A DNA stretch of 64,000 bases, from positions 12,793 through 76,792 of the forward strand of contig JAADGS010000092.1 in assembly GCA_013152275.1 (NCBI GenBank). Direction: 5' to 3'. This document shows, piece by piece, positions 1 to 64,000 of the stretch. The DNA comes from Actinomycetota bacterium (lineage in GTDB: Bacteria; Actinomycetota; Acidimicrobiia; Spongiisociales; UBA4744). Under the pieces are notes generated by a model. The model made no database searches and was not told where the DNA came from. It saw only the letters and a list, made by a program, of their open reading frames with translations. Positions within the stretch are counted from its first letter, which is position 1, and every line of letters starts with the position of its first letter. The translations under genes and the position numbers were made by a program.

Positions 1-1
1 G

Positions 2-274
2 GTGGCGATCGGAGCGGTCAACGCGTCGGTCCCTCACGCCGAACTCGAGTCCTTCGCTCTCGAATGGGCGGCCGAGATCAACGCGAAGAGCCCCACGTCC
101 ATCCGGATGCTCAAGTACGCGTTCAACCTCCCCGACGACGGACTCGTCGGCCAGCAGCTCTTCGCGGGCGAGGCCACCAGGCTGGCCTATGGGACCGAGG
201 AGGCCGAAGAGGGGCGGGATGCCTTCCTCGAGAAACGCAAACCCGATTGGTCCCCCTTCCCCCATCACTTCTGA
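2..274 (+). CDS. menB: 1,4-dihydroxy-2-naphthoyl-CoA synthase (crotonase superfamily), C-terminal fragment; 5' end lies outside the window
   Basis: The translation ends ...MLKYAFNLPDDGLVGQQLFAGEATRLAYGTEEAEEGRDAFLEKRKPDW, a typical MenB C-terminus. It lies immediately upstream of menA, and its stop codon is 1 nt from the menA ATG. Confidence 0.8.
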   Translation: MAIGAVNASVPHAELESFALEWAAEINAKSPTSIRMLKYAFNLPDDGLVGQQLFAGEATRLAYGTEEAEEGRDAFLEKRKPDWSPFPHHF

Positions 275-275
275 G

Positions 276-1172
276 ATGACGCTGGATCCCACGACGAAGA
301 GCGGTGCCTGGTACCTGGCTTCGCGACCGCACACCCTGCCTGCGGCCCTCGCCCCCGTGGCGGTCGCCGCAGGGCTCGCCATCGGCGACGGTGCCTTCAG
401 ATGGGGACCGCTCATCGCAACGGCGATCGGCGCTCTCGCCATCCAGGTGGCCGCGAACTTCACCAACGATCTCTCGGATGCGCGCAAGGGCGCGGACAAC
501 GAGGACCGGATCGGCCCGCAACGTGCCGTCGCGTCCGGTCTGCTCACCGAACGTGCGATGGAGCTCGGCACCTGGGTCGCGTTCGCCGTCGCGACGGTCG
601 CAGGGGTGTATCTCTTTGCGATCGCAGGGTGGGTGATCGTGATCGTCGGGGTCGCATCGATCCTCGCGACCCTCGGCTATGTGGGCGGGCCGAAACCCTA
701 CGGGTACCGGGGCCTCGGCGAGGTGTTCGTGTTCGTGTTCTTCGGTCTCGTCGCGACCGTCGTGTCGCGTTTCGTGTATGACCGTGCGGCACCACTGGAC
801 GCCTGGCTGTTGGCGATCCCGATGGGGTTCCTGGTCACCGCCATCCTGGTGGCGAACAACGTCAGAGACATCGAGACGGACCGTAGCGCCGGCAAACGCA
901 CCCTTGCGGTGATCATGGGGCGAGATCGCACGAGGATCCTCTTCGACGTGCTCGTGTGGGGATCGTTCGTCCTGATCGGCGTGTTCGCACTCGCCGGATG
1001 GACGCCGGCCTGGACGGCGCTTGCACTGGTCACCGCTCCGCTCGCGATTCCCTTGACGGGCACGATCCATCGCGAGACGTCGGGGCCCGCGTTGATCGGC
1101 GTGCTGAAGGGGGTCGCCCGTCTCGACCTGGTGTTCGGCATTCTGGTGGCCATCGGCGCCGCAATCGGCTGA
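276..1172 (+). CDS. menA: 1,4-dihydroxy-2-naphthoate polyprenyltransferase (UbiA superfamily, about 8 TM helices)
   Basis: ATG at 276 is in frame with ORF 189..1172. The protein is a polytopic membrane protein with the UbiA-type motif NDLSDARKGADNEDRIGPQR and follows menB. The longer ORF start at 189 overlaps menB and is unlikely. Confidence 0.85.
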   Translation: MTLDPTTKSGAWYLASRPHTLPAALAPVAVAAGLAIGDGAFRWGPLIATAIGALAIQVAANFTNDLSDARKGADNEDRIGPQRAVASGLLTERAMELGTWVAFAVATVAGVYLFAIAGWVIVIVGVASILATLGYVGGPKPYGYRGLGEVFVFVFFGLVATVVSRFVYDRAAPLDAWLLAIPMGFLVTAILVANNVRDIETDRSAGKRTLAVIMGRDRTRILFDVLVWGSFVLIGVFALAGWTPAWTALALVTAPLAIPLTGTIHRETSGPALIGVLKGVARLDLVFGILVAIGAAIG

Positions 1173-1317
1173 CGGGCCTTCACGGCGCGCCCGGGACCGC
1201 TCGGCGACGGTGGGCCCGGGACGAACCGGCCGAAACTAAGGCCGAACGGCCCTACTCAAGATCAGCCCACTCCATCAGACTGAATTTGGAAACGTTATAT
1301 CGCTTGCGTGGAGGCAC

Positions 1318-3477
1318 GTGATGACCCGATTGAGATATCTCGTGGTCGGCGTTCTCGGATTGTTCCTCATTCTGTTGGTCGCAGGGTGCGACAACAAGGC
1401 CGCCGAGACGACCACGACGACGAGTCCACCACAGACCACAACCACAGCCACCGCTACCACAGCCCCGCCGACCGTCGAGCCGGCGGTGGAGATACCATTC
1501 CTCGCCGACTGGCAGGGATCCGGCCACGCCGATGCGAGCGCCGAGGCGTTCAATCACTGGAACGATGACGACCCGGCGATCATCCCCGCCCGCTGCGCGA
1601 AGTGTCACAGCACACCGGGCTTCCAGGACTACGTCGGCGCCGACGGCACCGCATTCGGGACGGTCGATGCCGACGCTGCGATCGGGACGACGGTGGAGTG
1701 CGTCGCCTGTCACAACGACGCGACCCTGAAACTCGACCATGTGACGATGCCTTCCGGTGTCGAACTCACCGGCCTCGACGCCGAGGCGCGATGCATGACC
1801 TGCCACCAGGGTCGGGCATGGAAGGGCACCGTGGACGAAGCCGTTCAGGGAATCGATGAGGACACGGTCTCCGAAGACCTCGGCTTCATCAACATCCACT
1901 ACTTCGCAGCGGCAGCGACCAAGTACGGGACCGTGACGAAGGGCGGCTACGAATACGACGGCAAGTCGTACGACGCGGTCTTCGCACATGTGGACGGATA
2001 CTCGACGTGTATCCAGTGCCACGATCAACACACGCTCGAACTCAAGGTCGACGAGTGCTCGACGTGCCACGCGGGAGTGTCGTCGGTCCAAGACCTCGAG
2101 AACATCCGGATGGCCGGCTCGGAAGTCGATTACGACGGCGATGGCGACATCACCGAAGGCATCGCCTCCGAGATCGAAGGTCTGCAAGAGAAGCTGTACG
2201 CAGCAATCCAGGCGTACGCCTCGTCCAAGGTCGGCACACCGATCGTCTACGCCGCAGAGTCGTACCCGTACTTCTTCGTCGACACGAACGCGAACGGCGA
2301 CGCCGACGGGGAGGAAGCCTCCTACGGCAACAAGTATGCGAGCTGGACCCCGCGACTCCTGAAGGCGACCTACAACTATCAGGTCTCCATCAAGGATCCC
2401 GGCGGGTATGCCCACGGCGGCAAGTACATCATCGAGCTGCTCGTCGACTCGACCGACGACCTGAACTCGGTGCTGTCATCGCCGATCGCCATGACCGACG
2501 TGCACCGCATCGACGCCGGCCACTTCGCAGGATCCGAAGCGGCGTTCCGCCACTGGGACAAAGACGGTGAGATCCCGGCGTCGTGCAGCAAGTGCCACTC
2601 GGCGACCGGTCTCCCGCTCTTCTTCAAAGAAGGCGTCACGATCGCGCAGCCGGTTTCCAACGGCCTCTTGTGCTCGACCTGCCACAGCGATCTGTCGACC
2701 TTTGATCGATACGAGGTTGCTTCGGTGACCTTCCCGAGTGGGGCAAAGATCGACAGCGGCAGCAACAACATGAACCTGTGCATGACGTGTCACCAAGGCA
2801 GGGAGTCGACCGTGTCGGTCGACAAGCTGATCGGCGACACGAAGGCCGATGTGGTGAGCGACTCGCTCCGGTTCCTGAACGTGCACTACTTCGCGGCCGG
2901 AGCGACGATCTTCGGAGACCAGGCGAAGGGCGCCTACGAGTACGCGGGCAAGACCTATGTCGGCTACAACGAGGATCACCCGCTGAACCAGTGCACCCAG
3001 TGTCACGATCAGCACGCCCTGGAAGTCCGGGTCGACAAGTGCTCGGCCTGTCACGGCACGGTCGCCACCGAGGACGACCTGCACGCCATCCGCATGTCCA
3101 GCATCGACTACGACGGTGACGGCGACACGACCGAAGGCATGTGGGACGAGATCCAAACCATGCGGGCCGACCTGCTCGCCGCCATCCAGGCCTACGCGGC
3201 CAAGACGGCGGGGGCCGAAGCGATCGTCTACGACCCGAACTCGTACCCGTACTACTTCATCGACACGAACGGCGATGGAGTGGCCGGCGCCGACGAGGCG
3301 AACTACGGAAACCGCTACGGCACATGGACACCCCGCTTGCTGCGGGCCGCGTACAACTATCAGTACGCGACGAAGGATCCGGGCGGGTTCGCCCACAACG
3401 GCGAGTACATCGTCCAGACCCTGTACGACAGCATCAAGGACGTCGGCGGCGATGTCTCGGGGATGACCCGACCGTAG
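1318..3477 (+). CDS. Decahaem c-type cytochrome lipoprotein with internal tandem duplication (two pentahaem modules, each followed by a ~150 aa haem-free domain)
   Basis: Signal peptide with lipobox LVAGC, then a Thr/Pro-rich linker (ETTTTTSPPQTTTTATATTAPPTVEP). There are 10 CxxCH motifs: CAKCH, CVACH, CMTCH, CIQCH, CSTCH, then CSKCH, CSTCH, CMTCH, CTQCH, CSACH. The two halves are clearly paralogous (e.g. ...RCMTCHQGRAWKGTVDEAV... versus ...LCMTCHQGRESTVSVDKL...; YPYFFVDTNANGD versus YPYYFIDTNGDGV). RBS GGAGG lies 8 nt upstream of the ATG. Confidence 0.9.
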   Translation: MMTRLRYLVVGVLGLFLILLVAGCDNKAAETTTTTSPPQTTTTATATTAPPTVEPAVEIPFLADWQGSGHADASAEAFNHWNDDDPAIIPARCAKCHSTPGFQDYVGADGTAFGTVDADAAIGTTVECVACHNDATLKLDHVTMPSGVELTGLDAEARCMTCHQGRAWKGTVDEAVQGIDEDTVSEDLGFINIHYFAAAATKYGTVTKGGYEYDGKSYDAVFAHVDGYSTCIQCHDQHTLELKVDECSTCHAGVSSVQDLENIRMAGSEVDYDGDGDITEGIASEIEGLQEKLYAAIQAYASSKVGTPIVYAAESYPYFFVDTNANGDADGEEASYGNKYASWTPRLLKATYNYQVSIKDPGGYAHGGKYIIELLVDSTDDLNSVLSSPIAMTDVHRIDAGHFAGSEAAFRHWDKDGEIPASCSKCHSATGLPLFFKEGVTIAQPVSNGLLCSTCHSDLSTFDRYEVASVTFPSGAKIDSGSNNMNLCMTCHQGRESTVSVDKLIGDTKADVVSDSLRFLNVHYFAAGATIFGDQAKGAYEYAGKTYVGYNEDHPLNQCTQCHDQHALEVRVDKCSACHGTVATEDDLHAIRMSSIDYDGDGDTTEGMWDEIQTMRADLLAAIQAYAAKTAGAEAIVYDPNSYPYYFIDTNGDGVAGADEANYGNRYGTWTPRLLRAAYNYQYATKDPGGFAHNGEYIVQTLYDSIKDVGGDVSGMTRP

Positions 3478-3495
3478 GGACCGCAACCCAAGCCG

Positions 3496-3523
3496 GAGGG
3501 GCCCGACGTATGTCGGGCCCCTC
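3496..3523. terminator. Perfect GC-rich hairpin (12-bp stem GAGGGGCCCGAC / GTCGGGCCCCTC, 4-nt loop) downstream of the decahaem gene; likely intrinsic (I-shaped) terminator
   Basis: Inverted repeat read directly from the sequence, 19 nt after the stop codon. There is no T-tract, as is common in high-GC actinobacteria. Confidence 0.6.
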
Positions 3524-3716
3524 TCGACAGGGAGCGCTCCCCTCCACGGGACGCCTCTCTCGTTCCATCCTTATGGTTCCGGTCCTGTGTCATCAGCACA
3601 CCTGATCAGCCTCTCTGATATACGACCATGAATGGGTCTTTTGGCCCTAGCCCAACGGGACGTCGACAAGAGAGTATCCCTTACAGATCCTGAGGATCGG
3701 AAGGAGGGACGGAGAT

Positions 3717-4913
3717 ATGAAACGATCCCTACTGCTGCTGGTAGTCGTTTTTGCAATGATTCTCGCCGCGTGTGCCGGACCGGCCGGCGACACAGGACCT
3801 GCAGGGCCCGCGGGGCCCCAAGGACCTGCCGGGCCGGCCGGACCTGCCGGACCCGCGGCGCCTGCCGCCGCAACCGTCGGAGCCGACTACGTGGGAACAC
3901 AGACGTGTGCCGGATGCCATCCGGACAACGCCGAGAAGTTCCTCAAGTCGGGACATCCGTACAAACTGAACAAGGTGGTCGACGGACAACCGCCGACGTA
4001 CCCGTTCACCGAGATCACCCAGGTTCCTGAGGGGTACACCTGGGACGACATCACGTACGTGATCGGTGGGTACAACTGGAAGGCCCGTTTCATCGGACTC
4101 GACGGTTTCATCATCACCGGCGACGAAAACGCCAAAACGCAGTACAACCTGCCGAACCCGACCATCGGGCTCGGAGACAATTGGGTCGCGTACCACGCGG
4201 GTCAACAGAAGGCGTATGACTGCGGTCCTTGTCATACGACGGGATACCGGCCCGAAGGCCATCAGGATGGACTCGAGGGGATTATCGGAACCTGGGCGGA
4301 GCCCGGGATCCAGTGTGAAGAGTGCCACGGCCCTGGAAGCAACCACGTGGCGGATCCGTATGGAGTCGCGATGAAGGTGGACGTGTCGTCCGAGGCATGT
4401 ACTTCATGTCACCGACGCGGGTCGACCCTGACGATCGACGCCAAAGGAGGATTCATCAAGCACCACGAGCAGGGTGAGGAGCTGTTGCAGACAAAGCACG
4501 CGTCCCTCAGCTGTGTCACGTGCCATGATCCGCATACAGGCGTCATCGCGCTACGTAAGGCCGGAGAGGACTTCGCAGCGAACTTCCCGTGTCAAACCTG
4601 CCACGAGGAACAGGCCGACTACCAGAAGTCGACCGTCATGTCGGGCTTCGTCAAATGCATCGACTGTCACATGCCACGGATCGTCAAGTCCGCGGTCGGT
4701 GATCCCGCTGCATGGACCGGCGACATCCGAACACACCTGTTCGCCATCGACCCCAACCTGACCAACCAGTTCTCCGAGGACGGCTCGGTAGCCAACTCGG
4801 CGATCACGCTGGATTGGGCCTGCAAGTCGTGTCACCGTGACGGTGGTACGGCGAGCGTCAAGACGGACGAGGAACTGAAGGCGACGGCCGAGGGATACCA
4901 CTCGAAACCGTAA
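3717..4913 (+). CDS. Octahaem c-type cytochrome lipoprotein with collagen-like (GPAGP)n N-terminal linker
   Basis: Signal peptide with lipobox ILAACAG, then GPAGDTGPAGPAGPQGPAGPAGPAGPAAPAAA. There are 8 CxxCH motifs: CAGCH, CGPCH, CEECH, CTSCH, CVTCH, CQTCH, CIDCH, CKSCH. RBS GGAAGGAGG precedes the ATG. Confidence 0.9.
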   Translation: MKRSLLLLVVVFAMILAACAGPAGDTGPAGPAGPQGPAGPAGPAGPAAPAAATVGADYVGTQTCAGCHPDNAEKFLKSGHPYKLNKVVDGQPPTYPFTEITQVPEGYTWDDITYVIGGYNWKARFIGLDGFIITGDENAKTQYNLPNPTIGLGDNWVAYHAGQQKAYDCGPCHTTGYRPEGHQDGLEGIIGTWAEPGIQCEECHGPGSNHVADPYGVAMKVDVSSEACTSCHRRGSTLTIDAKGGFIKHHEQGEELLQTKHASLSCVTCHDPHTGVIALRKAGEDFAANFPCQTCHEEQADYQKSTVMSGFVKCIDCHMPRIVKSAVGDPAAWTGDIRTHLFAIDPNLTNQFSEDGSVANSAITLDWACKSCHRDGGTASVKTDEELKATAEGYHSKP

Positions 4914-4936
4914 TACGCCTGAACTACCAGCAGCTC

Positions 4937-4965
4937 GAGAGGCCCGGGCAAGCCCCGGGCCTCTC
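4937..4965. terminator. GC-rich hairpin (GAGAGGCCCGGG-caagc-CCCGGGCCTCTC) followed by a T-rich stretch, downstream of the octahaem gene; likely intrinsic terminator
   Basis: 12-bp perfect inverted repeat read from the sequence, 24 nt after the stop codon. Confidence 0.6.
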
Positions 4966-5070
4966 GCTTCTTCCACCTCCCCCTCGCTACGCTCACGTGG
5001 GAGCGCCACGAGACCTCGGGAGCGTCTGGCGCTCGGCGCGTCCTCCGGCGGGAACGCAACCCTCGATCCG

Positions 5071-5433
5071 ATGACGGGAGACCGGACAGTGGACCACACA
5101 GACATCGCCCGAACGCTGCAGGAGAGAAAGCGGGTTCTCGAGACAGAGTTGGCACACCTTGTCGAGCCTCCCGTCGCCGGAACGAACCTGTCCTTCGGAA
5201 AGCGAATCGGAGACGGGACCACCGAAGCGGTCGAGCGCATCAACACCACGGCGGCGGCACGTTCTCTCGCGGCCTCCCTCGCCGCCACCGACCGGGCGCT
5301 CGCCAAACTCGACGAGGGCACCTACGGCATCTGTGACCTCTGCGGCGACGCGATACCCCGGGAACGACTCGACGCCCGCCCCACGACGGCGACGTGTGTC
5401 GACTGCAGCCGACAGGGAACTGCCACCGGTTGA
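5071..5433 (+). CDS. TraR/DksA-family C4-type zinc-finger protein
   Basis: 120 aa with a C-terminal CDLCG...(17 aa)...CVDC four-cysteine finger and an N-terminal coiled-coil-like region. This matches DksA/TraR family architecture. Confidence 0.7.
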   Translation: MTGDRTVDHTDIARTLQERKRVLETELAHLVEPPVAGTNLSFGKRIGDGTTEAVERINTTAAARSLAASLAATDRALAKLDEGTYGICDLCGDAIPRERLDARPTTATCVDCSRQGTATG

Positions 5434-5460
5434 CGGCTCGCTGGGCTCGCCGTACTTCGT

Positions 5461-5497
5461 ATCTCGTATTTCGTACTTCGTATCGCTCGGCGCGCTC
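5461..5497. repeat. Heptanucleotide tandem array (CGTAYYT)x5 with GTAC phased every 7 bp
   Basis: The sequence reads cgtactt cgtatct cgtattt cgtactt cgtatcg. A second, longer copy of the same array is at 8457-8499. Confidence 0.7.
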
Positions 5498-5498
5498 C

Positions 5499-6656
5499 TC
5501 AGGCCTCATCCTGCTTTCCGGTGACCGGCAGCGGTACGGCTCGCCCCTCGGCGGCGCTCGTGAGAGCGGCGGCGAATATCCGGTGGCCGGCCAGCGCCTC
5601 TTCGGGAGTGGCACAACCGAATCGGTCGCCCAACTCGCCTGCCCTCTCGGTGAGAAACGCCGCCCACATCTGGAGCAGGGCATCAGGAAACCCGAACTCG
5701 AAGATGGATCCCGTGATGGTGGGGAAGACGGAAGCGTGTCCGGGCTGGATCTCTTCCCACATCTGCCGGCCCGACGGATCGATACGAAAGCGGCGCACGA
5801 TCTGGGGCGAACGGGTCGAGAAAGACACCCCGCCCTCCATGCCCAGCACTTCGAACGTCCAGGTGTTGGACTGGCCGGGAGCGATTCGCTTGGTCTCGAG
5901 ATGAAGCGGGAACGAACCCTCCGCAGAGTCGATGGTGCAGACGAGGGAGGCGTTGTCGATGGTGTCACAGGCGACCGGCTCACCGTTCGGTCCAGGCCGG
6001 TGGGTAACGATGTCCTGAAGGGTTGCGTACACCGAGGTGGGGAGCCACCCGAGCCGGAGCGGAACATGGACGACGTGCATACCGAGGTCCCCCATGACTC
6101 CGATCTCGCCACACGTGGCGACCTTGCGCTTCCAATTGATCGGCTTGTCCCGGTTCATGTCGGATGAGTGGAGCAACGCTGCGCGCGCCTCGATGATCTG
6201 GCCGAGACGACCGGAGGCGACCTCGGCCATCGCCATCTGCGCACCCGGGAAGAACGGCAGCTCCGACGAGCAGCGCGAGAAGACGCCCGAGTCTCCTACC
6301 GCGGTGACGATGGACTGCGCCGTCGGAAGGTCGATACCGAACGGCTTCTCCCCGAAGAGGTCGATGCCCGCATCGAGGACGTCACGGTAGATGGCGCCGT
6401 GAAGGACGTGTGGGACCGCAACGTACACGACGTCGAGGCCGGCCTCGATGAGCCGGGCGTGGTCACCGGTTGTCATCTCCACCGTGTCGATCTGCTCGAA
6501 CCAGGCTCTCCGCTCGGCGTCGATGTCGCAGACGGCGACGAGGCGGGGAACCACGGGAACGTCCAGGAGTGCCATCCAGCGACCGAACGCCGCGGCGGCC
6601 TCGCGGCCCATCAAGCCGCCACCGATGATCCCGACGCGTACCTGTCGAGCCATCAT
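5499..6656 (-). CDS. Gfo/Idh/MocA-family NAD(P)-dependent oxidoreductase
   Basis: N-terminal Rossmann motif MMARQVRVGIIGGGLMG with a typical GFO_IDH_MocA N and C domain arrangement. Its start overlaps the aldolase stop (ATGA). The longer ORF to 6875 is an Arg-rich antisense extension. Confidence 0.8.
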   Translation of the reverse strand: MMARQVRVGIIGGGLMGREAAAAFGRWMALLDVPVVPRLVAVCDIDAERRAWFEQIDTVEMTTGDHARLIEAGLDVVYVAVPHVLHGAIYRDVLDAGIDLFGEKPFGIDLPTAQSIVTAVGDSGVFSRCSSELPFFPGAQMAMAEVASGRLGQIIEARAALLHSSDMNRDKPINWKRKVATCGEIGVMGDLGMHVVHVPLRLGWLPTSVYATLQDIVTHRPGPNGEPVACDTIDNASLVCTIDSAEGSFPLHLETKRIAPGQSNTWTFEVLGMEGGVSFSTRSPQIVRRFRIDPSGRQMWEEIQPGHASVFPTITGSIFEFGFPDALLQMWAAFLTERAGELGDRFGCATPEEALAGHRIFAAALTSAAEGRAVPLPVTGKQDEA

Positions 6657-7483
6657 GCGGCGTCGAGATGCTCGACGGCCTCCTCGGGGGTCCAGCCTCG
6701 ATGAAGTATCCCCATCAGCGCCTGGGTGATGACGGCGGGCTTCGGATGCTGGACGATGTTCCGGCCGTACACGATCCCGGCCGCACCTTGCTCCAGGACG
6801 GCGGCCGTCCGCCGGAAGAGCTCGGCGGAATCGACCTTGCCGCCACCACGAACGAGAACCGGGATCGGTGCACATGCCTCGATCACGTCCCCGTAGCGGT
6901 CCGCCGGGTCGCTGGGATCCGCCTTCACGACGTCCGCTCCCAGCTCGACGGCCTGACGAGCCAGAGCCTTGATCCGGTCCACGTCGCGGACCCCGGTGTA
7001 GGCGCCTCCGTCGGGGCGCATCACCAGCGGCTCGACCATGAGCGGCATCGCCGCCAGGTCGCAGGCGGCGCGCAGTGCCATGACGTTACGAACGCACGCG
7101 CGGTGCAGCTCGGGGCGACCGTCGATGTCGAGGAGGTTCACGACCACGCACGCGGCGTCGAGCCGAACGGCCTGGCCCACCGCGTCCTCGATCAGCTCGG
7201 AGAACGGGCGGTCCGGCACGTCGGAGCCGTAGACGTTGGCGATGTCGGTCCGCAACACGAGCGCCGGTCGCGGGCGAACGGGCATCGACTGGAGAAGCCT
7301 CGCCTGCCCGGGAGAGAGTTGGATGGCGTCGGGTGCGGCTTCGACAAGGCTTGCGATGACGCTCGGCATGTGCGCGATGCCTTGAAGGAAGCCGGGCTCG
7401 TTGAAGAAGCCGTGGTCGACGGCCACGTCCAGGCAACGCTCGGAGACCGGATCGAACAGTCGGTGTAGCCGCGGGCCATTCAT
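6653..7483 (-). CDS. Class I aldolase of the DhnA/FbaB/LsrF family
   Basis: 276 aa. N-terminus RLHRLFDPVSERCLDVAVDHGFFNEPGFLQG resembles DhnA-type class I fructose-bisphosphate or sulfofructose-phosphate aldolases. Its ends overlap the adjacent kinase and oxidoreductase genes. Confidence 0.7.
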   Translation of the reverse strand: MNGPRLHRLFDPVSERCLDVAVDHGFFNEPGFLQGIAHMPSVIASLVEAAPDAIQLSPGQARLLQSMPVRPRPALVLRTDIANVYGSDVPDRPFSELIEDAVGQAVRLDAACVVVNLLDIDGRPELHRACVRNVMALRAACDLAAMPLMVEPLVMRPDGGAYTGVRDVDRIKALARQAVELGADVVKADPSDPADRYGDVIEACAPIPVLVRGGGKVDSAELFRRTAAVLEQGAAGIVYGRNIVQHPKPAVITQALMGILHRGWTPEEAVEHLDAA

Positions 7484-8445
7484 CTGTCTGGTTCCTCCAG
7501 CCCGGCCATGCGCCAGGCTTCGTCGGGATCGTTCAGTCCGGCGAATGTCTCGCTGGCGGTGGCTGCCAGGGCACCGAGGGCGGTGCCCAGCCGGACGGCT
7601 TTCGGCGATGGTAGGCCCCGCAGGAGGCCGATGAGGACACCGGCCGTGAAGGCGTCTCCTGCACCGGTACTATCGACCGAGTCGACCTCGATTGCGGCCA
7701 CATGGCCACGTGTCTCGTCACAGTCGAACCAGCAGCCGTCGACTCCGTCGGTGACGACGGCCACCCGCACCCCTCGCCGTCTCAGCTCGGCGGCGGCGTC
7801 CTCGGGAGCGGATTCGCCCGTGATCGCCCGAGCCTCGGCCAGACTGGGGCAGAACAGGTCGGTGTGGGCAAGAGCCGGGTTCACCAGGTCCCAGTCGTTG
7901 GCGGCGTTGTAGACGACGTCGAGGCTGGTCTGCATCCCGTTCCGCTTGGCGTGGGCGAAGAGCTCTGCAAGGGGCTCGCCGTCGAGTGCCGGCAGCACCA
8001 GCGCACCTCCGACGTGGAGAAACCGCCCTTTCGTCCGCTCACGGATGTGCTCGGCGGTGAGGAATCGGTTGGCTCCGATCTGATGGAAGATGGTGCGCTC
8101 ACCGGCGTCGTCGACCAGGATGGCCGACGACGAGGTGTTGGCGTCGACCTCCACCCATCGGGTGTCGAGCCTGTCGCCCTCCACCGACCGGCGGAGTACC
8201 TCGCCGAAGAGATCCGGGCCGACCGGAGCGATCAGCGTCGTGCCGACCCCCATGCCGGCGAGTGCCCTGGCGGTGCGAAGCGCGCATCCGCCTTCCACCA
8301 GTGTCAGGTCGTCGACCAGTTGCAGGAGGCCGAGCGGAAAGGGGTGGCGGACGGTGCGGACAACGACGTCGCACACCGCTATGCCGGCACAGGTCACCTC
8401 GACCGAGGTCACGGCATCACCGGCGAATCGCCGGCGGTCGGGCAT
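7480..8445 (-). CDS. PfkB-family carbohydrate (sugar/sugar-acid) kinase
   Basis: Ribokinase-like fold motifs: an N-terminal di-Gly region, and the C-terminal DSTGAGDAFTAGVLIGLL anion-hole/ATP motif. The likely start is MPDRRRF at 8445, because the upstream part of the ORF covers the heptamer repeat. Confidence 0.8.
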   Translation of the reverse strand: MPDRRRFAGDAVTSVEVTCAGIAVCDVVVRTVRHPFPLGLLQLVDDLTLVEGGCALRTARALAGMGVGTTLIAPVGPDLFGEVLRRSVEGDRLDTRWVEVDANTSSSAILVDDAGERTIFHQIGANRFLTAEHIRERTKGRFLHVGGALVLPALDGEPLAELFAHAKRNGMQTSLDVVYNAANDWDLVNPALAHTDLFCPSLAEARAITGESAPEDAAAELRRRGVRVAVVTDGVDGCWFDCDETRGHVAAIEVDSVDSTGAGDAFTAGVLIGLLRGLPSPKAVRLGTALGALAATASETFAGLNDPDEAWRMAGLEEPDR

Positions 8446-8456
8446 TCGAGAGACTC

Positions 8457-8499
8457 CGTACTTCGTACTTTGTATCTCGTACTTTGTACTTCGTATCGC
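8457..8499. repeat. Heptanucleotide tandem array (YGTAYYT)x6, second copy; lies 12 bp upstream of the PfkB kinase start
   Basis: The sequence reads cgtactt cgtactt tgtatct cgtactt tgtactt cgtatcg. It shares the flanks ccgtacttcgta...tcgtatcgc with the 5461 copy. Confidence 0.7.
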
Positions 8500-8569
8500 G
8501 ACCTCGCGTCGATGCAAGACCGTGGGGCGGGCGTGGCCGCTCCCACGGACGACCGATCACCGACGACCG

Positions 8570-10135
8570 TCAATACCCCTGCGCCGGGGTGTGACACTGC
8601 GTGCACTTGATCTGTTTCCACGCGTCTCCGATGTCGACAGGATGCTGGAAGGCAAGACCGGCCACGCTGTTCTCGATGTCGGCGAGGTTGTCCGAGGGGC
8701 CCTGGGCGGCGATCGTATGACACGAGTTGCACGAAGAGGAGATCCGTGTCCCGTCATCGCTCTCCAGATCCGAGAAGTGGCACCGGAAACAGCCGTCGTT
8801 GACAAAGTGGCTGAGGTTGTCCTCGCGGGCCCGGTAGTCGGTCTTCATCTCCGGGAAGAAGTTGGCGTCGTAGATGCGCACCAGGGTGTCGGCGGCCTTC
8901 TCGACCTGGCCCTGATCCACCTTGCCGGGATACTGCTTCGCGTAGTAGGCCAGGAGCCCGGACCGGATCGCCTCGTCTGCCTCCGGTTTCGTGTCATATG
9001 GCGCGTTGAGCAAGGTCAGCCCCTGCCAGCGGACGAACGGGAGGTCCTTGGAGATCGTGCCCTTGGTCATCTCGAGGTTGATCGCCGTCGCCGGAGGGAG
9101 GAAGTCGTGACTGGGCCGGTTGTGGCAGTCCATGCAGTCCAAGATACGAACTTCGACGTCGGGCGAATCGGGATCGACCACCGCATCGGGACGCTTGAAG
9201 ACGGTGACCTTCCCCGTCTCGCCGTCCGTGAACCGCACCCAGATCATCTGCTGGCGCTTCTTGTCGGTCGTCACGTATTCGATCTTGTTCTCGCCGAGCA
9301 TGTGCCAGTGGATGCCCTCCTGCTTGCCGGTTCGGGGGTTCCCCCCACCGACTTTCATGAGCAGACTGATCGTCCACGGCGAGTTCGCCTCGTTGGTCCG
9401 GTAGTACGTTTTCGTGACGAGCTTCTCGCCATAGAACTGATCGGGCCAGTGGCATCCCTCACAGGTCTGTTGAGCAGGTCGCAGACTCGTCACCGGTGTC
9501 GGCACGGGACGGTCGTACGAGTTGGTCAGCACCGCCACCACCTGGCGGATACCGTCGATCTTGGCGCGCACGAAGAACGATGCGCCGGGGCCGATGTGGC
9601 ACTCTGCACAGGCGACGCGAGCGTGCGGAGACTGCTGATAGGTGACCCACTGTGGGTTCATCACCGTGTGGCACGCCTCCCCGCAGAACGTTGCGGAGTC
9701 GGTGACTTCGTACCCCTTGTAACCACCCCAGGCGACCGTGCCGAGCAACATCGCCGTGAGGATGCCGAACAGCGCAAGGGAGCGCATGTACCGGGGGTTC
9801 GACGGCTCGAACCGAAGGTTGAACCGGACGTGTTCTCCGCGCCGGCGAGCCCTGACGACCTGGATGCGGATGGCGAGCAGGAAGAGGATGAGGCCGAGCA
9901 GAACCACCGAGGGAAAACCGATGAATGTGACGAGTCCTCGATACGGGTTGCCGGCGGGTGAACTCAGGTCGACGAATGCGAGGATGGCGAACCCGAGTAT
10001 CCCGGCGACGACGAGCGCGCCGCCCACCGCAGCCAAAGGATGGCGGTAGAGGCTCCTGCCCTCGACCGCCTCGGCCTTGGTCTCGCTCTCCCTGTCACTC
10101 ACGCTCGATCCCTCCTCAACCGATCTCTGATCCAC
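8570..10135 (-). CDS. Membrane-anchored heptahaem c-type cytochrome (N-terminal TM helices plus 7 CxxCH); ImcH-like putative quinol oxidase
   Basis: Two N-terminal hydrophobic helices (ALVVAGILGFAILAFV; VTFIGFPSVVLLGLILFLLAI; SLALFGILTAMLLGTVAW). The 7 CxxCH motifs are CGEACH, CAECH, CEGCH, CMDCH, CFRCH, CNSCH, CTQCH. It is the last gene of the minus-strand cytochrome operon. Confidence 0.85.
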   Translation of the reverse strand: MDQRSVEEGSSVSDRESETKAEAVEGRSLYRHPLAAVGGALVVAGILGFAILAFVDLSSPAGNPYRGLVTFIGFPSVVLLGLILFLLAIRIQVVRARRRGEHVRFNLRFEPSNPRYMRSLALFGILTAMLLGTVAWGGYKGYEVTDSATFCGEACHTVMNPQWVTYQQSPHARVACAECHIGPGASFFVRAKIDGIRQVVAVLTNSYDRPVPTPVTSLRPAQQTCEGCHWPDQFYGEKLVTKTYYRTNEANSPWTISLLMKVGGGNPRTGKQEGIHWHMLGENKIEYVTTDKKRQQMIWVRFTDGETGKVTVFKRPDAVVDPDSPDVEVRILDCMDCHNRPSHDFLPPATAINLEMTKGTISKDLPFVRWQGLTLLNAPYDTKPEADEAIRSGLLAYYAKQYPGKVDQGQVEKAADTLVRIYDANFFPEMKTDYRAREDNLSHFVNDGCFRCHFSDLESDDGTRISSSCNSCHTIAAQGPSDNLADIENSVAGLAFQHPVDIGDAWKQIKCTQCHTPAQGY

Positions 10136-10201
10136 GCTAGTCGATCGGCCCTCACCGGCCTCACGACCGACCGTCTCTTCTTGTCGAACCTGTTCCTCGA
10201 A

Positions 10202-11461
10202 TCAGCCTTGCGGCGCGCCGGCGCCGATCCATGCCTTCACCAACGCCAGGTCCTCGTCCGTGAACTTGCCGAAATGCGACCCGTCCCCCACTTTGACGAT
10301 CACATGGCTCGCATCCGCATCACCGGCCACGAACCCGGGCTCACCACTATCACCCCCGGCCAGCAACCCCGCATACGACGTAACGTCCAGACCGGAGGCC
10401 GGCGCACTGCCACCGTGACATGACCCGCACGCCGCCTCGAACACCGCCGCCACACCGGAGTTCCATGTCACGCCGGCAGAAGCCGCCGTGGTCGAGGGCG
10501 TCGCAGCCGACGTGGTCGCCGACGCGGCCGCGGTCGTCGTCGGAGCCGCGGTCGTCGGTGGAAGGGTCGTCGTGGGAGGCGTGGTCGACGGTGGAAGGGT
10601 CGTCGTCGGCAGCGGCGTGTAGATGGGTCCGGCGAGCGGCGAAGGCGCGACGGTCGTGATCGCCGTCTGCTCGAACGTCACGAACTCGTAGACCCCCATC
10701 AGCATCACGGCGGCCAGGACGGTGAAGGCCGGCCAGTACCTGAGCGCTCGGTTGCGTCGCTCCTCGGGATCGGTCTCGATCCGATCCGTTTCCGCGTCGA
10801 TCGTGGCCAGTTCGAGCGGGTGGAGCTCTTTCATCTGGGCACGCGACAGGTACCCGGTGAAGATCGAAGGGTTGAAGTGCCGCCAATGGACGTCGTAGGA
10901 GTGCCAGACGATGATGGCCAGCACGGCGAGGACCGCCTCCCAACCGTGGGCCGCCTTGGCCGCCGGCACGAAGACCCCCGGGAGGAACCGGGTGGTGGCG
11001 ATCGGATTCCAGAGCATGAAGCCGGTCACCGCCATCAGTACGGTGCCCCACACCAGCGACCAGTACTCCATCTTCTCGCCGACCGTATACCGGCCCTCGG
11101 GAGGCGGGCCCGACGCCAAACCGAGGTTGAACCTGATCCAGCCCCACGCGGCCGACAGGTCCGCCTTCCCCGGGATCAGCGAATGGGGTCTGCGGAGCAC
11201 GAAGCGCTTGTAGCCCAGCACACCGAGGTGGTACACGAGCGAGAGCAGCAGAATGGTTGCGAGAATGTGGTGGATTCTGCGGGTGTAGTCGATCCCTCCG
11301 AAGAGCCCGATGATCCAGTCCGAGAACCAGCGGTCGGCGTATTTCTGCACCAGTCCGGTGATCGCCAGACCGGTGAACGTGATGACCTGGACGGCGTGCT
11401 CGATCCGGTCCGACACCGTGAACCTCAGGATCTTCTCGTCGGGACGCGTCGTCTCAGTCAT
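10202..11461 (-). CDS. Dihaem cytochrome b (FdnI/HydC/CybH-like membrane domain) fused via a Pro/Thr-rich linker to a C-terminal monohaem cytochrome c domain
   Basis: The N-terminal ~250 aa has 4-5 TM helices with conserved His residues (RIEHAVQV, RRIHHILATI, AAHGWEAV...VWHSYDVHWRH). The linker reads PLPTTTLPPSTTPPTTTLPPTTAAPTTTAAASATTSAATPSTTAASAG. The C-terminal domain carries CGSCHG. The start overlaps the nonahaem gene end by 8 nt. Confidence 0.85.
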   Translation of the reverse strand: MTETTRPDEKILRFTVSDRIEHAVQVITFTGLAITGLVQKYADRWFSDWIIGLFGGIDYTRRIHHILATILLLSLVYHLGVLGYKRFVLRRPHSLIPGKADLSAAWGWIRFNLGLASGPPPEGRYTVGEKMEYWSLVWGTVLMAVTGFMLWNPIATTRFLPGVFVPAAKAAHGWEAVLAVLAIIVWHSYDVHWRHFNPSIFTGYLSRAQMKELHPLELATIDAETDRIETDPEERRNRALRYWPAFTVLAAVMLMGVYEFVTFEQTAITTVAPSPLAGPIYTPLPTTTLPPSTTPPTTTLPPTTAAPTTTAAASATTSAATPSTTAASAGVTWNSGVAAVFEAACGSCHGGSAPASGLDVTSYAGLLAGGDSGEPGFVAGDADASHVIVKVGDGSHFGKFTDEDLALVKAWIGAGAPQG

Positions 11462-12554
11462 GTCGTCGCCTCCTGAGGCGAGCGGCGAGCCTTCTCCGCA
11501 CGTCGAGTCCCACGGCGAGGAGCATCGCGCCGATCACGAGCGGGATGAGGATCTTGTAGAACATGTTCACCCAGTACACGAGCGGGGCCTCGGTGGTGCT
11601 CGGCGCATAGTGACTCAGCCATGCGTCGGGGAAGTTCGCCGTGGCATCCGGGTGGCACCGCCGGCACGTGCCGAGCAGATTCTTCTTGTACACGGAGCTG
11701 TCCGTGTCGCTGGGCGCCTTGATGTCATGAACACCGTGACAATCGACGCACACGGGCTTGTTCGTGTCCTGACCGGGAGCCAGCTTCTCGAAGAGAACGA
11801 CCGTCGTGCCGTGAAAGTCCGACAGGTACGAACTGAACACGTTCGTGGAGATGCCGTACTTGTCCATCAGGGCCTTGTTGGCGTGACAGTCCGCGCAGAT
11901 CTGCGGCGAGAACAGCCGGAACGGCGAATCGTCATGCGGACCCTTCACGTCATGGACGCCGTGACAGTCCGTGCAGGTCGGGACGTCCGGGTTGCCGGTC
12001 GTGAGCGCCTCCCCGTGCACGCTGTCCTCGTAGGCGTTGTAGATCTCCGAATGACATTTCCTGCACATCAGCGGAATGTTGGTTCGAGGCTCGCCGGGCG
12101 GTTGGACGTTGTGGGAACCGTGGCAGTCGGTGCAGACGGCCGCCTCCGTGACGCCGGCCTGGCGTGCGAGCTCGTGGTCGCTGTCGCGAGTCCCCGTGTA
12201 CTCGGAGTAGTGGCACGTCGCACAGGACGTATACATCTGTAGCGTGAAGCCGCGGCGGCTCTCGGCGGTGATCGGAGCGTGCGGATACGTGGAGATGTCC
12301 GTGTGACAGAGAACGCACGCCACATCGAGCTTGCCGTGAACCGAATCGGCGTACTCGTGACCGTCGACGGCAATGTCGAGCGTCTCCCCCGAGGGCAGTG
12401 GTATTCCCAGCGAGCTTCCCTCGTGACAGGAGAGACAGTAGGAGTTGTCCCACCGAGGGTCGGTCTGCGCGGCTGCCCGAGATTGCCCACCGAGCAGGAT
12501 CGCCGTACCGATGATCAGTGCACCGAGTACAACGATCCTTCTACATCTTTGCAT
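11454..12554 (-). CDS. Nonahaem c-type cytochrome, secreted, with a C-terminal transmembrane anchor
   Basis: Sec signal peptide (cleavage near AAAQT). The 9 CxxCH motifs are CLSCH, CVLCH, CATCH, CTDCH, CRKCH, CTDCH, CADCH, CVDCH, CRRCH. The C-terminal hydrophobic helix ILIPLVIGAMLLAVGL is followed by RRRLAARLRRRRHD. Confidence 0.9.
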   Translation of the reverse strand: MQRCRRIVVLGALIIGTAILLGGQSRAAAQTDPRWDNSYCLSCHEGSSLGIPLPSGETLDIAVDGHEYADSVHGKLDVACVLCHTDISTYPHAPITAESRRGFTLQMYTSCATCHYSEYTGTRDSDHELARQAGVTEAAVCTDCHGSHNVQPPGEPRTNIPLMCRKCHSEIYNAYEDSVHGEALTTGNPDVPTCTDCHGVHDVKGPHDDSPFRLFSPQICADCHANKALMDKYGISTNVFSSYLSDFHGTTVVLFEKLAPGQDTNKPVCVDCHGVHDIKAPSDTDSSVYKKNLLGTCRRCHPDATANFPDAWLSHYAPSTTEAPLVYWVNMFYKILIPLVIGAMLLAVGLDVRRRLAARLRRRRHD

Positions 12555-12615
12555 GCGCGAACTGTCTCTTTTCCGAGTTGCGCCCCCACTCTAAGTACGG
12601 GTCCTCCATCCCCTC

Positions 12616-12633
12616 GGGACCTTTGGACCTTTG
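12616..12633. promoter_or_regulatory. Tandem direct repeat GGACCTTT GGACCTTT in the 106-bp region upstream of the cytochrome b/c operon; candidate operator
   Basis: Read directly from the sequence. It is the only intergenic space upstream of 12554. Confidence 0.3.
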
Positions 12634-12660
12634 CCGACCGCAAAAGACCCTTACTGGATC

Positions 12661-13965
12661 TCAGAGCCCGGCGAGGATCTCTCGCAAAGAGGGGCCCTTG
12701 ACGATCTCGATCCCGTAGGTGACGCGCGTTCCCGGCATGTCGAGGTCCAGCAGCGGAAGCAGATTGACCGGTGTGGCGACAACCACGACTTCGGGGTTCG
12801 CCCGCCTGATCGTTTCGGCGAGTTCGGCCCGCTGCTCTTCTCCGTAGCCCATCGCCGGGAGGAGCCGGCCGATGTGGGAGAACTTCGCAAACGTGTCGGC
12901 GATCGAACCGACGGCGAAGGGACGAGGGTCGATCAACTCGGCCGCCCCGAACTGCCTGGAGGCGATGACACCGGCACCGTACGCCATACCGCCGTGGGTC
13001 AGCGTCGGTCCATCCTCGACGACAAGCACACGCCTGCCGGCGATGAGGTCCGGGTCGGCGACGGTGATCGGCGAGTGGGCCTCGAGCACGACCGCGCTCG
13101 GGTTCGCCTCCCTCACGTCGGCGAGCACCGCGGCCACGTTCTTCTCCTCCGCAGTGCCGACCTTGTTGATCATCACCACATCGGCGCGCCGCAGGTTGGC
13201 CTCGCCCGGCCAGTATCTCAGTTCATGCCCCGGGCGGTGCGGGTCGACGACACAGATGTGCAGGTCGGGCCGGTAGAAGGGAAGATCGTTGTTCCCGCCG
13301 TCCCAGAGGATGACATCGGCTTCCTGCTCGGCGAGACGCAAGATCGCCTCGTAATCGACACCGGCGAAGATGACGCCGCCCTGCTCGATGTACGGTTCGT
13401 ACTCCTCGCGCTCTTCGATCGAGCAATCCGCGTCGATGAGGTCCTGATTGCTCGCGAACCGCTGAACCGCCTGTCTGACGAGATCTCCATAGGGCATGGG
13501 GTGGCGAATCGCCGCGACGCGTCTCCCCGCGGCGTTGAGCGTATGCCAGACGGCACGGCTGGTCGGAGATTTCCCCGCGCCCGTTCTGGCGGCCGTGACG
13601 GCGACGACGGGCAGGTCCGAAGGGATCATCGTCTGCGCACCGGGAAGCTCGTAGGAGGCGCCTGCCGCCACGGCACGCGCAGCGAGGTGCATCACGTGCT
13701 CGTGGGTGACGTCCGAATAGGCGAAGACGACCCGATCGACGTTGTAGACGGCGATCAGACGTTCCATGTCCTCCTCGGGGAGGATCGGGATCCCGTACGG
13801 ATACAACTCGCCCGCCAGCGATGCGGGATACCTCCTGCCGTCGATGTTCGGAATCTGTGTGGCGGTGAACGCCACGACGTCATAGTGAGGATCGTCCCGG
13901 TACAGAACGTTGAAGTTGTGAAAGTCCCGTCCGGCAGCCCCCAGAATCAGTATCCGTTCGCTCAT
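12661..13965 (-). CDS. Rossmann-like plus P-loop NTPase domain protein (cyclic 2,3-diphosphoglycerate synthetase-like or DUF1611-like); function uncertain
   Basis: Start MSERILILGAAGRDFHNF is preceded by GGAGG. The internal Walker-A-like motif is VTAARTGAGKSPTS. Length is 434 aa. The longer ORF to 14022 lacks an RBS. Confidence 0.55.
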   Translation of the reverse strand: MSERILILGAAGRDFHNFNVLYRDDPHYDVVAFTATQIPNIDGRRYPASLAGELYPYGIPILPEEDMERLIAVYNVDRVVFAYSDVTHEHVMHLAARAVAAGASYELPGAQTMIPSDLPVVAVTAARTGAGKSPTSRAVWHTLNAAGRRVAAIRHPMPYGDLVRQAVQRFASNQDLIDADCSIEEREEYEPYIEQGGVIFAGVDYEAILRLAEQEADVILWDGGNNDLPFYRPDLHICVVDPHRPGHELRYWPGEANLRRADVVMINKVGTAEEKNVAAVLADVREANPSAVVLEAHSPITVADPDLIAGRRVLVVEDGPTLTHGGMAYGAGVIASRQFGAAELIDPRPFAVGSIADTFAKFSHIGRLLPAMGYGEEQRAELAETIRRANPEVVVVATPVNLLPLLDLDMPGTRVTYGIEIVKGPSLREILAGL

Positions 13966-14022
13966 TGCGACCTCCGTAACAACAGTCCCACTATTGTCGC
14001 CGGATCGAGGGAACGCTCCCAA

Positions 14023-14775
14023 TCAACCGAGAAACCGCTCGATCTCGAGAGCGACCTTGCGGGGCGCCTCCCCGACGACGGCATGTCCTGCGTCCTCGAC
14101 GACCACGAGACGGCCTCCCGTGGCGGCGGCCACCCGTTCGGCGATGGCGACATACCGGGGATCCCGCTCTCCGGCGATGACCAGCACCGGCATTTCCAGC
14201 TCTTCGAGGCGATCCCCGTACCACGGCTGTGCCCCCTGGCCCATCCCCCGCAGGGCACCGGCGATGCCTCGAGCGGTGTTCTCCAGCCGAAGCGCCACGT
14301 CCGCTTCGAGCCACGCGGCACCCCTTCGGTGAAGACCATCGAAGATCGGCCGGTTCATCCAGCGTTCGAAGAAGGACTCCAGGTCCTCACTCTCGATGAC
14401 ACGCGCCAGTGCCTCGTCACGGGTCTGCCGGACGAGGCGGCGCCGCTCGTCGGCGATCCCGATTCCCGTAGAGATCAGGATGAGGTGCGAGACGGCCTGC
14501 GGATGTTCGAGCGCGACACCGAGCGCGATGCGCCCGCCTTGCGAGTAGCCGAGGAGCGCTCGACCACCCGTCACGGCGGCGACCGCCGCGATCGCCGCGG
14601 GGAAGGTTGCCGGAAACGCTGCGGCTCCTCCATGACCGGGAAGGTCCGGAGCCAGGATCTCGCGTCCGGTGATCGCTGCCAGTTCCGCGAACATGCCTCC
14701 GTGCTGCGTGAAGCCGTGCAGCGCGACGATGGCAGGCGGCCGACCGGCGAATCTTCTGACGGGGAGTCCTTCCAT
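14023..14775 (-). CDS. Alpha/beta-hydrolase; positional MenH/BpoC-like (SHCHC synthase candidate), divergent from menD
   Basis: Nucleophile elbow GYSQGG. HG oxyanion motif in IVALHGFTQHG. Catalytic His near the C-terminus (DAGHAV). Synteny with menD resembles mycobacterial bpoC-menD. Confidence 0.65.
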   Translation of the reverse strand: MEGLPVRRFAGRPPAIVALHGFTQHGGMFAELAAITGREILAPDLPGHGGAAAFPATFPAAIAAVAAVTGGRALLGYSQGGRIALGVALEHPQAVSHLILISTGIGIADERRRLVRQTRDEALARVIESEDLESFFERWMNRPIFDGLHRRGAAWLEADVALRLENTARGIAGALRGMGQGAQPWYGDRLEELEMPVLVIAGERDPRYVAIAERVAAATGGRLVVVEDAGHAVVGEAPRKVALEIERFLG

Positions 14776-14783
14776 GGACTGTA

Positions 14784-16433
14784 TTGTTGCTGCTCGTGAG
14801 CAACTCCGCCTACAGAGCGACCGCCGTGCTCGTAGCCGCCCTCGCCCGCCTGGGTCTGCGGCATGCGTGCCTCACGCCGGGATCGAGGAACACGCCGCTG
14901 TCACTCGCATTCGCCGAGCACCCCGACGTCACCGATTGGATCCACCACGACGAGCGGTCGTCGTCCTTCTTCGCCCTCGGGCTCGCCAAGGCGACGAGGG
15001 CACCGGTTGCCGTGGTGACCACCTCCGGAACCGCCGCTGCGGAGCTCTTCCCTGCCGCCGTGGAAGCCCGCCACGGGACGGTGCCCCTCCTGCTGATCAC
15101 CGCGGATCGTCCCCCGGAACTTCGCGGTATCGGCGCTCCCCAGACGATCGACCAGGTCGGCATGTTCGGGGAGATGGTGCGCCGGTCGACCGACGCGATG
15201 CTCACCGAACTGGGTCCGGACGGAATCACCGATCTGGCCGTCGCGACGTGGAACGAGGCGATCCGGCGCCCGGGCGGCCCGGTCCACCTCAATCTCGGCT
15301 TCCGCGAACCGTTCGTTCCCACCGATCTCACCGTTGCCGAGGTCGACGTGCCCGCGGCCGACCCTGTCGGAAAGACGCCGGATGCGGGTTCCCTCCGGAC
15401 GGCTGCAGCGCTGCTGTCGGGCAAGCGAGCGCTCGTCGCCGCCGGCCCCCTCGACCATCCGGGTTTCACCGATGCCGTCACCGCACTGGCCGCCCAGGCC
15501 GGCTGGCCGATCCTGGCCGATCCGCTCAGCCAGCTGCGCGCAGGCCCCCACGATCGATCGCACGTGGTCACCTCCGGGGACGCACTCTTTCGCACGGACC
15601 GCATCCCGGGACCGATCGAAGCCGTGTTGCGCTTCGGGGCGCCTCCGACCTCCAAGGCGTTCATGACCTGGCTGGAGGGACATCCGCACGTCCCCCAAGT
15701 CGTCGTGGACGAGGTCGGCGGCCGGGACCCTTCCCGGACGGCACGGCTGATGATCACCGCCGATCCCGTCGAGTTCGCCGAAGCCCTGTCCGTCGAGCCT
15801 GTGGCCGCGGACTGGACGCACGCCTGGATGGATGCCGATGGACACGCCCGGGACGCCCTGGCGGGGATGGTGTTCCCCTCCGGGCCTGCCGTCGTGCAGA
15901 CCCTGGCGGAGCGACTCCCGGCCCGCTCGAACCTCTACGTCGCCTCCTCGATGCCGGTGAGAGATGTCGACCTGTTCTTCCCCTCGATCGACCGGCCGAT
16001 CCGACTGCTGGCGAACCGCGGCGTCAACGGCATCGATGGTCTCGTCTCTTCGGGTCTGGGCGCCTCCGCCACCGGCACGACGACGTTTGTCCTCACCGGC
16101 GACTTGTCCGCTCTGCACGACCTGGGGGCGCTCGCAACCGCTGCACGGCTTCGCCTGCCGGTCACGATCGTCGTGGTGAACAACGACGGCGGTGGCATCT
16201 TCTCGTTCCTCCCGCAGGCGAAGCTGCCGCGCCATTTCGAGCGGGTGTTCTCCACCCCGCACGGTCTGTCCTTCGTGCCCGTGGCCGAGGCGTTGGGTCT
16301 GCGCGCCGTCCACGTCGACCGCCGCGATCGGTTCGTTTCGGCGCTCGGTGAACCGGGGCCGTTGCTCATCGAGGTGACGACCGATCGCGATGCGAACGTC
16401 CGGATCCACGAGGAGGCGCTCGCGAGACTCTGA
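14784..16433 (+). CDS. menD: 2-succinyl-5-enolpyruvyl-6-hydroxy-3-cyclohexene-1-carboxylate synthase (ThDP-dependent)
   Basis: N-terminus ...NSAYRATAVLVAALARLGLRHACLTPGSRNTPL aligns with MenD N-termini. The ThDP-binding region GDLSALHDLG...VVVNNDGGGIFSF is present. The longest ORF starts at TTG 14784; GTG at ~14796 is an alternative. Confidence 0.85.
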   Translation: MLLLVSNSAYRATAVLVAALARLGLRHACLTPGSRNTPLSLAFAEHPDVTDWIHHDERSSSFFALGLAKATRAPVAVVTTSGTAAAELFPAAVEARHGTVPLLLITADRPPELRGIGAPQTIDQVGMFGEMVRRSTDAMLTELGPDGITDLAVATWNEAIRRPGGPVHLNLGFREPFVPTDLTVAEVDVPAADPVGKTPDAGSLRTAAALLSGKRALVAAGPLDHPGFTDAVTALAAQAGWPILADPLSQLRAGPHDRSHVVTSGDALFRTDRIPGPIEAVLRFGAPPTSKAFMTWLEGHPHVPQVVVDEVGGRDPSRTARLMITADPVEFAEALSVEPVAADWTHAWMDADGHARDALAGMVFPSGPAVVQTLAERLPARSNLYVASSMPVRDVDLFFPSIDRPIRLLANRGVNGIDGLVSSGLGASATGTTTFVLTGDLSALHDLGALATAARLRLPVTIVVVNNDGGGIFSFLPQAKLPRHFERVFSTPHGLSFVPVAEALGLRAVHVDRRDRFVSALGEPGPLLIEVTTDRDANVRIHEEALARL

Positions 16434-16436
16434 TCT

Positions 16437-16493
16437 CCCCGTTCTCGTGACGGTTGAGCAGGATTATTCCCGTCAACCGTCACGAGAACGGGG
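16437..16493. repeat. REP-like palindromic element copy 1 (21-bp arms CCCCGTTCTCGTGACGGTTGA / TCAACCGTCACGAGAACGGGG, 15-nt loop)
   Basis: Read directly from the sequence. It lies between convergent menD (stop 16431-16433) and menF. The right arm encodes the last residues and the TGA of menF. Confidence 0.8.
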
Positions 16494-17685
16494 GGATTTG
16501 GAGGATGTCGAGCAGCCCCCGCAGTTTCGCCTCGGTCTCCGCCACTTCGGCCACCACGTTCGAGTCCCGCACGATCCCGGCACCCGCGTACACGCGTGCC
16601 TCGTGGTTCCGAAGAAGGGCGCAGCGCAGGGCCACGGCCGCCTCCCCATCGCCGGAGGCGTCGGTCCATCCGACACCGCCCGCATACCAACCCCGATCGA
16701 TCGCTTCGACCTCTCGAATGTAGGCGAGGGCGGCGGCGGTGGGTGTGCCGCACACCGCGGGGGTCGGGTGCAGCGCCAGAGCGAGTTGGAGCACGCCCAT
16801 CGGCCTGGCGAGCAGCCCCCGGATCTCCGTCCCCAGGTGCAGGATGTTGGCGAGGCGCATGACCGTCGGACCGCCGGGAACCGACAGCTCCGACGTCAAC
16901 GGACCCAGCACGCGGACGATGTCATCGACGACGAACTGATGCTCCCTACGATCCTTCGCGCTCTCCAGCAGCGTCCGCGCCGACTCCTCGTCCTCGATCG
17001 AGCCCCTGCCACGCACCGCGCTGCCCGCCAGCGGAAACGATCGGATCGATGCCCCCCACCGTTCCACGAGCAACTCCGGGCTGGCACCCACGAACGCACT
17101 CCCATTCTCCACCCACCCGTACGCGAACGCGTCCGGAAACCGTTCCCGGAGCAAGGCCACGACGTCGAACGGCCGGATGTCGTCGAAGGCCAGCATCACC
17201 GAACGCGCCAACACGACCTTGGAGAGAAGCCCGGCTTCGATCGTCTCGCGTGCCCGTTCGACCATGTCCGCCCACACGTCGGATTCGGGATCCCTGGCCG
17301 TCACCCGGCCGACCGGCACGAGCGTCTCTCCCGGGTGATCGAGCCGACGGAGCATCGCCGGCATCTCCTCCTGGCCCGGAGCGATGCGAAGACGGCCTCC
17401 TCCCTCTCCCTTGACCAGGGTCACCGCCGGCAGGACGACGCTTCCGGTCTTCTTGGAACCGTCGAACGGAAACGCGAAGAACAGCCTGCCCTCGGAGGGA
17501 GGCCGAGCCAGGAGATCATCGCTGCGCCAGGCCACACCGACCCCGACTGCTTCCTCCCGACCTCCGAAGAAGAAGACGGGAGCGCCGGCGCGCGACGCTG
17601 CGCGGGCGAGATCGATCGGTTGCACCGCGCATGGCACCGACAGGCCCGCCGCCAGGTCGGTGCAGACATCGTTGGGAAAAAGCAC
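16480..17685 (-). CDS. menF: Isochorismate synthase (menaquinone-specific)
   Basis: Chorismate-binding enzyme motifs (PELLVER..., SFPLAGSAVRG, GWYAGGVGW). The longest ORF extends to 17793 and would overlap the upstream hydrolase by ~100 nt. A GTG at ~17685 (VLFPNDV) gives a 10-bp spacer and is preferred. Confidence 0.8.
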   Translation of the reverse strand: MLFPNDVCTDLAAGLSVPCAVQPIDLARAASRAGAPVFFFGGREEAVGVGVAWRSDDLLARPPSEGRLFFAFPFDGSKKTGSVVLPAVTLVKGEGGGRLRIAPGQEEMPAMLRRLDHPGETLVPVGRVTARDPESDVWADMVERARETIEAGLLSKVVLARSVMLAFDDIRPFDVVALLRERFPDAFAYGWVENGSAFVGASPELLVERWGASIRSFPLAGSAVRGRGSIEDEESARTLLESAKDRREHQFVVDDIVRVLGPLTSELSVPGGPTVMRLANILHLGTEIRGLLARPMGVLQLALALHPTPAVCGTPTAAALAYIREVEAIDRGWYAGGVGWTDASGDGEAAVALRCALLRNHEARVYAGAGIVRDSNVVAEVAETEAKLRGLLDILQIPPFS

Positions 17686-17695
17686 GGGACCGAGT

Positions 17696-18487
17696 TTACG
17701 GAGCCACGAAGGACACGATCTGCGCTGCGACGAGGTCCGGCCGCTCCATGGGAGCGAAGTGCGAGGCGTTCGGCAGTATCTCGAACCGTGCATTCGGAAT
17801 CAGCGCGGTGAACTCGGCGATGTAGTCGGCGGTGAATGCGGCGGATCGTTCACCGGCGAGCACCAGAACGGGCAGGTCCAGTTCCCCCAGGCGCAAGTAG
17901 GCGCCGTGAGTGATACCACCGCGGTACACCTCCGCCTCGACCTCCGGCCGGCACTTCAGCCGCCAGACACCGTCTCTTTCGACGAGACCTCCGCGCACAT
18001 AGGCTTCGAGGGCACGCCGATCCCACGATGCGAACGGTCTGCGGTAATGCTCGACCGCCGCATCGATACTCTTGAATCCGTCCCTGCGCCGTAAGGCGCC
18101 CTGGACAAGCAGAGACAGCTCTCTCCTCCCGACCGCGAGCGGGAAGATCACGGGCTCGATCAGAACGAGCCCGGCGAACCTGCCCGGAGCCAGCAACTCG
18201 GCCATGGCGAGCGCCGCACCACCCATCGAATGTCCGACACCGACGACCGGCTCGGTGATCCCCGAGATGACCTCGAGCCCGTGCCTGGCGAAGTCCCACC
18301 AGTCGACCGGAAAGGAGGACAACGGCTCGGCGTCACCGTGTCCGGGCGCATCCCAGGCGATGATCGATCGCTCCTCCCCGGCGGCGCGCAGTTCGGTGAC
18401 CACCGGCGCCCACACCTCCTTGCAGAACCCCGTTGCGTGAGCGAGGGCAAGCCGGCCGTGCCCGGATGCGGGCCAACGCCGGGTCAA
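17696..18487 (-). CDS. Alpha/beta-hydrolase (second MenH-like candidate)
   Basis: Nucleophile elbow GHSMGG, HG motif in WDAPGHG, C-terminal His (NASHFAP). It lies upstream of menF in the same orientation. Confidence 0.65.
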   Translation of the reverse strand: MTRRWPASGHGRLALAHATGFCKEVWAPVVTELRAAGEERSIIAWDAPGHGDAEPLSSFPVDWWDFARHGLEVISGITEPVVGVGHSMGGAALAMAELLAPGRFAGLVLIEPVIFPLAVGRRELSLLVQGALRRRDGFKSIDAAVEHYRRPFASWDRRALEAYVRGGLVERDGVWRLKCRPEVEAEVYRGGITHGAYLRLGELDLPVLVLAGERSAAFTADYIAEFTALIPNARFEILPNASHFAPMERPDLVAAQIVSFVAP

Positions 18488-19119
18488 GCGTCATCCACGT
18501 CGAACGTGATGTGCGATTCCAGCCTGACGACGCCGTCGATGCGGCGAATCAGCTCCTCCAACAGGCGGGCGTCCGTCGCCGTCGGCACGATCCCGGAGAC
18601 GGTGACGACGCCGTCCTTGACCGTCACGTCGATGCTGTCGGCTTCGAGGAGCAGCACCCTTCGGACGATGTCCTCGCGGATCTCGTCCTCGATGACGTCG
18701 TCCGGACGGGTGAACACCGCGACGACATCGGCCCGGCTCACGATCCCGACCAGCTTGCCCCCTGCGCCCACCACCGGCAGCCGCTTGACATGATGGTGCG
18801 CCATGACACGGGCCGCTTCGGTGACGCTCGCTTCGGGAAAGATCACGACAGGATCCCTGGTCATCACCTCGCCCACCGTCTCCGCGTCGACGACGGACTC
18901 ACGCTCTTTGAACATTGCATTGAGCAGCCGCCGCCGGGAACGGTCCGCTTCGCGCTCCAGGAAATCGGCTTCGGTGATGATTCCCACCAGTTCGCCCGAT
19001 TCGTCGATGACCGGCAGGCCGCTGACACCTGCTCTCACCATCTTGCGAGCGGCTTCCTTCAACGAGGTCGAAGGGCTCGTTGTCAGCACGTCCATGGTCA
19101 TAATGTCGAGCACCCTCAT
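18484..19119 (-). CDS. CBS-pair plus BON domain protein (Hrp1-like hypoxic response protein architecture)
   Basis: Two CBS repeats (VMTMDVLTTSP...; VGEVMTRDPVVIF...) and a C-terminal BON-like segment. It has a 4-nt overlap with the USP gene. Confidence 0.75.
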   Translation of the reverse strand: MRVLDIMTMDVLTTSPSTSLKEAARKMVRAGVSGLPVIDESGELVGIITEADFLEREADRSRRRLLNAMFKERESVVDAETVGEVMTRDPVVIFPEASVTEAARVMAHHHVKRLPVVGAGGKLVGIVSRADVVAVFTRPDDVIEDEIREDIVRRVLLLEADSIDVTVKDGVVTVSGIVPTATDARLLEELIRRIDGVVRLESHITFDVDDA

Positions 19120-19565
19120 TCGAACGGTCCTTTCACAACCAGGACGTCACACGGCGAGATGTGCACGATCCTGTGACTCGTACTGCCCAGCACCAACGCT
19201 GCGAGCTCCCCCCTCCCCCGGGAGCCGACAACGATGAGGTCTGCCTCCACCTTCTTCGCGTACTCGACGATCGCGTCCGCCGGATACCCGTCCAGGTCGA
19301 CCCGGTGCATTTGCACCGACGCTCCTTCGACCACCGGATCGATGACGTCCCACACCATCTGGCGCTGCGCCTGCTCCAGTGATGCGAGGTCTGCGGGCAC
19401 CTGGCTGAGGGCGCCGAGAAGGGCGCTGGGAATATGCATGACGTGTATGACGTGCAGCTCGGCGCCCCACGCCTCGGCGAACTGGACCGCCCTCCGAAGC
19501 GCCACGGTCGAACGATCGGATCCATCCGCTCCGACGACGATGATCATGACAATGCATCTCCCCAC
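19116..19565 (-). CDS. Universal stress protein (UspA family)
   Basis: Motifs IIVVGADGSDRS...LIVVGSRGRGELAALVLGSTSHRIVHISPCDVLVV are typical of USP. The true start may be the internal MIIVV (19547). Confidence 0.85.
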   Translation of the reverse strand: MGRCIVMIIVVGADGSDRSTVALRRAVQFAEAWGAELHVIHVMHIPSALLGALSQVPADLASLEQAQRQMVWDVIDPVVEGASVQMHRVDLDGYPADAIVEYAKKVEADLIVVGSRGRGELAALVLGSTSHRIVHISPCDVLVVKGPFE

Positions 19566-20230
19566 TGCTCGGGTGCGTACTCCCGTTCCCGTTTGGCCGC
19601 CAGGCGGGCCGAGAACGCAGCCGCTTCCGTCCGCCGGGTCATCCCAAGTTTGTTGAGCAGGTTCGAGACGTAGTTCTTGACCGTCTTCTCGGCCAGGAAC
19701 AACCTCTCGGCGATCTCCTTGTTCGTAAGACCCTCGGAGATCAGGTCCAGGATGTTGCGCTCCTGCGGTGAGAGGCGCGCGATCAGCGGGTCGGTCGGTT
19801 CGTCGCCCCGAATCCTGCGGAAGACATGCTCGGTCATCGTCGGATCGAGCAGCGACTCTCCCGCCCCGACCCGGCGGATACTGTCGATGAGCTGACGCGC
19901 ATCGACCCTCTTGAGCACGTAGCCGGCCGCCCCGGCGACGATCGAGGCGAACAGCGCCTCCTCATCGGCAAACGACGTCAGCATCAGAACACGCACCTCG
20001 GGCCACCGCTCCCTGATCTCCCGGCACGCCTCGATCCCGGTTCCGTCCGGAAGGCGCACATCCATCACCACGACTTCGGGAGAGTCGTATCCGACCCTCC
20101 GGATGGCCTCCTCGGCCGTCCCCGCCTCGCCCACCACTTCGAGGCCTTCCTCGCCTTCGAGCAGCATGACGAGGCCCTTCCTCACGATCTCGTGGTCATC
20201 GACGATCAGTATCCGCAATCTGCCTTCCTC
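19544..20230 (-). CDS. NarL/LuxR-family two-component response regulator (DosR/DevR-like)
   Basis: REC domain LRILIVDDHEIVRKGL...VVMDVRLPDGTGIEA...LMLTSF. C-terminal HTH LuxR (LSPQERNILDLISEGLTNKEIAERLFLAEKTVKNYVSNLLNKLG). TTG start with GGAGGAAGG RBS at ~20230. The longest ORF to 20956 is antisense to the kinase gene region. Confidence 0.85.
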   Translation of the reverse strand, partial: EEGRLRILIVDDHEIVRKGLVMLLEGEEGLEVVGEAGTAEEAIRRVGYDSPEVVVMDVRLPDGTGIEACREIRERWPEVRVLMLTSFADEEALFASIVAGAAGYVLKRVDARQLIDSIRRVGAGESLLDPTMTEHVFRRIRGDEPTDPLIARLSPQERNILDLISEGLTNKEIAERLFLAEKTVKNYVSNLLNKLGMTRRTEAAAFSARLAAKREREYAPEQWGDALS

Positions 20231-20389
20231 CTTACCCCCAAGGCTACCGGGTGATCGTTCCTGTCGCTGCCACCGGCGGCCGGTCATCGGGCGACAGCCG
20301 GTCGTCGGCGGGTAGAAATCGCGACGCTCGCCCCACGGTCCTGGTGCCGGACAGGTCGCGATACCGGGTACCCGGAAGGTCACTAGCCT

Positions 20390-21511
20390 ATGCATGTGGA
20401 CCGACCGACGATCCCGGCCTCGCGCCTCGCCGATCTCATCAGTGCCGCCGCGGCGGTGACCGGACAAACCGAGCTGACGGCCGTGCTGGAAACCGTTGTC
20501 GCAACGGCCAAGGAACTCACCGGTGCGCCGTTCGGTGCGCTCGGTGTCGTCAGCGAGAAAGGGCAGCTGATCCAGTTCGTCCATCAGGGCGTCCCGGAGG
20601 AGATCGTCGAGATGATCGGCGGCCCGCCGGAGGGCAAGGGGCTGCTCGGCGCAGTCACGTGGCAGCCCGACCCTATCCGGCTCGACCGCACGCAGACGCA
20701 CCCACGAGCGACCGGGTTTCCCGATCATCACCCCAAGTTCGAAGGTTTTCTCGGCACGTCGATCCGTATCGGCGAAGACATCTTCGGCAATCTCTACCTG
20801 GGAGCGTCCGACGGCGGCTTCACCGAGCAGGACGAGACGCTGATTCGCGCGCTGGCCCTCATCGCGGGGTCCGCCATCTCCACGATCCGCGTTCAGGCGC
20901 GTCTGCGCAGGGCAGCGGTCCTCGAAGACCGCCAGCGCATCGCCCGGGATCTGCACGACTCCATCATCCAGGATCTCTTCGCCGTCGGTCTGTCACTCCA
21001 GGCGTTGACCGCCAAGCTGGTCGACCAGGAGATGCGGGAGCGCCTCGAAGAAGCCGCTTCGCACCTCGATGCTTCGATCACCTCGTTGCGACGGTTCATC
21101 TTCGATCTCCGCCCCCCGACGTTGGGCGCGCGCAACCTCAAGGACGAACTCTCCGAGCTGCTGGGGCGGCTCGCCGTCCCCTACGAGGCGAGCATCGGGA
21201 TCGGCGTCACCGGGCCGGTCGACGACCTGCCCAATGAGATCATCGAAGACACGCTCCACATCATCCGGGAGGCGGTGAGCAACGCGTTGCGGCACTCCGG
21301 AGCGGATGTCGTGAGTGTCTCGGTGAGCCGCGGCATCGATCGGCTGGTCCTCGCTGTCTCCGACCGTGGGAAGGGGTTCGATCTCGAAACCGTCACACGG
21401 GGAATGGGTCTCGACAACATCCGCAGCCGTGCCGAAACGGCGGGTGGAGAAGCCGACATCACCAGCCGTCCCGGTGGGGGGACGACCATCCGGGTCGTGC
21501 TTCCCCTGTAG
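20390..21511 (+). CDS. GAF-domain sensor histidine kinase (HisKA_3/NarX-type, DosS/DosT-like)
   Basis: N-terminal GAF domain. H-box ARDLHDSIIQDLFAVGL. HATPase_c N, G1 and G2 boxes (EAVSNALRHSGA, DRGKGF, GMGLDNIRSRAETAGG). It is divergent from the response regulator. Confidence 0.85.
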   Translation: MHVDRPTIPASRLADLISAAAAVTGQTELTAVLETVVATAKELTGAPFGALGVVSEKGQLIQFVHQGVPEEIVEMIGGPPEGKGLLGAVTWQPDPIRLDRTQTHPRATGFPDHHPKFEGFLGTSIRIGEDIFGNLYLGASDGGFTEQDETLIRALALIAGSAISTIRVQARLRRAAVLEDRQRIARDLHDSIIQDLFAVGLSLQALTAKLVDQEMRERLEEAASHLDASITSLRRFIFDLRPPTLGARNLKDELSELLGRLAVPYEASIGIGVTGPVDDLPNEIIEDTLHIIREAVSNALRHSGADVVSVSVSRGIDRLVLAVSDRGKGFDLETVTRGMGLDNIRSRAETAGGEADITSRPGGGTTIRVVLPL

Positions 21512-21575
21512 GCGGACCGACTGCGCACGGACCATCTCGCGGAGTACGATTGCCCTGAACCAAGTAAAGGACGCC

Positions 21576-21833
21576 ATGCAACTCGACGAGCAATCCAAGA
21601 AGACCGTCCTTCCCCGGCTTCGCCGCATCGAAGGCCAGGTGGCCGGGATCATCCGCATGATCGAGGACGGTCGCGAATGTACCGAAATCCTCACGCAGGT
21701 GGCCGCCGCATCGAAGGCTCTCGACAAGGTCGGATTCAAGCTTCTCGCCGCCAACCTCACACGCTGCATTCTCGAAGATGCGGACTTCAAGGACACGGCT
21801 TCTCTGGAGAAGCTCTTCATGACCCTCGCCTGA
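21576..21833 (+). CDS. CsoR/RcnR/FrmR-family (DUF156) transcriptional repressor; candidate Cys-Asn-Cys ligand set (CstR-like?)
   Basis: 85 aa beginning MQLDEQSKKTV, with the conserved RLRRIEGQVAGIIRMIEDGRECTEIL...ANLTRCILED. Asn sits at the position where copper-sensing CsoR proteins carry a ligand His. The longer ORF from 21366 lacks homology. Confidence 0.7.
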   Translation: MQLDEQSKKTVLPRLRRIEGQVAGIIRMIEDGRECTEILTQVAAASKALDKVGFKLLAANLTRCILEDADFKDTASLEKLFMTLA

Positions 21834-21886
21834 GGAGACCGGCCGAATCGCTTCGCCCGCCGCACGCGGCAGCACGACATCGGGAC

Positions 21887-21960
21887 CCCACTCCAACCGT
21901 TCTCGTGACGCTTCACGGGAATAATCCGGCCCAACCGTCACGAGAACGGGGTTGGTGGGG
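21887..21960. repeat. REP-like palindromic element copy 2 (extended arms CCCCACTCCAACCGTTCTCGTGACG...CGTCACGAGAACGGGGTTGGTGGGG); loop ggaataatcc is inverted relative to copies 1 and 3
   Basis: Read directly from the sequence. It lies between the convergent csoR-like gene and the aminotransferase gene. Confidence 0.8.
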
Positions 21961-21972
21961 TCGGATGCGTCC

Positions 21973-23172
21973 TCAGGACCGCAAGAAGGCTGCAATCCCT
22001 TCCAGCAGCCGGTCGATGTCGTCCTCGTCGTTGAAGAAGTGGACACTCGCCCGAACCCCTCCGGTATCGGCGGTGTACCGCTGGGACACGAAGATCCGCT
22101 TGGCCAGCAAGAACTCGAGGCACGCGCGATCCCTGTCACGGCTCCCGAGGGAGCACGAGACGATCCCGCTGCGATGCGCCGCTTCGAACGGCGTCTCGAG
22201 TCCGACGTCCAGTCGCCTGAAACCTTCGATGAGCCGCCCACCGAGATCCCACACGCGTGCGGCCACCGCATCCATGCCGATCTCGTTGACCAGCTCGACG
22301 CTCTTCGCCAAGGCGATGCTTCCCGGATAATTGGCGGTCCCGGCGATCTCGAAACGCTTGGCATCGTCGACGAACTCGTAGGCGCGGTCAGGCGTGATGT
22401 CGGGTGTCGAGAAGTATCGACCCCAGCCACCTTCCGGCGGTTGGAGGGCCAGATAACCCCAGCTTGCCGGGTCGAGTTGGGTCAAGACCCGTTTCGAGAG
22501 GTACATGAAGCCGGTCCCCATCGGGGCGTTGAGCCATTTGTGGCCACCGGCTATGAGGAAGTCCACACCATCGAGGTCGAAGGGAACAGCGCCCGCCTGC
22601 TGGATACCGTCGACCACGAGCCACGCCCCCACCGAGTGGGCGACTTCGGCCAGGCCGCTCAGATCGATCCGATAGCCATTGCTCCACTGTGTGGAGCTCA
22701 CGACGATGGCCCGCGTGGACGGGCCCACCTTGGCGGCATAGGCATCCACGTCCGCCACGCCGTCACGATGACGTACGAACCGCAGTTCGACCCCGTTCTG
22801 CGCGGACAACTTCGCGAAGGGGATGGCCACCTGAAGGAACTCGAGATCACACATGACGATGTCGTCACCGGCCTGCCAGGGAATCGACTGGGCCGCGATA
22901 TTGAGGCCGTGGGTCGTGCTCTCGATCTGAGCGATCTGATCGACGCCACAACCGAGCATCCGGGCAACCTCTCGGGTCGCCTGCTCCCGTTGCTGATCCA
23001 TCCAGATGTGATGCTCGGTGGCGGAGTCGGCCTCCGGTCTCACCAGCCGTGACGAGAACTGCCGAACCGCTTCGTGTGCACGCCGGGGCAACAGGCTCAC
23101 ACAGGCCGCGTCGAGAAACGTCCGATCGTCAAGGCCCGGGAACTCCGCTGCAACCGACACCCAGTCTGTCAT
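21973..23172 (-). CDS. Class V (fold type I) PLP-dependent aminotransferase / cysteine-desulfurase-like enzyme
   Basis: Aminotran_5 features: the GGHKWLNAPMG PLP-lysine region and the SSTQWSNGYRID motif. Start MTDWVSV at 23172; the upstream ORF extension has no RBS context. Confidence 0.75.
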   Translation of the reverse strand: MTDWVSVAAEFPGLDDRTFLDAACVSLLPRRAHEAVRQFSSRLVRPEADSATEHHIWMDQQREQATREVARMLGCGVDQIAQIESTTHGLNIAAQSIPWQAGDDIVMCDLEFLQVAIPFAKLSAQNGVELRFVRHRDGVADVDAYAAKVGPSTRAIVVSSTQWSNGYRIDLSGLAEVAHSVGAWLVVDGIQQAGAVPFDLDGVDFLIAGGHKWLNAPMGTGFMYLSKRVLTQLDPASWGYLALQPPEGGWGRYFSTPDITPDRAYEFVDDAKRFEIAGTANYPGSIALAKSVELVNEIGMDAVAARVWDLGGRLIEGFRRLDVGLETPFEAAHRSGIVSCSLGSRDRDRACLEFLLAKRIFVSQRYTADTGGVRASVHFFNDEDDIDRLLEGIAAFLRS

Positions 23173-23347
23173 GACAATCTCCTTCGATAGCAGGTGAATC
23201 CTATCCGTTTCGTCCAAGATGAAACCCTCATGGCACGGCCGCATCGATGGCCCGTGGCCGGTGTGGACCACCCGCCCATCGGATGCAACTCGACCCGCTC
23301 GCGTCGATGCGCCGTCTCGCAGTTCCGGGCGCAACGGAACCGCCGAC

Positions 23348-24364
23348 TCATCGTGCGCGAGAACGAAGCAACGGCCACTTGAGTTCGTGTCCTCCGGTGA
23401 TTCCGTCGGGTCGGAAGAGCAGGACGAGCAGCATGACGAGCCCCAAGGTCACCAGACGGGTTCCCGTGGGCAGATTGATCGTGTGCCCCACCAGTGTCAC
23501 CCCGTTCTCCATCTCGATCAGAAGGGCACTGAGGCCGGCGACGAACACGGCCCCGATCACCGCACCCCAGAGGCTTCCGATCCCACCGACGACGAGCATG
23601 GCCAGTGTGACGAAAGTGAGGTCGAGGAACACCTGCTCGGTCGTGATGCTGCCCAGCAGGTGCACGAGCAGTCCCCCGCTGAACCCCGCCAAGGCTCCGC
23701 TCAGCGTGAACGCGAGGAGCCGCTGGCGGTGAACTTCGATGCCCGACCCCTCGGCCGCGGCGAGGTCCTCCCGAGTCGCCCTCAGCATCCTGCCCCACCG
23801 TGAACGCTGGTAGACGAAGGCAATCCCCATGACCAGCAACACACCGACCGTCGCCTGCACGAAGCCGGTCGTCGCCGGAACCAGAGCCAGCGTCTTGGCG
23901 CCCGGACCGATGTACTCCCAGTTCCGCAGCACGTTGTGCGTGATGATGAGGACGGCGAAGGTCCCGATGCCGGCGGAAAGCCCGTTGAGACGCATCAGCG
24001 GGATCCCCACCCAGAAGGCATAGATGCCTCCGACCAGCGCCGCCAGGATCAGGGATTCGACGTTGTTCAACTGGAGGTGGGCCAGAAACGGCGCCATGTT
24101 CGAAAACGTCGACGGTTTCACGGCGACGGGCACGGTGGCGAGACCCGCGGCGAAGGCACCGACGGCGGCGAAACTGATGTGACCGAACGAGATCACACCC
24201 GAGTTCCCGACAAAGACGTAGATCGACAGGACGATGGCGGTCGTCACCAGCACCGACCGGAACTGCAGCTGCAGCGTCGCGGATGTCACGCTCCCGACGA
24301 GTGCGACGATGACAACGAGCAGAGCGGGTCCGACGAGCTGCCACGTTCGTGAGGGCCGGGTCAT
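23348..24364 (-). CDS. livM: Branched-chain amino acid (HAAT family) ABC transporter permease, LivM-type
   Basis: ~338 aa polytopic membrane protein with a BPD_transp_2 profile. Its start overlaps the livH stop (ATGA). The 646-aa ORF is an artefactual upstream extension. Confidence 0.85.
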   Translation of the reverse strand: MTRPSRTWQLVGPALLVVIVALVGSVTSATLQLQFRSVLVTTAIVLSIYVFVGNSGVISFGHISFAAVGAFAAGLATVPVAVKPSTFSNMAPFLAHLQLNNVESLILAALVGGIYAFWVGIPLMRLNGLSAGIGTFAVLIITHNVLRNWEYIGPGAKTLALVPATTGFVQATVGVLLVMGIAFVYQRSRWGRMLRATREDLAAAEGSGIEVHRQRLLAFTLSGALAGFSGGLLVHLLGSITTEQVFLDLTFVTLAMLVVGGIGSLWGAVIGAVFVAGLSALLIEMENGVTLVGHTINLPTGTRLVTLGLVMLLVLLFRPDGITGGHELKWPLLRSRAR

Positions 24365-25242
24365 ACGCGCTCCGTGTTCTGACTCCGACCGGCGAACAGC
24401 CCGGCCGGTTTGACGAGCAGGACGGTGATCACGAGAGCGAACAGCACGCTGTTGAGGAACACCCGTTGCGAACCGGGCAACGCCACGCTGATCAGCACGG
24501 TCGCAACTCCGATCGAGAAACCTCCGAGCGTCGCCGGCACGAGTCGATCGATCCCACCGACGACGACGCCGACGAGCGCCGGGATGAGCACCTGGAACCC
24601 GAACGTGGGCGTGACCAACGGTCGCTGAACCGCGAGCGCCAGGGTGACGACTCCGGCCAGCACCCCGCCGAGAAGGAAGGCCGCTCGAACCACACGCGTG
24701 GTCGGGACCCCGAGGAGCTTGGCCATCCGAACGTCTGCAGCCGCCGCCCGCATCTGCAGTCCCAGGTCGGTGCGCCGCAGAAAGAGTGCCATGGCGGCCA
24801 GGGAGAGACTCCCCACGACCAGACCGACGAGCGTGATCCATCTGACCTGGAGCGGGCCGATGCGGAACGCCTGGTTCAGCCCGGAGAGGAAACCGATGTT
24901 CCCGCCCTGGGCGCCGAAGACGACGAGGGCGACATTCTGCAGCAGGAACGACACCGCGAACGTCGCGACGAGCATCGTGGCGGGTGCGACATTCTTCAGT
25001 GGTCGATAGACGATCTCCATCAGTGCGGCGAGCGCGACGACCACGCCGACGGCGATCACCGCCCGAAGGCCGGTTGGAAGATCCTTCGTGAGAAACAGCG
25101 CGTAGGCACCTGCGGTGATCAATTCGCCGTGTGCGAAGTTCACCAGGCGGATGACCCCGAATACGAGACCCACCCCCATGGCGACGAGTGCAAACAGCGT
25201 GCCGAGGGCGATGGCGTCCGGGATCGCCTGGACGATGCTCAT
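24361..25242 (-). CDS. livH: Branched-chain amino acid (HAAT family) ABC transporter permease, LivH-type
   Basis: 293 aa. N-terminus AIALGTLFALVAMGVGLVFGVIRLVNFAHGELITAGAY is the canonical LivH signature. Confidence 0.9.
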   Translation of the reverse strand: MSIVQAIPDAIALGTLFALVAMGVGLVFGVIRLVNFAHGELITAGAYALFLTKDLPTGLRAVIAVGVVVALAALMEIVYRPLKNVAPATMLVATFAVSFLLQNVALVVFGAQGGNIGFLSGLNQAFRIGPLQVRWITLVGLVVGSLSLAAMALFLRRTDLGLQMRAAAADVRMAKLLGVPTTRVVRAAFLLGGVLAGVVTLALAVQRPLVTPTFGFQVLIPALVGVVVGGIDRLVPATLGGFSIGVATVLISVALPGSQRVFLNSVLFALVITVLLVKPAGLFAGRSQNTERV

Positions 25243-25955
25243 GAGCCGAAGTATGCCGACGCCATCGCATCGACATCCATCTCTTCATTCGGTCCGAGTG
25301 TCATCACGAACCTGCCATTGCGCATCACGTGGGTTCGATCCGCGAACTCGACGGCGAGTTGTGCCCGCTGTTCCACGAGCAGGATGGCGACGCCGCGATC
25401 CCGAACCTCGGCAAGGGCGCCGAAGACGTCTGCGACGACCGAAGGAGCCAGACCGAGCGACGGTTCATCGAGGAGGAGGACACGTGGCCGGCTCAGCAAC
25501 GCTCTCGCGATCACGAGCATCTGCTGCTGACCGCCCGAGAGGACGCCTGCGAGATCTTCCCGGCGTTCGGCCACCACCGGGAACAGCTCTTCGACCCAGG
25601 CCATGTCGTCGGCCAGGGAGTCCGGCGTCGGCCTGCCGAGCGCTCCGAGTCGAAGGTTATCTCGGACCGTGAATTCGGGAAACACGTGGCGACCCTCCGG
25701 CACCAGCGCGATCCCGCGCCGGACGATCTGTTCGGTCGGGACCCCGAGAATGGAATCGCCGTCATAGAACACGTCGCCCCGGTCGGGTTTCACGACGCCG
25801 GTCACTCCGAACAGCAGCGAGGACTTTCCCGCGCCGTTGGGACCGATGAGACCCACGACCTCGCCCGCGCCGATCGACAGCTCGACACCGTCGACCGCTC
25901 GAACGGGTCCGTACCTCACCAGCAGATCGGAGATCTGCAGCAGCGCGTCAGCCAC
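25239..25955 (-). CDS. livF: HAAT ABC transporter ATP-binding protein, LivF-type
   Basis: Walker A GPNGAGKSS, signature LSGGQQQM, Walker B LLLDEP. Probable GTG start at ~25955, overlapping the livG stop. Confidence 0.85.
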   Translation of the reverse strand: MADALLQISDLLVRYGPVRAVDGVELSIGAGEVVGLIGPNGAGKSSLLFGVTGVVKPDRGDVFYDGDSILGVPTEQIVRRGIALVPEGRHVFPEFTVRDNLRLGALGRPTPDSLADDMAWVEELFPVVAERREDLAGVLSGGQQQMLVIARALLSRPRVLLLDEPSLGLAPSVVADVFGALAEVRDRGVAILLVEQRAQLAVEFADRTHVMRNGRFVMTLGPNEEMDVDAMASAYFGS

Positions 25956-26739
25956 CGGCGACTCCCGATGGGATCGTTCCCAGATAGGCGGCCACCACCT
26001 CGGGATGGCGTCTGATCTCGTCCGGACTGCCGACGGCCAGGGTCCGGCCCTCTTCGAGCACATGGATCCGATCGCAGACCTGAACGATGAGGTCGAAATT
26101 GTGCTCGATCAGGAGTACCCCTGCCTCTTGTACTTCTCTGACCGTCCGCACGACCTCTGCGAACGCCGGTATCTCTGCCTCGTCGAGTCCCGCGGCAGGC
26201 TCGTCGAGCAACACGAAACTCGGATGCGTGGCCAGCGCCCGTGCGACACCGAGTTTCTGCTCCTCACCGTGCGGGAGCGCATGGGCCAGCAGCTCTGCCA
26301 CATCCGACAGATCGAGCAGCCGAAGGAGGTTGTCTGCCCGTTTCGCCGCCTGCCCCGGCGTCGCGCCCGCTCCCAGTGCGCTCACCTCGATGTTCTCGCG
26401 TACCGACAGACCCCGAAAGGTCCGGGCGTGTTGAAAGGTCCGAGCGATCCCCATCCTGACCCGGTTGTGGGCCGCGACGGCCGTAATGTCCTCATCGTCG
26501 AGCCGGATTCGACCATCGGTCGGCTGATCGAACCCGGTCAGGATATTCACGAGTGTCGATTTGCCGGCGCCGTTGGGACCGATGAGCCCCACGACCTCGT
26601 TGCGTCCGATGTCCAGGTCGACGTCCGACAGCGCCACCAGCCCCGCGAAGGTCCGGCTGATCGAGACGGCCCGCAGGTTCAATGCGGGCCGTCTCTCATC
26701 AACCGCAGAGGCGGCTGAGGCGATTGCGTTCATGCTCAA
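25948..26739 (-). CDS. livG: HAAT ABC transporter ATP-binding protein, LivG-type
   Basis: Walker A GPNGAGKST, Walker B FVLLDEPAAGL, and the LivG-specific C-terminal extension. Confidence 0.9.
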   Translation of the reverse strand: MSMNAIASAASAVDERRPALNLRAVSISRTFAGLVALSDVDLDIGRNEVVGLIGPNGAGKSTLVNILTGFDQPTDGRIRLDDEDITAVAAHNRVRMGIARTFQHARTFRGLSVRENIEVSALGAGATPGQAAKRADNLLRLLDLSDVAELLAHALPHGEEQKLGVARALATHPSFVLLDEPAAGLDEAEIPAFAEVVRTVREVQEAGVLLIEHNFDLIVQVCDRIHVLEEGRTLAVGSPDEIRRHPEVVAAYLGTIPSGVAGG

Positions 26740-28013
26740 GGAATTGTCGCAGGTGAGGTCGCCGAAAGCACGTCCACGACCGCGTGCTCCCCGTTGGTGA
26801 TGCGGATCACCCGATATGGGCGGCCGAACACCGTGTGGGTGTCTTTCGAGAAGGAGATCGGTCCGGCAACCCCCGGGAAGTTCTTGAGGTTCTCCAGGAA
26901 GCCGGCGAGTGCCTGCCCGTCGGTGCCACCGGTCGCCTCGATCGCCGCGGCTATGGCCTTTGCGGCATCGGCTCCGCCGACGAATCCACCGGTGGTGGGT
27001 TTCGAACCCGCCGCATCCATCCGTGCGATCAGATCGGTCACCTCGGGAGAAGGATCATCACCGAACACGGACGCATACGTCACGTAGTAGAAGTTCGACA
27101 GGTCCTTCGGCACCCAGTACGCACCGTCGCACGCCCAGGAGCAGAGAATGGGCTTGTTGTCGGCCAGACTCCGGTCCGCGGTCACGAATCCGGGCAGATC
27201 GTTGAAACTGGTCGAGATCGCCACGACGTCGGCCTGGGTGTTGGCTACGGACGATGCCACGTTTCCGATGGTCCCGTCACCGTTGGTGAAGTTCTCCTCC
27301 AGAACGATCTCGCCGCCAAGCTCGACGAACCGCTGCTTGAACGCATCGACGACATTCTGGAAGTACACCAGCATGTTGTCGCGAACGATCACGGCCGTCT
27401 TCCATCCCTGACCGATGGCATACTCGGCCATCGCCGCGCCCTCGTCCTGAGCCTCGTTCCCGAAGCTGAATGCGAGATTCCCCGCCTCGCCGAAGCGCTT
27501 GGGTCCCATCTGGTCGGTTCCGATGCACGGCGCCACGGTCAGCAGACCGGCCTCGAGACCGACCTGGATCGCCGGAGTGGCGATGTCGACGTCGCACGTC
27601 ACCCAGATCACGCTGGCGCCGTCCGCCACATCTCCTGTCGCGGCCGCCTTGTACTGCTCTGCCACGGCCTGAGTATCCGTTTGGACGAACTTGAACTGGC
27701 GGCCATCCACGCCACCCGCCGCATTCGTGTCATCGAAGATCAGCTTGCCCGCCAGGGCGGCCGGTGCATCGAACGGAGCCATGAAGCTCGTGAGGTCGAT
27801 GGCGGCGCCGACCATGATCGGCTTTGCGGGAACGGTGGTCGTCGTAGCCTCCGTCGTGGCCGTCGTGGCCGTTGTCGTGGCCGTCGTGGCCGCTGTCGTG
27901 GCCGTCGTGGCCGCTGTCGTGGCGGTCGTGGTGGCTGTCGATCCGCCACTGCACGCAGCCGCCAACAACGCCATCGCCACCACCATGATTCCGATCAAAC
28001 TCCGCATGCGCAT
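26736..28013 (-). CDS. HAAT-family ABC substrate-binding lipoprotein (LivJ/LivK-like; amino acid/amide specificity unknown) with long Thr/Ala linker
   Basis: Lipobox LLAAACSG, then TATTTATTAATTATTAATTATTTATTATTEATTTT, then a periplasmic_binding type I fold. It is the first gene of operon 1. Confidence 0.85.
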   Translation of the reverse strand: MRMRSLIGIMVVAMALLAAACSGGSTATTTATTAATTATTAATTATTTATTATTEATTTTVPAKPIMVGAAIDLTSFMAPFDAPAALAGKLIFDDTNAAGGVDGRQFKFVQTDTQAVAEQYKAAATGDVADGASVIWVTCDVDIATPAIQVGLEAGLLTVAPCIGTDQMGPKRFGEAGNLAFSFGNEAQDEGAAMAEYAIGQGWKTAVIVRDNMLVYFQNVVDAFKQRFVELGGEIVLEENFTNGDGTIGNVASSVANTQADVVAISTSFNDLPGFVTADRSLADNKPILCSWACDGAYWVPKDLSNFYYVTYASVFGDDPSPEVTDLIARMDAAGSKPTTGGFVGGADAAKAIAAAIEATGGTDGQALAGFLENLKNFPGVAGPISFSKDTHTVFGRPYRVIRITNGEHAVVDVLSATSPATIP

Positions 28014-28217
28014 TTGGCCTGCCTCCTCTCCGATGACCACGTCGGCCGGCCGTCCGGATGACTACTGGCCGAGTGGACTGTATCACAGGAATGATAACAT
28101 TTCATCAAATATCAAACATAGTCCCAACTCGAGCGGGCTCAAATGGCCTCCCGGCGATGTGACCGGACCGTCGGCGGGCGGTCGCGATCCCGGAGGGCAC
28201 TCCGACACCGCAGCCCC

Positions 28218-29363
28218 TCAGGCGAGCAGATCGCGATTGCGGCGCAGCGCATCGAGAAGACGGGCCACGTCCTCCTGCGAGTTGTAGCCATGACACGACA
28301 CTCTCAGGTTGCCGTCCCGGGACGAGGTCACGATCCCCTCGGATCCCAGCCGGTCGACGAGCACGTCCACGTCCGCCGCCGCAATCGCGACCATCGGGCC
28401 TCTCGGCTTCGCCGAGCTCGGTGTGACGACGCGCGCCGCCATCTCCTCGACCCCGGCGATCAGCGCACTCGTCAATCCGGCGATATGCCGTTCGATGGTG
28501 GCCACGCCCACGTCGCGAATCATCTCGATGCCGGCCAGCCCCGCGTAGATCGCGGGAATCGGCGGCGTGCCGGTCTGGAAACGGCGAGCCGTCGTCGACG
28601 GGCTGTAGTCGCCGACATCCATGGCGAACACGTCCTCGTCGGCGAACCATCCGGTCGCCGTCGGAACGATCTCCTCGATGAGATCGCTGCGGCAGTAGAG
28701 GAAACCCAGACCCGCCGACCCGAGCAGGTACTTGAGCGCTCCCGTGACGAGGAAATCGACACCCAGGCGTTTCACGTCGATGTCCACGGCCCCGATGGCC
28801 TGATAGGAATCGAGCAGGACCGGCGCACCGGCTGCACGTGCGAGCGCGACGATGCCTTCGACGTCGCTCCTCGCCCCATTCCGGTAGCAGACGTGCGTCA
28901 CGGCGACCAAGGCGGTCCGTTCGTCGATCACTCCGGCGAACGACTCCGGCCGGAGCACGCCGTCCTCCGCCGGGACGTGGACCACCTCGAGCCCGCGTCG
29001 TTCCTGCGCATGCATGATCTGACCGATCGTGGGGAACTCGAGATCCGTGGTGACGATGCGATTCCGTGCCGGATCGAGAGGGAAGCCGCCGATCAGGCTG
29101 CTCACCCCGGCCGACACCGACGTGGTCACCGCGATCTCGTCGGAGGTCGCTCCGATGAGTCGTGAGAACGCCGTTCGCACCGCCTCTTCCTGCTCGATCC
29201 AGTACTCCCAGGGAGATCCCTTCTCGTCCCAGTCCTGAAGAAACCGACGATACGCCTGTGCGGCGGCATCAGACTGGGCTCCTTGCGAGCACGAGTTGAA
29301 ATACGTCTTGCGCGCCAGGATCGGAAACCGGGAACGCCATTCTGTCAACATCGGGTCGGACAT
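28218..29363 (-). CDS. Class V PLP-dependent aminotransferase / cysteine-desulfurase-like enzyme (paralogous in type to 21973..23172)
   Basis: Aminotran_5 motifs (TGALKYLLGSAGLGFLY region; SCHGYN C-terminus). Start MSDPMLTEW. It lies downstream of the second liv operon. Confidence 0.75.
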   Translation of the reverse strand: MSDPMLTEWRSRFPILARKTYFNSCSQGAQSDAAAQAYRRFLQDWDEKGSPWEYWIEQEEAVRTAFSRLIGATSDEIAVTTSVSAGVSSLIGGFPLDPARNRIVTTDLEFPTIGQIMHAQERRGLEVVHVPAEDGVLRPESFAGVIDERTALVAVTHVCYRNGARSDVEGIVALARAAGAPVLLDSYQAIGAVDIDVKRLGVDFLVTGALKYLLGSAGLGFLYCRSDLIEEIVPTATGWFADEDVFAMDVGDYSPSTTARRFQTGTPPIPAIYAGLAGIEMIRDVGVATIERHIAGLTSALIAGVEEMAARVVTPSSAKPRGPMVAIAAADVDVLVDRLGSEGIVTSSRDGNLRVSCHGYNSQEDVARLLDALRRNRDLLA

Positions 29364-29382
29364 CGCCCTTACTCCTTTGGCT

Positions 29383-30102
29383 TCATGCTCCGAGATACGC
29401 CTTCCGAAGCTCTTCATTGTCGAGGAGTTCGTCAGCCCTCCCCTGCAGTACGATGCTGCCCGTCGACAGCACATAACCTCGATCGGCGATCGAGAGTGCG
29501 ATGTTCGCGTTCTGCTCGACGACGAGTATGCCGACGCCGGATCGGTGCACCTCGTCGATCAACCGAAAGCTCTGCTCCACGAGCACCGGGGCCAACCCCA
29601 TCGACGGCTCATCCATCAACAGGAGCCGCGGGCGTGACATGAGGGCGCGACCCATCGCCAACATCTGTTGTTCGCCGCCCGACAGCGTCCCGGCGAGCTG
29701 CGAGCTGCGCTCGCGCAGCAGGGGGAACAACGCATACACCCTCTCCAGGTCCTCGCTGTGATCACCCCGCCGCAGATACGCCCCCATTTCGAGGTTCTCC
29801 AAGACGGTCATCGGCCCGAACACCCGCCGGTTCTCGGGCACGATCGCCATCCCGAGTTCGATGCGTCGACTCGTCGTCCACCGTGTCACATCACGGTTCT
29901 CGAAGCGCACGCTTCCCTTTCGGGCCGGGACCAGTCCGAGAATCGTCTTCAACGTCGTCGACTTGCCCGAGGCGTTTCCTCCCAGGAGGCACACGAGCTC
30001 GCCCGCCCCGACCCGCAGCGACACGCTCTGAAGGATATGGATCTCGCCGTAGTAGGTGTCGATCCCCTCCAATTCGAGAAGTGGCTCTTCACTCATCCGC
30101 AT
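29383..30102 (-). CDS. livF: HAAT ABC transporter ATP-binding protein, LivF-type (operon 2)
   Basis: Walker A GGNASGKST, signature LSGGEQQML, Walker B LLLMDEPS. Confidence 0.85.
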   Translation of the reverse strand: MRMSEEPLLELEGIDTYYGEIHILQSVSLRVGAGELVCLLGGNASGKSTTLKTILGLVPARKGSVRFENRDVTRWTTSRRIELGMAIVPENRRVFGPMTVLENLEMGAYLRRGDHSEDLERVYALFPLLRERSSQLAGTLSGGEQQMLAMGRALMSRPRLLLMDEPSMGLAPVLVEQSFRLIDEVHRSGVGILVVEQNANIALSIADRGYVLSTGSIVLQGRADELLDNEELRKAYLGA

Positions 30103-30880
30103 CCAAGCCCTTGCGGCCGAGGTAGGCCTCGATCACCCGTGGGTCGCCGGCCACCTCGAGAAATGTCCCCTCGACGAGCTTCTCACCATGATCGAGCGCG
30201 GCCACCCGGTCCGAGATCCCCTCGACCACATGCATGTCATGTTCGATGACCAGAATCGCGTGGCCACCTTCATCACGAAGCCGGCCGATGAGGTCGGTCA
30301 TCTCATTGGTCTCCGCGGGATTCATGCCCGCCGCCGGCTCGTCGAGAAGGATCAGCTTCGGCTCGGTCATGAGCGCTCGGGCGATCTCGAGACGCCGCCG
30401 GTTCGCATACGAGAGGCTGTACGCGGGCTGCTCAAAGCGATAGCCGATCAGACGAGACCCGAAGAATGCCAGCTTCCGCTCGGCCTGTTCCCTGATCTCC
30501 TTCTCCTCCCTGCGGGCACCCGGCGTGCCCAGGGCGCTCGCCCACCATGGCGAACGGGTTCTCCCGAACGCACCCACCATCACGTTGTCCCTCACCGAGA
30601 TGTTGAGAAACACGCGAAGCGACTGGAAGGTTCGGGCGATGCCGGCATCGGCAATCACATGCGGCTCGAGCCCGACGATGCTCTCCCCGTCGAGAAGGAT
30701 CTCGCCTTCATCCGGGCGGTACACGCCGGTGATGAGGTTGAACATCGTCGTCTTGCCCGCGCCGTTCGGCCCGATGACGCTGACGATCTCGCCCGGCATG
30801 ACCATGAGATCGAGATGCTTGATCGCGGCCAGTCCGCCAAACCCCTTCGAGACATCCCGGAGCTCGAGCATCGGACCCAT
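30089..30880 (-). CDS. livG: HAAT ABC transporter ATP-binding protein, LivG-type (operon 2)
   Basis: Start MGPMLELRDVSKGF overlaps the livM stop (TGATG). Walker A GPNGAGKTT, Walker B LILLDEPAAGM. The longer ORF to 31213 is antisense. Confidence 0.85.
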   Translation of the reverse strand: MGPMLELRDVSKGFGGLAAIKHLDLMVMPGEIVSVIGPNGAGKTTMFNLITGVYRPDEGEILLDGESIVGLEPHVIADAGIARTFQSLRVFLNISVRDNVMVGAFGRTRSPWWASALGTPGARREEKEIREQAERKLAFFGSRLIGYRFEQPAYSLSYANRRRLEIARALMTEPKLILLDEPAAGMNPAETNEMTDLIGRLRDEGGHAILVIEHDMHVVEGISDRVAALDHGEKLVEGTFLEVAGDPRVIEAYLGRKGLDADE

Positions 30881-32319
30881 CAGACGATCTCCACGCGCGG
30901 TTTTCCCAGGAGTCCTTGCGGCCTGATCGCCATCATGACGACGAGCAGGACCCCGAAGATCAGCTGGCGTGTGATGCTCGGCTCGGTGACGAGCCGGTTC
31001 TCCCACACGAACACGGCGAGATACACCACGGGGATCAAGAGCGCCGTTCGCCACGGTTCGATCGCGATCACCGCGGTGAGCACCAGGATCACGAGGAGCA
31101 CGAACGCCAGATTCGCCACCCAGAGTTTCGTCGGTGCCAGCTGCACCAGCCACCGACCGAAGAGACGGCCGATCCCGCTTCCGTCCTGTGGGCCCGCGAT
31201 GACCTCGGGCCACCAGGTCGCCGTCATGAGGCGCACGCCGAGGCCGAGGGCCAACGTCCCCACTCCGACCACCACCAGTCGCCGGCGTGGACGCAGCCAG
31301 ATGAGGCCGCCTGCCAGCAGCGCCCCGTAGAAGAGCACCCTCCCACCGCCCGGGATCCGCAGGATCTCGGGGATCGCGCCGATGACCACGGCGCCAAACA
31401 CCGCGCCGGCGATACTTCCCGACCCGCCGAGTATCAATGCCGCGTAGACGACGATCAGCAACGTGACCGTGAAGTTCTGGGGGAACACGCCGGTCTGCAC
31501 CGCGGCGAAGACCGTTCCTGTCAGCCCCGCCACGGCGGCGCCGATCGCGTACGCCATGACCTTCATCCGTGCGACCGGCACCGTCATGTGCTCTGCCGCC
31601 AGAGGATCCTCACGTATGGCCATCCACGCGCGCCCGGTGCGGCTGTGTTCGAGACGGACGAGGCCCGAGATCATCACGATGATCAGGCCGAGGAGAAGAT
31701 AGTAATAGTCGCTCACACGTTGAAAATGGAGTCCCAGAATGCTCATCGGATCGACACCGGCGATACCGTTCGGTCCGCCGGTGATCGACAGTGTTCGGTC
31801 GATGAAGGGAAGCCGCAGCCGATCGAGGTTGAGGGTCAGCTCGACGAACACCTGCAGGAAGAACAGCGTCAAGATGGCGAGATAGTCGCCGGAGAGCCGC
31901 CGCGTCGGAAGACCGAGAAGATACCCGATGACGCCCATGGCGATCACCACGATCCCGATCACCGCCAACGTCGGCAGATGAATACCAAACTGGTCCGAGG
32001 CAAGAAAGGCGTATCCGTACGCACCCATCCCGTAGTACGCGACATACCCCAGATCGAGCAATCCGGTCCACCCGACGACGATGTTGAGGCCCAGGGCCAG
32101 CAGCATCAACAACAAGACGTTGACACCGACCCGCACGAGGAACTCGGACCGGAGCAGCAAGGGATATGCCACGGCGACGGCCCCGACCACCAGGGGAACC
32201 CACCGACGACCCGAGCCGCCGATGCGCCGGCGGAAGAGACCGAGACCTCCGGAATCCTCGTCGCGCCGGGCCTCGACCGAGTCCACCCACTCGTCGCGGC
32301 CTATGCCCGGCATGATCAC
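30880..32319 (-). CDS. livM: HAAT ABC transporter permease, LivM-type, with N-terminal extension (operon 2)
   Basis: 479 aa polytopic protein. The N-terminal ~100 aa is an extra hydrophilic-plus-TM region, as often seen in LivM. Confidence 0.85.
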   Translation of the reverse strand: MIMPGIGRDEWVDSVEARRDEDSGGLGLFRRRIGGSGRRWVPLVVGAVAVAYPLLLRSEFLVRVGVNVLLLMLLALGLNIVVGWTGLLDLGYVAYYGMGAYGYAFLASDQFGIHLPTLAVIGIVVIAMGVIGYLLGLPTRRLSGDYLAILTLFFLQVFVELTLNLDRLRLPFIDRTLSITGGPNGIAGVDPMSILGLHFQRVSDYYYLLLGLIIVMISGLVRLEHSRTGRAWMAIREDPLAAEHMTVPVARMKVMAYAIGAAVAGLTGTVFAAVQTGVFPQNFTVTLLIVVYAALILGGSGSIAGAVFGAVVIGAIPEILRIPGGGRVLFYGALLAGGLIWLRPRRRLVVVGVGTLALGLGVRLMTATWWPEVIAGPQDGSGIGRLFGRWLVQLAPTKLWVANLAFVLLVILVLTAVIAIEPWRTALLIPVVYLAVFVWENRLVTEPSITRQLIFGVLLVVMMAIRPQGLLGKPRVEIV

Positions 32320-33233
32320 ACCTTCACGATCTCGGATCGGCCGAAGAACCCGACCGGTCGCACCAGAAGGAAGATGATCAGGAGACCGAATACGATGAGG
32401 TTCTGGAACGTCGAGGAGATGTACCCGGCGGTGAACGACTCCGCCATCCCGATCAGGAGACCCCCCAACATCGCTCCGGGGATCGACCCGATTCCACCGA
32501 TCACCGCGGCGGTGAATCCCTTGAGGCCGGCCACGAAGCCCATGAAGTGGAACACCCGGTTGTACACCAGTCCCATCATGACGCCCGCGGCACCCGCAAG
32601 GGCCGAACCGATGAGGAACGTCGCCACGACGACCCGATCGACGTCGACCCCCATCATGGCGGCGGCCTCCATGTCGAACGACGTCGCACGCATCGCCCGT
32701 CCAAGTCGCGTTCTGTTGACGAGAAGCTGCAGTGCCACCATCAGCACGACGGCCGAGACGATCACAATGATGCGAACGAGCGACACGTGCACGGGTCCGA
32801 TCTGGATCCCGGTCCTCACATCGATCATCGACGGAGTGTTGTAGGAGCGGAACTGCGCCCCGAAGAGCAGCAGGGCGACGCTTTCGAGGAAGAACGACAC
32901 GCCGATGGCGCTGATCAGTGGAGCGATGCGCGGAGCCCGGCGCAGCGGTCGATAGGCGAACCGCTCGATGGCCACGCCGAGAACTCCTGCAAAGACCATC
33001 GCCACCACGAACATGAAGATGACCAGCAACACGACCGGAATGGTGGGAGCCTTCGGGCCACCGAACGTGATCAGCACGCCGTAGCCGGCAAAGGCCCCCA
33101 TCATGTAGATGTCACCGTGTGCGAAGTTCAACAACTTCAGGATGCCGTAGACCATGGAGTACCCCAGGGCGATCAGCGCATACACACTGCCCAACGTCAA
33201 GCCGTTGACGAAGAGCACCAAGAAGAACTCCAT
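32316..33233 (-). CDS. livH: HAAT ABC transporter permease, LivH-type (operon 2)
   Basis: N-terminus LTLGSVYALIALGYSMVYGILKLLNFAHGDIYMMGAF. Confidence 0.9.
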   Translation of the reverse strand: MEFFLVLFVNGLTLGSVYALIALGYSMVYGILKLLNFAHGDIYMMGAFAGYGVLITFGGPKAPTIPVVLLVIFMFVVAMVFAGVLGVAIERFAYRPLRRAPRIAPLISAIGVSFFLESVALLLFGAQFRSYNTPSMIDVRTGIQIGPVHVSLVRIIVIVSAVVLMVALQLLVNRTRLGRAMRATSFDMEAAAMMGVDVDRVVVATFLIGSALAGAAGVMMGLVYNRVFHFMGFVAGLKGFTAAVIGGIGSIPGAMLGGLLIGMAESFTAGYISSTFQNLIVFGLLIIFLLVRPVGFFGRSEIVKV

Positions 33234-33247
33234 GGTCTTGGCGTCGT

Positions 33248-34462
33248 TCAGCCGGCAACCAGGGTGTACGCCCCACCCTTGATCTGGAAGATGAAGAACT
33301 TCGCTCCCTCGAGATCACCGTTGCTCGTGAACTTGATGGGCTGTCCGAGAATCGACGTAGACAGGTCGGTCGCGCCGATCGCGGCAACCACCGCTCCTCG
33401 ACTCAACGCGGTCCCGGAATCGCACACGCTCTTCATCGCGGTCATGACGACATTGGCGGCAGCGAAGGTGGGGGGACCGAACGTCCCGAACTCGCCGTAC
33501 TGCTTCCCATAGTCGTCGACCAGTGCTGCATCGGCCGAGATGTTCTTGATATCTGGAGCGAACGCCGAGACGTATGCCCCTTCGATCGTGAAGTCCTGCG
33601 GAGAGAACAACCCGTCCGATCCGAAGATGATCGCCTTCTTCCCTTGGGCTTGCATCTGCTGGCCGAAGAGTTCCGCATTCGCCGCAATCTGCCAGGGAAG
33701 GAACACAACATCCGTGTCGGCCGAGATCTTCGCCACGAGAGACGAGTAGTCGGTCTGGTCCCGACTCACCGAGTCGCGGGCGACGGTCACGTTCGCGGCA
33801 TCGAGGGCCGCTGCAACCGCATCCGCGAGGCCGGTGGAGTACGAAGTCTGATCGTCGATGATGAAGACCTTCTTCGCTCCGAGCTGCGACATCATGAAGT
33901 TGGCATCCGTCGGCCCCTGAACGTCGTCACGCGGAACCACCCTGAAGAATGTGGGATAGGTGCCGTCGGTCAGGTCCGTCCTCGTCGCCGACATCGATAC
34001 GAAGGCGAGATCGGCCTTTGTGAACAGGGGTCCGATCGCCTGCACGCTCTGGCTGCCGGCCGGTCCGACCACTCCCATGACATCCGCCGACGAGACGAAC
34101 TGCTGGGCCACCGTCGAGGCCTGGGCCGGATCCAACTGTGTGTCACCCTCGACGATCTCGAACTCCGTGCCGTTGGCGGTATTGAACCGGTCCACTGCGA
34201 ACTTCGCCCAGTTCAGCTGCTCGACCCCGATCGAAGCCGCAGGCCCGGTGATCGGCGCCATCACACCTATCTTGGCGACACATGCCGTGGCCATCGTCGT
34301 TGTCGTCCCTGCGGTCGTCACGGTGGATGCGGGGGCCGCCGTCGTCGTGGGGGCCGCCGTCGTCGTGGTCGTCGCCGTCGTCGTGGTCGTCGTGCCGCCT
34401 GTGCTACAGGCCGCTGCAACGAGCGCGAGCACAGCGATGAATCCGAGTATCCGTTTGTTCAT
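33248..34462 (-). CDS. HAAT-family ABC substrate-binding lipoprotein (operon 2) with Thr-rich linker
   Basis: Start MNKRILGFIAVLALVAAACS (lipobox), then a linker TGGTTTTTTATTTTTAAPTTTAAPASTVTTAGTTTT, then a Peripla_BP_6-like domain. Confidence 0.85.
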   Translation of the reverse strand: MNKRILGFIAVLALVAAACSTGGTTTTTTATTTTTAAPTTTAAPASTVTTAGTTTTMATACVAKIGVMAPITGPAASIGVEQLNWAKFAVDRFNTANGTEFEIVEGDTQLDPAQASTVAQQFVSSADVMGVVGPAGSQSVQAIGPLFTKADLAFVSMSATRTDLTDGTYPTFFRVVPRDDVQGPTDANFMMSQLGAKKVFIIDDQTSYSTGLADAVAAALDAANVTVARDSVSRDQTDYSSLVAKISADTDVVFLPWQIAANAELFGQQMQAQGKKAIIFGSDGLFSPQDFTIEGAYVSAFAPDIKNISADAALVDDYGKQYGEFGTFGPPTFAAANVVMTAMKSVCDSGTALSRGAVVAAIGATDLSTSILGQPIKFTSNGDLEGAKFFIFQIKGGAYTLVAG

Positions 34463-34698
34463 GCCCAACCTCTCCTTCCGTACTCCTGACGCACCATTCG
34501 ATGCGCCGCATCCGTGGATCGCCGATTCGATGGATGGAGCACATCCGTGGTGATCCGCGCCGGCAACCAGGTACCGAATTACGCGGACCAAGTTTGAGCA
34601 AGTATCATAGTATCATATCGTTCTTACGACCGAGGGCAGAACGACCGAGGACAGAAGGGCAGGGCAGCATCGTGTCGGTACCGTTTCGAGTAGGAGTG

Positions 34699-35748
34699 AT
34701 GCAGCTCACGATGGAGCCACTCGAGGAGATCCTCGATCATGCCCGAGCCGCCGACGCCGCCGGCATCGACACCCTCTGGCTCGCCGAGGCCTATCCCTGG
34801 TGGCGCAAGCACGGCATGGAAGCCCGGTCCTCCACCGCTCTCTCCCCCGTCATCGCCCGCGAGACCTCGAAGATCGCCATCGGATGGGGCATCATCTCCC
34901 CCTATACGCGCCACCCACTCCAGATCGCGATGGAGGCGCGCGTCGTCCAGGAGGCGGCGGGGCCCGGCCGGTTCCTCCTCGGCCTGGGAGCATCGAAGAT
35001 CTTCATGAAGGAGGTGGCCTCCGGCGGTCGCACCGCTGCACGGCCACTCGCGGCCATCCGAGAAAGCATCGAGATCATCCGGGCCACGCTGTCCGGCAGC
35101 GCCCTCGAGTTCGACGGAACGGCGTTTTCGGCCCACATTCCCGCCCTGGCACCCGAAGCGGACGCGCCCGTGTGGCCGGTACCGATGTACATCGCCGCCA
35201 CCGGACCGAAGATGCTCGACATGGCCGGTGAGATCGCCGACGGGGTGCTGACCGCCAGTATCACCACTCCCGAATTCGTCCGATACGCCAAGGAGAAGGC
35301 TCGCATCGGTGCGCTCCGGGCCGGTCGCGACATCGACGACATCGACATCGGGTGCACCATCGTGGCAAGCATCGACGAGGATCGGGATCGAGGTCGTGAC
35401 GGTGCGCGCGAGATCGCGGGGATGTATCTTGCCAACAAGGTACAGAACATTCGCGGGTCCGCCGATGTCCTCCTCGAGAAGGCCGGGCTGACCTTCGACG
35501 AGATTCGCCCGGTCGCGGCCGCGATGGAACGCGGGGGGCGTCTGGCTGCGAAAGAAGAGGTCACCGACGAGATTCTCGACAAGGTCCATCCCATTGCCGG
35601 CACACCGCAAGACTGTGTCGCCGCCATCGAGGAGTACCGGGCGGCAGGTTGCACCCACATCATGCTGGAACTCTGGGGTGCCGACCGTGTGCGCCAACTC
35701 GAGCTGTTCGGATCAGACGTGCTACCCAAGGTAAGGGCAGTCGAATGA
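34699..35748 (+). CDS. Luciferase-like monooxygenase (LLM) family flavin/F420-dependent oxidoreductase
   Basis: TIM-barrel LLM motifs (LWLAEAY..., and the C-terminal IAGTPQDCVAAIEEYRAAGCTHIML). ATG at 34699; a possible GTG at 34672. Its stop overlaps the next start (ATGA). Confidence 0.8.
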   Translation: MQLTMEPLEEILDHARAADAAGIDTLWLAEAYPWWRKHGMEARSSTALSPVIARETSKIAIGWGIISPYTRHPLQIAMEARVVQEAAGPGRFLLGLGASKIFMKEVASGGRTAARPLAAIRESIEIIRATLSGSALEFDGTAFSAHIPALAPEADAPVWPVPMYIAATGPKMLDMAGEIADGVLTASITTPEFVRYAKEKARIGALRAGRDIDDIDIGCTIVASIDEDRDRGRDGAREIAGMYLANKVQNIRGSADVLLEKAGLTFDEIRPVAAAMERGGRLAAKEEVTDEILDKVHPIAGTPQDCVAAIEEYRAAGCTHIMLELWGADRVRQLELFGSDVLPKVRAVE

Positions 35749-36995
35749 TCCCGGCCGACGCGATCCGCCTCGTCGGTGAGGCGGTGGACCGAGACCGACT
35801 CGTCGAAACGGCCATGGAACTCGTTGCCATTCCCAGCCCGACCGGCCGGGAAGAGGAGGCAGCCGCCTACCTCTGCACCGTCTTCTCCGATCTCGGGCTC
35901 ACCACGATCCAACAGCGAATCGAGCCCGGGCGCGCGAACGCGGTCGGCCGGCTCGCCGGGGCGGGCGTCGGGCGATCGCTCATGTTCAACGGACACCTCG
36001 ACACGTCCTATTCGGGGGACGAACCGTGGTTGAAAGGCCCAGGTTTCAAGCCGGATCCGATCATCCGAGACGACGCCATCCTCGGGCTCGGGATCATGAA
36101 CATGAAAGGTTCGGTCGCATGCTACGTCGAAGCCGTCCGTGCGATCCTCGACGCCGGCATCCGACTCGAGGGCGATGTCATCGTCGCCGGCGTCGCCGGA
36201 GAGATCGAAAAGGCGGAATGGAGCGATGCCTTCAAGGGTGCCGAATACCGCGGGTACGGAGTCGGGACGCGCCACCTGGTGACCCACGGCGTCCTCGCCG
36301 ATGCCTGCGTGCTCGGCGAGCCGACCGAGGAGAAGGTCGTCCTCGGGCATTTCGGAACGATGTGGGTTCGCATCTCGACGCAAGGACCCTTCTTCCACTC
36401 CGCCTACAGCCAAGGCCGAATCCGCGAGAACTCGATCATCCGGATGCAGAGCGTCCTGGATGACATCACCGCGTGGATCCCCTCCTGGGAGAAACGATCC
36501 ACCTTCCACGGTGTCCCGGGTGTCGTCAACATCGGAGCGATCCGAGGAGGGTTCCCGTGGCGCGTCAGTCGAACTCCACACCAGACGGATCTGTTCCTCG
36601 ATGTCCGTGTCCCACCGACCATGCCGATGAAGGCTGCGGAGGCGGCGATCCGCGAGCTCGTACACGACCTCGATGAACGCCACCCGGAGTCGGGCATCGG
36701 GATGGAGGTCTACGTGACCGCCTGTGGAGCCGAGATCGATGCGGACCACCCCATCGTGGCGGCCATCGACCAGGCGCATCGAACGGCCTTCGGGAACGCT
36801 CCCGAGTACGGCTACGTGCGCTGGGCGTCCGACGCCTCCACGCTGCAGCGATACGACGTGCCGGCCGTGAACTACGGTCCGATCTCGTCGGCCCTTCCAG
36901 GGCCCGAAGGCGAGAGCGTTCCGATCGAGTCTCTCGTCAACATCGCGAAATCGTATGCAATGACAGCCGTCTCCTTCTGTGGGGTGAAAGCATGA
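35745..36995 (+). CDS. M20-family metallopeptidase / deacylase (ArgE/DapE/amidohydrolase-like)
   Basis: M20 metal-binding motifs (MFNGHLDT; GxxD region; GVAGEIEKAE). ATGA overlaps at both ends. Confidence 0.8.
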   Translation: MIPADAIRLVGEAVDRDRLVETAMELVAIPSPTGREEEAAAYLCTVFSDLGLTTIQQRIEPGRANAVGRLAGAGVGRSLMFNGHLDTSYSGDEPWLKGPGFKPDPIIRDDAILGLGIMNMKGSVACYVEAVRAILDAGIRLEGDVIVAGVAGEIEKAEWSDAFKGAEYRGYGVGTRHLVTHGVLADACVLGEPTEEKVVLGHFGTMWVRISTQGPFFHSAYSQGRIRENSIIRMQSVLDDITAWIPSWEKRSTFHGVPGVVNIGAIRGGFPWRVSRTPHQTDLFLDVRVPPTMPMKAAEAAIRELVHDLDERHPESGIGMEVYVTACGAEIDADHPIVAAIDQAHRTAFGNAPEYGYVRWASDASTLQRYDVPAVNYGPISSALPGPEGESVPIESLVNIAKSYAMTAVSFCGVKA

Positions 36996-37891
36996 AACTG
37001 ATCACGTTCGACGACCCGACCGGTACACGACACCCCGGTCTCATTCGCGACGATCGTGCAGTCGCCATCGATGCGCCCGACATGCGAAGCGTGTTCGAGA
37101 ACGGCAACGCCCAGGGAGATGCGGCGAACAGCCGAGGCCCGTCCTGGCCGCTCGCCGATGTCACACTCCGGGCGCCGATCATCCCGAAGAAGTTCTTCCA
37201 CACCGCCGGGAACTTTCGGGAGCACGAGGACGAGTCGAAGCGAGTCGGCTGGTCGCACGAGATCGCCCCATGGATCGTGTTCTTTCAGAATGTCGATGCC
37301 ATCATCGGGCCGGACGAACCGATCATCTACCCCTCCCACCTCACCTCGGAGCTCGACTACGAGTTGGAGCTCGCGATCGTCATCAAGAAGGCAGGCAAGC
37401 ACTTCGGCCCCGAGGAGGCCGAGGACTACATCGGCGGCTACCTGATCTTCAACGATGTCACGGCTCGTGACATCCAGCGAGTCGAGATGAAATCGGGTGT
37501 CTTCAGCTTCTGCAAGGCGATCGACACGTTCTGCCCGATCGGTCCGTGGATCGTGACGCCGGACGAGCTCGGAGACCCGCGCCAACTGGACATGCTGCTT
37601 CGCGTCAACGGAGAGACACGGCAGAAGTCACACTCCTCCAACATGACGGTCACGATCCCCCAGATCATCGCCCACTACTCCCCGCTCGGATACAGCCCCG
37701 GCGACATCGTCTCGACCGGGACGGTGGCAGGCGTCGCCGCGTTCCGAGCCGATGCAGAGGACTTCTACCTGCAACCGGGTGATCAGGTCGAATGCGAGAT
37801 CGAGAACATCGGGATTCTCGCGAACCCGATCATCTCGTGGGAACAGGCGTACGGAACCCCACCGCCGGCGACCAGGAGGCCAGGACCGTGA
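36992..37891 (+). CDS. Fumarylacetoacetate-hydrolase (FAH) family protein (2-keto-4-pentenoate hydratase / oxaloacetate decarboxylase-type fold)
   Basis: FAH core YELELAIVIKKAGKH...GGYLIFNDVTARDIQ...IDTFCPIGPWIVT. Stop overlaps the next start (GTGA). Confidence 0.85.
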   Translation: MKLITFDDPTGTRHPGLIRDDRAVAIDAPDMRSVFENGNAQGDAANSRGPSWPLADVTLRAPIIPKKFFHTAGNFREHEDESKRVGWSHEIAPWIVFFQNVDAIIGPDEPIIYPSHLTSELDYELELAIVIKKAGKHFGPEEAEDYIGGYLIFNDVTARDIQRVEMKSGVFSFCKAIDTFCPIGPWIVTPDELGDPRQLDMLLRVNGETRQKSHSSNMTVTIPQIIAHYSPLGYSPGDIVSTGTVAGVAAFRADAEDFYLQPGDQVECEIENIGILANPIISWEQAYGTPPPATRRPGP

Positions 37892-39057
37892 CCTATCCGA
37901 TCGACACCACGAAACTCGACCGGGTTCGGGCGTTGATGGCCGGCGACGGTCTGGATGCGCTCGTCGTTCGAGCTCCCGACAACGTCTGCTACCTGACCAA
38001 TTACTGGCCGATGAAGGGCTATGCCATGGCGGTCTTCCCTCGCGAGGGCGACCCGATCCTCATGGTCCTCGTACCCCAGGAGGAGGAAGCCCACGAGATG
38101 GCATGGACCTCCGACATCCACCTCTTCAACGGGTACGATCCCACAGATCCGCGACCACCGGCCGCCCGCTCACTCGACCGAACCCTGGAAGTCCTCCGTG
38201 AACGGGGCCTCACGGGGCGAATCGGGATCGAACGGTCCCAACTCTCCCAGGGCGCGGATCGGATGGCTGGAGAACCGACCGTGTTCACCGAGGCATACTT
38301 CCGTGCCTTCGACGGCGTCGCCGAGGAGGTCGTCGATGCCGTCCCACTCCTCACTCGCGCCCGGCTGATCAAGACCCCCCAGGAGATCGAGCGGATGGGC
38401 ATCGCCAATGAGCTTGCCGCCCTCGCCCTGGAACATTGCCGGGAGCGCATCCGCGTCGGAATGAGCACCGCCGAACTCGGCGCCCTCTGGGAAGGTCACG
38501 TCCACGAGGTGGGCGTCGGGTATGACGACAAGGTGCTCATGGCCCGCGGCTTCTCGCTCGTCTGGTCCGGAGACGGGATCCGCACCTTCACGCCGACCAA
38601 GGGGGAGCCTGTCGTCTCCGACGAGCCCACGCTCTTCGAGATCTGGGTCTGTGCCGACGGATACTGGAACGACCTCACGAAGAATCTGCTCGTGGGTACC
38701 CTCACTCCCCGCTATGACCGACTCCTCGACGACCTCCTGGCCGTCTTCCGGCGCGCGATCGAGTACGCGAGACCGGGCGTCCCCCTGGCCGGACTCGACC
38801 GGATCATTCGGGAAGGCATCGTCGAGGCAGGGTACGATTCGCCCTCTCACCCGGTCTCGCACGGTGTCGGTACCCGAGCACACGAGGCACCATGGCCCCA
38901 CCAGGCGGGTGAAGGCATGATCGAGGAGGGAATGGTGCTCGCCATCGAACCCGGGACATACTTCCCAGGAGGCGGCGGGCTCCGCCTCGAAGACAACTTC
39001 CTCATCACCGCCGACGGTGCCAGAAAACTCTGCCGGTACGAGGACGACTTCCGATGA
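37888..39057 (+). CDS. M24-family metallopeptidase (creatinase/prolidase/ectoine-hydrolase-like)
   Basis: Creatinase_N-like N-domain and a pita-bread catalytic domain with metal ligands (HGVGTRAHE; EPGTYF). GTG start at 37888. Confidence 0.8.
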   Translation: MTYPIDTTKLDRVRALMAGDGLDALVVRAPDNVCYLTNYWPMKGYAMAVFPREGDPILMVLVPQEEEAHEMAWTSDIHLFNGYDPTDPRPPAARSLDRTLEVLRERGLTGRIGIERSQLSQGADRMAGEPTVFTEAYFRAFDGVAEEVVDAVPLLTRARLIKTPQEIERMGIANELAALALEHCRERIRVGMSTAELGALWEGHVHEVGVGYDDKVLMARGFSLVWSGDGIRTFTPTKGEPVVSDEPTLFEIWVCADGYWNDLTKNLLVGTLTPRYDRLLDDLLAVFRRAIEYARPGVPLAGLDRIIREGIVEAGYDSPSHPVSHGVGTRAHEAPWPHQAGEGMIEEGMVLAIEPGTYFPGGGGLRLEDNFLITADGARKLCRYEDDFR

Positions 39058-40238
39058 TCGACCGATCCCGAGTCTGGACCGGCACACTCAACGAGAAAGC
39101 CATCGATCGTCCTCTCGGTCATGTCGGTATCTACGACACGAGCCTGCGCGACGGCGAGCAGGCCGTCGGGTGCGTCCTCGGCGCCGAACTGAAACTCGAG
39201 ATCGCCCGTGCACTCGACACACTGGGCGTCGACCGGATCGAGGCCGGCTTCCCGAGAGTGACGCCCGAGGATGCCCGCGCCTACGAGCTCATCATGGCCG
39301 ATGGCCTCGACGCCGAGATCTGGGGATTCTCCCGTGCGGTCCCCGCCGACGTGGAGCAGCTCACCGAACTCGGCGTCGGTTCTGCGGTCATCGAGGCGCC
39401 GGTCAGCGACGGCAAGCTCGCCGCCTACGGCCTCGACCGGGCGAAGGTGACCGAACGGGTCGTTCGGGCGGTCGAATATGCCACCGGGCACGGCGTCACG
39501 GTATGTTTCTTCGGAGTCGACGGCTCCCGCGCCGATCCGGTCTTCATGGAACGTATCTATCGGGCGGCGGTGGACGCGGGTGCGGCCGAGGTCGCCATGG
39601 TCGACACCCTCGGCGTCGCATCCCCGGAAGCGGTCACACTGCTCGTCGAACGGTGCCGCGCGTGGGTGGGCCCCGACATCCCGATCCACTGGCACGGCCA
39701 CAACGACTTCGCCCTCGCCGTCGCGGGCTCTCTCGCGGCCGTCCGGGCCGGCGCCTCCTGGGTGCAAGGGTCGATCAACGGAATGGGGGAACGAGCGGGC
39801 AACACCGACCTCGGAGAGTTCGCGCTCGCCCTCGAAGCACTCTACGGCGGTTCCACACGACTGCGATTCGAGCGGATGACCGCCGTCGCCGGTCTCATCC
39901 AGGAACTCTCCGGCTACGACCTCGCACCGTGGAAGGCGGTCACCGGAAAGAACCTCTTCGTGCGGGAGTCGGGAGCCGTCGCCATGCAGTTTCACGAGCC
40001 GGCCGCCGTGGAACCGTACTCCTGCGAACTCGTCGGAGCCGAACGCGGGATCGTCCTCGGCAAGAAGAGTGGAATCGTGAGCATCCGCATCAAAGCCGTC
40101 GAGCTCGGCATCGACCTCCCCGACGAACTCGAAGCCGCAGTGCTCGCGGACGTCAAGGCCCTCGGATCGGCCAAACGAGACCTCGTGACCGACGCCGAGT
40201 TCCGACATATCGTCGCCCACCGCCAAGAGCAGGGGTGA
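39054..40238 (+). CDS. DRE-TIM metallolyase (HMGL-like / 2-isopropylmalate-homocitrate-citramalate synthase family; pyruvate carboxyltransferase domain)
   Basis: IYDTSLRDGEQA catalytic motif and HxH metal motif (IHWHGHNDFALAVA). 394 aa. ATGA overlap with the previous gene. Confidence 0.8.
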   Translation: MIDRSRVWTGTLNEKAIDRPLGHVGIYDTSLRDGEQAVGCVLGAELKLEIARALDTLGVDRIEAGFPRVTPEDARAYELIMADGLDAEIWGFSRAVPADVEQLTELGVGSAVIEAPVSDGKLAAYGLDRAKVTERVVRAVEYATGHGVTVCFFGVDGSRADPVFMERIYRAAVDAGAAEVAMVDTLGVASPEAVTLLVERCRAWVGPDIPIHWHGHNDFALAVAGSLAAVRAGASWVQGSINGMGERAGNTDLGEFALALEALYGGSTRLRFERMTAVAGLIQELSGYDLAPWKAVTGKNLFVRESGAVAMQFHEPAAVEPYSCELVGAERGIVLGKKSGIVSIRIKAVELGIDLPDELEAAVLADVKALGSAKRDLVTDAEFRHIVAHRQEQG

Positions 40239-40242
40239 GCCG

Positions 40243-41193
40243 ATGACCTTGGCGAGGATCTGTGTCGTCGGGGCAGGGACGATCGGCTCGCTCTGTGCCG
40301 GCCATCTGGCTCGCGTCGCCGATGTCTCGATCCTCGTGCGGCGCCCGGAGCAGGCCCGAGCACTCAACGGCGCGGGGCTCCGTATCTCCGGCAAGTCGGA
40401 CTTCACGGTACGCGTGCACGCCACGACCGATCCCGCCACCCTTCCCGAGTTCGACCTTGCCATCGTCGCCACGAAGGCTCCACACGTCGCAACCGCCGTG
40501 TCTTCTCTCACCGGACACTCTCCCGATGCCACCGTCATGTCGATACAGAACGGTCTCGGCGTGGAAGAGGTCATCCGTCGCCACGGCCCGTGGCGGCTCA
40601 TCTCGGCGGTGACCTTCATGAGCGGTACTCGACGTGACGATCGCCACGTCGAGTACGAACTGGACACCGCCACGTGGATGGGGCCCTACGCCGGCACGTC
40701 CACACCGCTCCCCGACGTCGAGGACGTCGGGCGTCTGTTCCAGGAAGCCGGGCTCCGTGTCGAAGTGCTCGCCGACCTGCGCCCCGCCCAGTGGTCCAAG
40801 CTGATCTTCAATTCCGCAGTCAACGGTGTGGCGGCCGTCACCGACCTCCCGCATGTGGCCCTGTTCGCACGGCGCGATCGTGAGAGCGACCTCGGACATC
40901 TCGTCCACGACCTCATGGAGGAAGGCCTACAGGTGGCAGCGGCGCAAGGCCTGACCCTCTGGGAAGACCCGTGGAAGATGAATGTCGAAGCCGTCAGCCG
41001 CGGGAGCACACTCGCCGAGGACTACGCACACGTCCCGTCGATGCTTGCCGACGTCCGGGCCGGGCGCCGCACCGAGGCAGACTTCATCCAGGGCTCACTT
41101 GTGCGGGAGGCGGCCCTGGCCGGCGTGGCGGTGCCGTTGACCACCGCTCTGTACCGGCTCGTGAAGGCACGCGACCGCTCGTTCGACGACTGA
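40243..41193 (+). CDS. 2-dehydropantoate 2-reductase family (ApbA/PanE, ketopantoate reductase fold) oxidoreductase, paralog 1
   Basis: N-terminal ICVVGAGTIGSL Rossmann motif and the ApbA_C domain. Confidence 0.8.
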   Translation: MTLARICVVGAGTIGSLCAGHLARVADVSILVRRPEQARALNGAGLRISGKSDFTVRVHATTDPATLPEFDLAIVATKAPHVATAVSSLTGHSPDATVMSIQNGLGVEEVIRRHGPWRLISAVTFMSGTRRDDRHVEYELDTATWMGPYAGTSTPLPDVEDVGRLFQEAGLRVEVLADLRPAQWSKLIFNSAVNGVAAVTDLPHVALFARRDRESDLGHLVHDLMEEGLQVAAAQGLTLWEDPWKMNVEAVSRGSTLAEDYAHVPSMLADVRAGRRTEADFIQGSLVREAALAGVAVPLTTALYRLVKARDRSFDD

Positions 41194-41205
41194 GGAAGGA
41201 TCGAT

Positions 41206-42129
41206 GTGAAGATCGGGATCATTGGATGTGGCGCAGTCGGAAGCCTGTTCGCCGCACATCTTGCCGCACTCGACGACGTCGAAGTCTGGATCTTCGACGT
41301 CTGGCGGGAGCACGTGGAAGCGATCGAGCGCGACGGCTTGCGGCTGACCGGAATCGGAGAGCTTCACACGCGACCACGAGCCACGGCCGACGCGAACAGG
41401 CTTCCCGCACTCGACTTCGGCATCGTGGCCACCAAGGGCCTCTACACCCGCGACGCCATCGCCGCATCTGCCCACGCGTTCGCCGATGCCGCCGTCTGCT
41501 CGGTGCAGAACGGCGTCGGCAATGAGGAAGTCATCGCCGAGTACGTGCCGCGCGTGATCCGGGGGACGACGTTCCCGGCGGGACGCGTCACCGCCCCGGG
41601 TCTCGTGCAGTGGGATGCGGCAGGAAAGACCTGGATCGGCCCCTTCGAGCCGAAACCGGCGTCCATGGAGGATGTCACCCGACTGGCCGAAACGCTGACA
41701 CGCTCCGGCATGGAGACCGAGGCACTTGCGGATGCTCGCGGAGCACAGTGGACGAAACTCATCTTCAACGCGGCATCGAACGCCCTGTGCTCCTTGACGC
41801 ACCTCCCCCACGGCCGGGCCGCCCTGCACCCCGACGTTCGCTGGGTGATGGACGCGGTCATCGCCGAGGGCAAGACGGTCGCCGACGCACTCGGCATCAC
41901 GATGGAGAAGGATCCCGCGGATCTGCTCGAGGAGAGCATCGCCGTCGCACTCGATCACAAGCCGAGCATGCTCCAGGACGTCTCCTCACGGCGCCGCACC
42001 GAGATCGATCAGCTCAACGGAGGGATCTGCCGCTTCGGTGACGAGGTCGGGATCGCGACACCGTTCAACCGCACCGCCTGGTATCTCGTCCGAGGTCTCG
42101 AAGCCTCGTGGCAACTGGAGGAGACATGA
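41206..42129 (+). CDS. 2-dehydropantoate 2-reductase family (ApbA/PanE) oxidoreductase, paralog 2
   Basis: IGIIGCGAVGSL Rossmann motif. Same architecture as the previous gene; tandem paralogs. Confidence 0.8.
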   Translation: MKIGIIGCGAVGSLFAAHLAALDDVEVWIFDVWREHVEAIERDGLRLTGIGELHTRPRATADANRLPALDFGIVATKGLYTRDAIAASAHAFADAAVCSVQNGVGNEEVIAEYVPRVIRGTTFPAGRVTAPGLVQWDAAGKTWIGPFEPKPASMEDVTRLAETLTRSGMETEALADARGAQWTKLIFNAASNALCSLTHLPHGRAALHPDVRWVMDAVIAEGKTVADALGITMEKDPADLLEESIAVALDHKPSMLQDVSSRRRTEIDQLNGGICRFGDEVGIATPFNRTAWYLVRGLEASWQLEET

Positions 42130-43277
42130 CGACGCCCACACCCAGCCGTGCCGAGATCGACCGCCGCCACCGCGTGATCCGTGATGCGCTCGCCCGCGAC
42201 GATCTCGACGCCCTCGTCGTCGCCGGCTCCGAGTACACCGGCTTCGAGGGGGCAATCCGATGGGTCTCGGGATTTCGGATGGTGCACCGCTATGCGTATG
42301 CGGTGGTGCCGCGAGACGGAGATCCGATCGCCGTGTTCCCCACCGAGGCCAGATGGGTGGGCAGGCATGCGGAGTGTTGGCTCGACGAACAGGTCTTCGC
42401 GGACATACCCGGTTTGTGGATCCGCCAACTCGCACAGGCACGGGGATGGCGCCGTATCGGCGTGTACGGTGTCAACTTCATCATGCCGGTACGTGACCAC
42501 GTCGCGCTCACGGCGGGAAACGTCGAGATCGTCGACTACGACGTCGAGTTCGATCTCATCCGTGCGGTCAAGAGCGAGGAGGAGCTCACGTTCGTCCGCT
42601 CGAGCTTCGATCTCAACGAGCAAGGATTCTGGGAGGTTCTCGACGCCTACGAACCCGGGAAGACGGAAGCGGAGATCATGGCCCCCGCCGAGGCGTTCTT
42701 CGTCGCTCACGGCACCACCCGCACGACGATGAACATGGTCCTTTCGGGCAGGCACGGCACGGCCGGCCCGGAGTTCAAACACCCCGATCCGTCGCGTCCC
42801 GTTGCGGCCGACGACCTCCTCCTCTACTCGATCGAGATCGCCGGCCCATCCGGATACTGGGCCGAGTTCGCCCGCCCGATCTGCGCCGGCGGCCTCGCCT
42901 CCCCCACGATCGAGATCATGGCCGCATATCAGGACTGTTTCGAGCGGGCCCGCACGACCCTGCGCGCCGGCAACACCGCCCACGACGTCCACACCGCCGT
43001 CTTCGGGGCCTTCGCGGGTCTCGACGTCAAGGCGGGCCACGTGACCGGGCATTCGATCGACATGATCATGGTGGCGCATCCGCGCATCGGAGTCGGTGTC
43101 GAGACCGTGCTCGAGGAGAACATGATCATCTCCATCCACCCCCACATCGTGACGAACGACGAGCGCCATTGCCTCTACGTGCAAGAGACGTTCCGGGTCA
43201 CCGCGTCGGGCGGGAAGCAGCTCTCGGGGGTTCCCATCGTGAGCTTCGACGGATCCGAACGAAGGAAGGCGCCGTGA
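42126..43277 (+). CDS. M24-family metallopeptidase, second copy (creatinase/prolidase fold)
   Basis: Start MTTPTPSRAEIDRRH overlaps the PanE2 stop (ATGA). Pita-bread domain metal ligands (VTGHSID; HPHI). Confidence 0.75.
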   Translation: MTTPTPSRAEIDRRHRVIRDALARDDLDALVVAGSEYTGFEGAIRWVSGFRMVHRYAYAVVPRDGDPIAVFPTEARWVGRHAECWLDEQVFADIPGLWIRQLAQARGWRRIGVYGVNFIMPVRDHVALTAGNVEIVDYDVEFDLIRAVKSEEELTFVRSSFDLNEQGFWEVLDAYEPGKTEAEIMAPAEAFFVAHGTTRTTMNMVLSGRHGTAGPEFKHPDPSRPVAADDLLLYSIEIAGPSGYWAEFARPICAGGLASPTIEIMAAYQDCFERARTTLRAGNTAHDVHTAVFGAFAGLDVKAGHVTGHSIDMIMVAHPRIGVGVETVLEENMIISIHPHIVTNDERHCLYVQETFRVTASGGKQLSGVPIVSFDGSERRKAP

Positions 43278-43305
43278 CACGCGAAACGGCCCGTGGCCGG
43301 CACGC

Positions 43306-44886
43306 TCAGCTCAACGCCTTGCCGACCAGGTACCCGGAGTTTCCTCCCAGCCCCGGCCCCGGATGTGTCGACGCGCCGATGTGGAAGACGTTCTTGATCG
43401 CCGTGCGATGCCCCCGACTACCGGGAAACGGTCGCCAGAGGAGGAACTGATCGATCGTGCACGACCCCGAGTAGGGGTCGCCGCCGACGAGGTTCACATT
43501 GAGCGACTCGAGGTCCGCCGGCGAGAATGTCCGGCGGCCGACGACGATCTCATCCAGGTTCTCGATGTGCTCGGCGAGCCGTGCCTGGATGCGGTCGGCG
43601 TACGCCTCGCGCACCTCCACGTTCCACCGGCCATCGGCCGGAACGTCGATCTCCCCGGCAGCATCCCCGTCGATCTTCGAGGGCAGCTCCTGGAGCTGGA
43701 TCCACAGGACCGCACCGCCCTGCGGCGCCCGCGAAGGATCCAGTACCGTCGGCTGCCCGACGACGACCGTCGCACGGGCCGGGAGTAGCCCGCGTTCGGC
43801 TTCGTTCACCGCTCGGGAGACCCCATCGAGCCCGTCGGTGAGATGCACCAGGGCGACGCTGCCCATCTCCGGGTCCGACCACACGGGCGACGCGCCGAGC
43901 GCGAAGTGGATCTGCATGGCGGCCCTGCCGTACCGGTAGGCGCGAGCCGACCCGGCGACCGCCTCCGGGACGACTTCCGAGGGAAGAAGGCGCCCATAGA
44001 GCTGCGTGGGCGTGACGTTGCATACCACCGCATCTCCGGCCTCGTAGACGTCCCCGTCGACCGTGCGCACACCGCCGGCCTTCCCGCCGACGAGAAGGAC
44101 TTCCGCAACCTCCACGCCGGTCCGCATCACCCCGCCCCGCTCCTCGACCATGGAGCGGAAGACCTCGGTGATCCGTTCACTTCCACCGACCACGACGGGG
44201 AGGCCGCCCATCTCGAGGGCGGCGATGATGATCTTGCCGATGAGACCCGAGAACGCCTGGTCCGGCCCGAGCCCGTTGTGAAGAACCCACGGAGCGATGA
44301 GAGCCCGCACCGTCTCGGACCGGATATCGCGCTCCAGCCACGCCCGGCAGGTCTCGAGCCCCTCACCAAAGAACGCTGCGACCCCCTTCACACTCCGGCG
44401 TCGCGCCTCCTTCATGAGAAGCTTCGCCGTCGAACGCGACCAGATCTCATTCCCGAGGAGACCAAAGGAGATCGCGGCGTCCCGTTCGAGGAACCTGTCC
44501 ATCGCAGCCGCGAAACGGTCCCCGTCGCCGTCGCCGGCATCGTTCATGCGGCGAACGTTCTCGGCCCGGTCCGTTCCAAAGACGAGGCTGCGGCCATCGG
44601 GGAGCAGAACCCCGGTCGGCGTCGTCGTGTTCTCCAAGACGAGCCCCCTGTCATGGAGCTCCTCACCGAGCTCCGCGTAGGCGGGGCCGCCGGTGAACAA
44701 TGGGTACCACGACGAAAGGACGTCGTGGCTGAAGCCGGGAAAGAGCTCCTCGGTCCGGATGCAGCCGCCGAGGCGCTCGTTGCGTTCGAGCACCGCGACC
44801 CGCTTCCCCGCCCGTGCGAGAATCGCCGCGCATACCAGCGAGTTCATCCCGCTGCCCACGATGACGATGTCGTACCGGTCAGCCAT
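43306..44886 (-). CDS. Phytoene-desaturase-family (CrtI-like, COG1233) FAD-dependent oxidoreductase, paralog 1
   Basis: N-terminal DIVIVGSGMNSLVCAAILARAG FAD motif. 526 aa, with a C-terminal GASTHPGPGLGG motif. Confidence 0.8.
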   Translation of the reverse strand: MADRYDIVIVGSGMNSLVCAAILARAGKRVAVLERNERLGGCIRTEELFPGFSHDVLSSWYPLFTGGPAYAELGEELHDRGLVLENTTTPTGVLLPDGRSLVFGTDRAENVRRMNDAGDGDGDRFAAAMDRFLERDAAISFGLLGNEIWSRSTAKLLMKEARRRSVKGVAAFFGEGLETCRAWLERDIRSETVRALIAPWVLHNGLGPDQAFSGLIGKIIIAALEMGGLPVVVGGSERITEVFRSMVEERGGVMRTGVEVAEVLLVGGKAGGVRTVDGDVYEAGDAVVCNVTPTQLYGRLLPSEVVPEAVAGSARAYRYGRAAMQIHFALGASPVWSDPEMGSVALVHLTDGLDGVSRAVNEAERGLLPARATVVVGQPTVLDPSRAPQGGAVLWIQLQELPSKIDGDAAGEIDVPADGRWNVEVREAYADRIQARLAEHIENLDEIVVGRRTFSPADLESLNVNLVGGDPYSGSCTIDQFLLWRPFPGSRGHRTAIKNVFHIGASTHPGPGLGGNSGYLVGKALS

Positions 44887-45170
44887 GCGTCCTCCCGTTC
44901 CCTCGGTTCTCCACCAAGAACGTCACCCATCGCCCGAGTCCCGCCGTGACGGCCCCCGAGGGGGTCGGGCTCACAGAACACGAACGAACTCGACCGCCCG
45001 GCTTCTCCGACGACCGTGCAACGATCTGCATCGAGGACACCCCAGGATCGGCGTGTCCCTCTCGACGTCCGGCGAACGACCTGCCGTGTCGCGATGCCGG
45101 CCCACCGGTCACGACGACGGAGCCGCCACAGAACCCGAAAGACCTGTGTCGGACGCGCCGCATGGGCGGC

Positions 45171-45866
45171 TCATTCGTCCTCGGAGGCCTCGGTCGCACG
45201 CTTCGCCTCGGCCTCCCGAAGCCGCTCGATCGCCGCCTCGAACGTGTGACGCAAGTGCACCTCGAGGGCCTTCGCCGCCGCCTCCGGGCGATGCTGGCGG
45301 CACGCCTCGACGATCTGGCGATGCTCCTCGATCCGATCCTCTATCGTCCCTCGGACCGGCAGGGACAGCCGCCGGTACCGTTCGCTGTTGTCCCACATCA
45401 TGGGGATGAGTCGAAGCAGCCACTTCGATCCGGAAGCCTCGTACAAGAGGTAGTGGAGCTGCTCATGAATGTCGTGGGCGGACAGCGGATCGTTCGGAGC
45501 CAGCGCGGCGTACCGTTCGAGGAGATCCTCCGCCTCGTCGAGTTTGTCATCTTCGATCTTCTCTGCGGCGAACGCGATGGCGACGCCTTCGAGCGCCTGC
45601 CGGATCGTGTACGTCTCCTCGAGATCCTGGGCGGACATCTCGGCCACATGGGTACCGCGATGAGGTGTCCGTTCGACGAGGCCGCTTCGCTCGAGATACC
45701 GCAGCGCCTCTCTGATCGGGACGGAGCTCATCGAAAGGGCCTCCACCTGCTCCTGCAGTCGGATGGGACTCCCTGGGGGAATCTTGCCCGAGATGATCAA
45801 TTCTTTGAGTTCGGCCAACGCCACATCGGCCAGAGTCCGAACCCCTCGATAGTCTGCCACCGCCAT
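45171..45866 (-). CDS. GntR-family (FadR/FCD subfamily) transcriptional regulator
   Basis: N-terminal wHTH (LKELIISGKIPPGSPIRLQEQVEALSMSSVPIREALRYLERSGLV) plus an all-helical FCD domain. Confidence 0.85.
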   Translation of the reverse strand: MAVADYRGVRTLADVALAELKELIISGKIPPGSPIRLQEQVEALSMSSVPIREALRYLERSGLVERTPHRGTHVAEMSAQDLEETYTIRQALEGVAIAFAAEKIEDDKLDEAEDLLERYAALAPNDPLSAHDIHEQLHYLLYEASGSKWLLRLIPMMWDNSERYRRLSLPVRGTIEDRIEEHRQIVEACRQHRPEAAAKALEVHLRHTFEAAIERLREAEAKRATEASEDE

Positions 45867-46140
45867 CTAGCTTCCCTCCTGAGCGATCGGACCACGACAG
45901 CCCTTCATCGGCACGATCTCCACCGACATCACGGTGAAGCGACCGGACGATCACGACCTTGCGACGCCGCCACCGGACGTTCTCCGGCCCGAAGCCGGGC
46001 CGGCTCGATGCTCGACGGGTGAACGGACGACCGGAGCGGCGCTGCACGGCCGATCCTCCTCCGAGGATGCAGCCGCACACGACCCGACGGCACCGCCGGC
46101 CTCTCGTTCACCATACGCATCTTCCCTCCTGCGGCCGTGG

Positions 46141-46599
46141 TCACAATGTCGTAAGTGACCGCTCTGCGGCACCGAAGAATTCCGCCAAGATCATCTCGGC
46201 CTTTTTCTGGATGGTACTCGCACCCATCGTGGCGACCGTCCCAAGGACCTTGTACTCCCCCGAGACGTGGATCAACGTCCCGTCCTCCGTCGGATCGAGT
46301 CGCAGCTCCGCCTCCACGCTGATGTGCGTGTTCACGTGTCGATCCTGCCCTTCGGCATGGAAGCGAATCCGGCGCCCTTCCTCGAGTTCGACGACCTTCA
46401 CGGAGAGATCCGCCTTCAGGTTGAACATACCGAACCGGTCCGCAAGGACCGCCTCGTAGGAGGACAGGTGCTCCAGCTCGACGACCCCGCTGATCAGCGA
46501 CACCCATCCGGCAACTTTGTCGACGTCGATCAGTACCGGCCAGCACACCTCCGCGGGCGCTCCGACGCGGATCGAACGTTCGAAGTTTGCACTCGGCAT
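46141..46599 (-). CDS. coxG: CoxG/SRPBCC-family protein (carbon monoxide dehydrogenase subunit G-like)
   Basis: 152 aa with a SRPBCC/polyketide_cyc2 profile, immediately downstream of the large Mo subunit. Confidence 0.75.
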   Translation of the reverse strand: MPSANFERSIRVGAPAEVCWPVLIDVDKVAGWVSLISGVVELEHLSSYEAVLADRFGMFNLKADLSVKVVELEEGRRIRFHAEGQDRHVNTHISVEAELRLDPTEDGTLIHVSGEYKVLGTVATMGASTIQKKAEMILAEFFGAAERSLTTL

Positions 46600-46602
46600 G
46601 AC

Positions 46603-49071
46603 TCAGCCCACACTCTCGCGAGAGATGACCGTCACACCACGGCCCAGATCGGTTCCGAAACCCCGCAACAGCCCGTACACGCGTTCGGGCGGATTGAAGG
46701 AGTCCTCGACGATCCGAGAGGAGTCGTCGAGAGCGTCATTGATGGCCGAAGAGATCGTGTGCAAAGGCGCGCCACCGCCTTCTCCCATGCCCTTGGCGCC
46801 GGTCCCCGTGAACGGTGAAGGCGACTCCAGGTAGTCCGTGGCGATCGGTGGTACGTCTACCGCCCTCACCGCGTGGTAGTGGAGGAAGTTGGCGTTGAGG
46901 AGCTGCCCGTCCTCGTCGTATTCCAGCGACTCTTGCAGCGCCGCCCCGATTCCCTGAGCCGTTGCCCCATGGACCTGACCTTCGACGATCAGCGGATTGA
47001 TTCTCGTACCGCAGTCGTCCACGGCGGCATATCGGAGGATCTCGACTTTCCCGGTCTCCTCGTCTATCTCGATCACGCACGCGTGGATCTGTATTGCGTA
47101 CGTCAAGGTCAGATTCCCGAACTTGCGGTCGAGATCCGGCACTTCGAACGGCGGCACATAGTTGTACCGGCAGTTCAGCGTGACACGCTCCAGGAGATCC
47201 GCCGGCAGGCCGGCGTTGTTCGAATAGATCATGTTGGCGATGCCGATGAACGGGATCATCGCATCGTGATTGTCGATGACCCGAGCGTTGCCGTCCACCA
47301 ATTCGATCTCATCCGGCGGCACGCCCAGTGCAACTGATGCGACATCGAGGATCTCGCCCCGAAGCTTCTCCACCGCCCCGATCACGGCGTTGATGCCCGT
47401 CACGGCGAACTGGCTGGCGTAGGTGCCGGAGAACCCGACGTAGGCGCTCCTCGACTGGTCGAATCCGGGGAACACGTGCACCTGGTCGGGTGCCATGCCC
47501 AGGACGTCGGCTGCGACCTGCGCCGCGGTCGTCTCGTGGCTCTGCCCCTGCGGCGTCGTCCCGATGGCGATCGTGACTTCTCCATAGAGGTCGAGCCGCG
47601 CGATCGCCGCCTCTCCGTTGCCGGAGAATGGAAGGTCCTTGTTGATGATGCGCGCCTGACCAAAGTTGTTGGTGCCCGAGTCGAGCGTGCTCCCGATGCC
47701 GATGCCGATTCGCTTGCCGGTCCCGCGGGTCGTTGCCTGAAGCTCGCGAGCCTCCGGGTAGTCGATCAGTTCCAGCACCCTCTCCAGCGCACGCGGGAGG
47801 TCACCCGAGTCGTACACACACCCGTTCGGTGTCTCATACGGGTAGTCCTCGGGCTGGACGTAGTTCAGCTTGCGGATCTCGACCGGGTCGAAGGACAGTT
47901 CCTTCGCCACGACATCGATGATGCGCTCGAGCATCCACAGATGCTGATGCCTCGAATACCCGCGGCTCGGCACCGTCGGACACTTGTTGGTGAGGCTCTG
48001 TGAGTAGTTGATGTCGAAATGCTTCATCGTGTAGCAGCCCGGCACCACCTGGCTCCAGATGACCGCTCCGAGCGGTTCGTAGTGAAGGTATGCGCCGCCG
48101 TCGTCCACCACGCGTGCACGAACGCCGAGAATCCTTCCATCGGCCATCACCGGCACCTCGATGTCGAGGAACCAGCGTTCATTCCCGTGTCCGGCCGACT
48201 GAAAGTGCTCCGTGCGTGTCTCGGTCCACTTGACCGGACGGCCCGCCTTGCGCGACAGCAACGCCAGCGCACCGGTCTGGGTATAGATGTTGATCTTGAT
48301 GCCGAATCCGCCTCCGATGTCCTGGGACCGGAAATCGAACTGATCGATCCCCACACCCAACGAAGGGCCGATCACCATGGCACCGAACAGCGGCATCTGA
48401 TTGTTCGAGATCACCTCGATGCGGTCGGTGCCGGGATCCCAGTTGATCACCACACCGAAACACTCGAGGGGAGCCGCCGAGAATCGGTGGAAGTGCAGCT
48501 TGTCGATCTTGACGACGTGATCCGCATTCTCGAGAGCCCAGTCGATGTCGCCGTAGACATAGTCGCCTTGCCAGGAGATGTTCGAACCGATCGACTCGTG
48601 GAGGATCGGTGCGTCCGGCTCCTGGGCGGCCGGCGCGTCCGTGACGACCGGCAGCTGCTCGTATTCGACCTCGACGAGATCGGCCGCATCCCGGGCGACC
48701 TCCCTCGATTCGGCCAGAACCAGTGCGACCGGGTCGCCTTGATAGCGCACCTTGTCGACCGCGAGAAGGTACTCCTCGAGCTTTCCCCCCGGTTCGGACG
48801 CTATCTGGAACAGGGGCGTGGTCATCGCCTTGACTTCGTCGCCGGTCAGCGTGGCGTACACACCGGGCATCGCCTCCGCCGCCGACGTGTCGACCGAGAT
48901 GATGCGGGCGTGGGCGAACGGGGAACGAACGAACTGCGCATACCCCATTCTGCGCATGCCCTCATCGTCCACGAACGAGCCCTTGCCCTCCAACAACCTG
49001 CGGTCTTCTTTTCGTGGATAGCTCTGGCCAAGCCATGTCTTGCGATCTTGCTGAACACCACTCGTGGTCAT
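46603..49071 (-). CDS. Xanthine-dehydrogenase-family molybdopterin-binding large subunit (CoxL/CutL-like; substrate unknown)
   Basis: 822 aa. Ald_Xan_dh_C plus MoCoBD domains. GGGFG motif (QDIGGGFGIKIN). No canonical form-I VAYRCSFR or form-II AYRGAGR active-site loop is recognisable. Confidence 0.85.
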   Translation of the reverse strand: MTTSGVQQDRKTWLGQSYPRKEDRRLLEGKGSFVDDEGMRRMGYAQFVRSPFAHARIISVDTSAAEAMPGVYATLTGDEVKAMTTPLFQIASEPGGKLEEYLLAVDKVRYQGDPVALVLAESREVARDAADLVEVEYEQLPVVTDAPAAQEPDAPILHESIGSNISWQGDYVYGDIDWALENADHVVKIDKLHFHRFSAAPLECFGVVINWDPGTDRIEVISNNQMPLFGAMVIGPSLGVGIDQFDFRSQDIGGGFGIKINIYTQTGALALLSRKAGRPVKWTETRTEHFQSAGHGNERWFLDIEVPVMADGRILGVRARVVDDGGAYLHYEPLGAVIWSQVVPGCYTMKHFDINYSQSLTNKCPTVPSRGYSRHQHLWMLERIIDVVAKELSFDPVEIRKLNYVQPEDYPYETPNGCVYDSGDLPRALERVLELIDYPEARELQATTRGTGKRIGIGIGSTLDSGTNNFGQARIINKDLPFSGNGEAAIARLDLYGEVTIAIGTTPQGQSHETTAAQVAADVLGMAPDQVHVFPGFDQSRSAYVGFSGTYASQFAVTGINAVIGAVEKLRGEILDVASVALGVPPDEIELVDGNARVIDNHDAMIPFIGIANMIYSNNAGLPADLLERVTLNCRYNYVPPFEVPDLDRKFGNLTLTYAIQIHACVIEIDEETGKVEILRYAAVDDCGTRINPLIVEGQVHGATAQGIGAALQESLEYDEDGQLLNANFLHYHAVRAVDVPPIATDYLESPSPFTGTGAKGMGEGGGAPLHTISSAINDALDDSSRIVEDSFNPPERVYGLLRGFGTDLGRGVTVISRESVG

Positions 49072-49589
49072 GCCTCCACCCTCCTTCCGGCCTTACTGGC
49101 GTCACGGACGGCCTCGACGATGTGCATGTAGCCGGTGCACCGGCAGATGTTTCCGCTGATGCCTTCCCGAATCTCCTCATCGGAGGGGGAAGGATTGCGC
49201 TCGAGGAGGAACTCGCTGCTCATCAACATCCCGGACGTGCAGTAGCCGCATTGCAGTGCGTGGTGCTCGTGGAATGCCTCCTGCAGGGGGCTCAACTCGC
49301 CGTCCGAGGCCAGGGATTCGACGGTCTCGATCTCGGCGCCATCCGCCTGAACCGCAAGCATCATGCAGCTCTTGATCGTCACACCGTTGTAGCGGATGGT
49401 GCAGGCACCACAGTGACCGGTATCACATCCGATCTTCGGGCCTCTGAGACCCAGATCGTCGCGAAGGACGTGGATGAGCAGTCGGCGGGCCGAAACCGTG
49501 CAACTGACCTCCTCTCCGTTCAGGACGAAGTTGATTTCGTGAATCATCCCATCGCTCATGTCAACTGCCTCCCTCATCGATGGCAGCAA
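49068..49589 (-). CDS. coxS: (2Fe-2S)-binding small subunit of Mo hydroxylase (CoxS/CutS-like)
   Basis: Two [2Fe-2S] motifs: CDTGHCGACT and CGYCTSGM...CRCTGY. Confidence 0.9.
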   Translation of the reverse strand: MLPSMREAVDMSDGMIHEINFVLNGEEVSCTVSARRLLIHVLRDDLGLRGPKIGCDTGHCGACTIRYNGVTIKSCMMLAVQADGAEIETVESLASDGELSPLQEAFHEHHALQCGYCTSGMLMSSEFLLERNPSPSDEEIREGISGNICRCTGYMHIVEAVRDASKAGRRVEA

Positions 49590-50412
49590 GCACCGCCCTC
49601 TTCGTCACGACCGGAATCATCGCTCGCCGGTAATCGGCGCTCGCGTCCGGATCGCTCATCGGCTCCAATCCTTCGGCGGCATCGGAAGTTGCGGCCGAGA
49701 CCGATTCCTCGTCGGTGCCACCGCCTCGAAGTGCATCCTCGACCGCCCGCCGGCGGACCGGAACCGGAAGGCATGCGACGACCACCACGGCGTCGTCGAT
49801 GCGATCTCCCGTCGTTCGGACCACGGCAACCGCCCGGGCGACGGCCTCACCAATCTCGATATCGACGTACCCGACCCCTGCGTCGCCGATGGGTGGCACG
49901 ATCACCGACCTGAGCACCTCGCCCGGCTGAAGATCCGTGACGTAGAAGCCGGTGATGAATCGTTCCGCGGGCACCGAACGCTCCCCGTCGGGCCCGATCA
50001 GCCGCATGGTCGCTCCCAGGGCGACAAAGAGCGGCGGGAAATTGTTGATCGGGTCGGCGTGGCACACGTTGCCTCCGATCGTGCCCCGATCTCGCACCTG
50101 CTGGTCGACCGTGCGTGCCGCGACCTCGGCGATGATCTTGTGGCCGGCGGCCACTTCCTCGGAGTGGGCCACCTGGTCATAGGTCACTCCCGCTCCGATC
50201 TCGATGGAACCGTCGTCGAGCCTCCGAATCTCTTGCAGTTCGGCCAGCCGGCTGATGTCGACCAGCATCTCGACCCGAGCCGCCCGAAGCTTGAGGACGC
50301 TGATGAGGCTCTGCCCGCCTGCAAGGACCCTGGCTCCGGGATTCTCCGCAAGGACCCGAACCGCCTCATCGAGGCTCGTCGGCCGCTGGTAGGCGAGAGG
50401 AGCGAGAATCAT
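49561..50412 (-). CDS. coxM: FAD-binding medium subunit of Mo hydroxylase (CoxM/CutM-like)
   Basis: FAD_binding_5 motifs (AGGQSLISVL; TIGGNVCHADP) and a CO_deh_flav_C domain. Confidence 0.9.
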   Translation of the reverse strand: MILAPLAYQRPTSLDEAVRVLAENPGARVLAGGQSLISVLKLRAARVEMLVDISRLAELQEIRRLDDGSIEIGAGVTYDQVAHSEEVAAGHKIIAEVAARTVDQQVRDRGTIGGNVCHADPINNFPPLFVALGATMRLIGPDGERSVPAERFITGFYVTDLQPGEVLRSVIVPPIGDAGVGYVDIEIGEAVARAVAVVRTTGDRIDDAVVVVACLPVPVRRRAVEDALRGGGTDEESVSAATSDAAEGLEPMSDPDASADYRRAMIPVVTKRAVLAAIDEGGS

Positions 50413-50628
50413 GATCCGACCTCACCGATCGCGTGTCCCTCGATTCGTGACATGGGCTCCTCTCTTTCCTCTCCGTCGGTGACGACACCGAACGTGACTT
50501 CACGTTCCGACTCGACATCGCGGACGAGGCGCGTACCTCGACCTGCGAACCGAGACTGCCGACATCATATTTGATATCTGATAAGACCCGTCTTGGTGAC
50601 GAGTATAGAACCAACGATCGAGCTGTGC

Positions 50629-52239
50629 TCAGACCTTGATCCGGGACGACAAACGAGATCTCCTGGAGTGCGCCGCAAGGATGCCGCTTCCGGCCAAGAG
50701 GCCCGAACCGGCTCCCACTCCGGCGCCCGGCCAGGTGCTCGCACCGCACATCCACAAACGCTCGACGGGAGTCTTGTACCGGCTCCAGCCCGCCATCGGC
50801 CGAAGGAACAGGTACTGCATGAGATGGTGGCTGCCGGAGAGCGAGTCGCCCCCGACGAGGTTCGCGTCCGCCGCCTCGAGATCGGCGGGCGACAGGACCG
50901 CACGTCCCAGCACACGCTGGCCGAGCCCGGGCGCGTACGACTCGAGTATCGACATCACCCGATCGGCGTACGGTTCCTTCGCCTCGGCCCACGATGTCGT
51001 GTCGATCTCGCCGAGTGCGTCACGCCGGATCTGTCCGGGGACCATGCGGACCTGCACCCACAGGACATGCTTCCCCGCCGGGGCGCGGCTCGGATCGACG
51101 ACGGTCGGCTGACCGACGACGAGCGTAGGCGTCTCCGGGAGCAGACCCGCCTGCACCCGCTGATAGGCCAGCGCCATGTCGTCGACGTACGGACCGATGT
51201 GCACGTACGCGTAGTCGGCGGTCTCATCATTCCGCCACGGCGCGGGCCCGTCCATGGCGAGATGGATCATCATGGTTCCCGGCCCATATCGGTACGCGGC
51301 CGCCTGCCTACGAAGCCGATCCGGCAGATCGACGTCGCGTAGAAGCCGGCCGAACAGGGCGGTCGGCGTCAGATTCGCCAGGACCGCACGTCGACAGGTG
51401 AGCCGTTCGCCGGTCGTCAGCACCACCCCGGAGGTCTTGCCGCCTTCCACGAGGATGCGATCCACTTCGGCGTCGCAGCGCAGCGTCCCCCCTCGCGCCT
51501 CCAGCAGTGAGACCATGGCATCGATCATGTTCCCTGCGCCTCCCCGGCCCAGCACCATGCCATTGGCGAACGATGCCATCGATTCGAGGAACGGGAAGAG
51601 CGCACCTCCCGACACGTCGGGGGCAAAGTCCAGATGCATCCCCCAGCTCGCGCACAGCGCCTGGACCTCCGGCGTGCCGAAGCGCTCCTCGACGAACTCG
51701 CGCGGAGACTGGAACACCAGTCTCGTGAGATCGCCGGGCCACGATCGACCCAAGGCTCGCGTGCCCTTCAGGAGCGCACGGACCGCCCGGACGGACGGGA
51801 GCGGAGTCGCCAGCAGGGGAAACAGGTGCGGTGCCACACGCGAAAACCATTCGGACAGCTCGAACCAGGCGTCGGCGTCATCGGCGGAGAACGCGGCGAT
51901 CGATGCTCTCGTGGCGTCCCTGTCCGTGCTGATCCCCAGAAACCGGCCATCCGGAAACGCCGACGAGAACGGCCGATCGCAGGCAACGAAGGACAATCCA
52001 TGGTCGGCCAGCTCGGCACCGTATCGGGCGAAGAAAGGCGATCCGGCGAAGAGATTGAGATTGGTGGCGAACAGATCGTGACGGAACCCCGGGAGCGTGA
52101 CTTCCTCCGTCCGCACCGCTCCCCCGGCAACCGAATTCCGTTCGAGCACCGTAACGTCCCAACCGGCGTCGGCAAGCACGATCGCTGCCGCAAGCCCGTT
52201 GTGTCCTGCCCCGATCACCAGCGCGTCATTCATCCGCAA
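50629..52239 (-). CDS. Phytoene-desaturase-family (CrtI-like) FAD-dependent oxidoreductase, paralog 2
   Basis: DALVIGAGHNGLAAAIVLADAG FAD motif. Collinear similarity with 43306..44886 along its whole length. Confidence 0.8.
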   Translation of the reverse strand: MRMNDALVIGAGHNGLAAAIVLADAGWDVTVLERNSVAGGAVRTEEVTLPGFRHDLFATNLNLFAGSPFFARYGAELADHGLSFVACDRPFSSAFPDGRFLGISTDRDATRASIAAFSADDADAWFELSEWFSRVAPHLFPLLATPLPSVRAVRALLKGTRALGRSWPGDLTRLVFQSPREFVEERFGTPEVQALCASWGMHLDFAPDVSGGALFPFLESMASFANGMVLGRGGAGNMIDAMVSLLEARGGTLRCDAEVDRILVEGGKTSGVVLTTGERLTCRRAVLANLTPTALFGRLLRDVDLPDRLRRQAAAYRYGPGTMMIHLAMDGPAPWRNDETADYAYVHIGPYVDDMALAYQRVQAGLLPETPTLVVGQPTVVDPSRAPAGKHVLWVQVRMVPGQIRRDALGEIDTTSWAEAKEPYADRVMSILESYAPGLGQRVLGRAVLSPADLEAADANLVGGDSLSGSHHLMQYLFLRPMAGWSRYKTPVERLWMCGASTWPGAGVGAGSGLLAGSGILAAHSRRSRLSSRIKV

Positions 52240-52725
52240 CAGCCTCCAACCACGGAATCTCCACTATTCGTGCCGACACCTTACCCGTGCAGCCGCCCCT
52301 CGTCCGGGCGCGACATCGCGCCTCCCGCACGACTGTCCAGTCGCTTCGTGTACACCGGCCGCTCCCCACAGACCGATGCCGGGCACCCTCCCGAAAGCCT
52401 GCGCGCCGGGCATCCTGATGCATCGCCGACGTGCGTCGGAGGCCCGGCACGGGATACGAGGCACGTCCATACGCGAGCAAGGCGCACGACCGTCGATCGG
52501 CACGGATGGACCCCCACCGTTCGTCGGGAAGTCCCCTCACCGCCCCCACCACCTCCGAACGGTGCCGCCGGCGGCTCATCGCCGATGCGTAACGTGGCCG
52601 TGACGGACGGCATCCGCATCGGTACCGCTATCCTGGCTGGCGACTCGACCGGACATCGTCTGTCGCGTGCCATGACATATCCGACAGTCCCCGGTCGAGA
52701 CGCTGCACGATGAGGAGGCCAAGAC

Positions 52726-56286
<3,561 letters not shown>

Positions 56287-56290
<4 letters not shown>

Positions 56291-57297
56291 CCGTGGACCT
56301 GCGCACCAGCTATCTGGGACTGGAACTGGCACATCCGATCGTGCCGTCGGCGTCTCCCGCGACGGGGACACTCGACGCTCTGCACAGGCTGGAGGCCGCA
56401 GGGGCCTCCGCGATCGTGCTCCCGTCTCTGTTCGAGGAACAGATCAAACACGAGGAAGCCGAGATCCAGCGGCTGGCGGAGTTCGCGGCCGAGAGTTTCG
56501 CCGAGGCGACGTTCGGATACTTCCCCGAGATGACGGACTACAACACGGGGCCGGGCCCGTATCTCAAACTCATACGAGACGCCAAGGCGACACTCGGGAT
56601 TCCGGTCATCGCGAGCCTGAACGGATTCTCGGCGGGAGGATGGATCGCCTACGCGAAGAAGATCCAGGATGCCGGAGCGGATGCGCTCGAACTCAACATC
56701 TATTTCGTCCCCGGCGATCCCGCCGAGCCGGGGACGGCCGTGGAGCAGCAGTATCTCGAGCTCATCCAACAGTGCAGAGAGTCGGTCGAGATCCCGATCG
56801 CCGTCAAGATCGGACCGTATTTCAGTTCGGTCGCCAACATGGTGAGCCGGATCGTCGACGCCGGGGCGGACGGCCTGGTTCTGTTCAATCGTTACATGAT
56901 GCCCGACGTCGATCTCGAGGCGTTGACCGTCACACCCGCGCTGCAGTTGTCCGACCCTTCCGAGCTGCGGCTGCCGCTGCGCTGGATAGCGCTTCTTCAC
57001 GGCAAGGTGAACGCCTCGCTCGCCCTGTCGAGTGGAGTCCATTCCGCCCAGGATGCCCTGAAGGGCCTGTTGACCGGCGCGGACGTCACCATGATGACTT
57101 CGGCGCTCCTGGATCACGGTCCCGAGTATCTGACGACGGTCATCGATGGGGTCGCACAGTGGCTCCACGAGCACGAGTACGTCTCGGTCGAGCAGGCGAA
57201 GGGCTCCCTCAGTGAGCAGGCGGCCCCGGATCCCGAAGCATTCTCCCGGTCCAGCTACATGCAGACCCTCATCAGCTACACGGGTCCGGCGGTCTGA
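56287..57297 (+). CDS. Dihydroorotate-dehydrogenase-like (PyrD class 1 fold, TIM-barrel flavoprotein) protein, coupled to PFOR
   Basis: DHO_dh-like motifs (NGFSAGG, ELNIYFVPGD, IAVKIGPY, LVLFNRY). TTG/GTG start overlapping the PFOR stop. Confidence 0.7.
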
Positions 57298-57375
57298 CGT
57301 CACCGGGCGCGTGACCACTTTGCCGGATGTCCGATCAGGATGAGCTACGACGGTTCGTGATCACTCGGAAGCCCC

Positions 57376-57436
57376 GGGACCCGCCCCATCCCGTTCTCGT
57401 GACGGTTGACGAGGATTATTCCTGTGAAGCGTCACG
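57376..57436. repeat. REP-like palindromic element copy 3 (CCCGTTCTCGTGACGGTTGA-cgaggattattcctg-TGAAGCGTCACGAGAACGGGG)
   Basis: Read directly from the sequence. It lies between the convergent pyrD-like and sdpI-like genes. Confidence 0.8.
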
Positions 57437-57470
57437 AGAACGGGGATGTTGGGTCATCCCTCACCCGCGA

Positions 57471-58160
57471 TCACGCTTCCTCACGACCTTGTTTCGACTT
57501 TCTCGGGTCGGATCGCCACACGACATAGGAGTACGGCACGCTGATCACGGTGATCCCGATCGGGCCGCCGATCACCAGCCACAGCATGACGCTCGGCCTG
57601 ACGAAGGCTCCGACGAGCATCAACGCGCCGACGGCCATGAAGAGTTTCCCTGCGAGTCGATGCGTCTTGTTCCACGAGAGGTCACTCGTCAACGTCCATG
57701 GAGTCCGCACCCCCATCAGAAAGTTGCTCTTGACCTTCGGCAGGAAGTTTCCGATCACCACGAACATCACGCCGACGAGACCGAAAGCGATGAACGAGAC
57801 ATTGACCGTCCGCCCGACGGCGGTGAACACGATGGCGGCGTGGATTCCGCCGAGGAACAGGAGGAGGACTGCCCAGATCGCGAGAAACGCCTTCCCGGAT
57901 TGGAGCAGATTGGTGCGACGCGGCTCGATCCTCGGCAGCACGGCGAACAGCGCGGCGACGCCCATCGTGACAAGCGGCATGAGGTAGAGACCTTCGAACC
58001 TTCCGCCGTACCGGTCGGGTGTGCCGTCGGGACCGAAGTGCACCGGGATCTGCGCACCCGCCGGTAGGCGTCCAGAAGCCCAAAGCGACAGGGCAAACAT
58101 GGCCGCGACAATGAGCAGACTCCAGAGCATTCCCGTTCGAATCGTTCGCTTGTCGATCAT
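57471..58160 (-). CDS. SdpI/YhfL-family membrane protein (DUF1648; immunity-protein-like)
   Basis: 229 aa with 6 predicted TM helices. It has a 4-nt overlap with the upstream ArsR-type regulator, the typical sdpR-sdpI arrangement. Confidence 0.7.
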   Translation of the reverse strand: MIDKRTIRTGMLWSLLIVAAMFALSLWASGRLPAGAQIPVHFGPDGTPDRYGGRFEGLYLMPLVTMGVAALFAVLPRIEPRRTNLLQSGKAFLAIWAVLLLFLGGIHAAIVFTAVGRTVNVSFIAFGLVGVMFVVIGNFLPKVKSNFLMGVRTPWTLTSDLSWNKTHRLAGKLFMAVGALMLVGAFVRPSVMLWLVIGGPIGITVISVPYSYVVWRSDPRKSKQGREEA

Positions 58161-58438
58161 GGCTCCCTCGCAATACCGAACACGTCGAGCAGCGCGAGGA
58201 GAGCCTCTTCGAGCACCGAGACGTTGAGCCGGTACACGATCGTCCTCCCCACCTTGCTTCCCTGGATGAGATCGGCGTCTCGGAGCACGTTGAAGTGACC
58301 GGACATGGTCGGCTTCGACAGATCGAAATGCTCCGCCAGCTCCCCCGCGGTCATGTCACGCTGCCGCAGCAGCTGCAGGATCCTCCTTCGGGTCGGATCC
58401 GACAGCGCCCGATACACCTTGTTTCTCATTTTGGTCAT
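58157..58438 (-). CDS. ArsR/SmtB-family transcriptional regulator (SdpR-like autorepressor)
   Basis: Start MTKMRNKVYRALSDPTRRRILQLL...MTAGELAEHFDLSKPTMSGHFNVL (wHTH). The ORF extension to 58498 is unlikely. Confidence 0.8.
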   Translation of the reverse strand: MTKMRNKVYRALSDPTRRRILQLLRQRDMTAGELAEHFDLSKPTMSGHFNVLRDADLIQGSKVGRTIVYRLNVSVLEEALLALLDVFGIAREP

Positions 58439-58501
58439 TGCCGAAACGATAGCGGACCGCCGTTGCCGGTGCCCACCCGGGCAACATGCACGCAGCAAGG
58501 A

Positions 58502-61231
58502 TCACTTCACCGGATTCGTCAGTCCTGGCAGGTCGATCAGCTCCGGCGTCCAACCCGACTGCACCGGCTTGACGCGAATCCGGGCATCCACGATGGCGAT
58601 GCCTTCGCCGGGGGCGAGGACCTTGACCGGGTTGAGATCCATCTCCGAGATCTCCGGAACCGCCTCAGACAGGGCCGACACCCGCAGGATGACCTGCTCG
58701 AGGGCGGGAACATCGACCGGAGGGTAGGAGCGATAGCCTTCGAGCAACTTGGCGGACTTGATGGAGCGCACCATCTCCGCCGCCTCGAGGTCCGTCACCG
58801 GATTGATCCTGAAGGCGACGTCGCCGACCAACTCGACGAGAATGCCGCCCATCCCGAACACGATGAGTGGCCCGAACGCCGGATCCTCGGTCATCCCTAC
58901 CAACACTTCGAGACCGTCCTCGATCATCTCCTGGACCAGGACCCCCTCGGCATCGTCGACCAGCCCCATCAGGCGCCCAAATGTGTCCCGTACCGCCTTG
59001 TCGCCGTGGACGTCGAGCACGACCCCGCCGAAATCCGATTTGTGGACCGCAGAAGCCGACACGACCTTCATCGCCACGGACGAGCTCAACCCCTTGGCGA
59101 ACTCGACCGCCTGATCCGGAGTCGTCGCGACCATCGAAGAGGGCAGGCAGAGACCGAACGCACCGAGGACCTCGCCGACCTCGGCCGGATCGAGCCATCC
59201 CCCATCGTCGCCGAACCGCTCGAGCGCCTTGTGAGCAATCGCCCGCGCATCGTCGGGCCGCGCATCGTCGAACACCGGCACCGTTCCCTCCGGTTTGACG
59301 AGCCACTCGCCATGGCGAATGACCCGGGCGAGCGCCACGGCTCCCGCCTCGGGGAACTGGTACGTCGGGATCCTGACGCGCTCATCCGCAAGCAGCTCGG
59401 CAGGGTTCTCCGCAGACATGAACACCGAGAGCAGCGTCTTGTCCCCTTTGTACTGCGCTCCGGCGTCTCGGACGACCTCGGCGATCGCCGGGCCGCCGCC
59501 CGGAGTTGCCGGGACGTAGCTGACGATCAGCGAATCGACCTCGTCGGAGCCCAACAGCGTCTCGATGCTGCGCCGGTATTCGTCGGGACCGGCGGTGGCG
59601 ATCATGTCGACTGGGTTTCGCGTGGAAGCGTCGGTTGACAGCCCCTCCGCGAGCTTTGCACGCAGCTCGGGAGAGAACTCGGGTACGTCCAGCCCGTTCG
59701 ATTCGAGCGCGTCGGCGGCGAGGATGCCCGGTCCTCCCGCGTTGGTGAGAATGCCCACGCGCCGCCCTTTCGGAATCGGCTGGTTTGCCAGGAGCACCGC
59801 CACGTCGAAGAGTCCCTCGAGTGTCGCCGTCCGGATGACTCCTGCCTGATGGAACAGCGCATCCACGGCGACGTCCACGGAGGCCAGCGCCCCCGTGTGA
59901 CTGCTCGCAGCCCGAGTTCCCGCCTTGGTTCGTCCCGACTTGACCGCGATGATCGGCTTCTTGCGGGCGATGCGCCGGGCGAGGCGGCCGAAGCGCCGCG
60001 GGTTTCCGAACGACTCCAGGTACAGAACGATCACGTCGGTGTTGGGATCGCCTTCCCAGTAGAGCAGGAGATCGTTACCGCTGATGTCGGCTTTGTTGCC
60101 GACCGAGATGAAGGACGATATCCCGATGCTGTTTCTGACCGCGTAGTCCAGGATCGCGATTCCGAGAGCACCGGACTGGCTCGACATGGCCACATTGCCG
60201 GCAGGCGGAAACACCGGGGAGAACTGCCCGTTCACGGCAACCCTCGGATCGGTGTTGAGCAGACCCATGCAGTTCGGCCCGACCACCCTCATGCCGGCGG
60301 CTCGGGCCGTCTCCACGAGCTCACGTTCGAGTGCGGCTCCCTCCGGACCCACTTCGGAGAATCCGGCGGAGATGACCACAAGACCCCGCACCCCCTTCTC
60401 CGCACACTCCTTCACCGCCGGGATGACCAGCGGTGCCGGCACCACGATGAACGCCAGGTCGACCGGGTCCGGGATGTCGAGCACACTCTTGTACGCCCGA
60501 ACCGAGTGCACGTAGGTTGCGGCCGGGTTCACAGGGTAGATCGGACCGGAGAACCTGCCGCTCAACAGGTTGTGGAACAGTCGGGCGCCGATCGAGTCTT
60601 CCTTGCGACTTGCACCGACCACGGTGATCGACCGGGGATAGAAGATGGGGTTCAACGACGCGGCGATGGCCCGCTTCTCGCGCTCCTCCTCCGCGGCCCG
60701 GGTTCCTTCGGATTGCGCGACGGGGAAGGTGACGCTGTAGACGCCCTCGTCCATGGTGCGCTCGATCTCGTAGCCGGAATGGCGGAACATCCGAATCATC
60801 TGGACGTTGTCGGGAAGCACGAGTGCCTTGAACCCTTTGAGGCCCGTGGTTCTCGCGTAGGCGGTCATCAGCTGCAACAGCTGCGTCCCGATTCCCCGGT
60901 TCTGGTGCGCGTCCACGACGGCGAAGGCGACCTCGGCCTGTGAGGGATCGTCCTCCTCCCGGTCGTAACGACCAACCCCGATCATCTTGTCATCGAGCAG
61001 AACCGCGAATGCCATCCGGTTGTCGTAGTCGACGTTGGTGAAGTACTCGAGCTCTCGTGGCGACAGATCTTCCTTGTCCTGAAAGAAGCGGAAGTACCGG
61101 GACCTCTGCCCCATGCTCTCGAAGAGATCGTGGAGCAGCTCCTTGTCGTCCGGGGTGATTGGCCTGATGTGGACGACACCACCATCTCGTAAAACGGCAT
61201 CGACTTCGAATTCGGCGGGGTACTCGGCCAT
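58502..61231 (-). CDS. Bifunctional GNAT N-acetyltransferase / acetyl-CoA synthetase (ADP-forming, NDP-forming acyl-CoA ligase alpha+beta domains) family protein; Pat-like protein acetyltransferase architecture
   Basis: N-terminal GNAT (QNRGIGTQLLQ). A CoA-binding/succinyl-CoA-synthetase-like domain (SITVVGASRKEDSIGARLFHNL...). A C-terminal ATP-grasp domain. Start MAEYPAEF with AAGGAGGG RBS. Confidence 0.8.
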   Translation of the reverse strand: MAEYPAEFEVDAVLRDGGVVHIRPITPDDKELLHDLFESMGQRSRYFRFFQDKEDLSPRELEYFTNVDYDNRMAFAVLLDDKMIGVGRYDREEDDPSQAEVAFAVVDAHQNRGIGTQLLQLMTAYARTTGLKGFKALVLPDNVQMIRMFRHSGYEIERTMDEGVYSVTFPVAQSEGTRAAEEEREKRAIAASLNPIFYPRSITVVGASRKEDSIGARLFHNLLSGRFSGPIYPVNPAATYVHSVRAYKSVLDIPDPVDLAFIVVPAPLVIPAVKECAEKGVRGLVVISAGFSEVGPEGAALERELVETARAAGMRVVGPNCMGLLNTDPRVAVNGQFSPVFPPAGNVAMSSQSGALGIAILDYAVRNSIGISSFISVGNKADISGNDLLLYWEGDPNTDVIVLYLESFGNPRRFGRLARRIARKKPIIAVKSGRTKAGTRAASSHTGALASVDVAVDALFHQAGVIRTATLEGLFDVAVLLANQPIPKGRRVGILTNAGGPGILAADALESNGLDVPEFSPELRAKLAEGLSTDASTRNPVDMIATAGPDEYRRSIETLLGSDEVDSLIVSYVPATPGGGPAIAEVVRDAGAQYKGDKTLLSVFMSAENPAELLADERVRIPTYQFPEAGAVALARVIRHGEWLVKPEGTVPVFDDARPDDARAIAHKALERFGDDGGWLDPAEVGEVLGAFGLCLPSSMVATTPDQAVEFAKGLSSSVAMKVVSASAVHKSDFGGVVLDVHGDKAVRDTFGRLMGLVDDAEGVLVQEMIEDGLEVLVGMTEDPAFGPLIVFGMGGILVELVGDVAFRINPVTDLEAAEMVRSIKSAKLLEGYRSYPPVDVPALEQVILRVSALSEAVPEISEMDLNPVKVLAPGEGIAIVDARIRVKPVQSGWTPELIDLPGLTNPVK

Positions 61232-61279
61232 AAACCCTCCTTGTAGCCTTGATTCTGGCACGATCGGGGATTCGTACGG

Positions 61280-62488
61280 GTGACCACCGAATCGCGGGGA
61301 CCCGTATCCCTCATCCGGCGGGACGGTATCGTTCGCTCAGTGAGTGCAGTCGTATTCCCCTTCAAGGACGAAGACCCCGAGGTGGTCACCCGAAACGTGC
61401 TCGCGGCCGCCTCCCACCCCAGGGTCACCGAGGTGACGTGTGTCGGACTCGACCGCAACGCCACGTTCGACATACTCGAGGAGATCGCCCCTGCCGTGCC
61501 CGACGCGAACGTCACGGTGATCCTTCAGCGTCGCGTAGGGTCGCTGCGGCCAGGCAAGGGCGACGCGATGAACACCGGCCTGCTCGCGTTCCTGGAGCGA
61601 TCCGACGAGCAGCGCCTGCACTTCTACGACGCCGACATCACGAATTTCGATGCGGGCTGGATCGAGCAGGCGGAACAGGCTGCGGACACCGGGTTCGACG
61701 TCGTCCGGCACTTCTTCCCGAGAGCCTCGACGGACGCCATGATCACCTGGATGATCACGCGGGTCGGCTTCGCCGTCCTGTGGCCGGACACCGAACTTCC
61801 CCGCATCGGACAGCCCCTCGGCGGCGAGATGCTGCTCACCCGCGAGGCCGCCGAAGCCGTCGCATCGGATCGTCGTGTCCTGGCTCAGAGCGACTGGGGT
61901 GTCGACACGCTCTACACGTTCGCCATGGTCCAGCGCGAACGGCGCATGTACGAGACCTATGTGGCGTCGGGCAAGCAGCACCGCCTGTACGGTGGCCTCC
62001 AAGAGCTCGGGACCATGCTCGTCGAGTGTTTCGCCGCCGTGCAGACACTCCGGTACGAGGCGGTGCCGGTGGGGACACCCCACGTGATGGAGCCCGCCCG
62101 GCCGGCGACCGATGCGATCGCCACGAAGATCGGCTACGACGTCGATGCGACGCTCCCGCTGCTTGCATCCGGTTGGACGGAGCGCCAGGACGACCTGCTC
62201 GATGCGCTGCCGCCACGTGTCGCTCATGGCATGCGGGCAGCCCGCCAGTATCCGACCGTCGCCTTCATGGACGAGGACGCGTGGTACGAGACCTACCTGA
62301 GCCTGCTCTCGGATTTCGACGTATCCGATGCCGACTGGAGAAGGCTGCTGTTCAGACTCTGGGTGGCGCGCGTGTTGCAGTACACGTTCACCGAGGCGCT
62401 GCGCGGCCACGCGTCGGCCTCCGCGTACCTCGAAGCGATGGTCGAGCGGACGATCCACCGCTCGGCCCGCAAGGAATCGAGCCGTTAG
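61280..62488 (+). CDS. GT-A fold glycosyltransferase, glucosyl/mannosyl-3-phosphoglycerate synthase-like (tentative)
   Basis: DxD motif YDADITNFD and PGKGDAMNTG, reminiscent of GpgS/MpgS-type enzymes. GTG start at 61280 or at ~61340 (VSAVVFPF). Confidence 0.55.
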   Translation: MTTESRGPVSLIRRDGIVRSVSAVVFPFKDEDPEVVTRNVLAAASHPRVTEVTCVGLDRNATFDILEEIAPAVPDANVTVILQRRVGSLRPGKGDAMNTGLLAFLERSDEQRLHFYDADITNFDAGWIEQAEQAADTGFDVVRHFFPRASTDAMITWMITRVGFAVLWPDTELPRIGQPLGGEMLLTREAAEAVASDRRVLAQSDWGVDTLYTFAMVQRERRMYETYVASGKQHRLYGGLQELGTMLVECFAAVQTLRYEAVPVGTPHVMEPARPATDAIATKIGYDVDATLPLLASGWTERQDDLLDALPPRVAHGMRAARQYPTVAFMDEDAWYETYLSLLSDFDVSDADWRRLLFRLWVARVLQYTFTEALRGHASASAYLEAMVERTIHRSARKESSR

Positions 62489-62499
62489 CATCCCGCGCC

Positions 62500-64000
62500 A
62501 TGGACGAAGTGATCTGGCAACCATCGCATCCTGAGGCAACCCGCCTGCACGAATTCATGCAGCGGCTCCCCCACCGTCCCTCCAGCTACGACGAACTGTG
62601 GGAATGGTCCATCTCGAACAGGGGCGATTTCTGGCAGGCGCAGTGGGAGTTCGCCGACGTCGTCGCGTCGGTCCCGCCATCCCGGCCGATCGGGCGCGAA
62701 GCCATGCCGGGGACGGAATGGTTCCCCGATGCGAGACTCAACTACGCGGAGAACCTGCTGCGCAGGAGCGACGACACCGTCGCCATCTACGCCGCGGGAG
62801 AGGGACGCACACTCGAACGGATCACATGGGCGGACCTCGCGCGTCGAGTCGCCCGGGTGCAGGCCGGCCTCGAAGCGCTGGGCGTGGGACCGGGAGACCG
62901 CGTCGCCGCGCTCATCCCCAACTCGGTGTTCGCGGTCGTCGGGCTGCTGGCCACCGCCGCGATCGGAGCGATCTGGTCGTCGTGCTCCCCCGACTTCGGT
63001 CCGCTCGGCGTCATCGACCGGTTCGGTCAGATCGAGCCGAAGGTGTTCATCACCGCAGACGGTTACCGGTACAACGGCAAGACCCATCTGCTCGCCGACA
63101 CGGTGCGGGCGGTGACTGCGCAGCTTCCCGACCTGGAGCGGCTCGTCCTCATCGACTTCGTCGGCGAGCCGTGGAGCGTCGACGGGGTACCGACGATGAC
63201 GTGGTCACAGCTCGAATCCGGAGATGCCACCGAGCCGCACTTCGCCCAGCTTCCCTTCGATCATCCGCTGCTCATCATGTACTCGTCGGGCACGACCGGA
63301 CCTCCCAAGAGCATCGTCCACGGAGCCGGCGGCACCCTGCTCAAGCATCTGTCCGAGCATCAGCTGCACTCGGATGTGCGCAAGGGCGACGTGGTGTTCT
63401 GGTTCAGCACCTGCGGATGGATGATGTGGAACTGGCTCGTGACGGCGCTCGCCTCCGAAGCATCGATCGTCGTCTACGACGGCAGCCCGGCCCACCCCGA
63501 TCTCGAGGTCCTCTGGAAGCTCGCGGAGAAGATCGGTATCACACATTTCGGCACGAGCCCGAAGTTCCTCTCGGCGAACGCCAACGCCGGCGTCGTACCG
63601 GGCGACATCGCCGACCTGTCCGCCGTGCGCTGGCTCGGCTCGACCGGCATGCCGCTGAATCCCGACCAGTTCGACTGGGTATACGCCAATGTGAAGGACG
63701 ACGTCCAGCTCGCCTCGATCTCCGGAGGAACCGACATCATCGGGTGTTTCGCCCTCGGAGTGCCGATCCTGCCGGTGCGCCGCGGTCAGCTCCAGGCACG
63801 CGCGCTCGGGATGGCCGTGGAGTCCTGGGACGAGGAGGGAAAACCGCACATCGGCCGCAAGGGCGAACTCGTGTGCACCCAACCGTTTCCGTCGATGCCG
63901 GTGTCGTTCTGGAAAGATCCCGACGGGGCACGCTATCGCTCCGCGTACTTCGAGAAGTTTCCAGGAGTTTGGACGCATGGCGACTTCATCGAGATTCGCC
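62500..64000 (+). CDS. Acetoacetyl-CoA synthetase (acetoacetate--CoA ligase, ANL superfamily), 3' end outside the window
   Basis: I translated this from ATG 62500; the frame is open to the end of the window. AACS-specific N-terminus DFWQAQWEF...WFPDARLNYAENLL. AMP-binding motif LIMYSSGTTGPPKSIVHG. Confidence 0.85.
   Translation, partial: MDEVIWQPSHPEATRLHEFMQRLPHRPSSYDELWEWSISNRGDFWQAQWEFADVVASVPPSRPIGREAMPGTEWFPDARLNYAENLLRRSDDTVAIYAAGEGRTLERITWADLARRVARVQAGLEALGVGPGDRVAALIPNSVFAVVGLLATAAIGAIWSSCSPDFGPLGVIDRFGQIEPKVFITADGYRYNGKTHLLADTVRAVTAQLPDLERLVLIDFVGEPWSVDGVPTMTWSQLESGDATEPHFAQLPFDHPLLIMYSSGTTGPPKSIVHGAGGTLLKHLSEHQLHSDVRKGDVVFWFSTCGWMMWNWLVTALASEASIVVYDGSPAHPDLEVLWKLAEKIGITHFGTSPKFLSANANAGVVPGDIADLSAVRWLGSTGMPLNPDQFDWVYANVKDDVQLASISGGTDIIGCFALGVPILPVRRGQLQARALGMAVESWDEEGKPHIGRKGELVCTQPFPSMPVSFWKDPDGARYRSAYFEKFPGVWTHGDFIEIR

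Follow-up and report, generated by a model that had tools for sequence, protein, structure and literature searches.

In cells without an outer membrane, little is understood of how respiratory electrons get from the membrane across the wall, and the few characterised wall-crossing cases come from Thermincola and Carboxydothermus. Such bacteria tether c-type cytochromes to the membrane, as with cytochrome c551 (CccB) of Bacillus subtilis, but anchored cytochromes of that type are small and monohaem and have short, non-collagen linkers. OcwA of Thermincola potens (6i5b) and OmhA of Carboxydothermus ferrireducens (6qvm), extracytoplasmic multihaem cytochromes from bacteria that lack an outer membrane, carry nine and 11 haems, respectively, and have been proposed as electron-transfer steps across the cell wall (PMC6703420, PMC7829351). 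In the OcwA-type architecture, two of the nine haems are five-coordinate, with distal His pairs, and a three-helix bundle forms the C-terminus. The paper on OcwA mentions no lipoprotein or membrane anchor (PMC6703420), while the PDB entry of OmhA names it an S-layer cytochrome; no collagen-like segment is reported for either in the descriptions compared. Proline-rich repeat tethers are found in PgcA of Geobacter sulfurreducens, a predicted lipoprotein trihaem cytochrome of extracellular electron transfer (PMC5732950), but these are Pro-Thr dipeptide repeats between haem domains, lack Gly-X-Y periodicity, belong to a protein of a double-membrane bacterium that is released by processing, and gave circular dichroism without special structure.

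Uninterrupted Gly-X-Y repeats with proline-rich X positions and no hydroxyproline occur in BclA of the Bacillus anthracis exosporium, in Scl1 and Scl2 of Streptococcus pyogenes and in Lcl of Legionella. BclA is attached by its N-terminus and ends in a C-terminal globular head, with a collagen rod of variable length in between; together these parts determine how long the surface filaments are. These proteins serve as adhesins or spore-coat fibres, have from 17 to over 90 triplets and are anchored by LPXTG or the exosporium basal layer, and we know of no redox domain in BclA, Scl1, Scl2 or Lcl. A combination of collagen-like repeats with multihaem cytochromes was not described in the searchable literature, where PgcA was the sole relevant match. 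The gene studied here encodes such a combination: a predicted N-terminal lipid anchor, an uninterrupted Gly-X-Y segment of the same kind, and an octahaem head whose best sequence and fold matches are OcwA and OmhA.

The octahaem cytochrome gene (3717-4913, forward strand, 398 aa) was analysed within a window of 64,000 nucleotides, by which we mean the whole stretch of DNA under study. Its ATG is preceded by a ribosome-binding site, AAGGAGG, 9 nt upstream (3701-3707, forward) that is conserved in two related loci, L081 and L001. The protein begins MKRSLLLLVVVFAMILAAC, in which a charged n-region (K2, R3) and a hydrophobic core (LLLLVVVFAMI) lead into the canonical lipobox L16-A17-A18-C19, giving a predicted signal peptide at 3717-3773 (forward) and a predicted lipid-anchor residue, Cys19, encoded at 3771-3773. 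This N-terminus passed a regular expression of the PROSITE PS51257 type, which requires Lys or Arg among residues 1-7, a hydrophobic core free of charges, [LVI..][AST..][AGS]-Cys, and Cys at 15-35. Ala20 is followed by nine Gly-X-Y triplets in an unbroken run (aa 21-47; 3777-3857, forward), reading GPA GDT GPA GPA GPQ GPA GPA GPA GPA, and then an Ala/Pro-rich junction, APAAATVG (3858-3881, forward), which brings the distance from the end of the run to the first CxxCH to 16 aa, against a family median of 12 aa. Eight CxxCH motifs follow, so that an earlier sequence-only reading of this protein, as a lipoprotein cytochrome with eight haems whose lipobox leads directly into a collagen-like segment, held up.

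Further upstream, the motif ACCATGAATGGGTCTTTTGGCCCTA (3625-3649, forward) is a candidate promoter or operator, and stays nearly unchanged among the window, L081 and L001 although its flanks diverge and the upstream gene differs. Terminator-like GC-rich hairpins without a U tract were found 3' of the stop codon (12 bp, 4937-4965, forward; −30 kcal/mol, z = −5.3) and 3' of the upstream decahaem gene (3495-3524, forward; −34.2 kcal/mol, z = −6.0). Scans for consensus sigma-70 promoters and terminators returned no match and likewise did not call the 3495-3524 hairpin, and an Rfam scan gave a sub-threshold chance match only.

Annotation of relatives raises the question of whether this N-terminus is translated at all, or whether translation begins further downstream and GC-rich DNA merely happens to read as Gly-X-Y. 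An 89% identical protein (P0001) is annotated as 350 aa beginning after the repeat, 34 of 120 entries of a hexahaem family also begin just 3' of it, and the antisense strand too reads as a Gly/Pro/Ala repeat. A downstream start is nonetheless highly improbable, as L081 carries a signal peptide, lipobox and Gly-X-Y run in frame before the called start and behind the conserved ribosome-binding site, the N-terminus is kept at the protein level in ~150 homologs with differing codons, and a haem protein requires an export signal. The same in-frame retention in ~150 homologs indicates that the Gly-X-Y run is not a chance feature. Gene callers often cut these genes at the repeat, as in P0001 and the 34 hexahaem entries, and metagenome surveys may misclassify the products as lacking a signal peptide.

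The repeat had been described as a (GPAGP)n pentamer, but its period is three, as in true collagen. Over 1920 triplets of the homolog family, Gly occupied strictly every third residue with the register unbroken, Pro made up 58% of X but 17% of Y positions, and Y was mostly Ala, Pro, Gln or Glu. Of the proposed collagen-like or polyproline-II linker, the collagen-like part is retained, while Gly-X-Y periodicity favours a collagen helix of three chains over a polyproline-II linker of one. The window protein scored below threshold against the Pfam Collagen model (PF01391; 17.8 bits vs a cut-off of 27.2) because its run is short, and PF01391 is on record for many longer-stalked orthologs. Matches to models of collagen peptides, Scl, Lcl and BclA were weak, all NCBIfam scores lying far below their cut-offs. 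Compared with the 83% identical ortholog in L001, the Gly-X-Y codons held 18 synonymous and 1 non-synonymous differences vs 103 and 58 in the remainder of the protein; compared with L081, the counts were 7 and 2 vs 66 and 42. These counts indicate that selection on the Gly-X-Y codons is strongly purifying.

The DNA beneath the stalk is a GC-rich imperfect tandem repeat, as had been noted (Tandem Repeats Finder periods 9, 18 and 45, with 71-80% matches), and run lengths across the family lie between 4 and 41 triplets and differ by whole triplets. Both observations would suit a slippage-prone contingency tract that differs in length between cells or strains and so tunes or phase-varies the protein. 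The suggestion that length changes by slippage did not survive comparison of assemblies, however: three independent ones share the same repeat number, the identical 398-aa protein recurring in two further samples with 2 and 7 point differences and unchanged length. Moreover, the 83% and 89% identical relatives carry 9-10 triplets, and the repeat units differ in synonymous codons, the longest exact repeat being 11 nt. Slippage is already largely refuted by these data, and we regard it as very unlikely.

We assessed the stalk in 190 distinct N-termini of close homologs. A Gly-X-Y run of at least 4 triplets was present in 141 of 143 lipobox homologs (138 by the strict pattern and 3 by a relaxed one) and in 11 homologs with an N-terminal transmembrane helix and no cysteine, vs 0 of 15 with an ordinary cleavable signal peptide. 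Runs in lipobox homologs began 1-4 residues past the Cys and were 4-30 triplets long (median 12), with a 5th-95th percentile range of 7-16 triplets, equal to 6-14 nm as a triple helix. The two lipobox homologs without a run, P0006 and P0098, have ordinary acidic or Pro-rich linkers instead. The pattern was repeated in the hexahaem family, which shows no detectable similarity to the octahaem head: 76 of 76 lipobox members had the run and 0 of 10 signal-peptide members did. The lipobox-Gly-X-Y module was also found on cytochromes with 5, 10, 13 and 30 CxxCH motifs. Loss of the linker among orthologs, independent of the cell envelope, would have spoken against a spacer function; instead, orthologs have retained the linker, which is present or absent in almost perfect step with the way the protein is anchored in the membrane. 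Judged from these N-termini, the stalk is a conserved family trait coupled to predicted membrane anchoring.

Stalks occur in hundreds of anchored cytochromes whose source labels, taken from MAG bins, are phyla usually regarded as single-membrane, together with some archaeon-labelled contigs; the labels include Chloroflexota, Acidimicrobiia and Bathyarchaeia. Family members labelled Spirochaetota or Planctomycetota have a plain signal peptide and no stalk, and the split between lipobox and signal peptide in the octahaem and hexahaem families follows the Gram-positive tethering rule. Two loci of one Zixibacteria-labelled bin carry the stalk and fit a strict single-membrane rule poorly. The transmembrane-helix variants of L004 and L005 lie on archaeon-labelled contigs; neighbours in L005 are TrmB, an M19 peptidase and an aminotransferase, which are not decisive for an archaeal origin. 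Across ~0.9 Mb of loci, themselves biased to cytochrome neighbourhoods, every in-frame run of at least 6 triplets, antisense artefacts aside, fell within a CxxCH-rich ORF. When the signal peptide, lipobox and Gly-X-Y segment were used as the sole protein-database query for non-cytochrome carriers, only 11 fragments of 52-83 aa were returned, none of them informative.

The head (aa 56-398; 3882-4913, forward, with the stop codon at 4911-4913) has CxxCH motifs starting at aa 64, 169, 200, 228, 266, 292, 314 and 369 (nt 3906-3920, 4221-4235, 4314-4328, 4398-4412, 4512-4526, 4590-4604, 4656-4670 and 4821-4835, all forward). Its Pfam matches were MtrC/MtrF II-IV, c3_2, c7 and c554, of which PF22113 (MtrC/MtrF domains II/IV) passed its threshold (47 bits vs 30). 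No curated NCBIfam model reached its cut-off, the best being UshA-like (54.7 bits vs 275), and neither the OmcA/MtrC decahaem family TIGR03507 (24.5 bits vs 209.3) nor the DmsE/MtrA family TIGR03508 (35.6 bits vs 192.2) was matched. Sequence searches with phmmer linked the protein to OcwA (E = 1e-11) and OmhA (E = 5.7e-10), with the OcwA alignment spanning only aa 48-255, ~200 N-terminal residues. An AlphaFold2 monomer model was of moderate quality (mean pLDDT 68.9, haem core below 50), and Foldseek returned only 6qvm (OmhA), 6i5b (OcwA) and 4rkm (MccA) at E ≤ 1e-3, with TM-scores of 0.26-0.45 that are low because of the low confidence of the haem core; MccA gave the best TM-score. MccA is a homotrimer, which we do not use as evidence. 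By profile and fold comparison, the head is related to OcwA, OmhA and MccA.

These relatives leave room for a head that works mainly as an enzyme, reducing nitrite, hydroxylamine or sulfite in the manner of MccA, NrfA or the side activities of OcwA, with the stalk as a mere tether. The nearest structures are members of the NrfA/MccA/OcwA superfamily, both nitrite and hydroxylamine are reduced by OcwA (PMC6703420), and one JGI fragment carries the label nitrite reductase c552 subunit. The head has eight invariant non-motif histidines for its eight haems, and one invariant His-His pair, H249-H250. This pair is similar to those on the distal side of the five-coordinate haems in OcwA and OmhA (PMC9250108), so that a catalytic role may exist. 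On the other side, eight invariant histidines would suffice for bis-His ligation at all eight haems, a CxxCK motif is absent, no NCBIfam enzyme model comes near its cut-off, and the neighbouring genes are multihaem and quinol-oxidising cytochromes without nrf- or mcc-type accessory genes. We consider a primarily enzymatic head improbable. An assignment of all eight haems as bis-His, and of the head as a pure relay, was considered from the histidine count and dropped, since OcwA and OmhA keep non-ligand His pairs beside open haems (PMC9250108).

Upstream lies a gene for a decahaem lipoprotein cytochrome (1318-3477, forward; 719 aa, 10 CxxCH, lipobox LVAGC) with a Thr/Pro-rich spacer. Decahaem orthologs adjoin octahaem orthologs in 20 loci, and the upstream protein is likely a partner in the same electron-transfer chain. 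On the reverse strand, a candidate quinol-oxidising module (8570-12554) comprises three cytochrome genes, encoding a nine-CxxCH cytochrome (12554-11454), a cytochrome b561 with a PSCyt1 cytochrome c domain (11461-10202) and a NapC/NirT-type multihaem cytochrome (10135-8570). In another locus, L009, the genes that immediately follow the octahaem ortholog (7275-12295) are collinear with this module, and octahaem orthologs adjoin 9- or 13/14-haem cytochromes, cytochrome b561 and NapC/NirT-type cytochromes. The window also encodes MenB, MenA and MenD of menaquinone biosynthesis.

From the domain anatomy, stalk conservation, coupling to anchoring, purifying selection, head relatedness and gene neighbourhood that the sequence data give, we infer lipidation, trimerisation, a height above the membrane, and the direction and partners of electron flow. 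Our main reading, to which we assign a probability of roughly 0.55, is that the haem head is kept at a distance from the membrane by a collagen-like rod, ~8 nm long, lipid-anchored and probably trimeric, as part of an extracytoplasmic electron-transfer chain. In a host that is probably a single-membrane, Acidimicrobiia-like actinobacterium, the cytochrome would be exported by Sec and lipid-modified on Cys19, which would tether it to the outer face of the cytoplasmic membrane. The nine triplets would most likely form a parallel homotrimeric collagen triple helix, placing three N-termini, and hence three lipid anchors, at one end and three haem heads (24 haems) at the other, ~7.7 nm off the membrane (27 residues × 0.286 nm). 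The rod would stop the head from diffusing away, a hold that soluble periplasmic homologs of double-membrane bacteria would not need, and would fix its height in the wall zone. There, the head could relay electrons between the nearby-encoded membrane quinol dehydrogenases and distal acceptors or donors, such as the upstream decahaem lipoprotein or external substrates. The narrow length range of 7-16 triplets fits the stiff, fixed-distance spacer proposed in the sequence-only reading; a reach beyond the peptidoglycan fits less well, as a stalk of ~8 nm would more probably leave the head in the zone close over the membrane than carry it past a thick wall.

Several observations count against the trimer. 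A triple helix of nine triplets that lack hydroxyproline would be marginal on its own, no obvious trimerisation domain adjoins the Gly-X-Y run, and OcwA is a monomer/dimer in solution (PMC6703420). The segment could instead be a monomeric, extended or flexible Pro-rich tether that gives reach with neither trimer nor rigidity, as with the (PT)n repeats of the lipoprotein cytochrome PgcA (PMC5732950). The run is short here and falls to 4 triplets in homologs, that of P0098 has decayed into a generic PQE-rich linker, and decahaem orthologs carry Thr-rich, (VEVTR)n or CPxCP spacers, so that a spacer of any chemistry may suffice. A generic linker would have no use for Gly at each third residue, yet this is unbroken over the family, accompanied by the asymmetry of Pro between X and Y and by almost no non-synonymous change in the run, and the same strict pattern arose or persisted in unrelated cytochrome families. 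We therefore see a flexible tether as a possible but rather unlikely explanation, and keep the anchored, probably trimeric rod as the preferred one.

Lipobox, Gly-X-Y rod and haem head make up a recurring anchoring module recognisable from sequence, found in hundreds of sequences examined and on at least four unrelated cytochrome families. More tentatively, the stalks in general may be true triple helices, anchored by lipid or, on the archaeon-labelled contigs, by a helix, that present the heads as trimeric bouquets (24 haems for the protein studied here) and act as a molecular ruler for a fixed electron step of ~6-14 nm from the membrane to the wall or S-layer in bacteria and archaea with a single membrane. 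If the rod is a triple helix, it would set the stoichiometry at three heads and the height of the electron-transfer station at ~6-14 nm, and the uses of prokaryotic collagen would widen from adhesion and spore fibres to bioenergetics. The module would then correspond, in prokaryotes, to membrane collagens and C1q. Collagens XIII and XVII, class A scavenger receptors/MARCO, C1q and collectins combine an N-terminal anchor or bundle with a short stalk (~11-60 triplets) and trimeric C-terminal heads, and the transmembrane-helix variants in L004 and L005 reproduce the type II layout. The likeness is by analogy only, as the eukaryotic membrane and defence collagens have no homology to the stalked cytochromes and their helices depend on hydroxyproline and dedicated trimerisation domains. 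Among the few same-genome sets compared for co-variation in length, stalks measured 13/15, 15/14, 7/7, 13/9 and 13/13/9 triplets. Stalked cytochromes that belong to different families but share a genome might form mixed trimers.

The octahaem cytochrome is encoded by an ORF of 398 residues (3717-4913 (+)) preceded by a ribosome-binding site, AAGGAGG, at 3701-3707 (+). In its N-terminus, MKRSLLLLVVVFAMILAAC, Lys/Arg at positions 2-3 precede a hydrophobic core free of charged residues, and L-A-A-C places the Cys at position 19; the sequence passes a lipobox pattern of the PROSITE PS51257 type. One Ala separates Cys19 from a collagen-like stalk of nine uninterrupted Gly-X-Y triplets (aa 21-47, nt 3777-3857 (+); GPA GDT GPA GPA GPQ GPA GPA GPA GPA), and a short junction, APAAATVG, leads to the head, whose eight CxxCH motifs start at aa 64, 169, 200, 228, 266, 292, 314 and 369. 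ORF, lipobox pattern and motif count bear out the sequence-only reading of an octahaem lipoprotein with a collagen-like segment directly after the lipobox; its notation (GPAGP)n captured the collagen-like repeat and missed the period, which is three residues, as in collagen, not five. Pfam recognized MtrC/MtrF domain II/IV, c3_2, c7 and c554 modules in the protein, with Collagen sub-threshold (17.8 bits vs. 27.2). The antisense of the Gly-X-Y DNA (3791-3862 (-)) also reads Gly/Pro/Ala with period three (AGPAGPAGP...), and a 109-aa antisense ORF at 3571-3900 (-) was rejected as a gene, being a compositional artefact of GGN-CCN-GCN codons.

Strong GC hairpins flanking the gene at 3495-3524 (5', z = -6.0) and 4937-4965 (3', z = -5.3) suggest that it is a separate transcription unit. 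About 70 nt before the start codon, the motif ACCATGAATGGGTCTTTTGGCCCTA (3625-3649 (+)) was nearly invariant among the window, the locus of the closest relative (L081, encoding P0001, 89% identical) and that of an 83%-identical ortholog (L001), and the non-coding DNA around it has diverged. The motif matched neither Rfam nor the sigma-70 consensus; it may be part of a promoter or the binding site of a regulator.

Searching with the head alone (aa 53-398) returned 3603 proteins with E <= 1e-5, the best 120 of which were 60-89% identical, many with Pfam Collagen already annotated. We recovered 80 genomic loci with homologs, the majority labelled Chloroflexota MAGs (Anaerolineae, Ardenticatenaceae, Promineifilaceae, Caldilineae) or Acidimicrobiia, and a few Bathyarchaeia, Spirochaetota, Zixibacteria or Gemmatimonadetes. 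N-termini were taken from the proteins and in-frame upstream DNA, giving 190 distinct sequences after removal of duplicates. A Gly-X-Y run of at least 4 triplets followed the lipobox in 138 of these, and in three more with a slightly relaxed lipobox, compared to two lipobox N-termini without one, so that orthologs do not lack the linker entirely, which would have counted against the sequence-only reading. The run was also present in all 11 N-termini with a transmembrane helix and no Cys (including the Bathyarchaeia-labelled L004 and L005), in none of the 15 with an ordinary cleavable signal peptide (including Spirochaetota- and Planctomycetota-labelled ones), and in 2 of the 21 with no recognisable signal, which are truncated gene calls. 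Runs started 1-4 residues past the Cys, spanned 4-30 triplets (median 12, 5th-95th percentile 7-16) and left a median of 12 residues between their end and the first haem motif. These counts indicate that the stalk is conserved as a trait of the family and that its presence is coupled to anchoring in the membrane. Among 50%-identity clusters, the head module occurred in 8-, 16- and 32-haem architectures, with lipobox and Gly-X-Y run (up to 41 triplets) in ~30 of 150 representatives.

Gene callers often cut stalked-cytochrome genes at the repeat (as in L081 5743-7053, P0001 and P0279, among others). The annotation of P0001 gives a 350-aa protein that begins past the run, with an antisense ORF called across the repeat; in frame upstream of that start, L081 5743-7053 encodes a complete signal peptide, lipobox and stalk. 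Variants of the N-terminus were also seen. The Bathyarchaeia-binned subgroup (L004 1508-2767, L005 1-1221, P0013, P0020, P0027 and others) has a transmembrane helix without lipobox Cys, beginning SEKNTLYLAVVAIVIS..., then 10-12 triplets and the octahaem head; neighbouring genes on these contigs (TrmB, M19 peptidase) are not decisive for a truly archaeal origin. Five distant cluster representatives (P0155, P0186, P0203, P0211, P0234) have a short run and then, before the haem domain, acidic Cys/Asp-rich repeats (CWDLDxDGxxD...), which we take to resemble calcium-binding repeats. In L069 5641-7068, L070 2184-3620 and P0147, the stalks (GDKGDKGDKGDPG..., 15-26 triplets) are rich in Lys and Asp rather than in Pro and Ala, which suggests charge-pair-stabilised collagen; the 'Enterobacteriaceae' label on the MAG behind them is implausible.

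The proposal that the stalk varies in length by slippage was rejected: the repeat is imperfect (71-80% matches, longest exact repeat 11 nt), and the identical 398-aa protein recurred at unchanged length, with no repeat-number polymorphism, in two further samples, JGI 3300003886 (7 point differences) and SRR25425416 (2). The run counts 9-10 triplets in the relatives that share 89% and 83% identity, consistent with a tract that is not hypervariable and has shifted in whole-triplet steps over long evolutionary times. Between the window and L001, 19 of 28 Gly-X-Y codons differed, 18 of the changes being synonymous, and between the window and L081 there were 7 synonymous and 2 non-synonymous changes; the rest of the protein showed 103 vs. 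58 (L001) and 66 vs. 42 (L081). This pattern indicates that the stalk peptide, not its DNA, is conserved, and more tightly than the haem head.

Such peptide-level conservation is more than a generic spacer would need, although several observations speak against a triple helix. Without hydroxyproline, nine triplets would make a marginal triple helix, a trimerisation domain is not evident in the protein, the related OcwA is a monomer/dimer (PMC6703420), and two lipobox homologs have ordinary linkers. The neighbouring decahaem family likewise has Thr-rich, (VEVTR)n or CPxCP spacers: Thr/Pro-rich past the lipobox of the window's decahaem lipoprotein (1318-3477 (+)), and other repeats in its orthologs (L001, L014, L019, L031-L063, L084, L087), which all keep the lipobox, with (VEVTRxVE)n in most Chloroflexota loci and CPxCP in L063, L084 and L087. 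Over 1920 triplets, in which Gly at every third position is by construction of the runs, Pro made up 58% of X and 17% of Y, with Y mainly Ala, Pro, Gln and Glu; bacterial collagens show such asymmetry. A parallel triple helix would place three N-termini, and hence three lipid anchors, at one end and three haem heads at the other, and would fit the stalk geometry, with a length of 7.7 nm in the window protein and ~6-14 nm across the family (0.286 nm/residue). The prokaryotic collagen rods of BclA and Scl proteins can set surface distances. We put the probability that the octahaem stalk forms a collagen-type trimer at roughly 0.5-0.6. The sequence-only interpretation is thus partly supported: its stiff spacer stands, now more precisely as a rod that is probably triple-helical, and its slippage component is dropped.

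Other cytochromes adjoining octahaem orthologs in Chloroflexota loci bear the same lipobox and Gly-X-Y module. In a hexahaem family whose head is not meaningfully similar to the octahaem one (best 24.6 bits), a separate search found 5-16 triplets in 76 of 76 lipobox members and a run in 0 of 10 with plain signal peptides; 34 of 120 entries begin at a Met just past the run. Its presence also on proteins with 10 (L021), 13 (P0166), 30 (P0141) and 5 CxxCH motifs (L084, with class-I cytochrome c domains) marks the stalk as a portable anchoring module of extracytoplasmic cytochromes. Stalked hexahaem genes lie directly 3' of Alternative Complex III genes (pentahaem, molybdopterin-like, NrfD, ActD and cytochrome c subunits) in two genomes, as tandem paralogs with 13 triplets apiece in L084 (10001-11062 and 11548-12615) and singly in L085 (10001-11026), and this position suggests that the hexahaem cytochrome takes electrons from that complex. 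Tethering of c-type cytochromes is a known principle in Gram-positive bacteria. Collagen-like repeats and multihaem cytochromes were not found together in one paper in the searchable literature, and a lipobox-collagen stalk tied almost obligatorily to anchoring in several cytochrome families seems not to have been described there; the nearest described analogue, the lipoprotein cytochrome PgcA of Geobacter, has (PT)n tethers instead (PMC5732950).

The solved structures closest in sequence to the head were OcwA of Thermincola potens (6i5b, E = 1e-11) and OmhA of Carboxydothermus ferrireducens (6qvm, E = 6e-10), the latter an S-layer undecahaem protein in contrast to the eight CxxCH here. A fold search with the predicted head, whose haem core was modelled at low confidence, was significant only for OcwA, OmhA and MccA (4rkm), and the protein reached no curated NCBIfam family. 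Eight non-motif His are invariant among homologs (H80, 210, 249, 250, 261, 273, 340, 395), which would be enough for eight bis-His haems. The H249-H250 pair, however, resembles the distal His pairs that OcwA and OmhA keep, as non-ligands, at their open haems (PMC9250108), so the head may contain a catalytic site.

In Chloroflexota loci, the octahaem ortholog typically opens a cluster, with a 13/14-haem or 9-haem cytochrome next, then a membrane subunit of the cytochrome b561 type and a cytochrome that is either decahaem or NapC/NirT-fused. The window has the same parts: besides the decahaem lipoprotein, an operon at 8570-12554 (-) encodes a nine-CxxCH cytochrome (12554-11454 (-)), a cytochrome b561/FdnI-like subunit fused to a PSCyt1 cytochrome c domain (11461-10202 (-)) and a NapC/NirT-type multihaem cytochrome (10135-8570 (-)). 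This operon is collinear with L009 7275-12295 and, in L008-L010, with the genes that lie directly 3' of the octahaem ortholog, and it resembles a split version of the CbcL-type quinol oxidase of Geobacter. Menaquinone genes (MenB C-terminus, MenA-like UbiA-family prenyltransferase, MenD-like TPP enzyme) bracket the cluster at 2-1172 and 14784-16433, and alpha/beta hydrolases are encoded at 14023-14775 and 17696-18487. In L081, MenB-MenA leads straight into the octahaem gene, without a decahaem gene. The neighbouring multihaem and quinol-type cytochromes and menaquinone genes point to an extracytoplasmic electron-transfer chain fed by the menaquinol pool, for which we infer the direction of electron flow and the terminal partner. 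The window also encodes a pyruvate:ferredoxin oxidoreductase (52726-56103 (+)), which would fit a host capable of anaerobic metabolism, a molybdenum hydroxylase of the aldehyde oxidase/xanthine dehydrogenase type (46603-49071 (-)) and a Pat-like GNAT/acyl-CoA synthetase fusion (58502-61261 (-)).

Follow-up and report, generated by a model that had tools for sequence, protein, structure and literature searches.

Two GTAC-phased heptamer arrays bracketing a sugar operon are probably copies of a simple-sequence repeat duplicated around an insertion

Introduction

Why should a short phased motif built on GTAC recur as tandem arrays at two places of a genome that is rich in GC? We addressed this question for a locus of an uncultured hydrothermal actinobacterium, a MAG labelled 'Actinobacteria bacterium' (GXP34_14220), using a 64-kb stretch of its DNA (the window, i.e., the whole stretch that was analysed) with a GC content of 64.9%, against 41-43% in the arrays. 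An earlier note on this DNA had proposed that the arrays may be a cooperative binding site for a regulator, a slippage-prone contingency locus, or members of a small dispersed repeat family. A point missing from it is that the arrays lie on either side of the three genes pfkB, deoC, and gfo and hence bracket this sugar operon as direct repeats. The reading that we favour, with moderate confidence, is that they are two copies of an ordinary heptanucleotide simple-sequence repeat (SSR), whose duplication as direct repeats round an insertion was followed by homogenisation. We consider a dedicated regulatory switch less probable than such a duplicated SSR.

Results

Both arrays are composed of the unit YGTAYYT on the plus strand, with no variation at GTA or the final T and with pyrimidines at the other positions. 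TRF called a period of 7 for them, and their head-to-tail 7-nt units exceed chance, as in an SSR: the three-unit pattern YGTAYYTYGTAYYTYGTAY matched seven times in the window against 0.02 expected from shuffles, and a looser pattern, GTAYNNNGTAYNNNGTAY (GTAY every 7 nt, one mismatch), matched array 1 and array 2 only. No third copy of the array was found within the 64-kb window. The two arrays had been recognised before, although the first had been placed at 5461-5497, about 10 nt higher than its true position of 5451-5485.

The two arrays lie on the same strand and have their first 12 and last 9 bases in common (CCGTACTTCGTA ... TCGTATCGC), and the earlier statement that their flanks are identical is correct. 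They are 92% identical over 36 nt without gaps, or identical at 33 of 35 positions when one unit is counted as an indel. This identity of 92-94%, together with a common order of units, suggests that the two copies of the window were homogenised later. Their unit numbers, five versus six, had been taken as a sign of instability, but this compares two different loci and is by itself not evidence of it.

Array 1 is located in the 65-nt spacer between the stop codons of the dksA-like gene (5433) and the oxidoreductase gene (5499), starting 17 nt past the former and ending 13 nt short of the latter, and thus between convergent gene ends, as had been noted. Array 2 ends 11 nt from the annotated ATG of pfkB, with GGAG adjoining. 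Its description as lying just upstream of the PfkB start holds for this ATG, but the start supported by homology is the conserved GTG, which lies 11 codons inside the annotated gene and 45 nt away from the array (310 aa, against 321 aa from the ATG); the extra codons fall in the remnant of an upstream gene (Table 1).

Table 1. Features of the locus, in window coordinates
Feature	Position	Strand	Remarks
Multihaem cytochromes	1318-3477, 3717-4913	+	
DksA/TraR-type zinc-finger protein	5071..5433	+	Convergent with the cassette; with cyt521 where the site is empty
Spacer CGGCTCGCTGGGCTCGC	5434..5450	+	Between the dksA stop and array 1
Array 1	5451..5485	+	Five heptamers: CGTACTT CGTATCT CGTATTT CGTACTT CGTATCG
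Gfo/Idh/MocA oxidoreductase (gfo)	5499..6656	-	ATG 6656 overlaps the deoC stop
DeoC/LacD-family aldolase (deoC)	6653..7483	-	
PfkB-family sugar kinase (pfkB)	7480..8445	-	Annotated ATG 8445; start conserved in relatives GTG 8412
Remnant, 3' end of the ~306-aa gene before pfkB in the native operon	8413..8456	-	Alignment with L127-L129
Array 2	8457..8498	+	Six heptamers: CGTACTT CGTACTT TGTATCT CGTACTT TGTACTT CGTATCG
42-nt tail of the duplicated segment CGACCTCGCGTCGATGCAAGACCGTGGGGCGGGCGTGGCCGC	8499..8540	+	In the window only beside array 2
Second, unrelated heptamer tract	8548..8569	+	GACGACC GATCACC GACGACC, beside the cyt521 stop
Multihaem cytochrome cyt521 (NapC/NirT-like)	8570..10135	-	Its stop codon bounds the ancestral spacer on the other side
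Three cytochrome genes, cyt521 among them	8570-12554	-	

The locus is surrounded by multihaem cytochrome genes in two convergent sets (1318-4913 and 8570-12554), which include a fusion of cytochrome b with a PSCyt1 domain. Such multihaem cytochrome content is unusual for an actinobacterial MAG, and related loci occur in many metagenomes (L132-L149). The unrelated heptamer tract beside cyt521 is also present in a sister species described below, there as CGGTCAT units. Elsewhere in the window are a cluster for a CO-dehydrogenase-like molybdenum enzyme (46141-50412) with an adjoining GntR regulator, a pyruvate:ferredoxin oxidoreductase (52726-56103), and a gene for the compatible-solute enzyme mannosylglycerate synthase (61280-62488). 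Two Peripla_BP_6 genes carry N-terminal in-frame tandem repeats (27835-27940, 21 nt × 5; 34331-34394, 18 nt × 3), which probably encode linker repeats.

The origin of the cassette was examined by alignment with the native form of the sugar operon (L127-L131), in which an overlapping gene of about 306 aa precedes the kinase gene and sugar-transport genes lie around, with a ROK regulator in L129-L131. The arrays are absent from these native operons. In both the window and the sister species, the approximately 45 nt upstream of the conserved pfkB start align with the 3' end of the upstream gene, and homology to the native operons L127-L129 runs through this remnant and ends at array 2 (alignment A3). 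On the other side, homology ends just past the gfo stop codon, beside array 1 (alignment A4). The arrays are therefore located at both breakpoints, as repeats of the same orientation exactly at the two junctions of the inserted segment. The C terminus of gfo appears to have been changed by the deletion that put array 1 beside its stop codon. The GC content of the cassette is 67.5%, versus 63-64% in its flanks.

A relative with an empty site was found in four sequences (L509-L512), where dksA (81% identical) and cyt521 (83-86%) are convergent and approximately 95 nt apart, without the cassette. A heptamer tract starts 18 nt past the dksA stop codon there, compared to 17 nt for array 1 in the window; two samples carry it as (AGTTGCC)3 and two as (AGTTGCC)2, with AGTGATC AGTGGCG coming next. 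Because its unit differs, homology of this tract to the arrays cannot be shown, and because the spacer does not align with the arrays, it is not a product of recent excision. We infer that the event was an insertion of the cassette rather than a deletion. More distant cytochrome loci (at most 63% identity) were likewise without cassette and without arrays, and the more distant dksA homologues (P0116-P0118) were found in unrelated contexts and were uninformative.

A nearly identical strain was represented by L508 (JGI 3300003886), a metagenome contig of 2.2 kb covering the array 1 side, in which cyt398 DNA is 99.4% identical and DksA 97% identical to those of the window. Its array 1 reads CATACTT GGTACTT CGTACTT GGTACTT CGTATCG, with the same unit number as in the window and changes at 6 of the 35 positions, one of which hits the otherwise invariant G. 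It is followed by 42 nt, of which 34 match the right flank of array 2 in the window, and then by the gfo 3' end. The 42-nt tail is kept at the array 1 equivalent of the sister species too. Since the tail stands beside array 1 in both relatives, the duplicated segment extends over about 80 bp (the array plus 42 nt), and the tail was later lost on the gfo side in the window. Identity between L508 and the window falls abruptly from about position 5412, a drop that takes in the last seven dksA codons. The stretch from there to array 1 (5412-5450, compared with 1972-2001 in L508) forms a mosaic boundary, where the window has the spacer CGGCTCGCTGGGCTCGC with a 9-nt duplication and L508 has CGGCTCGC.

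Junctions of this kind would also be expected if the arrays were recombination sites that are still active, i.e., if direct repeats of about 40-85 bp allowed the 3-kb cassette to be excised, reinserted, deleted, or amplified in tandem, through homologous recombination or a trans-acting recombinase, with the dosage or presence of the cassette varying in the population. The exact placement of the direct repeats at both junctions, the related lineage with an empty site, the recent homogenisation of the two copies in the window, the abrupt loss of identity at the junction between nearly identical strains, and the GC content of the cassette relative to its flanks are all consistent with it. However, neither an integrase or transposase domain, among about 55 ORFs scanned, nor a tRNA was found, and an imperfect identity over 35-42 bp makes a poor substrate for RecA. 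In addition, no alignment was obtained between the repeats and the spacer of the empty site, and no circular junction, amplified form, or variant arrangement was seen. We regard continued activity of the repeats as distinctly unlikely.

The turnover of the arrays was followed further in a sister species, bacterium BMS3Abin02 (L121-L126), which was recovered by a homology search with PfkB (87% identical). Synteny is conserved at the locus, where the sister has an array at each of the two equivalent positions but with different units. On the pfkB strand, array 2 of the window reads GCGATAC GAAGTAC AAAGTAC GAGATAC AAAGTAC GAAGTAC, whereas its sister counterpart, array 2', reads GCGGTGC GAACCAC GAGGTAC CAGGCAC CAGGTAC CCGGTAC, and array 1' reads GCGCTAC GAGGTAC GAGGAAC. 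Unit numbers are thus six versus approximately six for array 2 and five versus approximately three for array 1. The positional pairs of arrays are 64-67% identical between the two species, compared to 76-78% at the four-fold sites of five genes (77%). In array 2, 11 of the 14 differences have A or T in the window and G or C in the sister. These comparisons suggest that purifying selection on the unit sequence is absent.

Array 1' is located approximately 380 nt beyond the gfo stop codon, beside the dksA end. The interval holds a 29-bp tandem repeat, CATTCCCTCCCCCRGCGAGGGCCGGCAAA (L121 8940-9230; also L122-L124), which is hairpin-like (CCCTC...GAGGG), occurs in 3, 5, 5, or 9 copies across assemblies, and is followed by a two-copy repeat of about 58 bp. 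Neither of these is found in the window.

Variation in unit number bears on the proposal of a contingency locus, in which slippage would alter the number of heptamers upstream of pfkB and switch the operon on or off. A tandem 7-nt repeat near a gene start would suit it, as would the perfect tract at the equivalent position in the empty-site relative, with two copies in some samples and three in others. The label of a slippage-type repeat is indeed a fair one, and this variable tract supports it: turnover is seen both there and in the changes between L508 and the window. But the arrays themselves have imperfect units, and they showed no variation in length. Array 2 lies upstream of the start, outside any reading frame, and no promoter spacer was recognised there. 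Array 1 of the 97%-identical strain has as many units as that of the window, and in the sister, the arrays do not differ among the assemblies that cover them, six for array 2' and four for array 1', whereas the adjacent 29-bp repeat ranges between 3 and 9 copies. The contingency part of the proposal therefore found no support, and we consider such a switch highly improbable.

A further possibility is that the arrays are operators. By analogy with the ω system, a multimeric protein encoded elsewhere might bind them cooperatively, with one dimer per heptamer, repressing or insulating the start of the operon and blocking read-through at its end. Five and six contiguous 7-bp units would be enough, given that ω needs at least four heptads (PMC9499535), and tandem sets of heptanucleotides have been predicted as sites of a global regulator in Geobacter metallireducens (PMC2700814). 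Array 2 abuts GGAG and the pfkB start, there is no terminator between the operon and the upstream cytochrome genes, the sister has retained the period and a core resembling GTAC, and each genome has its own flavour of unit at both arrays. Against this, no regulator gene and no small ribbon-helix-helix or Par gene was found near the arrays, whose neighbours encode cytochromes, the DksA/TraR-type protein, and sugar enzymes. The nearest local regulators in the window are of the LuxR-type response regulator (19544-20956), GntR (45171-45866), and ArsR (58157-58498) kinds, and none of them is linked to the arrays. Promoters were not recognised either: a search of positions 5000-9000 yielded no match to a σ70-like promoter or an intrinsic terminator, and no TANNNT-type -10 element was seen by eye on the pfkB strand. 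Moreover, there are only two sites in 64 kb, the duplicate extends 42 nt past the array, which an operator does not need, and the unit diverges from that of the sister below the level of neutral sites and from that of a nearly identical strain at 6 of 35 positions. With no adjoining regulator gene and a unit that is not conserved between close strains or species, the cooperative regulator array of the earlier note, like operators of this kind in general, seems unlikely to us, if somewhat less so than active recombination sites.

Recognition at the level of the GTAC tetranucleotide was considered as well. GTAC occurs 189 times in the window against 211 expected and is therefore not avoided, and a cluster for restriction-modification or methylation was rejected.

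The arrays could also act in the mRNA of the operon, where (GAAGUAC)n in the 5' leader and after the last gene might be recognised by an oligomeric RNA-binding protein or the ribosome and tune translation or stability. The UAC/GUA triplets are spaced by 7 nt, and both arrays face the same way with respect to the operon, with array 2 directly beside the Shine-Dalgarno sequence; in the Beggiatoaceae, TAACTGA heptamers upstream of start codons have been proposed as sites of a translational regulator (PMC4679880). However, a search for structured RNA gave no Rfam match at E ≤ 1, and the z-scores of folding were not significant (-0.6 to -1.4). The unit sequence is not conserved, and array 1' of the sister is far from the gfo stop codon, by the dksA end. 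An RNA element is accordingly a very unlikely explanation. A Rho-utilisation site on the pyrimidine-rich strand cannot explain both copies, because only array 1 would be transcribed in that sense.

Searches outside the locus bore on a dispersed family, either REP- or MITE-like, of which the window would hold two copies. Degenerate heptamer arrays of a like kind do occur in many genomes: a degenerate four-unit pattern matched at least 120 loci in diverse genomes, and among the matches listed, 71 were intergenic and 58 genic, with no preferred orientation. Two control patterns with permuted cores (GAT, AGT) were as abundant in viral contigs, among the matches listed. These controls and the mixed contexts indicate that the matches across phyla are generic heptamer repeats and not a family. 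A dispersed element containing GAAGTAC heptads is known from an Akkermansia MAG and might be cited for such a family, but in the window both copies in 64 kb lie at the junctions of one insert, as the two ends of one duplicated segment. Within the 64 kb of the window, the proposal of a small dispersed repeat family thus fails to gain support, and we judge it to be scarcely probable.

The Akkermansia element, in MAG CAYRJI01 (L045 1-1700; also L002, L021, L048, L062, L064), is an intergenic repeat of GAAGTAC/GAGGTAC heptads with conserved flanks (…GGGAAGTACGAAGTACGAGGTACGAAGTACGAAGTAGCAGAGC…), present in several copies per contig.

Discussion

The following course of events would account for a duplicated SSR round an insertion. 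An ancestral heptamer repeat would have occupied the short spacer that separates cyt521 from the dksA-like gene convergent with it. A piece of three genes, pfkB-deoC-gfo, would have been cut from a larger sugar operon and placed in this spacer, with about 80 bp of it (the array and 42 nt) coming to flank the insert as direct repeats, possibly by single crossover of a circular intermediate or by replication-based duplication. In the lineage of the window, a deletion may then have removed the 42-nt tail and the gfo end on one side and left the array there, and gene conversion is the simplest way in which the two array copies may have become alike once more. Apart from this, the arrays would change fast by slippage and substitution, and a dedicated regulator would not be needed. 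If an AT-rich tract by the ribosome-binding site affects the expression of pfkB, this would be a side effect. No recombinase to explain the insertion was found among the ORFs scanned in the window.

Some of the observations speak against a neutral reading. Two lineages with differences at 23% of their four-fold sites both retain an array at each junction, and the sister still has the 7-nt period and a (G)TAC core (GAGGTAC CAGGCAC CAGGTAC CCGGTAC). Such persistence could reflect function and not inertia. The flavour of the unit in each genome is common to both arrays, and co-evolution with a binding protein would give the same pattern. Finally, array 2 is located where a repressor or a translational regulator would act. 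It is thus conceivable, although unlikely, that the heptamer-containing direct repeats are functional, either as recombination sites without a recombinase of their own or as paired arrays coated by a heptad-binding protein. In the former case, the 3-kb sugar cassette would undergo excision, reinsertion, or amplification despite carrying no recombinase. In the latter, the captured operon would be insulated from the cytochrome operons on both sides, and the unit would co-evolve with the protein in each species. Arrays that bind a protein or move the cassette would, if true, be a rare case of chromosomal heptad-array recognition, in an uncultured hydrothermal actinobacterium.

If the duplicated SSR is the correct explanation, the locus is a clean small example of the capture of an operon piece into a new chromosomal site, one that still displays the two junctions and the duplicated target and for which a relative preserves the empty site. 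The locus further illustrates how a conspicuous phased motif of a GC-rich genome can arise as a by-product of SSR dynamics rather than as the site of a regulator.

Among the known systems, the heptads of ω (ParB of pSM19035) are the obvious counterpart of a protein-binding array. They have the sequence 5'-WATCACW-3' and occur in 7-10 contiguous copies that overlap promoters, each bound by one dimer in a cooperative manner (PMC9499535). The arrays of the window resemble them in their contiguous, gapless 7-bp units, at least four in number. However, the window arrays differ in the sequence of the unit, in having all units in one orientation, and in their chromosomal metabolic setting with no ribbon-helix-helix or Par gene nearby. 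Other sets of heptamers have been described in Beggiatoaceae and Cyanobacteria, where a function was proposed for TAACTGA repeats (PMC4679880), and in G. metallireducens (PMC2700814). These sets are similar in having two to six tandem intergenic heptamers, often just upstream of start codons. Their sites number in the tens to hundreds in a genome and have a conserved unit, in contrast to the two sites and the fast-changing unit of the window. Phase-variable contingency loci share a short tandem repeat upstream of a gene, but the window arrays have imperfect units and no visible variation in length, and they belong to a metabolic operon of an environmental actinobacterium.

Closer matches are provided by two other systems. 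Like the attL/attR-like repeats of genomic islets and Campbell-type integration, the arrays are same-orientation repeats at both junctions of a 3-kb foreign segment, and a relative has the empty site; they differ from them in that no recombinase or tRNA target was found and that the repeat is composed of an SSR and spacer sequence with no recognisable att core. Heptanucleotides form the commonest class of 5- to 11-nt repeat units in most prokaryotic genomes, with slippage given as the cause, according to the summary of Mrázek 2007 given in PMC4679880. As far as that summary goes, the long SSRs of this class (Mrázek et al. 2007) consist of head-to-tail 7-nt units, are mostly intergenic, occur sporadically, with Actinobacteria among those reported, and are attributed to polymerase slippage, all of which resembles the present arrays, as does the copy-number polymorphism of the tract at the equivalent position in a relative. 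The window differs in its imperfect units and in the fact that two copies bracket an inserted operon within a direct duplication of about 80 bp. The arrays belong to known kinds, being at once a heptanucleotide SSR and direct repeats flanking an insertion.

Follow-up and report, generated by a model that had tools for sequence, protein, structure and literature searches.

A predicted operon combining CbcL-like and ImcH-like cytochrome modules in an Acidimicrobiia-like actinobacterium

Do three neighbouring cytochrome genes of an uncultured actinobacterium encode counterparts of both CbcL and ImcH of Geobacter, and would such an arrangement be new? The question was raised by a sequence-only reading of a 64,000-nucleotide stretch of DNA (the window), which described a nonahaem cytochrome c, a dihaem cytochrome b with a C-terminal c domain and a heptahaem cytochrome as one operon, and proposed that having both types together, with CbcL apparently split and an extra monohaem c on the b subunit, would be a novel arrangement.

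An ORF check of the window confirmed the three genes and their order, all on the minus strand, with the following features:

11454..12554, minus strand: nonahaem cytochrome c subunit, 366 aa (signal peptide, nine CXXCH, C-terminal TM anchor)
11454..11461, minus strand: 8-nt overlap ATGACTGA of the nonahaem stop and the ATG of the b gene (sequence read, GGAGG upstream)
10202-11461, minus strand: gene for dihaem cytochrome b plus monohaem c, 419 aa (Ni_hydr_CYTB and PSCyt1)
10652..11461, minus strand: FdnI/HydC-type dihaem cytochrome b domain, residues 1-270 (PF01292, TIGR01583, AlphaFold2, Foldseek)
10205..10651, minus strand: Pro/Thr-rich linker (~271-332) and monohaem c domain (333-419) (PF07635, AlphaFold2)
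8570..10135, minus strand: ImcH-family heptahaem cytochrome, ORF of 521 aa (three TM, CX3CH and six CXXCH)

Homologues of each of the three proteins number in the thousands, with E values down to 1e-200 and below, and the gene set is far beyond chance. The 8-nt overlap suggests translational coupling of the nonahaem and b genes. The start originally assigned to the heptahaem gene is probably too far upstream: a GTG at 10102, preceded by GGAGG 9 nt upstream, is the likelier start and yields a protein of 510 aa, the length also given in NCBI and JGI records.

The nonahaem protein carries a Sec-type signal (TM 7-25), nine CXXCH motifs at residues 40-297 and a C-terminal TM helix (332-350). Nine such motifs are found in 118 of 119 homologues, in which nine non-motif His residues are invariant and no conserved Met ligand pattern is seen. 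Residues 36-364 align with residues 26-415 of a fused 657-aa protein (BLASTP E 6e-41) and residues 2-215 of the b protein with residues 411-628 of the same protein (E 3e-31 to 5e-36), the two halves meeting it in the same order with junctions at residues 415 and 411. The same colinearity was found across 48 fused proteins, and the fused relatives bear the haem-spacing fingerprints listed for the CbcL/MtrH/MtoC family (Table S2, PMC6295460). The split proteins share about 28-38% identity with those fused relatives that were available. As the nonahaem and b proteins align colinearly with single-chain CbcL/MtrH/MtoC-type proteins, with nine c haems and an FdnI-type b, the label 'split CbcL-like' is a fair one. 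Judged from these alignments, the nonahaem subunit matches the c domain and the initial TM helix in the fused proteins, and the gene pair is a two-gene version of a CbcL/MtrH/MtoC-type bc cytochrome. The family is defined by a single polypeptide; here there are two genes with an 8-nt overlap. Since the best 120 nonahaem homologues are all standalone proteins (320-419 aa), this split is not a frameshift artefact.

The b protein matches Pfam Ni_hydr_CYTB (PF01292) over residues 13-196 and also TIGR01583. Its AlphaFold2 model contains a four-helix FdnI core followed by a fifth TM helix, one more than the four originally counted, and then a disordered linker (pLDDT <50 at 276-325) and a folded c domain (high pLDDT at 333-413). 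When the model was searched with Foldseek, the sole significant structural match was 1kqf_C (E 2.2e-5, TM 0.69). The bis-His haem-b ligands that a CbcL-like b domain calls for are present: in an alignment with E. coli FdnI, H22, H64/65, H172 and H187 fall on the FdnI ligands H18, H57, H155 and H169, and His22, His64, His78 and His172 are invariant in 69 of 69 fused and split homologues (His187 in 68). The C-terminal domain matches PSCyt1 (PF07635, residues 345-391, E 1.7e-9) and holds a single CXXCH (CGSCH at 345). Given five TM helices, it is predicted to lie outside the membrane. C345, C348, H349 and H396 are invariant among 40 homologues, and His396 is the likely sixth haem ligand. The combination of PF01292 and PF07635 recurs in 119 of the 120 best b-subunit homologues, the exception being a truncated entry of 322 aa; the monohaem tail, part of the arrangement first proposed as novel, is a trait conserved throughout the subfamily.

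Like CbcL (GSU0274), whose nonahaem domain in Geobacter is all bis-His, the pair runs from nine bis-His c haems through a TM helix to an FdnI/HydC-type dihaem b, and it shares with the CbcL/MtrH/MtoC family a total of six TM helices (here one plus five) and the conserved b-domain His. The nine haems are spaced 40,31,30,23,30,26,49,28. The last four spacings are close to those of CbcL (30,26,49,28 vs 29,28,43,28), whereas the first four differ (40,31,30,23 vs 23,25,23,24), as do the presence of two putatively coupled genes and the extra tethered monohaem c after the last TM helix of the b subunit. E. coli FdnI (PDB 1KQF chain C) shares its fold with the b domain, and all four of its haem-ligating His recur there, but here FdnG and FdnH are missing and a fifth TM helix, a c-type domain and a multihaem cytochrome partner are present. 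By description, the pair also resembles the 'Cbc-like' clusters of Carboxydocella thermautotrophica (PMC6085454) and Geobacter CbcBA (GSU0593-0594), both of which consist of a multihaem c with one TM anchor and a separate dihaem b. CbcA is a heptahaem protein, whereas CbcB spans the membrane with four TM helices, contains only three His, with the CbcA anchor supplying the fourth, and has been reported to lack sequence homology to CbcL; the CbcBA type is subject to sigma-54/BccR regulation. Assignment to the CbcBA (Cbc5) type, judged by description, was rejected on the basis of nine haems, a five-TM b subunit and the location of all conserved His in b. The nonahaem anchor helix (332-350) contains no His, and the annotated neighbours include no BccR-like gene.

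ImcH has been defined as a protein of about 500 aa with three N-terminal TM helices, one CX3CH and six CXXCH motifs (PMC4251993; PMC6295460). The heptahaem protein shows hydropathy peaks at 37-55, 71-89 and 117-135, matched by AlphaFold2 helices at 33-58, 64-98 and 114-145 that have high pLDDT in a model averaging 60.8 overall. The seven haem motifs of the sequence-only reading were recovered, although they are not all CXXCH: the first, at residue 151 adjoining TM3, is CX3CH (CGEACH), and six CXXCH follow. Their spacing is 25,49,109,115,20,42, compared with 24,49,106,117,20,38 in GSU3259 (Table S3, PMC6295460). Across 84 homologues, neither the seven motifs nor K192 and Q198 vary; Tyr occupies position 207 in 64 of them and Phe in 19. 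Asp or Glu is found at position 146, in line with the acidic TM3 residue of the ImcH haem-1 pocket. The arrangement K192-x5-Q198-x8-Y207 reproduces the K173/Q179/Y188 pocket of G. sulfurreducens ImcH, as mapped by pattern rather than alignment. A NapC/NirT/NrfH-like region is recognized by PF03264 (residues 122-209, E 1.9e-10) and TIGR03153 (residues 131-229), and the protein matches NrfH 2j7a_C (E 2.4e-6).

Every published hallmark being present, the heptahaem protein can be assigned on its sequence to the ImcH family, as first proposed. In size (510-521 aa vs 507 aa), three N-terminal TM helices, CX3CH by TM3, six CXXCH at nearly the same spacing, NapC/NirT/NrfH-like region and Lys/Gln/Tyr haem-1 pocket it resembles GSU3259 (Pimenta 2023 preprint). 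By contrast, imcH of G. sulfurreducens is monocistronic, while the present gene lies in an operon behind a bc-type pair, and, because the host is probably single-membraned, a periplasmic PpcA-type partner is not expected here. Most homologues in other phyla are about 38-44% identical to it; a closer subgroup, with members in Acidimicrobiia, Zixibacteria, Ignavibacteria and Calditrichota, shows 52-63% identity. GSU3259 was not among the best 120 matches, nor was its haem-motif fingerprint or a Geobacter source name recognized among 150 representatives. Near-identical proteins occur in the MAGs 'bacterium BMS3Abin02/BMS3Bbin01', which we take to derive from sulfide-deposit metagenomes.

The claim of a novel arrangement does not hold. 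A CbcL-type gene, fused or split, lies near imcH in 33 of 41 loci with full flanks, spanning more than 12 phyla, and, of 82 loci in all, 34 have it directly upstream of imcH on the same strand; published tables already list consecutive locus tags for the two genes imcH and cbcL (Zhong & Shi 2018, PMC6295460). Nor is the splitting of CbcL new. Such pairs have been described in Gram-positive Carboxydocella (PMC6085454), Geobacter CbcBA, overlooked at first, is a split c+b pair, and c/b fission and fusion are recurrent among the homologue loci of the CbcL/MtrH/MtoC family. In many bacterial phyla imcH usually occurs together with a gene of the CbcL type, and the operon is an ordinary member of a widespread, little-studied module.

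Two further cytochrome genes are found on the plus strand:

1318..3477, plus strand: decahaem cytochrome c, 719 aa, N-terminal TM anchor (two pentahaem repeats)
3717..4913, plus strand: octahaem lipoprotein, 398 aa (lipobox LAAC, (GPA)n collagen-like spacer, MtrC/MtrF domain II/IV-like)

The ten CXXCH of the decahaem protein follow a repeated spacing (35,31,72,16 and 29,36,71,16) with Pfam c7/c3 matches, and orthologues of 58-64% identity lie beside imcH in three Acidimicrobiia loci (L004, L017, L023). It may be the downstream electron acceptor for the operon, with the octahaem protein as a putative partner carrying electrons in the cell wall or at the surface. An orthologue of the latter was not found in related loci. 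The cytochrome genes are flanked by menA, menH-like, menD and isochorismate synthase genes, a linkage not kept in related loci. The presence of the men genes and the synteny of the decahaem gene with imcH speak for the function proposed below; the octahaem gene's lack of synteny in relatives, the unconserved men linkage and the departure of the first four nonahaem spacings from those of Geobacter CbcL count against it.

We consider it fairly probable that the operon supplies an extracellular electron transfer (EET) chain with two menaquinol:cytochrome-c oxidoreductase modules in an Acidimicrobiia-like, probably single-membrane actinobacterium, with bioenergetic roles that would, by analogy, be those given for ImcH and CbcL-type modules in the Geobacter literature. 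The ImcH-family protein would oxidize menaquinol on the membrane's outer face, at an NrfH-like site next to haem 1 (CX3CH, His/Gln ligation), releasing protons outside and passing electrons along its seven c haems. The other module would be a two-subunit CbcL/MtoC-type bc complex, in which the FdnI-type b subunit would trade electrons with the quinone pool, conduct them through the membrane and hand them to the membrane-anchored, all-bis-His nonahaem c, co-produced via translational coupling. The monohaem c on its Pro/Thr tether may be a swinging arm replacing soluble periplasmic carriers. From both modules, electrons would pass to the neighbouring decahaem and octahaem cytochromes, which would reach through the cell wall. 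ImcH is needed for reducing acceptors above about -0.1 V (Levar 2014, PMC4251993), and the two modules might likewise divide the labour by potential, serving high- and low-potential acceptors respectively, as in Geobacter.

The same proteins could also work in the opposite direction and reduce the menaquinone pool at the expense of extracellular Fe(II), sulfide minerals or a partner cell. This has been proposed for MtoC in Fe(II) oxidizers, and the CbcL/MtrH/MtoC family is known from Fe(III) reducers as well as Fe(II) oxidizers, which counts against a fixed outward flow (PMC6295460); moreover, FdnI itself is a quinone reductase, and the near-identical BMS3Abin02/BMS3Bbin01 proteins are compatible with such a role. 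We nevertheless judge reverse flow unlikely: the only role so far linked to ImcH homologues is quinol oxidation in reducers, all-bis-His chains typically consist of low-potential haems and suit electron export, and the annotated neighbours show no marker of carbon fixation or Fe oxidation. A role as the membrane anchor of a conventional soluble-substrate enzyme is barely credible. Public annotations do carry NrfH or formate dehydrogenase gamma names, and these are also the top curated-model matches (TIGR03153, 55.9 bits; TIGR01583, 52.9 bits), as would befit an NrfH/NapC- or FdnI-type anchor for a nitrite, nitrate, TMAO or sulfur reductase or a formate dehydrogenase. However, the scores are far below the curated cut-offs (55.9 vs 134.2; 52.9 vs 116; 18.8 vs 310.6), a protein of 510-521 aa with three TM helices and seven haems contrasts with the tetrahaem NrfH of about 150 aa, and NrfA, NapA, FdnG/H and molybdopterin genes are absent from the surrounding 30 kb and from the homologue neighbourhoods. 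An NrfH/NapC quinol dehydrogenase, typically a small tetra- or pentahaem protein with a single TM helix and a cognate reductase encoded alongside, against which the sequence-only reading had weighed its proposal, is thereby largely refuted, and none of the refuting outcomes named in that reading was observed.

It is very improbable that the three proteins form one obligate unit, a co-assembled supercomplex instead of two alternative oxidases, which in its extreme form would couple the quinol site of ImcH on the outer face with the quinone site of the FdnI-type b on the inner face in a Q-cycle-like loop. The tight operon and the linkage in 33 of 41 fully flanked loci would fit such a unit, but each Geobacter protein works without the other from unlinked genes, some imcH loci lack any CbcL-type neighbour, and parallel enzymes often share operons. 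A broader form of the idea, that in most bacteria both quinol oxidases are one co-assembled, potential-sensing unit and the unlinked pathways of G. sulfurreducens a derived special case, is motivated by the finding that about 80% of imcH loci with full flanks, spread over more than 12 phyla, have a linked CbcL-type bc gene; we regard it as quite improbable. If it were true, the actinobacterial b-c form would show the wiring of the unit in a cell without a periplasm.

The operon does not overturn current understanding. The linkage of imcH with CbcL-type genes raises the question of cooperation between the two oxidases. For Actinobacteria, a 2018 census recorded a single, atypical ImcH homologue and none of CbcL (PMC6295460); searches limited to fused CbcL miss split forms. 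The operon is a clear candidate for the EET entry point in uncultured Acidimicrobiia-like Actinobacteria, and the tendency of imcH and CbcL-type genes to travel together could guide the annotation of metal-respiring potential in metagenomes.

Reading of the open reading frames in the window revealed three genes arranged head to tail:

11454-12554, minus strand: gene 1, a nonahaem cytochrome c of 366 aa with nine CXXCH motifs between an N-terminal signal sequence and a single C-terminal hydrophobic helix (332-350)
10202-11461, minus strand: gene 2, a b-c protein of 419 aa with a cytochrome b domain and a C-terminal c domain
8570-10135 (open reading frame), minus strand: gene 3, an ImcH-like heptahaem protein whose N terminus has three hydrophobic helices, with six CXXCH motifs plus a single CX3CH (CGEACH, residue 151)

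Apart from the helix number of the b subunit, the reading frames, motif counts and helices agree with the three-gene layout put forward in the sequence-only reading. The seven haem motifs of gene 3 likewise stand, with the correction that one of them is CX3CH (CGEACH) rather than CXXCH. The ATG of gene 2 and the stop codon of gene 1 overlap by 8 nt (ATGACTGA), with GGAGG located upstream. Genes 2 and 3 are spaced by 66-99 nt; both the NCBI and JGI records start gene 3 at a GTG at 10102 (510 aa), 9 nt upstream of which GGAGG is found. A frameshift artefact as the origin of the split between genes 1 and 2 was rejected on two grounds: 119 homologues keep the standalone nonahaem protein, and the overlapping ATG has a Shine-Dalgarno sequence ahead of it. 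Consensus scans for promoters and terminators over positions 8300-12900 yielded no match, such scans being uninformative for a high-GC actinobacterium. The downstream sugar-kinase, aldolase and oxidoreductase genes were judged unlikely members of the operon, since a repeat-containing gap of 124 nt sets them apart from it and no relatives of these genes occur in the related loci.

Proteins from this contig are deposited at NCBI as NOY57123.1 and NOY57125.1 ('MAG: Actinobacteria bacterium'), and near-identical proteins are present in 'bacterium BMS3Abin02/BMS3Bbin01'. The closest species representatives in an ImcH profile scan using one genome per species are Acidimicrobiia. Outside the source MAG, the nearest relatives of all three proteins (homologues P0002, P0122 and P0276, from a 21814-nt contig; 78-86% identity) are labelled 'Gammaproteobacteria bacterium' at NCBI; the other close relatives all carry Actinobacteria or Acidimicrobiia labels, and the Gammaproteobacteria label is probably a binning or labelling error.

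G. sulfurreducens ImcH (GSU3259) is described as a protein of seven haem motifs, starting with CXXXCH, that also has three transmembrane (TM) helices and a region like NapC/NirT (PMC4251993); ImcH length is 495-519 aa, and motif positions have been tabulated for 70 homologues (Zhong & Shi, PMC6295460). The haem-motif spacing of gene 3 (25,49,109,115,20,42) resembles that of GSU3259 (24,49,106,117,20,38; PMC6295460). In Table S3 of the latter paper, the first ImcH motif position seems to lie one residue past the first Cys of CX3CH; most family sequences inspected (P0395-P0460) have a first spacing of 25 and a few have 24, whereas Table S3 implies 24. According to the ImcH preprint, haem 1 has Gln179 as its distal ligand, and Lys173, Tyr188 and Glu127 are conserved pocket residues. 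The corresponding K-x5-Q-x8-Y pattern recurs in gene 3 as K192, Q198 and Y207. An alignment of 84 homologues shows all seven motifs, K192 and Q198 to be invariant, the acidic position in TM3 being Asp or Glu throughout. Gene 3 shares 38-44% identity with homologues from other phyla and 52-63% with a closer subgroup, values that fall inside the census range for the Geobacter group against other ImcH homologues (PMC6295460). G. sulfurreducens ImcH is absent from the best 120 matches and from the 80 genome loci, and neither the GSU3259 fingerprint nor a Geobacter name was recognised among 150 representatives (50% identity). An AlphaFold2 model (mean pLDDT 60.8, pTM 0.35, haem regions below 50) is usable for the three TM helices only. 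Taken with the helices, motifs and spacing, the pocket residues bear out the ImcH-like identity proposed earlier: compared with GSU3259 by published motifs and pocket pattern, gene 3 is predicted to encode an ImcH-family protein, an assignment supported at family level.

The NapC/NirT region of gene 3 is also matched by Pfam, by the NCBIfam NrfH model and by NrfH of PDB 2J7A, and a NrfH- or NapC-type quinol dehydrogenase with its reductase nearby had been named as the competing identity. Gene 3 scores far under the cut-offs curated for genuine NrfH and NapC, and the surrounding 30 kb contains no catalytic gene for NrfA, NapA or formate dehydrogenase.

Loci around imcH homologues hold single-chain proteins in which a multihaem c domain is fused to Ni_hydr_CYTB. 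In BLASTP searches, residues 36-364 of the nonahaem protein match residues 26-415 of a fused 657-aa protein (E 6e-41), and residues 2-215 of the b subunit match this protein at 411-628 (E 3e-31), so that gene 1 ends and gene 2 starts at one point just past the first TM helix. This colinear pattern is repeated across 48 fused proteins. The fused relatives, for example an 11-haem protein from Dadabacteria and a 19-haem protein from Marinifilaceae, bear the Table S2 haem-spacing fingerprints of the CbcL/MtrH/MtoC family (PMC6295460), which combines a multihaem c domain and a b-type domain in one chain. Nine CXXCH motifs are present in 118 of the 119 nonahaem homologues, and exactly nine non-motif His are invariant, which fits the nonahaem domain of CbcL, measured as all-bis-His (PMC9129911). 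The first four haem spacings of gene 1, on the other hand, are unlike those of Geobacter CbcL, and G. sulfurreducens CbcL (GSU0274) is absent from the best 120 matches of the nonahaem protein or b subunit and from the 80 genome loci. Geobacter CbcBA, although also split into c and b proteins, differs by published criteria, having seven haems, four TM helices and three His in CbcB, and no sequence homology with CbcL. PDB 28pb_A ('Cytochrome c', 278 aa) was dropped as a CbcL domain structure because the match was weak and partial (E 2.4e-4), to a generic multihaem region. With both halves colinear with fused family members, the 'split CbcL-like' description holds, and genes 1 and 2 would constitute a split CbcL/MtrH/MtoC-type bc cytochrome, a comparison through fused relatives that is supported at family level.

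Gene 2 matches Pfam Ni_hydr_CYTB (residues 13-196) and TIGR01583 (formate dehydrogenase gamma), and its C terminus, with a single CGSCH at 345, matches the PSCyt1 cytochrome c domain. Its AlphaFold2 model (pLDDT 78.5) contains five TM helices, which corrects the number previously claimed for the b subunit, then a disordered Pro/Thr linker (276-325), and ends in a c domain modelled with confidence. The sole significant structural match is FdnI (1KQF chain C; E 2.2e-5, TM 0.69). His22, His64/65, His172 and His187 align to the E. coli FdnI ligands His18, His57, His155 and His169, placing a His on all four ligand positions, as expected for bis-His haem b. Of 69 fused and split b-domain homologues, all have H22, H64, H78 and H172, and 68 have H187. 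The b domain (10652-11461) thus has five conserved His, one more than two haems need: H64/H78 on TM2 and H172/H187 on TM4, each pair 14-15 residues apart, and H22 on TM1. Five candidate ligands in CbcL have been discussed as a possible basis for redox gating (Joshi et al.). The predicted topology places the c domain outside the membrane, fitting the requirement for c-type haem attachment. In this tethered monohaem domain His396 is invariant and a conserved Met is absent; judged from these residues, it is probably a low-potential His/His cytochrome.

The genomic neighbourhood contains the following features:

189-1172, plus strand: menA, above the curated cut-off
1318-3477, plus strand: decahaem cytochrome of 719 aa with an N-terminal TM anchor
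3717-4913, plus strand: octahaem lipoprotein adjoining the decahaem gene, with lipobox LAAC, a collagen-like (GPA)n spacer and a match to Pfam MtrC/MtrF domain II/IV
12661-14022, minus strand: 453-aa open reading frame directly upstream of the operon (106-nt gap), with a P-loop-like GAGKS motif
14023-14775, minus strand: menH-like gene, scoring just under the curated cut-off
14784-16433, plus strand: menD, above the curated cut-off
16480-17793, minus strand: isochorismate synthase gene, above the curated cut-off

The cytochrome genes are bracketed on both sides by menaquinone biosynthesis genes, a linkage not kept in related loci. The decahaem protein is an internally duplicated pentahaem module (spacings 35,31,72,16 and 29,36,71,16), orthologues of which (58-64% identity) adjoin imcH in the Acidimicrobiia loci L004, L017 and L023. 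In the octahaem lipoprotein the (GPA)n spacer directly follows the lipid anchor and could hold the haem domain off the membrane, inside the cell wall. Searches of Pfam, NCBIfam and PDB sequences gave no match to the 453-aa frame. An AT-richer element of 36 nt, made up of units of about 7 nt (CGTACTT CGTATCT CGTATTT CGTACTT CGTATCGC) occurs in two copies (5451-5486 and 8464-8499; 92% identity; none expected by chance), which bracket a minus-strand sugar cassette (pfkB kinase, DeoC/LacD aldolase, Gfo/Idh/MocA oxidoreductase). One copy occupies the gap from the imcH-like stop codon to the pfkB start. The element may have a regulatory role, as an operator or otherwise.

From family knowledge we infer that the ImcH-type and bc modules would both oxidise menaquinol. 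The ImcH-type module would do so at an outer-face site at haem 1, releasing protons outside; the Geobacter ImcH reaction has been shown to be electroneutral (ImcH preprint). In the bc module, electrons would cross the membrane via the two b haems to the nonahaem subunit; the Geobacter literature sees the bc type as a route of lower yield, in use when the acceptor potential is low. The tethered monohaem domain may provide a mobile link to wall-spanning cytochromes in a cell without a periplasm to hold soluble carriers. Reverse operation, with electron uptake by these proteins, is retained as a rival because the CbcL/MtrH/MtoC family is also found in Fe(II) oxidisers (PMC6295460), and is considered rather unlikely.

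The sequence-only reading had regarded the joint operon, the splitting of CbcL and the b-c fusion as novel. The ImcH profile scan matched 600 or more species and gave 80 loci, which together with two fetched earlier made 82 for the linkage count. Among the 80 are loci from Actinomycetota, Zixibacteria, Ignavibacteriota, Bacteroidota, Calditrichota, Acidobacteriota and Gemmatimonadota, as well as Omnitrophota, Verrucomicrobiota, Dadabacteria, KSB1, Methylomirabilales and Binatia. A CbcL-type gene lies inside the available flank in 50 of the 82 loci, and nearby in 33 of the 41 having at least 9 kb on both sides. It directly precedes imcH, on the same strand, in 34 loci (26 fused, 8 split), a count that slightly underestimates split pairs. 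The 19-haem type is fused in L002, L013 and L040 and split in L030, L044, L052, L056 and others, and fission or fusion is therefore routine in the CbcL-type family. The same three-gene order occurs in the Acidimicrobiia representatives L004 and L005, and partially in L007 and L009; the nonahaem spacing (40,31,30,23,30,25,49,28) is kept as far as one Dadabacteria genome. Consecutive ImcH/CbcL locus tags have been published for Geobacter relatives (A2X79_01185/01190, A2X96_02395/02390 and A2X92_08560/08565; PMC6295460). Gram-positive Carboxydocella, which also has an ImcH homologue, carries two-gene 'Cbc-like' clusters called CbcL homologues (PMC6085454). PSCyt1 is present in 119 of the 120 best b-subunit homologues, many of which have a further one to three c domains; the lone exception is a 322-aa truncated entry. 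Novelty therefore falls away on each count: for the joint operon in view of the fully flanked loci and published tags, for the split in view of the split loci and Carboxydocella pairs, and for the fusion in view of these homologues. In the literature searched, nothing explicit was found about imcH-cbcL adjacency or about members from actinobacteria. The ImcH plus CbcL-type arrangement is common and partly documented; a mildly interesting by-product is the strong, apparently uncommented linkage between imcH and CbcL-type genes.

Follow-up and report, generated by a model that had tools for sequence, protein, structure and literature searches.

Solo copies of a REP-like palindrome family at convergent gene ends in an Acidimicrobiia genome and their possible connection to DUF559 nuclease genes

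In a 64,000-nucleotide stretch of an Acidimicrobiia genome (contig JAADGS010000092.1; the whole stretch is called the window below) three palindromes of very similar sequence lie between converging genes, and one of them reaches into a coding sequence. This raises the question what these palindromes are, how they came to these sites and what they do there. We consider it rather probable that the three are solo copies of a REP-like family of the Acidimicrobiia, that they likely act as bidirectional 3′-end hairpins and that they are probably recognised by a DUF559 protein. The copies and their neighbours are as follows:

14784–16433, plus strand: MenD-like TPP enzyme (Pfam TPP_enzyme_N/M_2/C), synteny kept in relatives
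16433–16497, no strand assigned: copy 1, core 16441–16489, loop GGATTATTCC on the plus strand
16480–16482, minus strand: stop codon of menF, held in the right arm of copy 1
16480–17685, minus strand: MenF-like isochorismate synthase, 401 aa (Pfam Chorismate_bind)
21366–21833, plus strand: CsoR-type metal-sensing repressor, longest ORF (Pfam Trns_repr_metal), orthologs in L028/L029
21884–21962, no strand assigned: copy 2, core 21899–21947, loop GGATTATTCC on the minus strand
21973–23334, minus strand: class-V aminotransferase, longest ORF (Pfam Aminotran_5), ortholog L028:4513–5712, convergent with csoR
56287–57297, plus strand: dihydroorotate-dehydrogenase-like gene (Pfam DHO_dh), upstream of copy 3
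57386–57448, no strand assigned: copy 3, core 57393–57441, loop GGATTATTCC on the plus strand
57471–58160, minus strand: SdpI/DUF1648 membrane protein (Pfam SdpI, DUF1648), convergent with the DHO_dh-like gene

All three copies have in common a near-identical core, GTTCTCGTGACG-N25-CGTCACGAGAAC, which measures 49 nt from GTT to AAC in each of them. The foot consists of 12 conserved nucleotides, GTTCTCGTGACG pairing with CGTCACGAGAAC, and the stem is extended beyond the core by a C-rich 5′ flank and a G-rich 3′ flank. The apex varies by subfamily and is GGA-TTAT-TCC in the window type; the core length is 48–50 nt across every subfamily. The window contains the 14-mer CCGTTCTCGTGACG exactly six times, namely as the two arms of three palindromes (16439–16491, 21897–21949, and 57391–57443), and with up to two mismatches it is found nine times against 1.97 expected, a count that none of 100 shuffles reached. 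The near identity of the three palindromes, proposed in a first-pass annotation of this DNA, is thereby confirmed. An inverted-repeat search gave for the palindromes arms of 25 nt with 96% complementarity and 15 nt between them, of 30 nt (80%), and of 21 nt (90%). Searching the window with a profile built from 18 family members yielded exactly these three copies and zero diverged extras. Copies 1 and 3 have the plus-strand loop GGATTATTCC and also the apex GGA-TTAT-TCC on this strand; in copy 2 the plus strand reads GGAATAATCC and the apex sequence is found on the minus strand, so that the loop of this copy is indeed inverted, as had been noticed before. Copy 2 also has an additional outer palindrome, GACCCCACTCCAACC/GGTTGGTGGGGTC.

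The gene map of the window was derived from codon usage and checked with Pfam for about 55 genes. The element occupies three of the approximately five convergent junctions and none of the approximately 45 tandem or divergent ones (hypergeometric p about 5e-4, our own arithmetic), and one convergent junction, 43277/43306, has no element. Pfam supports the pairs MenD/MenF, CsoR/aminotransferase, and DHO_dh-like/SdpI, and with them the first-pass statement that every copy lies between converging genes. At other loci most copies are likewise convergent or within 20 nt of a stop codon, with exceptions in tandem or upstream contexts. Thus the family is biased to convergent gene ends. The orientation of the loop is independent of the direction of the nearest gene.

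Copy 1 is intimately connected with its neighbours. The menD stop codon (16431–16433) adjoins the left arm and lies 7 nt before the core, and the right arm, CCGTTCTCGTGA, encodes the final residues ..PFS and the TGA stop of MenF. The minus strand reads ATC CCC CCG TTC TCG TGA, that is ..IPPFS*, which is the very C-terminus of the database protein P0001; window MenF and P0001 are 100% identical over 401 aa. The claim that the repeat supplies the end and the stop codon of menF is therefore correct. The longest MenF ORF has 437 aa and a wrong start codon; the database protein has 401 aa. The true start of csoR is probably near 21576 because its orthologs have 85 aa.

Some further observations on the window may be mentioned here. 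Two clusters of multihaem c-type cytochromes (1318–4913 and 8570–12554) with MtrC/MtrF-like, NapC/NirT, cytochrome c3/c7, and cytochrome b561 fusion domains are situated beside the menaquinone genes, and a mannosylglycerate synthase gene is found at 61280–62488. These cytochrome clusters and the synthase gene suggest an organism which is capable of extracellular electron transfer and uses mannosylglycerate as a compatible solute. An inverted repeat at 3774–3847 (37-nt arms, 70% complementary, no spacer) is part of the multihaem cytochrome gene 3717–4913 and probably represents repetitive coding sequence, not a structural element.

How far is the family distributed? Scanning one genome per species (185,579 species) with the pattern GTTCTCGTGACG-N15-35-CGTCACGAGAAC returned 10 loci with exact arms, all in six MAGs of Acidimicrobiia or unclassified actinobacteria; by our own arithmetic about 0.04 such loci are expected by chance in 596 Gb. 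Among the genomes scanned the family is confined to Acidimicrobiia. Two of the loci, from ‘Bacterium BMS3Bbin02’, share the apex type of the window copies, and the remaining ones have ~70% GC and GC-rich sequence in place of the apex. In these ~70% GC relatives a 30-nt half-unit, headed by the 12-nt foot, is often repeated directly 2–4 times and then inverted 1–3 times, with unequal unit number on the two sides, giving nested long hairpins (L006:4562–4731, L005:4462–4571, L010:4808–4917, and arrays in L002 and L007). A metagenome scan keyed to the apex contributed 11 true members of the GGATTATTCC-loop subtype from marine-sediment and hydrothermal assemblies, besides six chance hits, and viral contigs scanned with both patterns gave zero matches. 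With homologous copies at unrelated loci in at least six MAGs and on 11 metagenome contigs, the element is clearly not confined to the three sites of the window, and the notion of a dispersed palindromic family holds for other Acidimicrobiia as well. The copy number of hundreds genome-wide that the first-pass annotation had expected finds no such backing, as the scan of 185,579 species gave just the 10 exact-arm loci, only 1–2 per MAG; extrapolated from the window, where 3 copies in 64 kb correspond to about 1 per 20 kb, the number would be in the tens to low hundreds.

The hairpin family is apparently undescribed so far. Literature searches for the motif returned primers only and nothing on Acidimicrobiia palindromes or on REPIN/RAYT in Actinobacteria. 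Rfam gave zero matches for the whole window at gathering thresholds and, at E≤1 for three loci, only spurious matches of miRNA precursors to a different hairpin. The source of these spurious matches is a 48-nt perfect palindrome at a convergent junction (L016:1436–1483, CCC-GTTCTGGCGTCCAATAACGCACAATTGTGCGTTATTGGACGCCAGAAC-GGG), which shares the style of foot and flank and has a different interior. Another locus contains a 176-nt direct repeat (L013:3554–3729 and 4796–4971, 90% identical, 1242 nt apart, the second unit after the next gene) in which the final 115 nt of pth, the gene for peptidyl-tRNA hydrolase, are joined to the element; this repeat may be a segmental duplication or flanking DNA that was transferred together with the element.

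RNAalifold predicts a single long hairpin for the family. On the structure that we specified, pairing was counted for 21 distinct copies: 86.9% of the cells are paired, against 41–49% when the partner is slid, and in 31 cells both sides are changed. The covariation or the share of paired cells seen here is attained by no more than 1–2 of 500 column shuffles. Pair 24/66, for example, is CG 11 times and UA 10 times, and pair 26/64 is CG in 8, GC in 4, and UA in 3 cases. The GTT/AAC foot, the GTGACG/CGTCAC segment, and the apex are nearly invariant, an invariance partly forced by the search patterns. Judged from the aligned sequences, compensatory changes maintain the pairing of the stem; covariation alone is no proof of an RNA function because processes or repair at the DNA level can keep a palindrome complementary. 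The copies of the window fold as RNA with −49 to −59 kcal/mol on either strand (z −5 to −11) and as DNA with −26 to −31 kcal/mol; for copy 1 the values are −58.6/−54.6 kcal/mol (z about −10.6) and −30.7 kcal/mol, respectively.

A canonical intrinsic terminator consists of a GC-rich stem–loop with a U-tract directly behind it. In the window copies the hairpin is present and the U-tract is missing: neither a T-tract nor an A-tract follows the stem on either strand, and a scan for the terminator consensus flagged none of the three copies, whose flanks read GGGG../..CCCC. Termination activity is uncertain because there is no T-tract. Of the earlier idea of a bidirectional terminator, the stable hairpin on both strands stands, and the canonical terminator is not supported. 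As the copies lie between convergent genes and fold with −49 to −59 kcal/mol in either transcript, the role of a bidirectional 3′-end hairpin is nevertheless the most likely one, and from the folding predictions the copies may function as terminators or mRNA stabilisers.

The history of copy 1 can be followed at the menF/menD junction. MenF homologs of at least 72% identity terminate in ..PFS*, ..PFL*, or ..PL*, the more distant ones stopping earlier, and the element of copy 1, intact or decayed, is present in every relative that reaches this identity. The junction has the following states:

L042, outgroup (62% identity): TAG, 13-nt spacer, CTA; no element
L031/L032: element intact
L028–30 (BMS3Abin02): left arm shortened to CCCTTGTGACG, apex altered
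L033/34: right arm decayed, now containing the menD stop codon
L044/45: left arm intact, 5-nt apex deletion, right arm truncated

Since the outgroup site is empty and the relatives within the clade carry the element, these junctions point to a single ancestral insertion: copy 1 appears to have been inserted once in the ancestor of the clade, replacing the end of menF. After insertion it was inherited vertically and decayed in three of the five lineages. As these three lineages let the menF/menD copy decay, copy 1 is not under strong selection; the arm encoding PFS* was kept despite decay elsewhere in the copy. On the menF strand the tetraloop is TTAT in L031 and ATAA in the window. This flip between orthologs is either a small inversion or two A↔T substitutions, and total mismatch counts do not separate the two.

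Copy 2 has a different record. In its ortholog (L028:5738–5786) the 53-nt core is identical at 51 of 53 positions, both differences being in the loop, the flanks on both sides are unalignable, and the fourfold synonymous sites of the adjacent genes are 76–83% identical. Taken together these values argue that copy 2 is either constrained or homogenised. Orthologous copies last over about 15–28% protein divergence. The site of copy 3, the 3′ end of the DHO_dh-like gene, is taken in L033/34 by an unrelated palindromic repeat family, GACCCCCTCCGTCCTCGGC ... GCCGAGGAC, present as several half-units downstream of the gene (L033:1–240, L034:1–160). Convergent gene ends in this clade seem to have been colonised by several unrelated hairpin families.

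A candidate partner of the family is encoded in relatives. In L002 and L007 two hairpin arrays 1 kb apart surround a gene whose product combines an AbiEi_4 wHTH with a DUF559/MTES_1575 (Vsr-like nuclease) domain; the gene is intact in L007 and frameshifted in L002. Its orthologs (58–100% identity) are always located between a SnoaL-like and an acyl-CoA dehydrogenase gene, and hairpins of the window family are found on both sides of the DUF559 gene in L002, L007, L035, L036, and L037–40. The stop codon of the DUF559 gene lies inside an arm (..TTC TCG TGA), with the same codons that end the MenF of the window. The window-type profile matches the L036 flank over its full length (E=4.5e-6), and the remaining matches of this profile in 74 kb of DUF559 loci are all at DUF559 flanks. 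In addition, at each of five independent DUF559 loci across Actinomycetota a pair of homologous palindromes, with a sequence peculiar to that locus, brackets the gene; these are the strongest inverted repeats of the respective locus:

L041/L047, T2SSE locus: palindrome with foot GTTTCGGGGCG, 50 nt
L049, coaE/uvrB locus: palindrome with foot GACTTTCTTGC, 50 nt
L050, Tsukamurella: palindrome of 42 nt
L051, Arthrobacter: palindrome of 57 nt
L055, Arthrobacter: palindrome of about 56–66 nt

The Tsukamurella and Arthrobacter palindromes also occur solo, far from any DUF559 gene, and one of them (L052) lies between convergent genes. Two genuine AbiEi/AbiEii loci, taken as controls, have no bracketing hairpins, and a partial match in Nonomuraea has none. 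Because hairpins of the family bracket a DUF559 gene and paralogs of this gene have cognate palindromes together with solo copies, the family is probably recognised, and possibly spread, by a DUF559 protein. The proposed cassette, a DUF559 gene with homologous palindromes of ~42–57 nt on both sides, is thus found in relatives and not inside the window. For the subfamily of the window the link rests on hairpin homology, as the 64-kb window and ~150 kb of loci of this subfamily contain no DUF559 gene, transposase, or integrase; here the proposal that a DUF559 protein recognises or spreads the copies is at its weakest. Among the papers searched, none connects DUF559 proteins with flanking repeats.

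The cassettes themselves have some further features. Twice the DUF559 cassette is inverted relative to its neighbours between orthologous loci (L037 versus L036/L035/L007, and L041 versus L047), which would fit recombination between the inverted palindromes on its two sides. Only one cassette has a long direct repeat at its flanks: in L002 a perfect 18-bp repeat, GGCGGCCCGCGGGTAGCG, surrounds the unit array–DUF559–array (L002:965–982 and 2195–2212) and corresponds to the 3′ end of the SnoaL-like gene, and L007 has a weaker version of 10–12 bp. The L002 repeat may represent a long duplication of the target, or else a ribosome-binding region that was kept for the acyl-CoA dehydrogenase gene downstream. 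When DUF559 proteins were compared with plasmids by tblastn, few full-length actinobacterial examples were obtained, and a second query gave only short DUF559-only proteins of other phyla. Three records of Tsukamurella tyrosinosolvens NCTC13231 which are labelled as plasmids 9, 12, and 22 (L050, L052, L053) carry nrdF, pntB, and TrmH; with these housekeeping genes aboard they resemble fragments of a chromosome, so that the plasmid label should be read with caution. For many close DUF559 homologs the only source is a contig of 1–2 kb, roughly gene-sized, as would be expected if the flanking repeats break metagenome assemblies.

REP-type repeats, which usually exceed 100 copies per genome and are extragenic, are known, like the RAYT enzymes dedicated to them, essentially from Proteobacteria. 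Our family shares with these systems the short extragenic palindromes, the compensatory stem changes, the bias to gene 3′ ends, the clustered arrays in some genomes, and a single-copy, vertically inherited nuclease-type gene between cognate, usually inverted palindromes with solo copies elsewhere. It differs from them by its single 49-nt hairpin, where REPs of 20–35 nt are paired into REPINs, by the bracketed gene, which codes for a wHTH and DUF559 (Vsr-like PD-(D/E)xK) protein and not for an HUH Y1 transposase, by a copy number of seemingly tens at most instead of hundreds, and by Actinomycetota as host phylum. The REP/REPIN–RAYT systems of Gammaproteobacteria have been described (Nunvar et al. 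2010, PMC2817692; Bertels & Rainey 2011, PMC3116915), and by definition a REP is an imperfect palindrome of ~20–40 nt whose 5′ foot bears the conserved head GT(A/G)G (PMC2817692). The elements studied here are palindromes which are extragenic or at gene ends; their core has 48–50 nt, and their foot GTTCTCGTGACG follows a C-run and lacks a conserved GTAG or GTGG. That they are classical REPs or REPINs which owe their mobility to a RAYT (HUH Y1 transposase) gene at another place in the genome is decidedly unlikely. The extragenic position with the bias to 3′ ends, the compensatory changes, and the direct-then-inverted arrays of the GC-rich relatives, which are reminiscent of BIMEs, would fit, but the foot begins with GTTCTC, RAYTs are reported from Proteobacteria only (PMC2817692), and no Y1_Tnp gene is present among the about 55 genes of the window or among the genes between paired copies. 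A cognate RAYT, for which the first-pass annotation had advised a search of the genome, was not found within the 64-kb window; in relatives it is a wHTH–DUF559 gene that the family brackets. Bacterial MITEs, for example, Correia (Neisseria), ERIC/IRU, RUP, and Nezha, are small, non-coding, dispersed inverted repeats, often located at gene ends and sometimes co-opted as terminators or changing gene termini. As internally deleted IS derivatives they have terminal inverted repeats and target-site duplications. The present element is similarly small, non-coding, and dispersed, its whole unit is an inverted repeat, and one datable insertion has remodelled a gene end. However, it is much shorter (about 49–85 nt) and entirely one hairpin, no direct repeat of at least 3 nt was detected at symmetric offsets of 0–25 nt in 20 copies, and no parent IS with its terminal inverted repeats was found in the window or the fetched loci. 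The one gene that has such ends, DUF559, is of no known transposase family. According to Pfam none of the about 55 window genes is a transposase, integrase, or nuclease gene, and the genes between paired copies in L001, L012, and L013 are housekeeping genes only, without a transposase. Given also the persistence of orthologous copies over the protein divergence mentioned above, a MITE, which had been considered for these palindromes before, is a most improbable explanation.

It could also be asked whether the hairpins need any mobility at all. Bidirectional intrinsic terminators are symmetric GC-rich hairpins that serve two convergent transcripts, and the convergent position and the great stability on both strands are what one would expect if ordinary terminators had evolved in place, without mobility or a cognate protein. 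This is very improbable, as a sequence of 49 nt including the unpaired loop recurs at unrelated loci and in different species, for which shared ancestry is already strongly supported; moreover, the A/U tracts are lacking, the convergent junction of the outgroup and the junction 43277/43306 of the window do without the hairpin, and some copies are in tandem or upstream contexts. A strand-specific structured RNA, that is an sRNA or a cis-regulatory 3′-UTR element with a functional conserved loop GGAUUAUUCC, would explain that the loop and the apical stem are nearly invariant in the 21 copies, but can hardly be right: the loop is oriented regardless of which way the nearest gene runs and is flipped between the window and L031, unrelated GC-rich apices replace the loop in other Acidimicrobiia, and there is no Rfam match. 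The AbiEi antitoxin is a wHTH protein which binds inverted repeats in its own promoter, and the DUF559 proteins have an AbiEi_4-type N-terminal wHTH and a palindrome just upstream of their gene. On this basis the palindromes could be immobile double-stranded sites, either operators of a regulon or chromosome-organising sites, for a conserved DNA-binding protein of the Acidimicrobiia, with the DUF559 wHTH protein as candidate binder. The conservation of the 12-nt foot across the class with variable interiors, the arrays with a period of 30 nt in GC-rich relatives, and the own palindrome of each DUF559 paralog, one being 22–60 nt upstream of the gene start, agree with this proposal, which is unlikely all the same: the solo copies are at 3′ ends and convergent junctions and not at promoters, the compensatory changes keep the pairing and not a fixed half-site, and the half-sites are 37 bp apart from centre to centre. 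Compared with AbiEi, the DUF559 genes have a second homologous palindrome at the 3′ end which overlaps the stop codon, solo palindromes exist at unrelated loci, and the examined AbiEi/AbiEii loci have no flanking hairpins. The hairpins at the DUF559 flanks themselves could be operators and terminators and not the ends of a mobile element. Inverted pairs of the uptake sequences DUS and USS double as terminators in Neisseriaceae and Pasteurellaceae. They resemble our family as taxon-wide 10–12-mers in inverted pairs downstream of genes; the 12-mer of the window, however, is never a singleton and has a density of about 1 per 20 kb against about 1 per kb, and we have no evidence of competence here, so that DUS-like uptake sequences were rejected for the lack of singletons. 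Integron attC sites (the order of the core sites is reversed, AAC...GTT being expected), CRISPR (no spacers), and LexA, CRP, and parS boxes (wrong spacing or sequence) were rejected as well.

For the copies within the 64-kb window no features of a MITE, a RAYT-mobilised REP, or a canonical terminator were thus found, and we return to solo members of a REP-like family. We conclude that copies were inserted at unrelated intergenic sites, that menF received a new 3′ end by at least one such insertion, and that the inserted copies were then vertically inherited, some nearly unchanged and others decaying, whereby the orientation of the apical tetraloop can differ between orthologs. A copy between convergent genes would serve as a bidirectional 3′-end hairpin which protects the transcript ends and/or hinders read-through without a canonical U-tract. 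The wHTH–DUF559 protein would recognise, and possibly spread, the hairpin family in a similar way as REPs relate to RAYTs. By this analogy one may go a step further and propose for Actinomycetota a REPIN/RAYT-like system in which a single-copy, vertically inherited wHTH–DUF559 nuclease (Vsr-fold PD-(D/E)xK) disperses or maintains its cognate palindromes of ~50 nt, the elements of the window being solos. This extension is tentative, and we rather doubt it at present.

Even without the link to DUF559 the menF case illustrates that the insertion of a repeat can rewrite the C-terminus and the stop codon of a protein and then persist by long inheritance. In practice the family can be used as a marker for Acidimicrobiia contigs and is a likely cause of assembly breaks. 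The arrangement of palindrome, gene, and palindrome with scattered solo copies is REP/RAYT-like and is found here in a different phylum and with another putative enzyme. Should the link be functional, this would be a second, independent case of a nuclease that is maintained together with its own repeat family, it would give a role to a widespread domain so far without known function, and it would explain the strong hairpins at convergent gene ends in high-GC Actinomycetota without canonical U-tract terminators. If the REPIN/RAYT-like proposal is true, it would provide a function for the large actinobacterial DUF559 family and establish a new class of domesticated nuclease with associated hairpin repeats.
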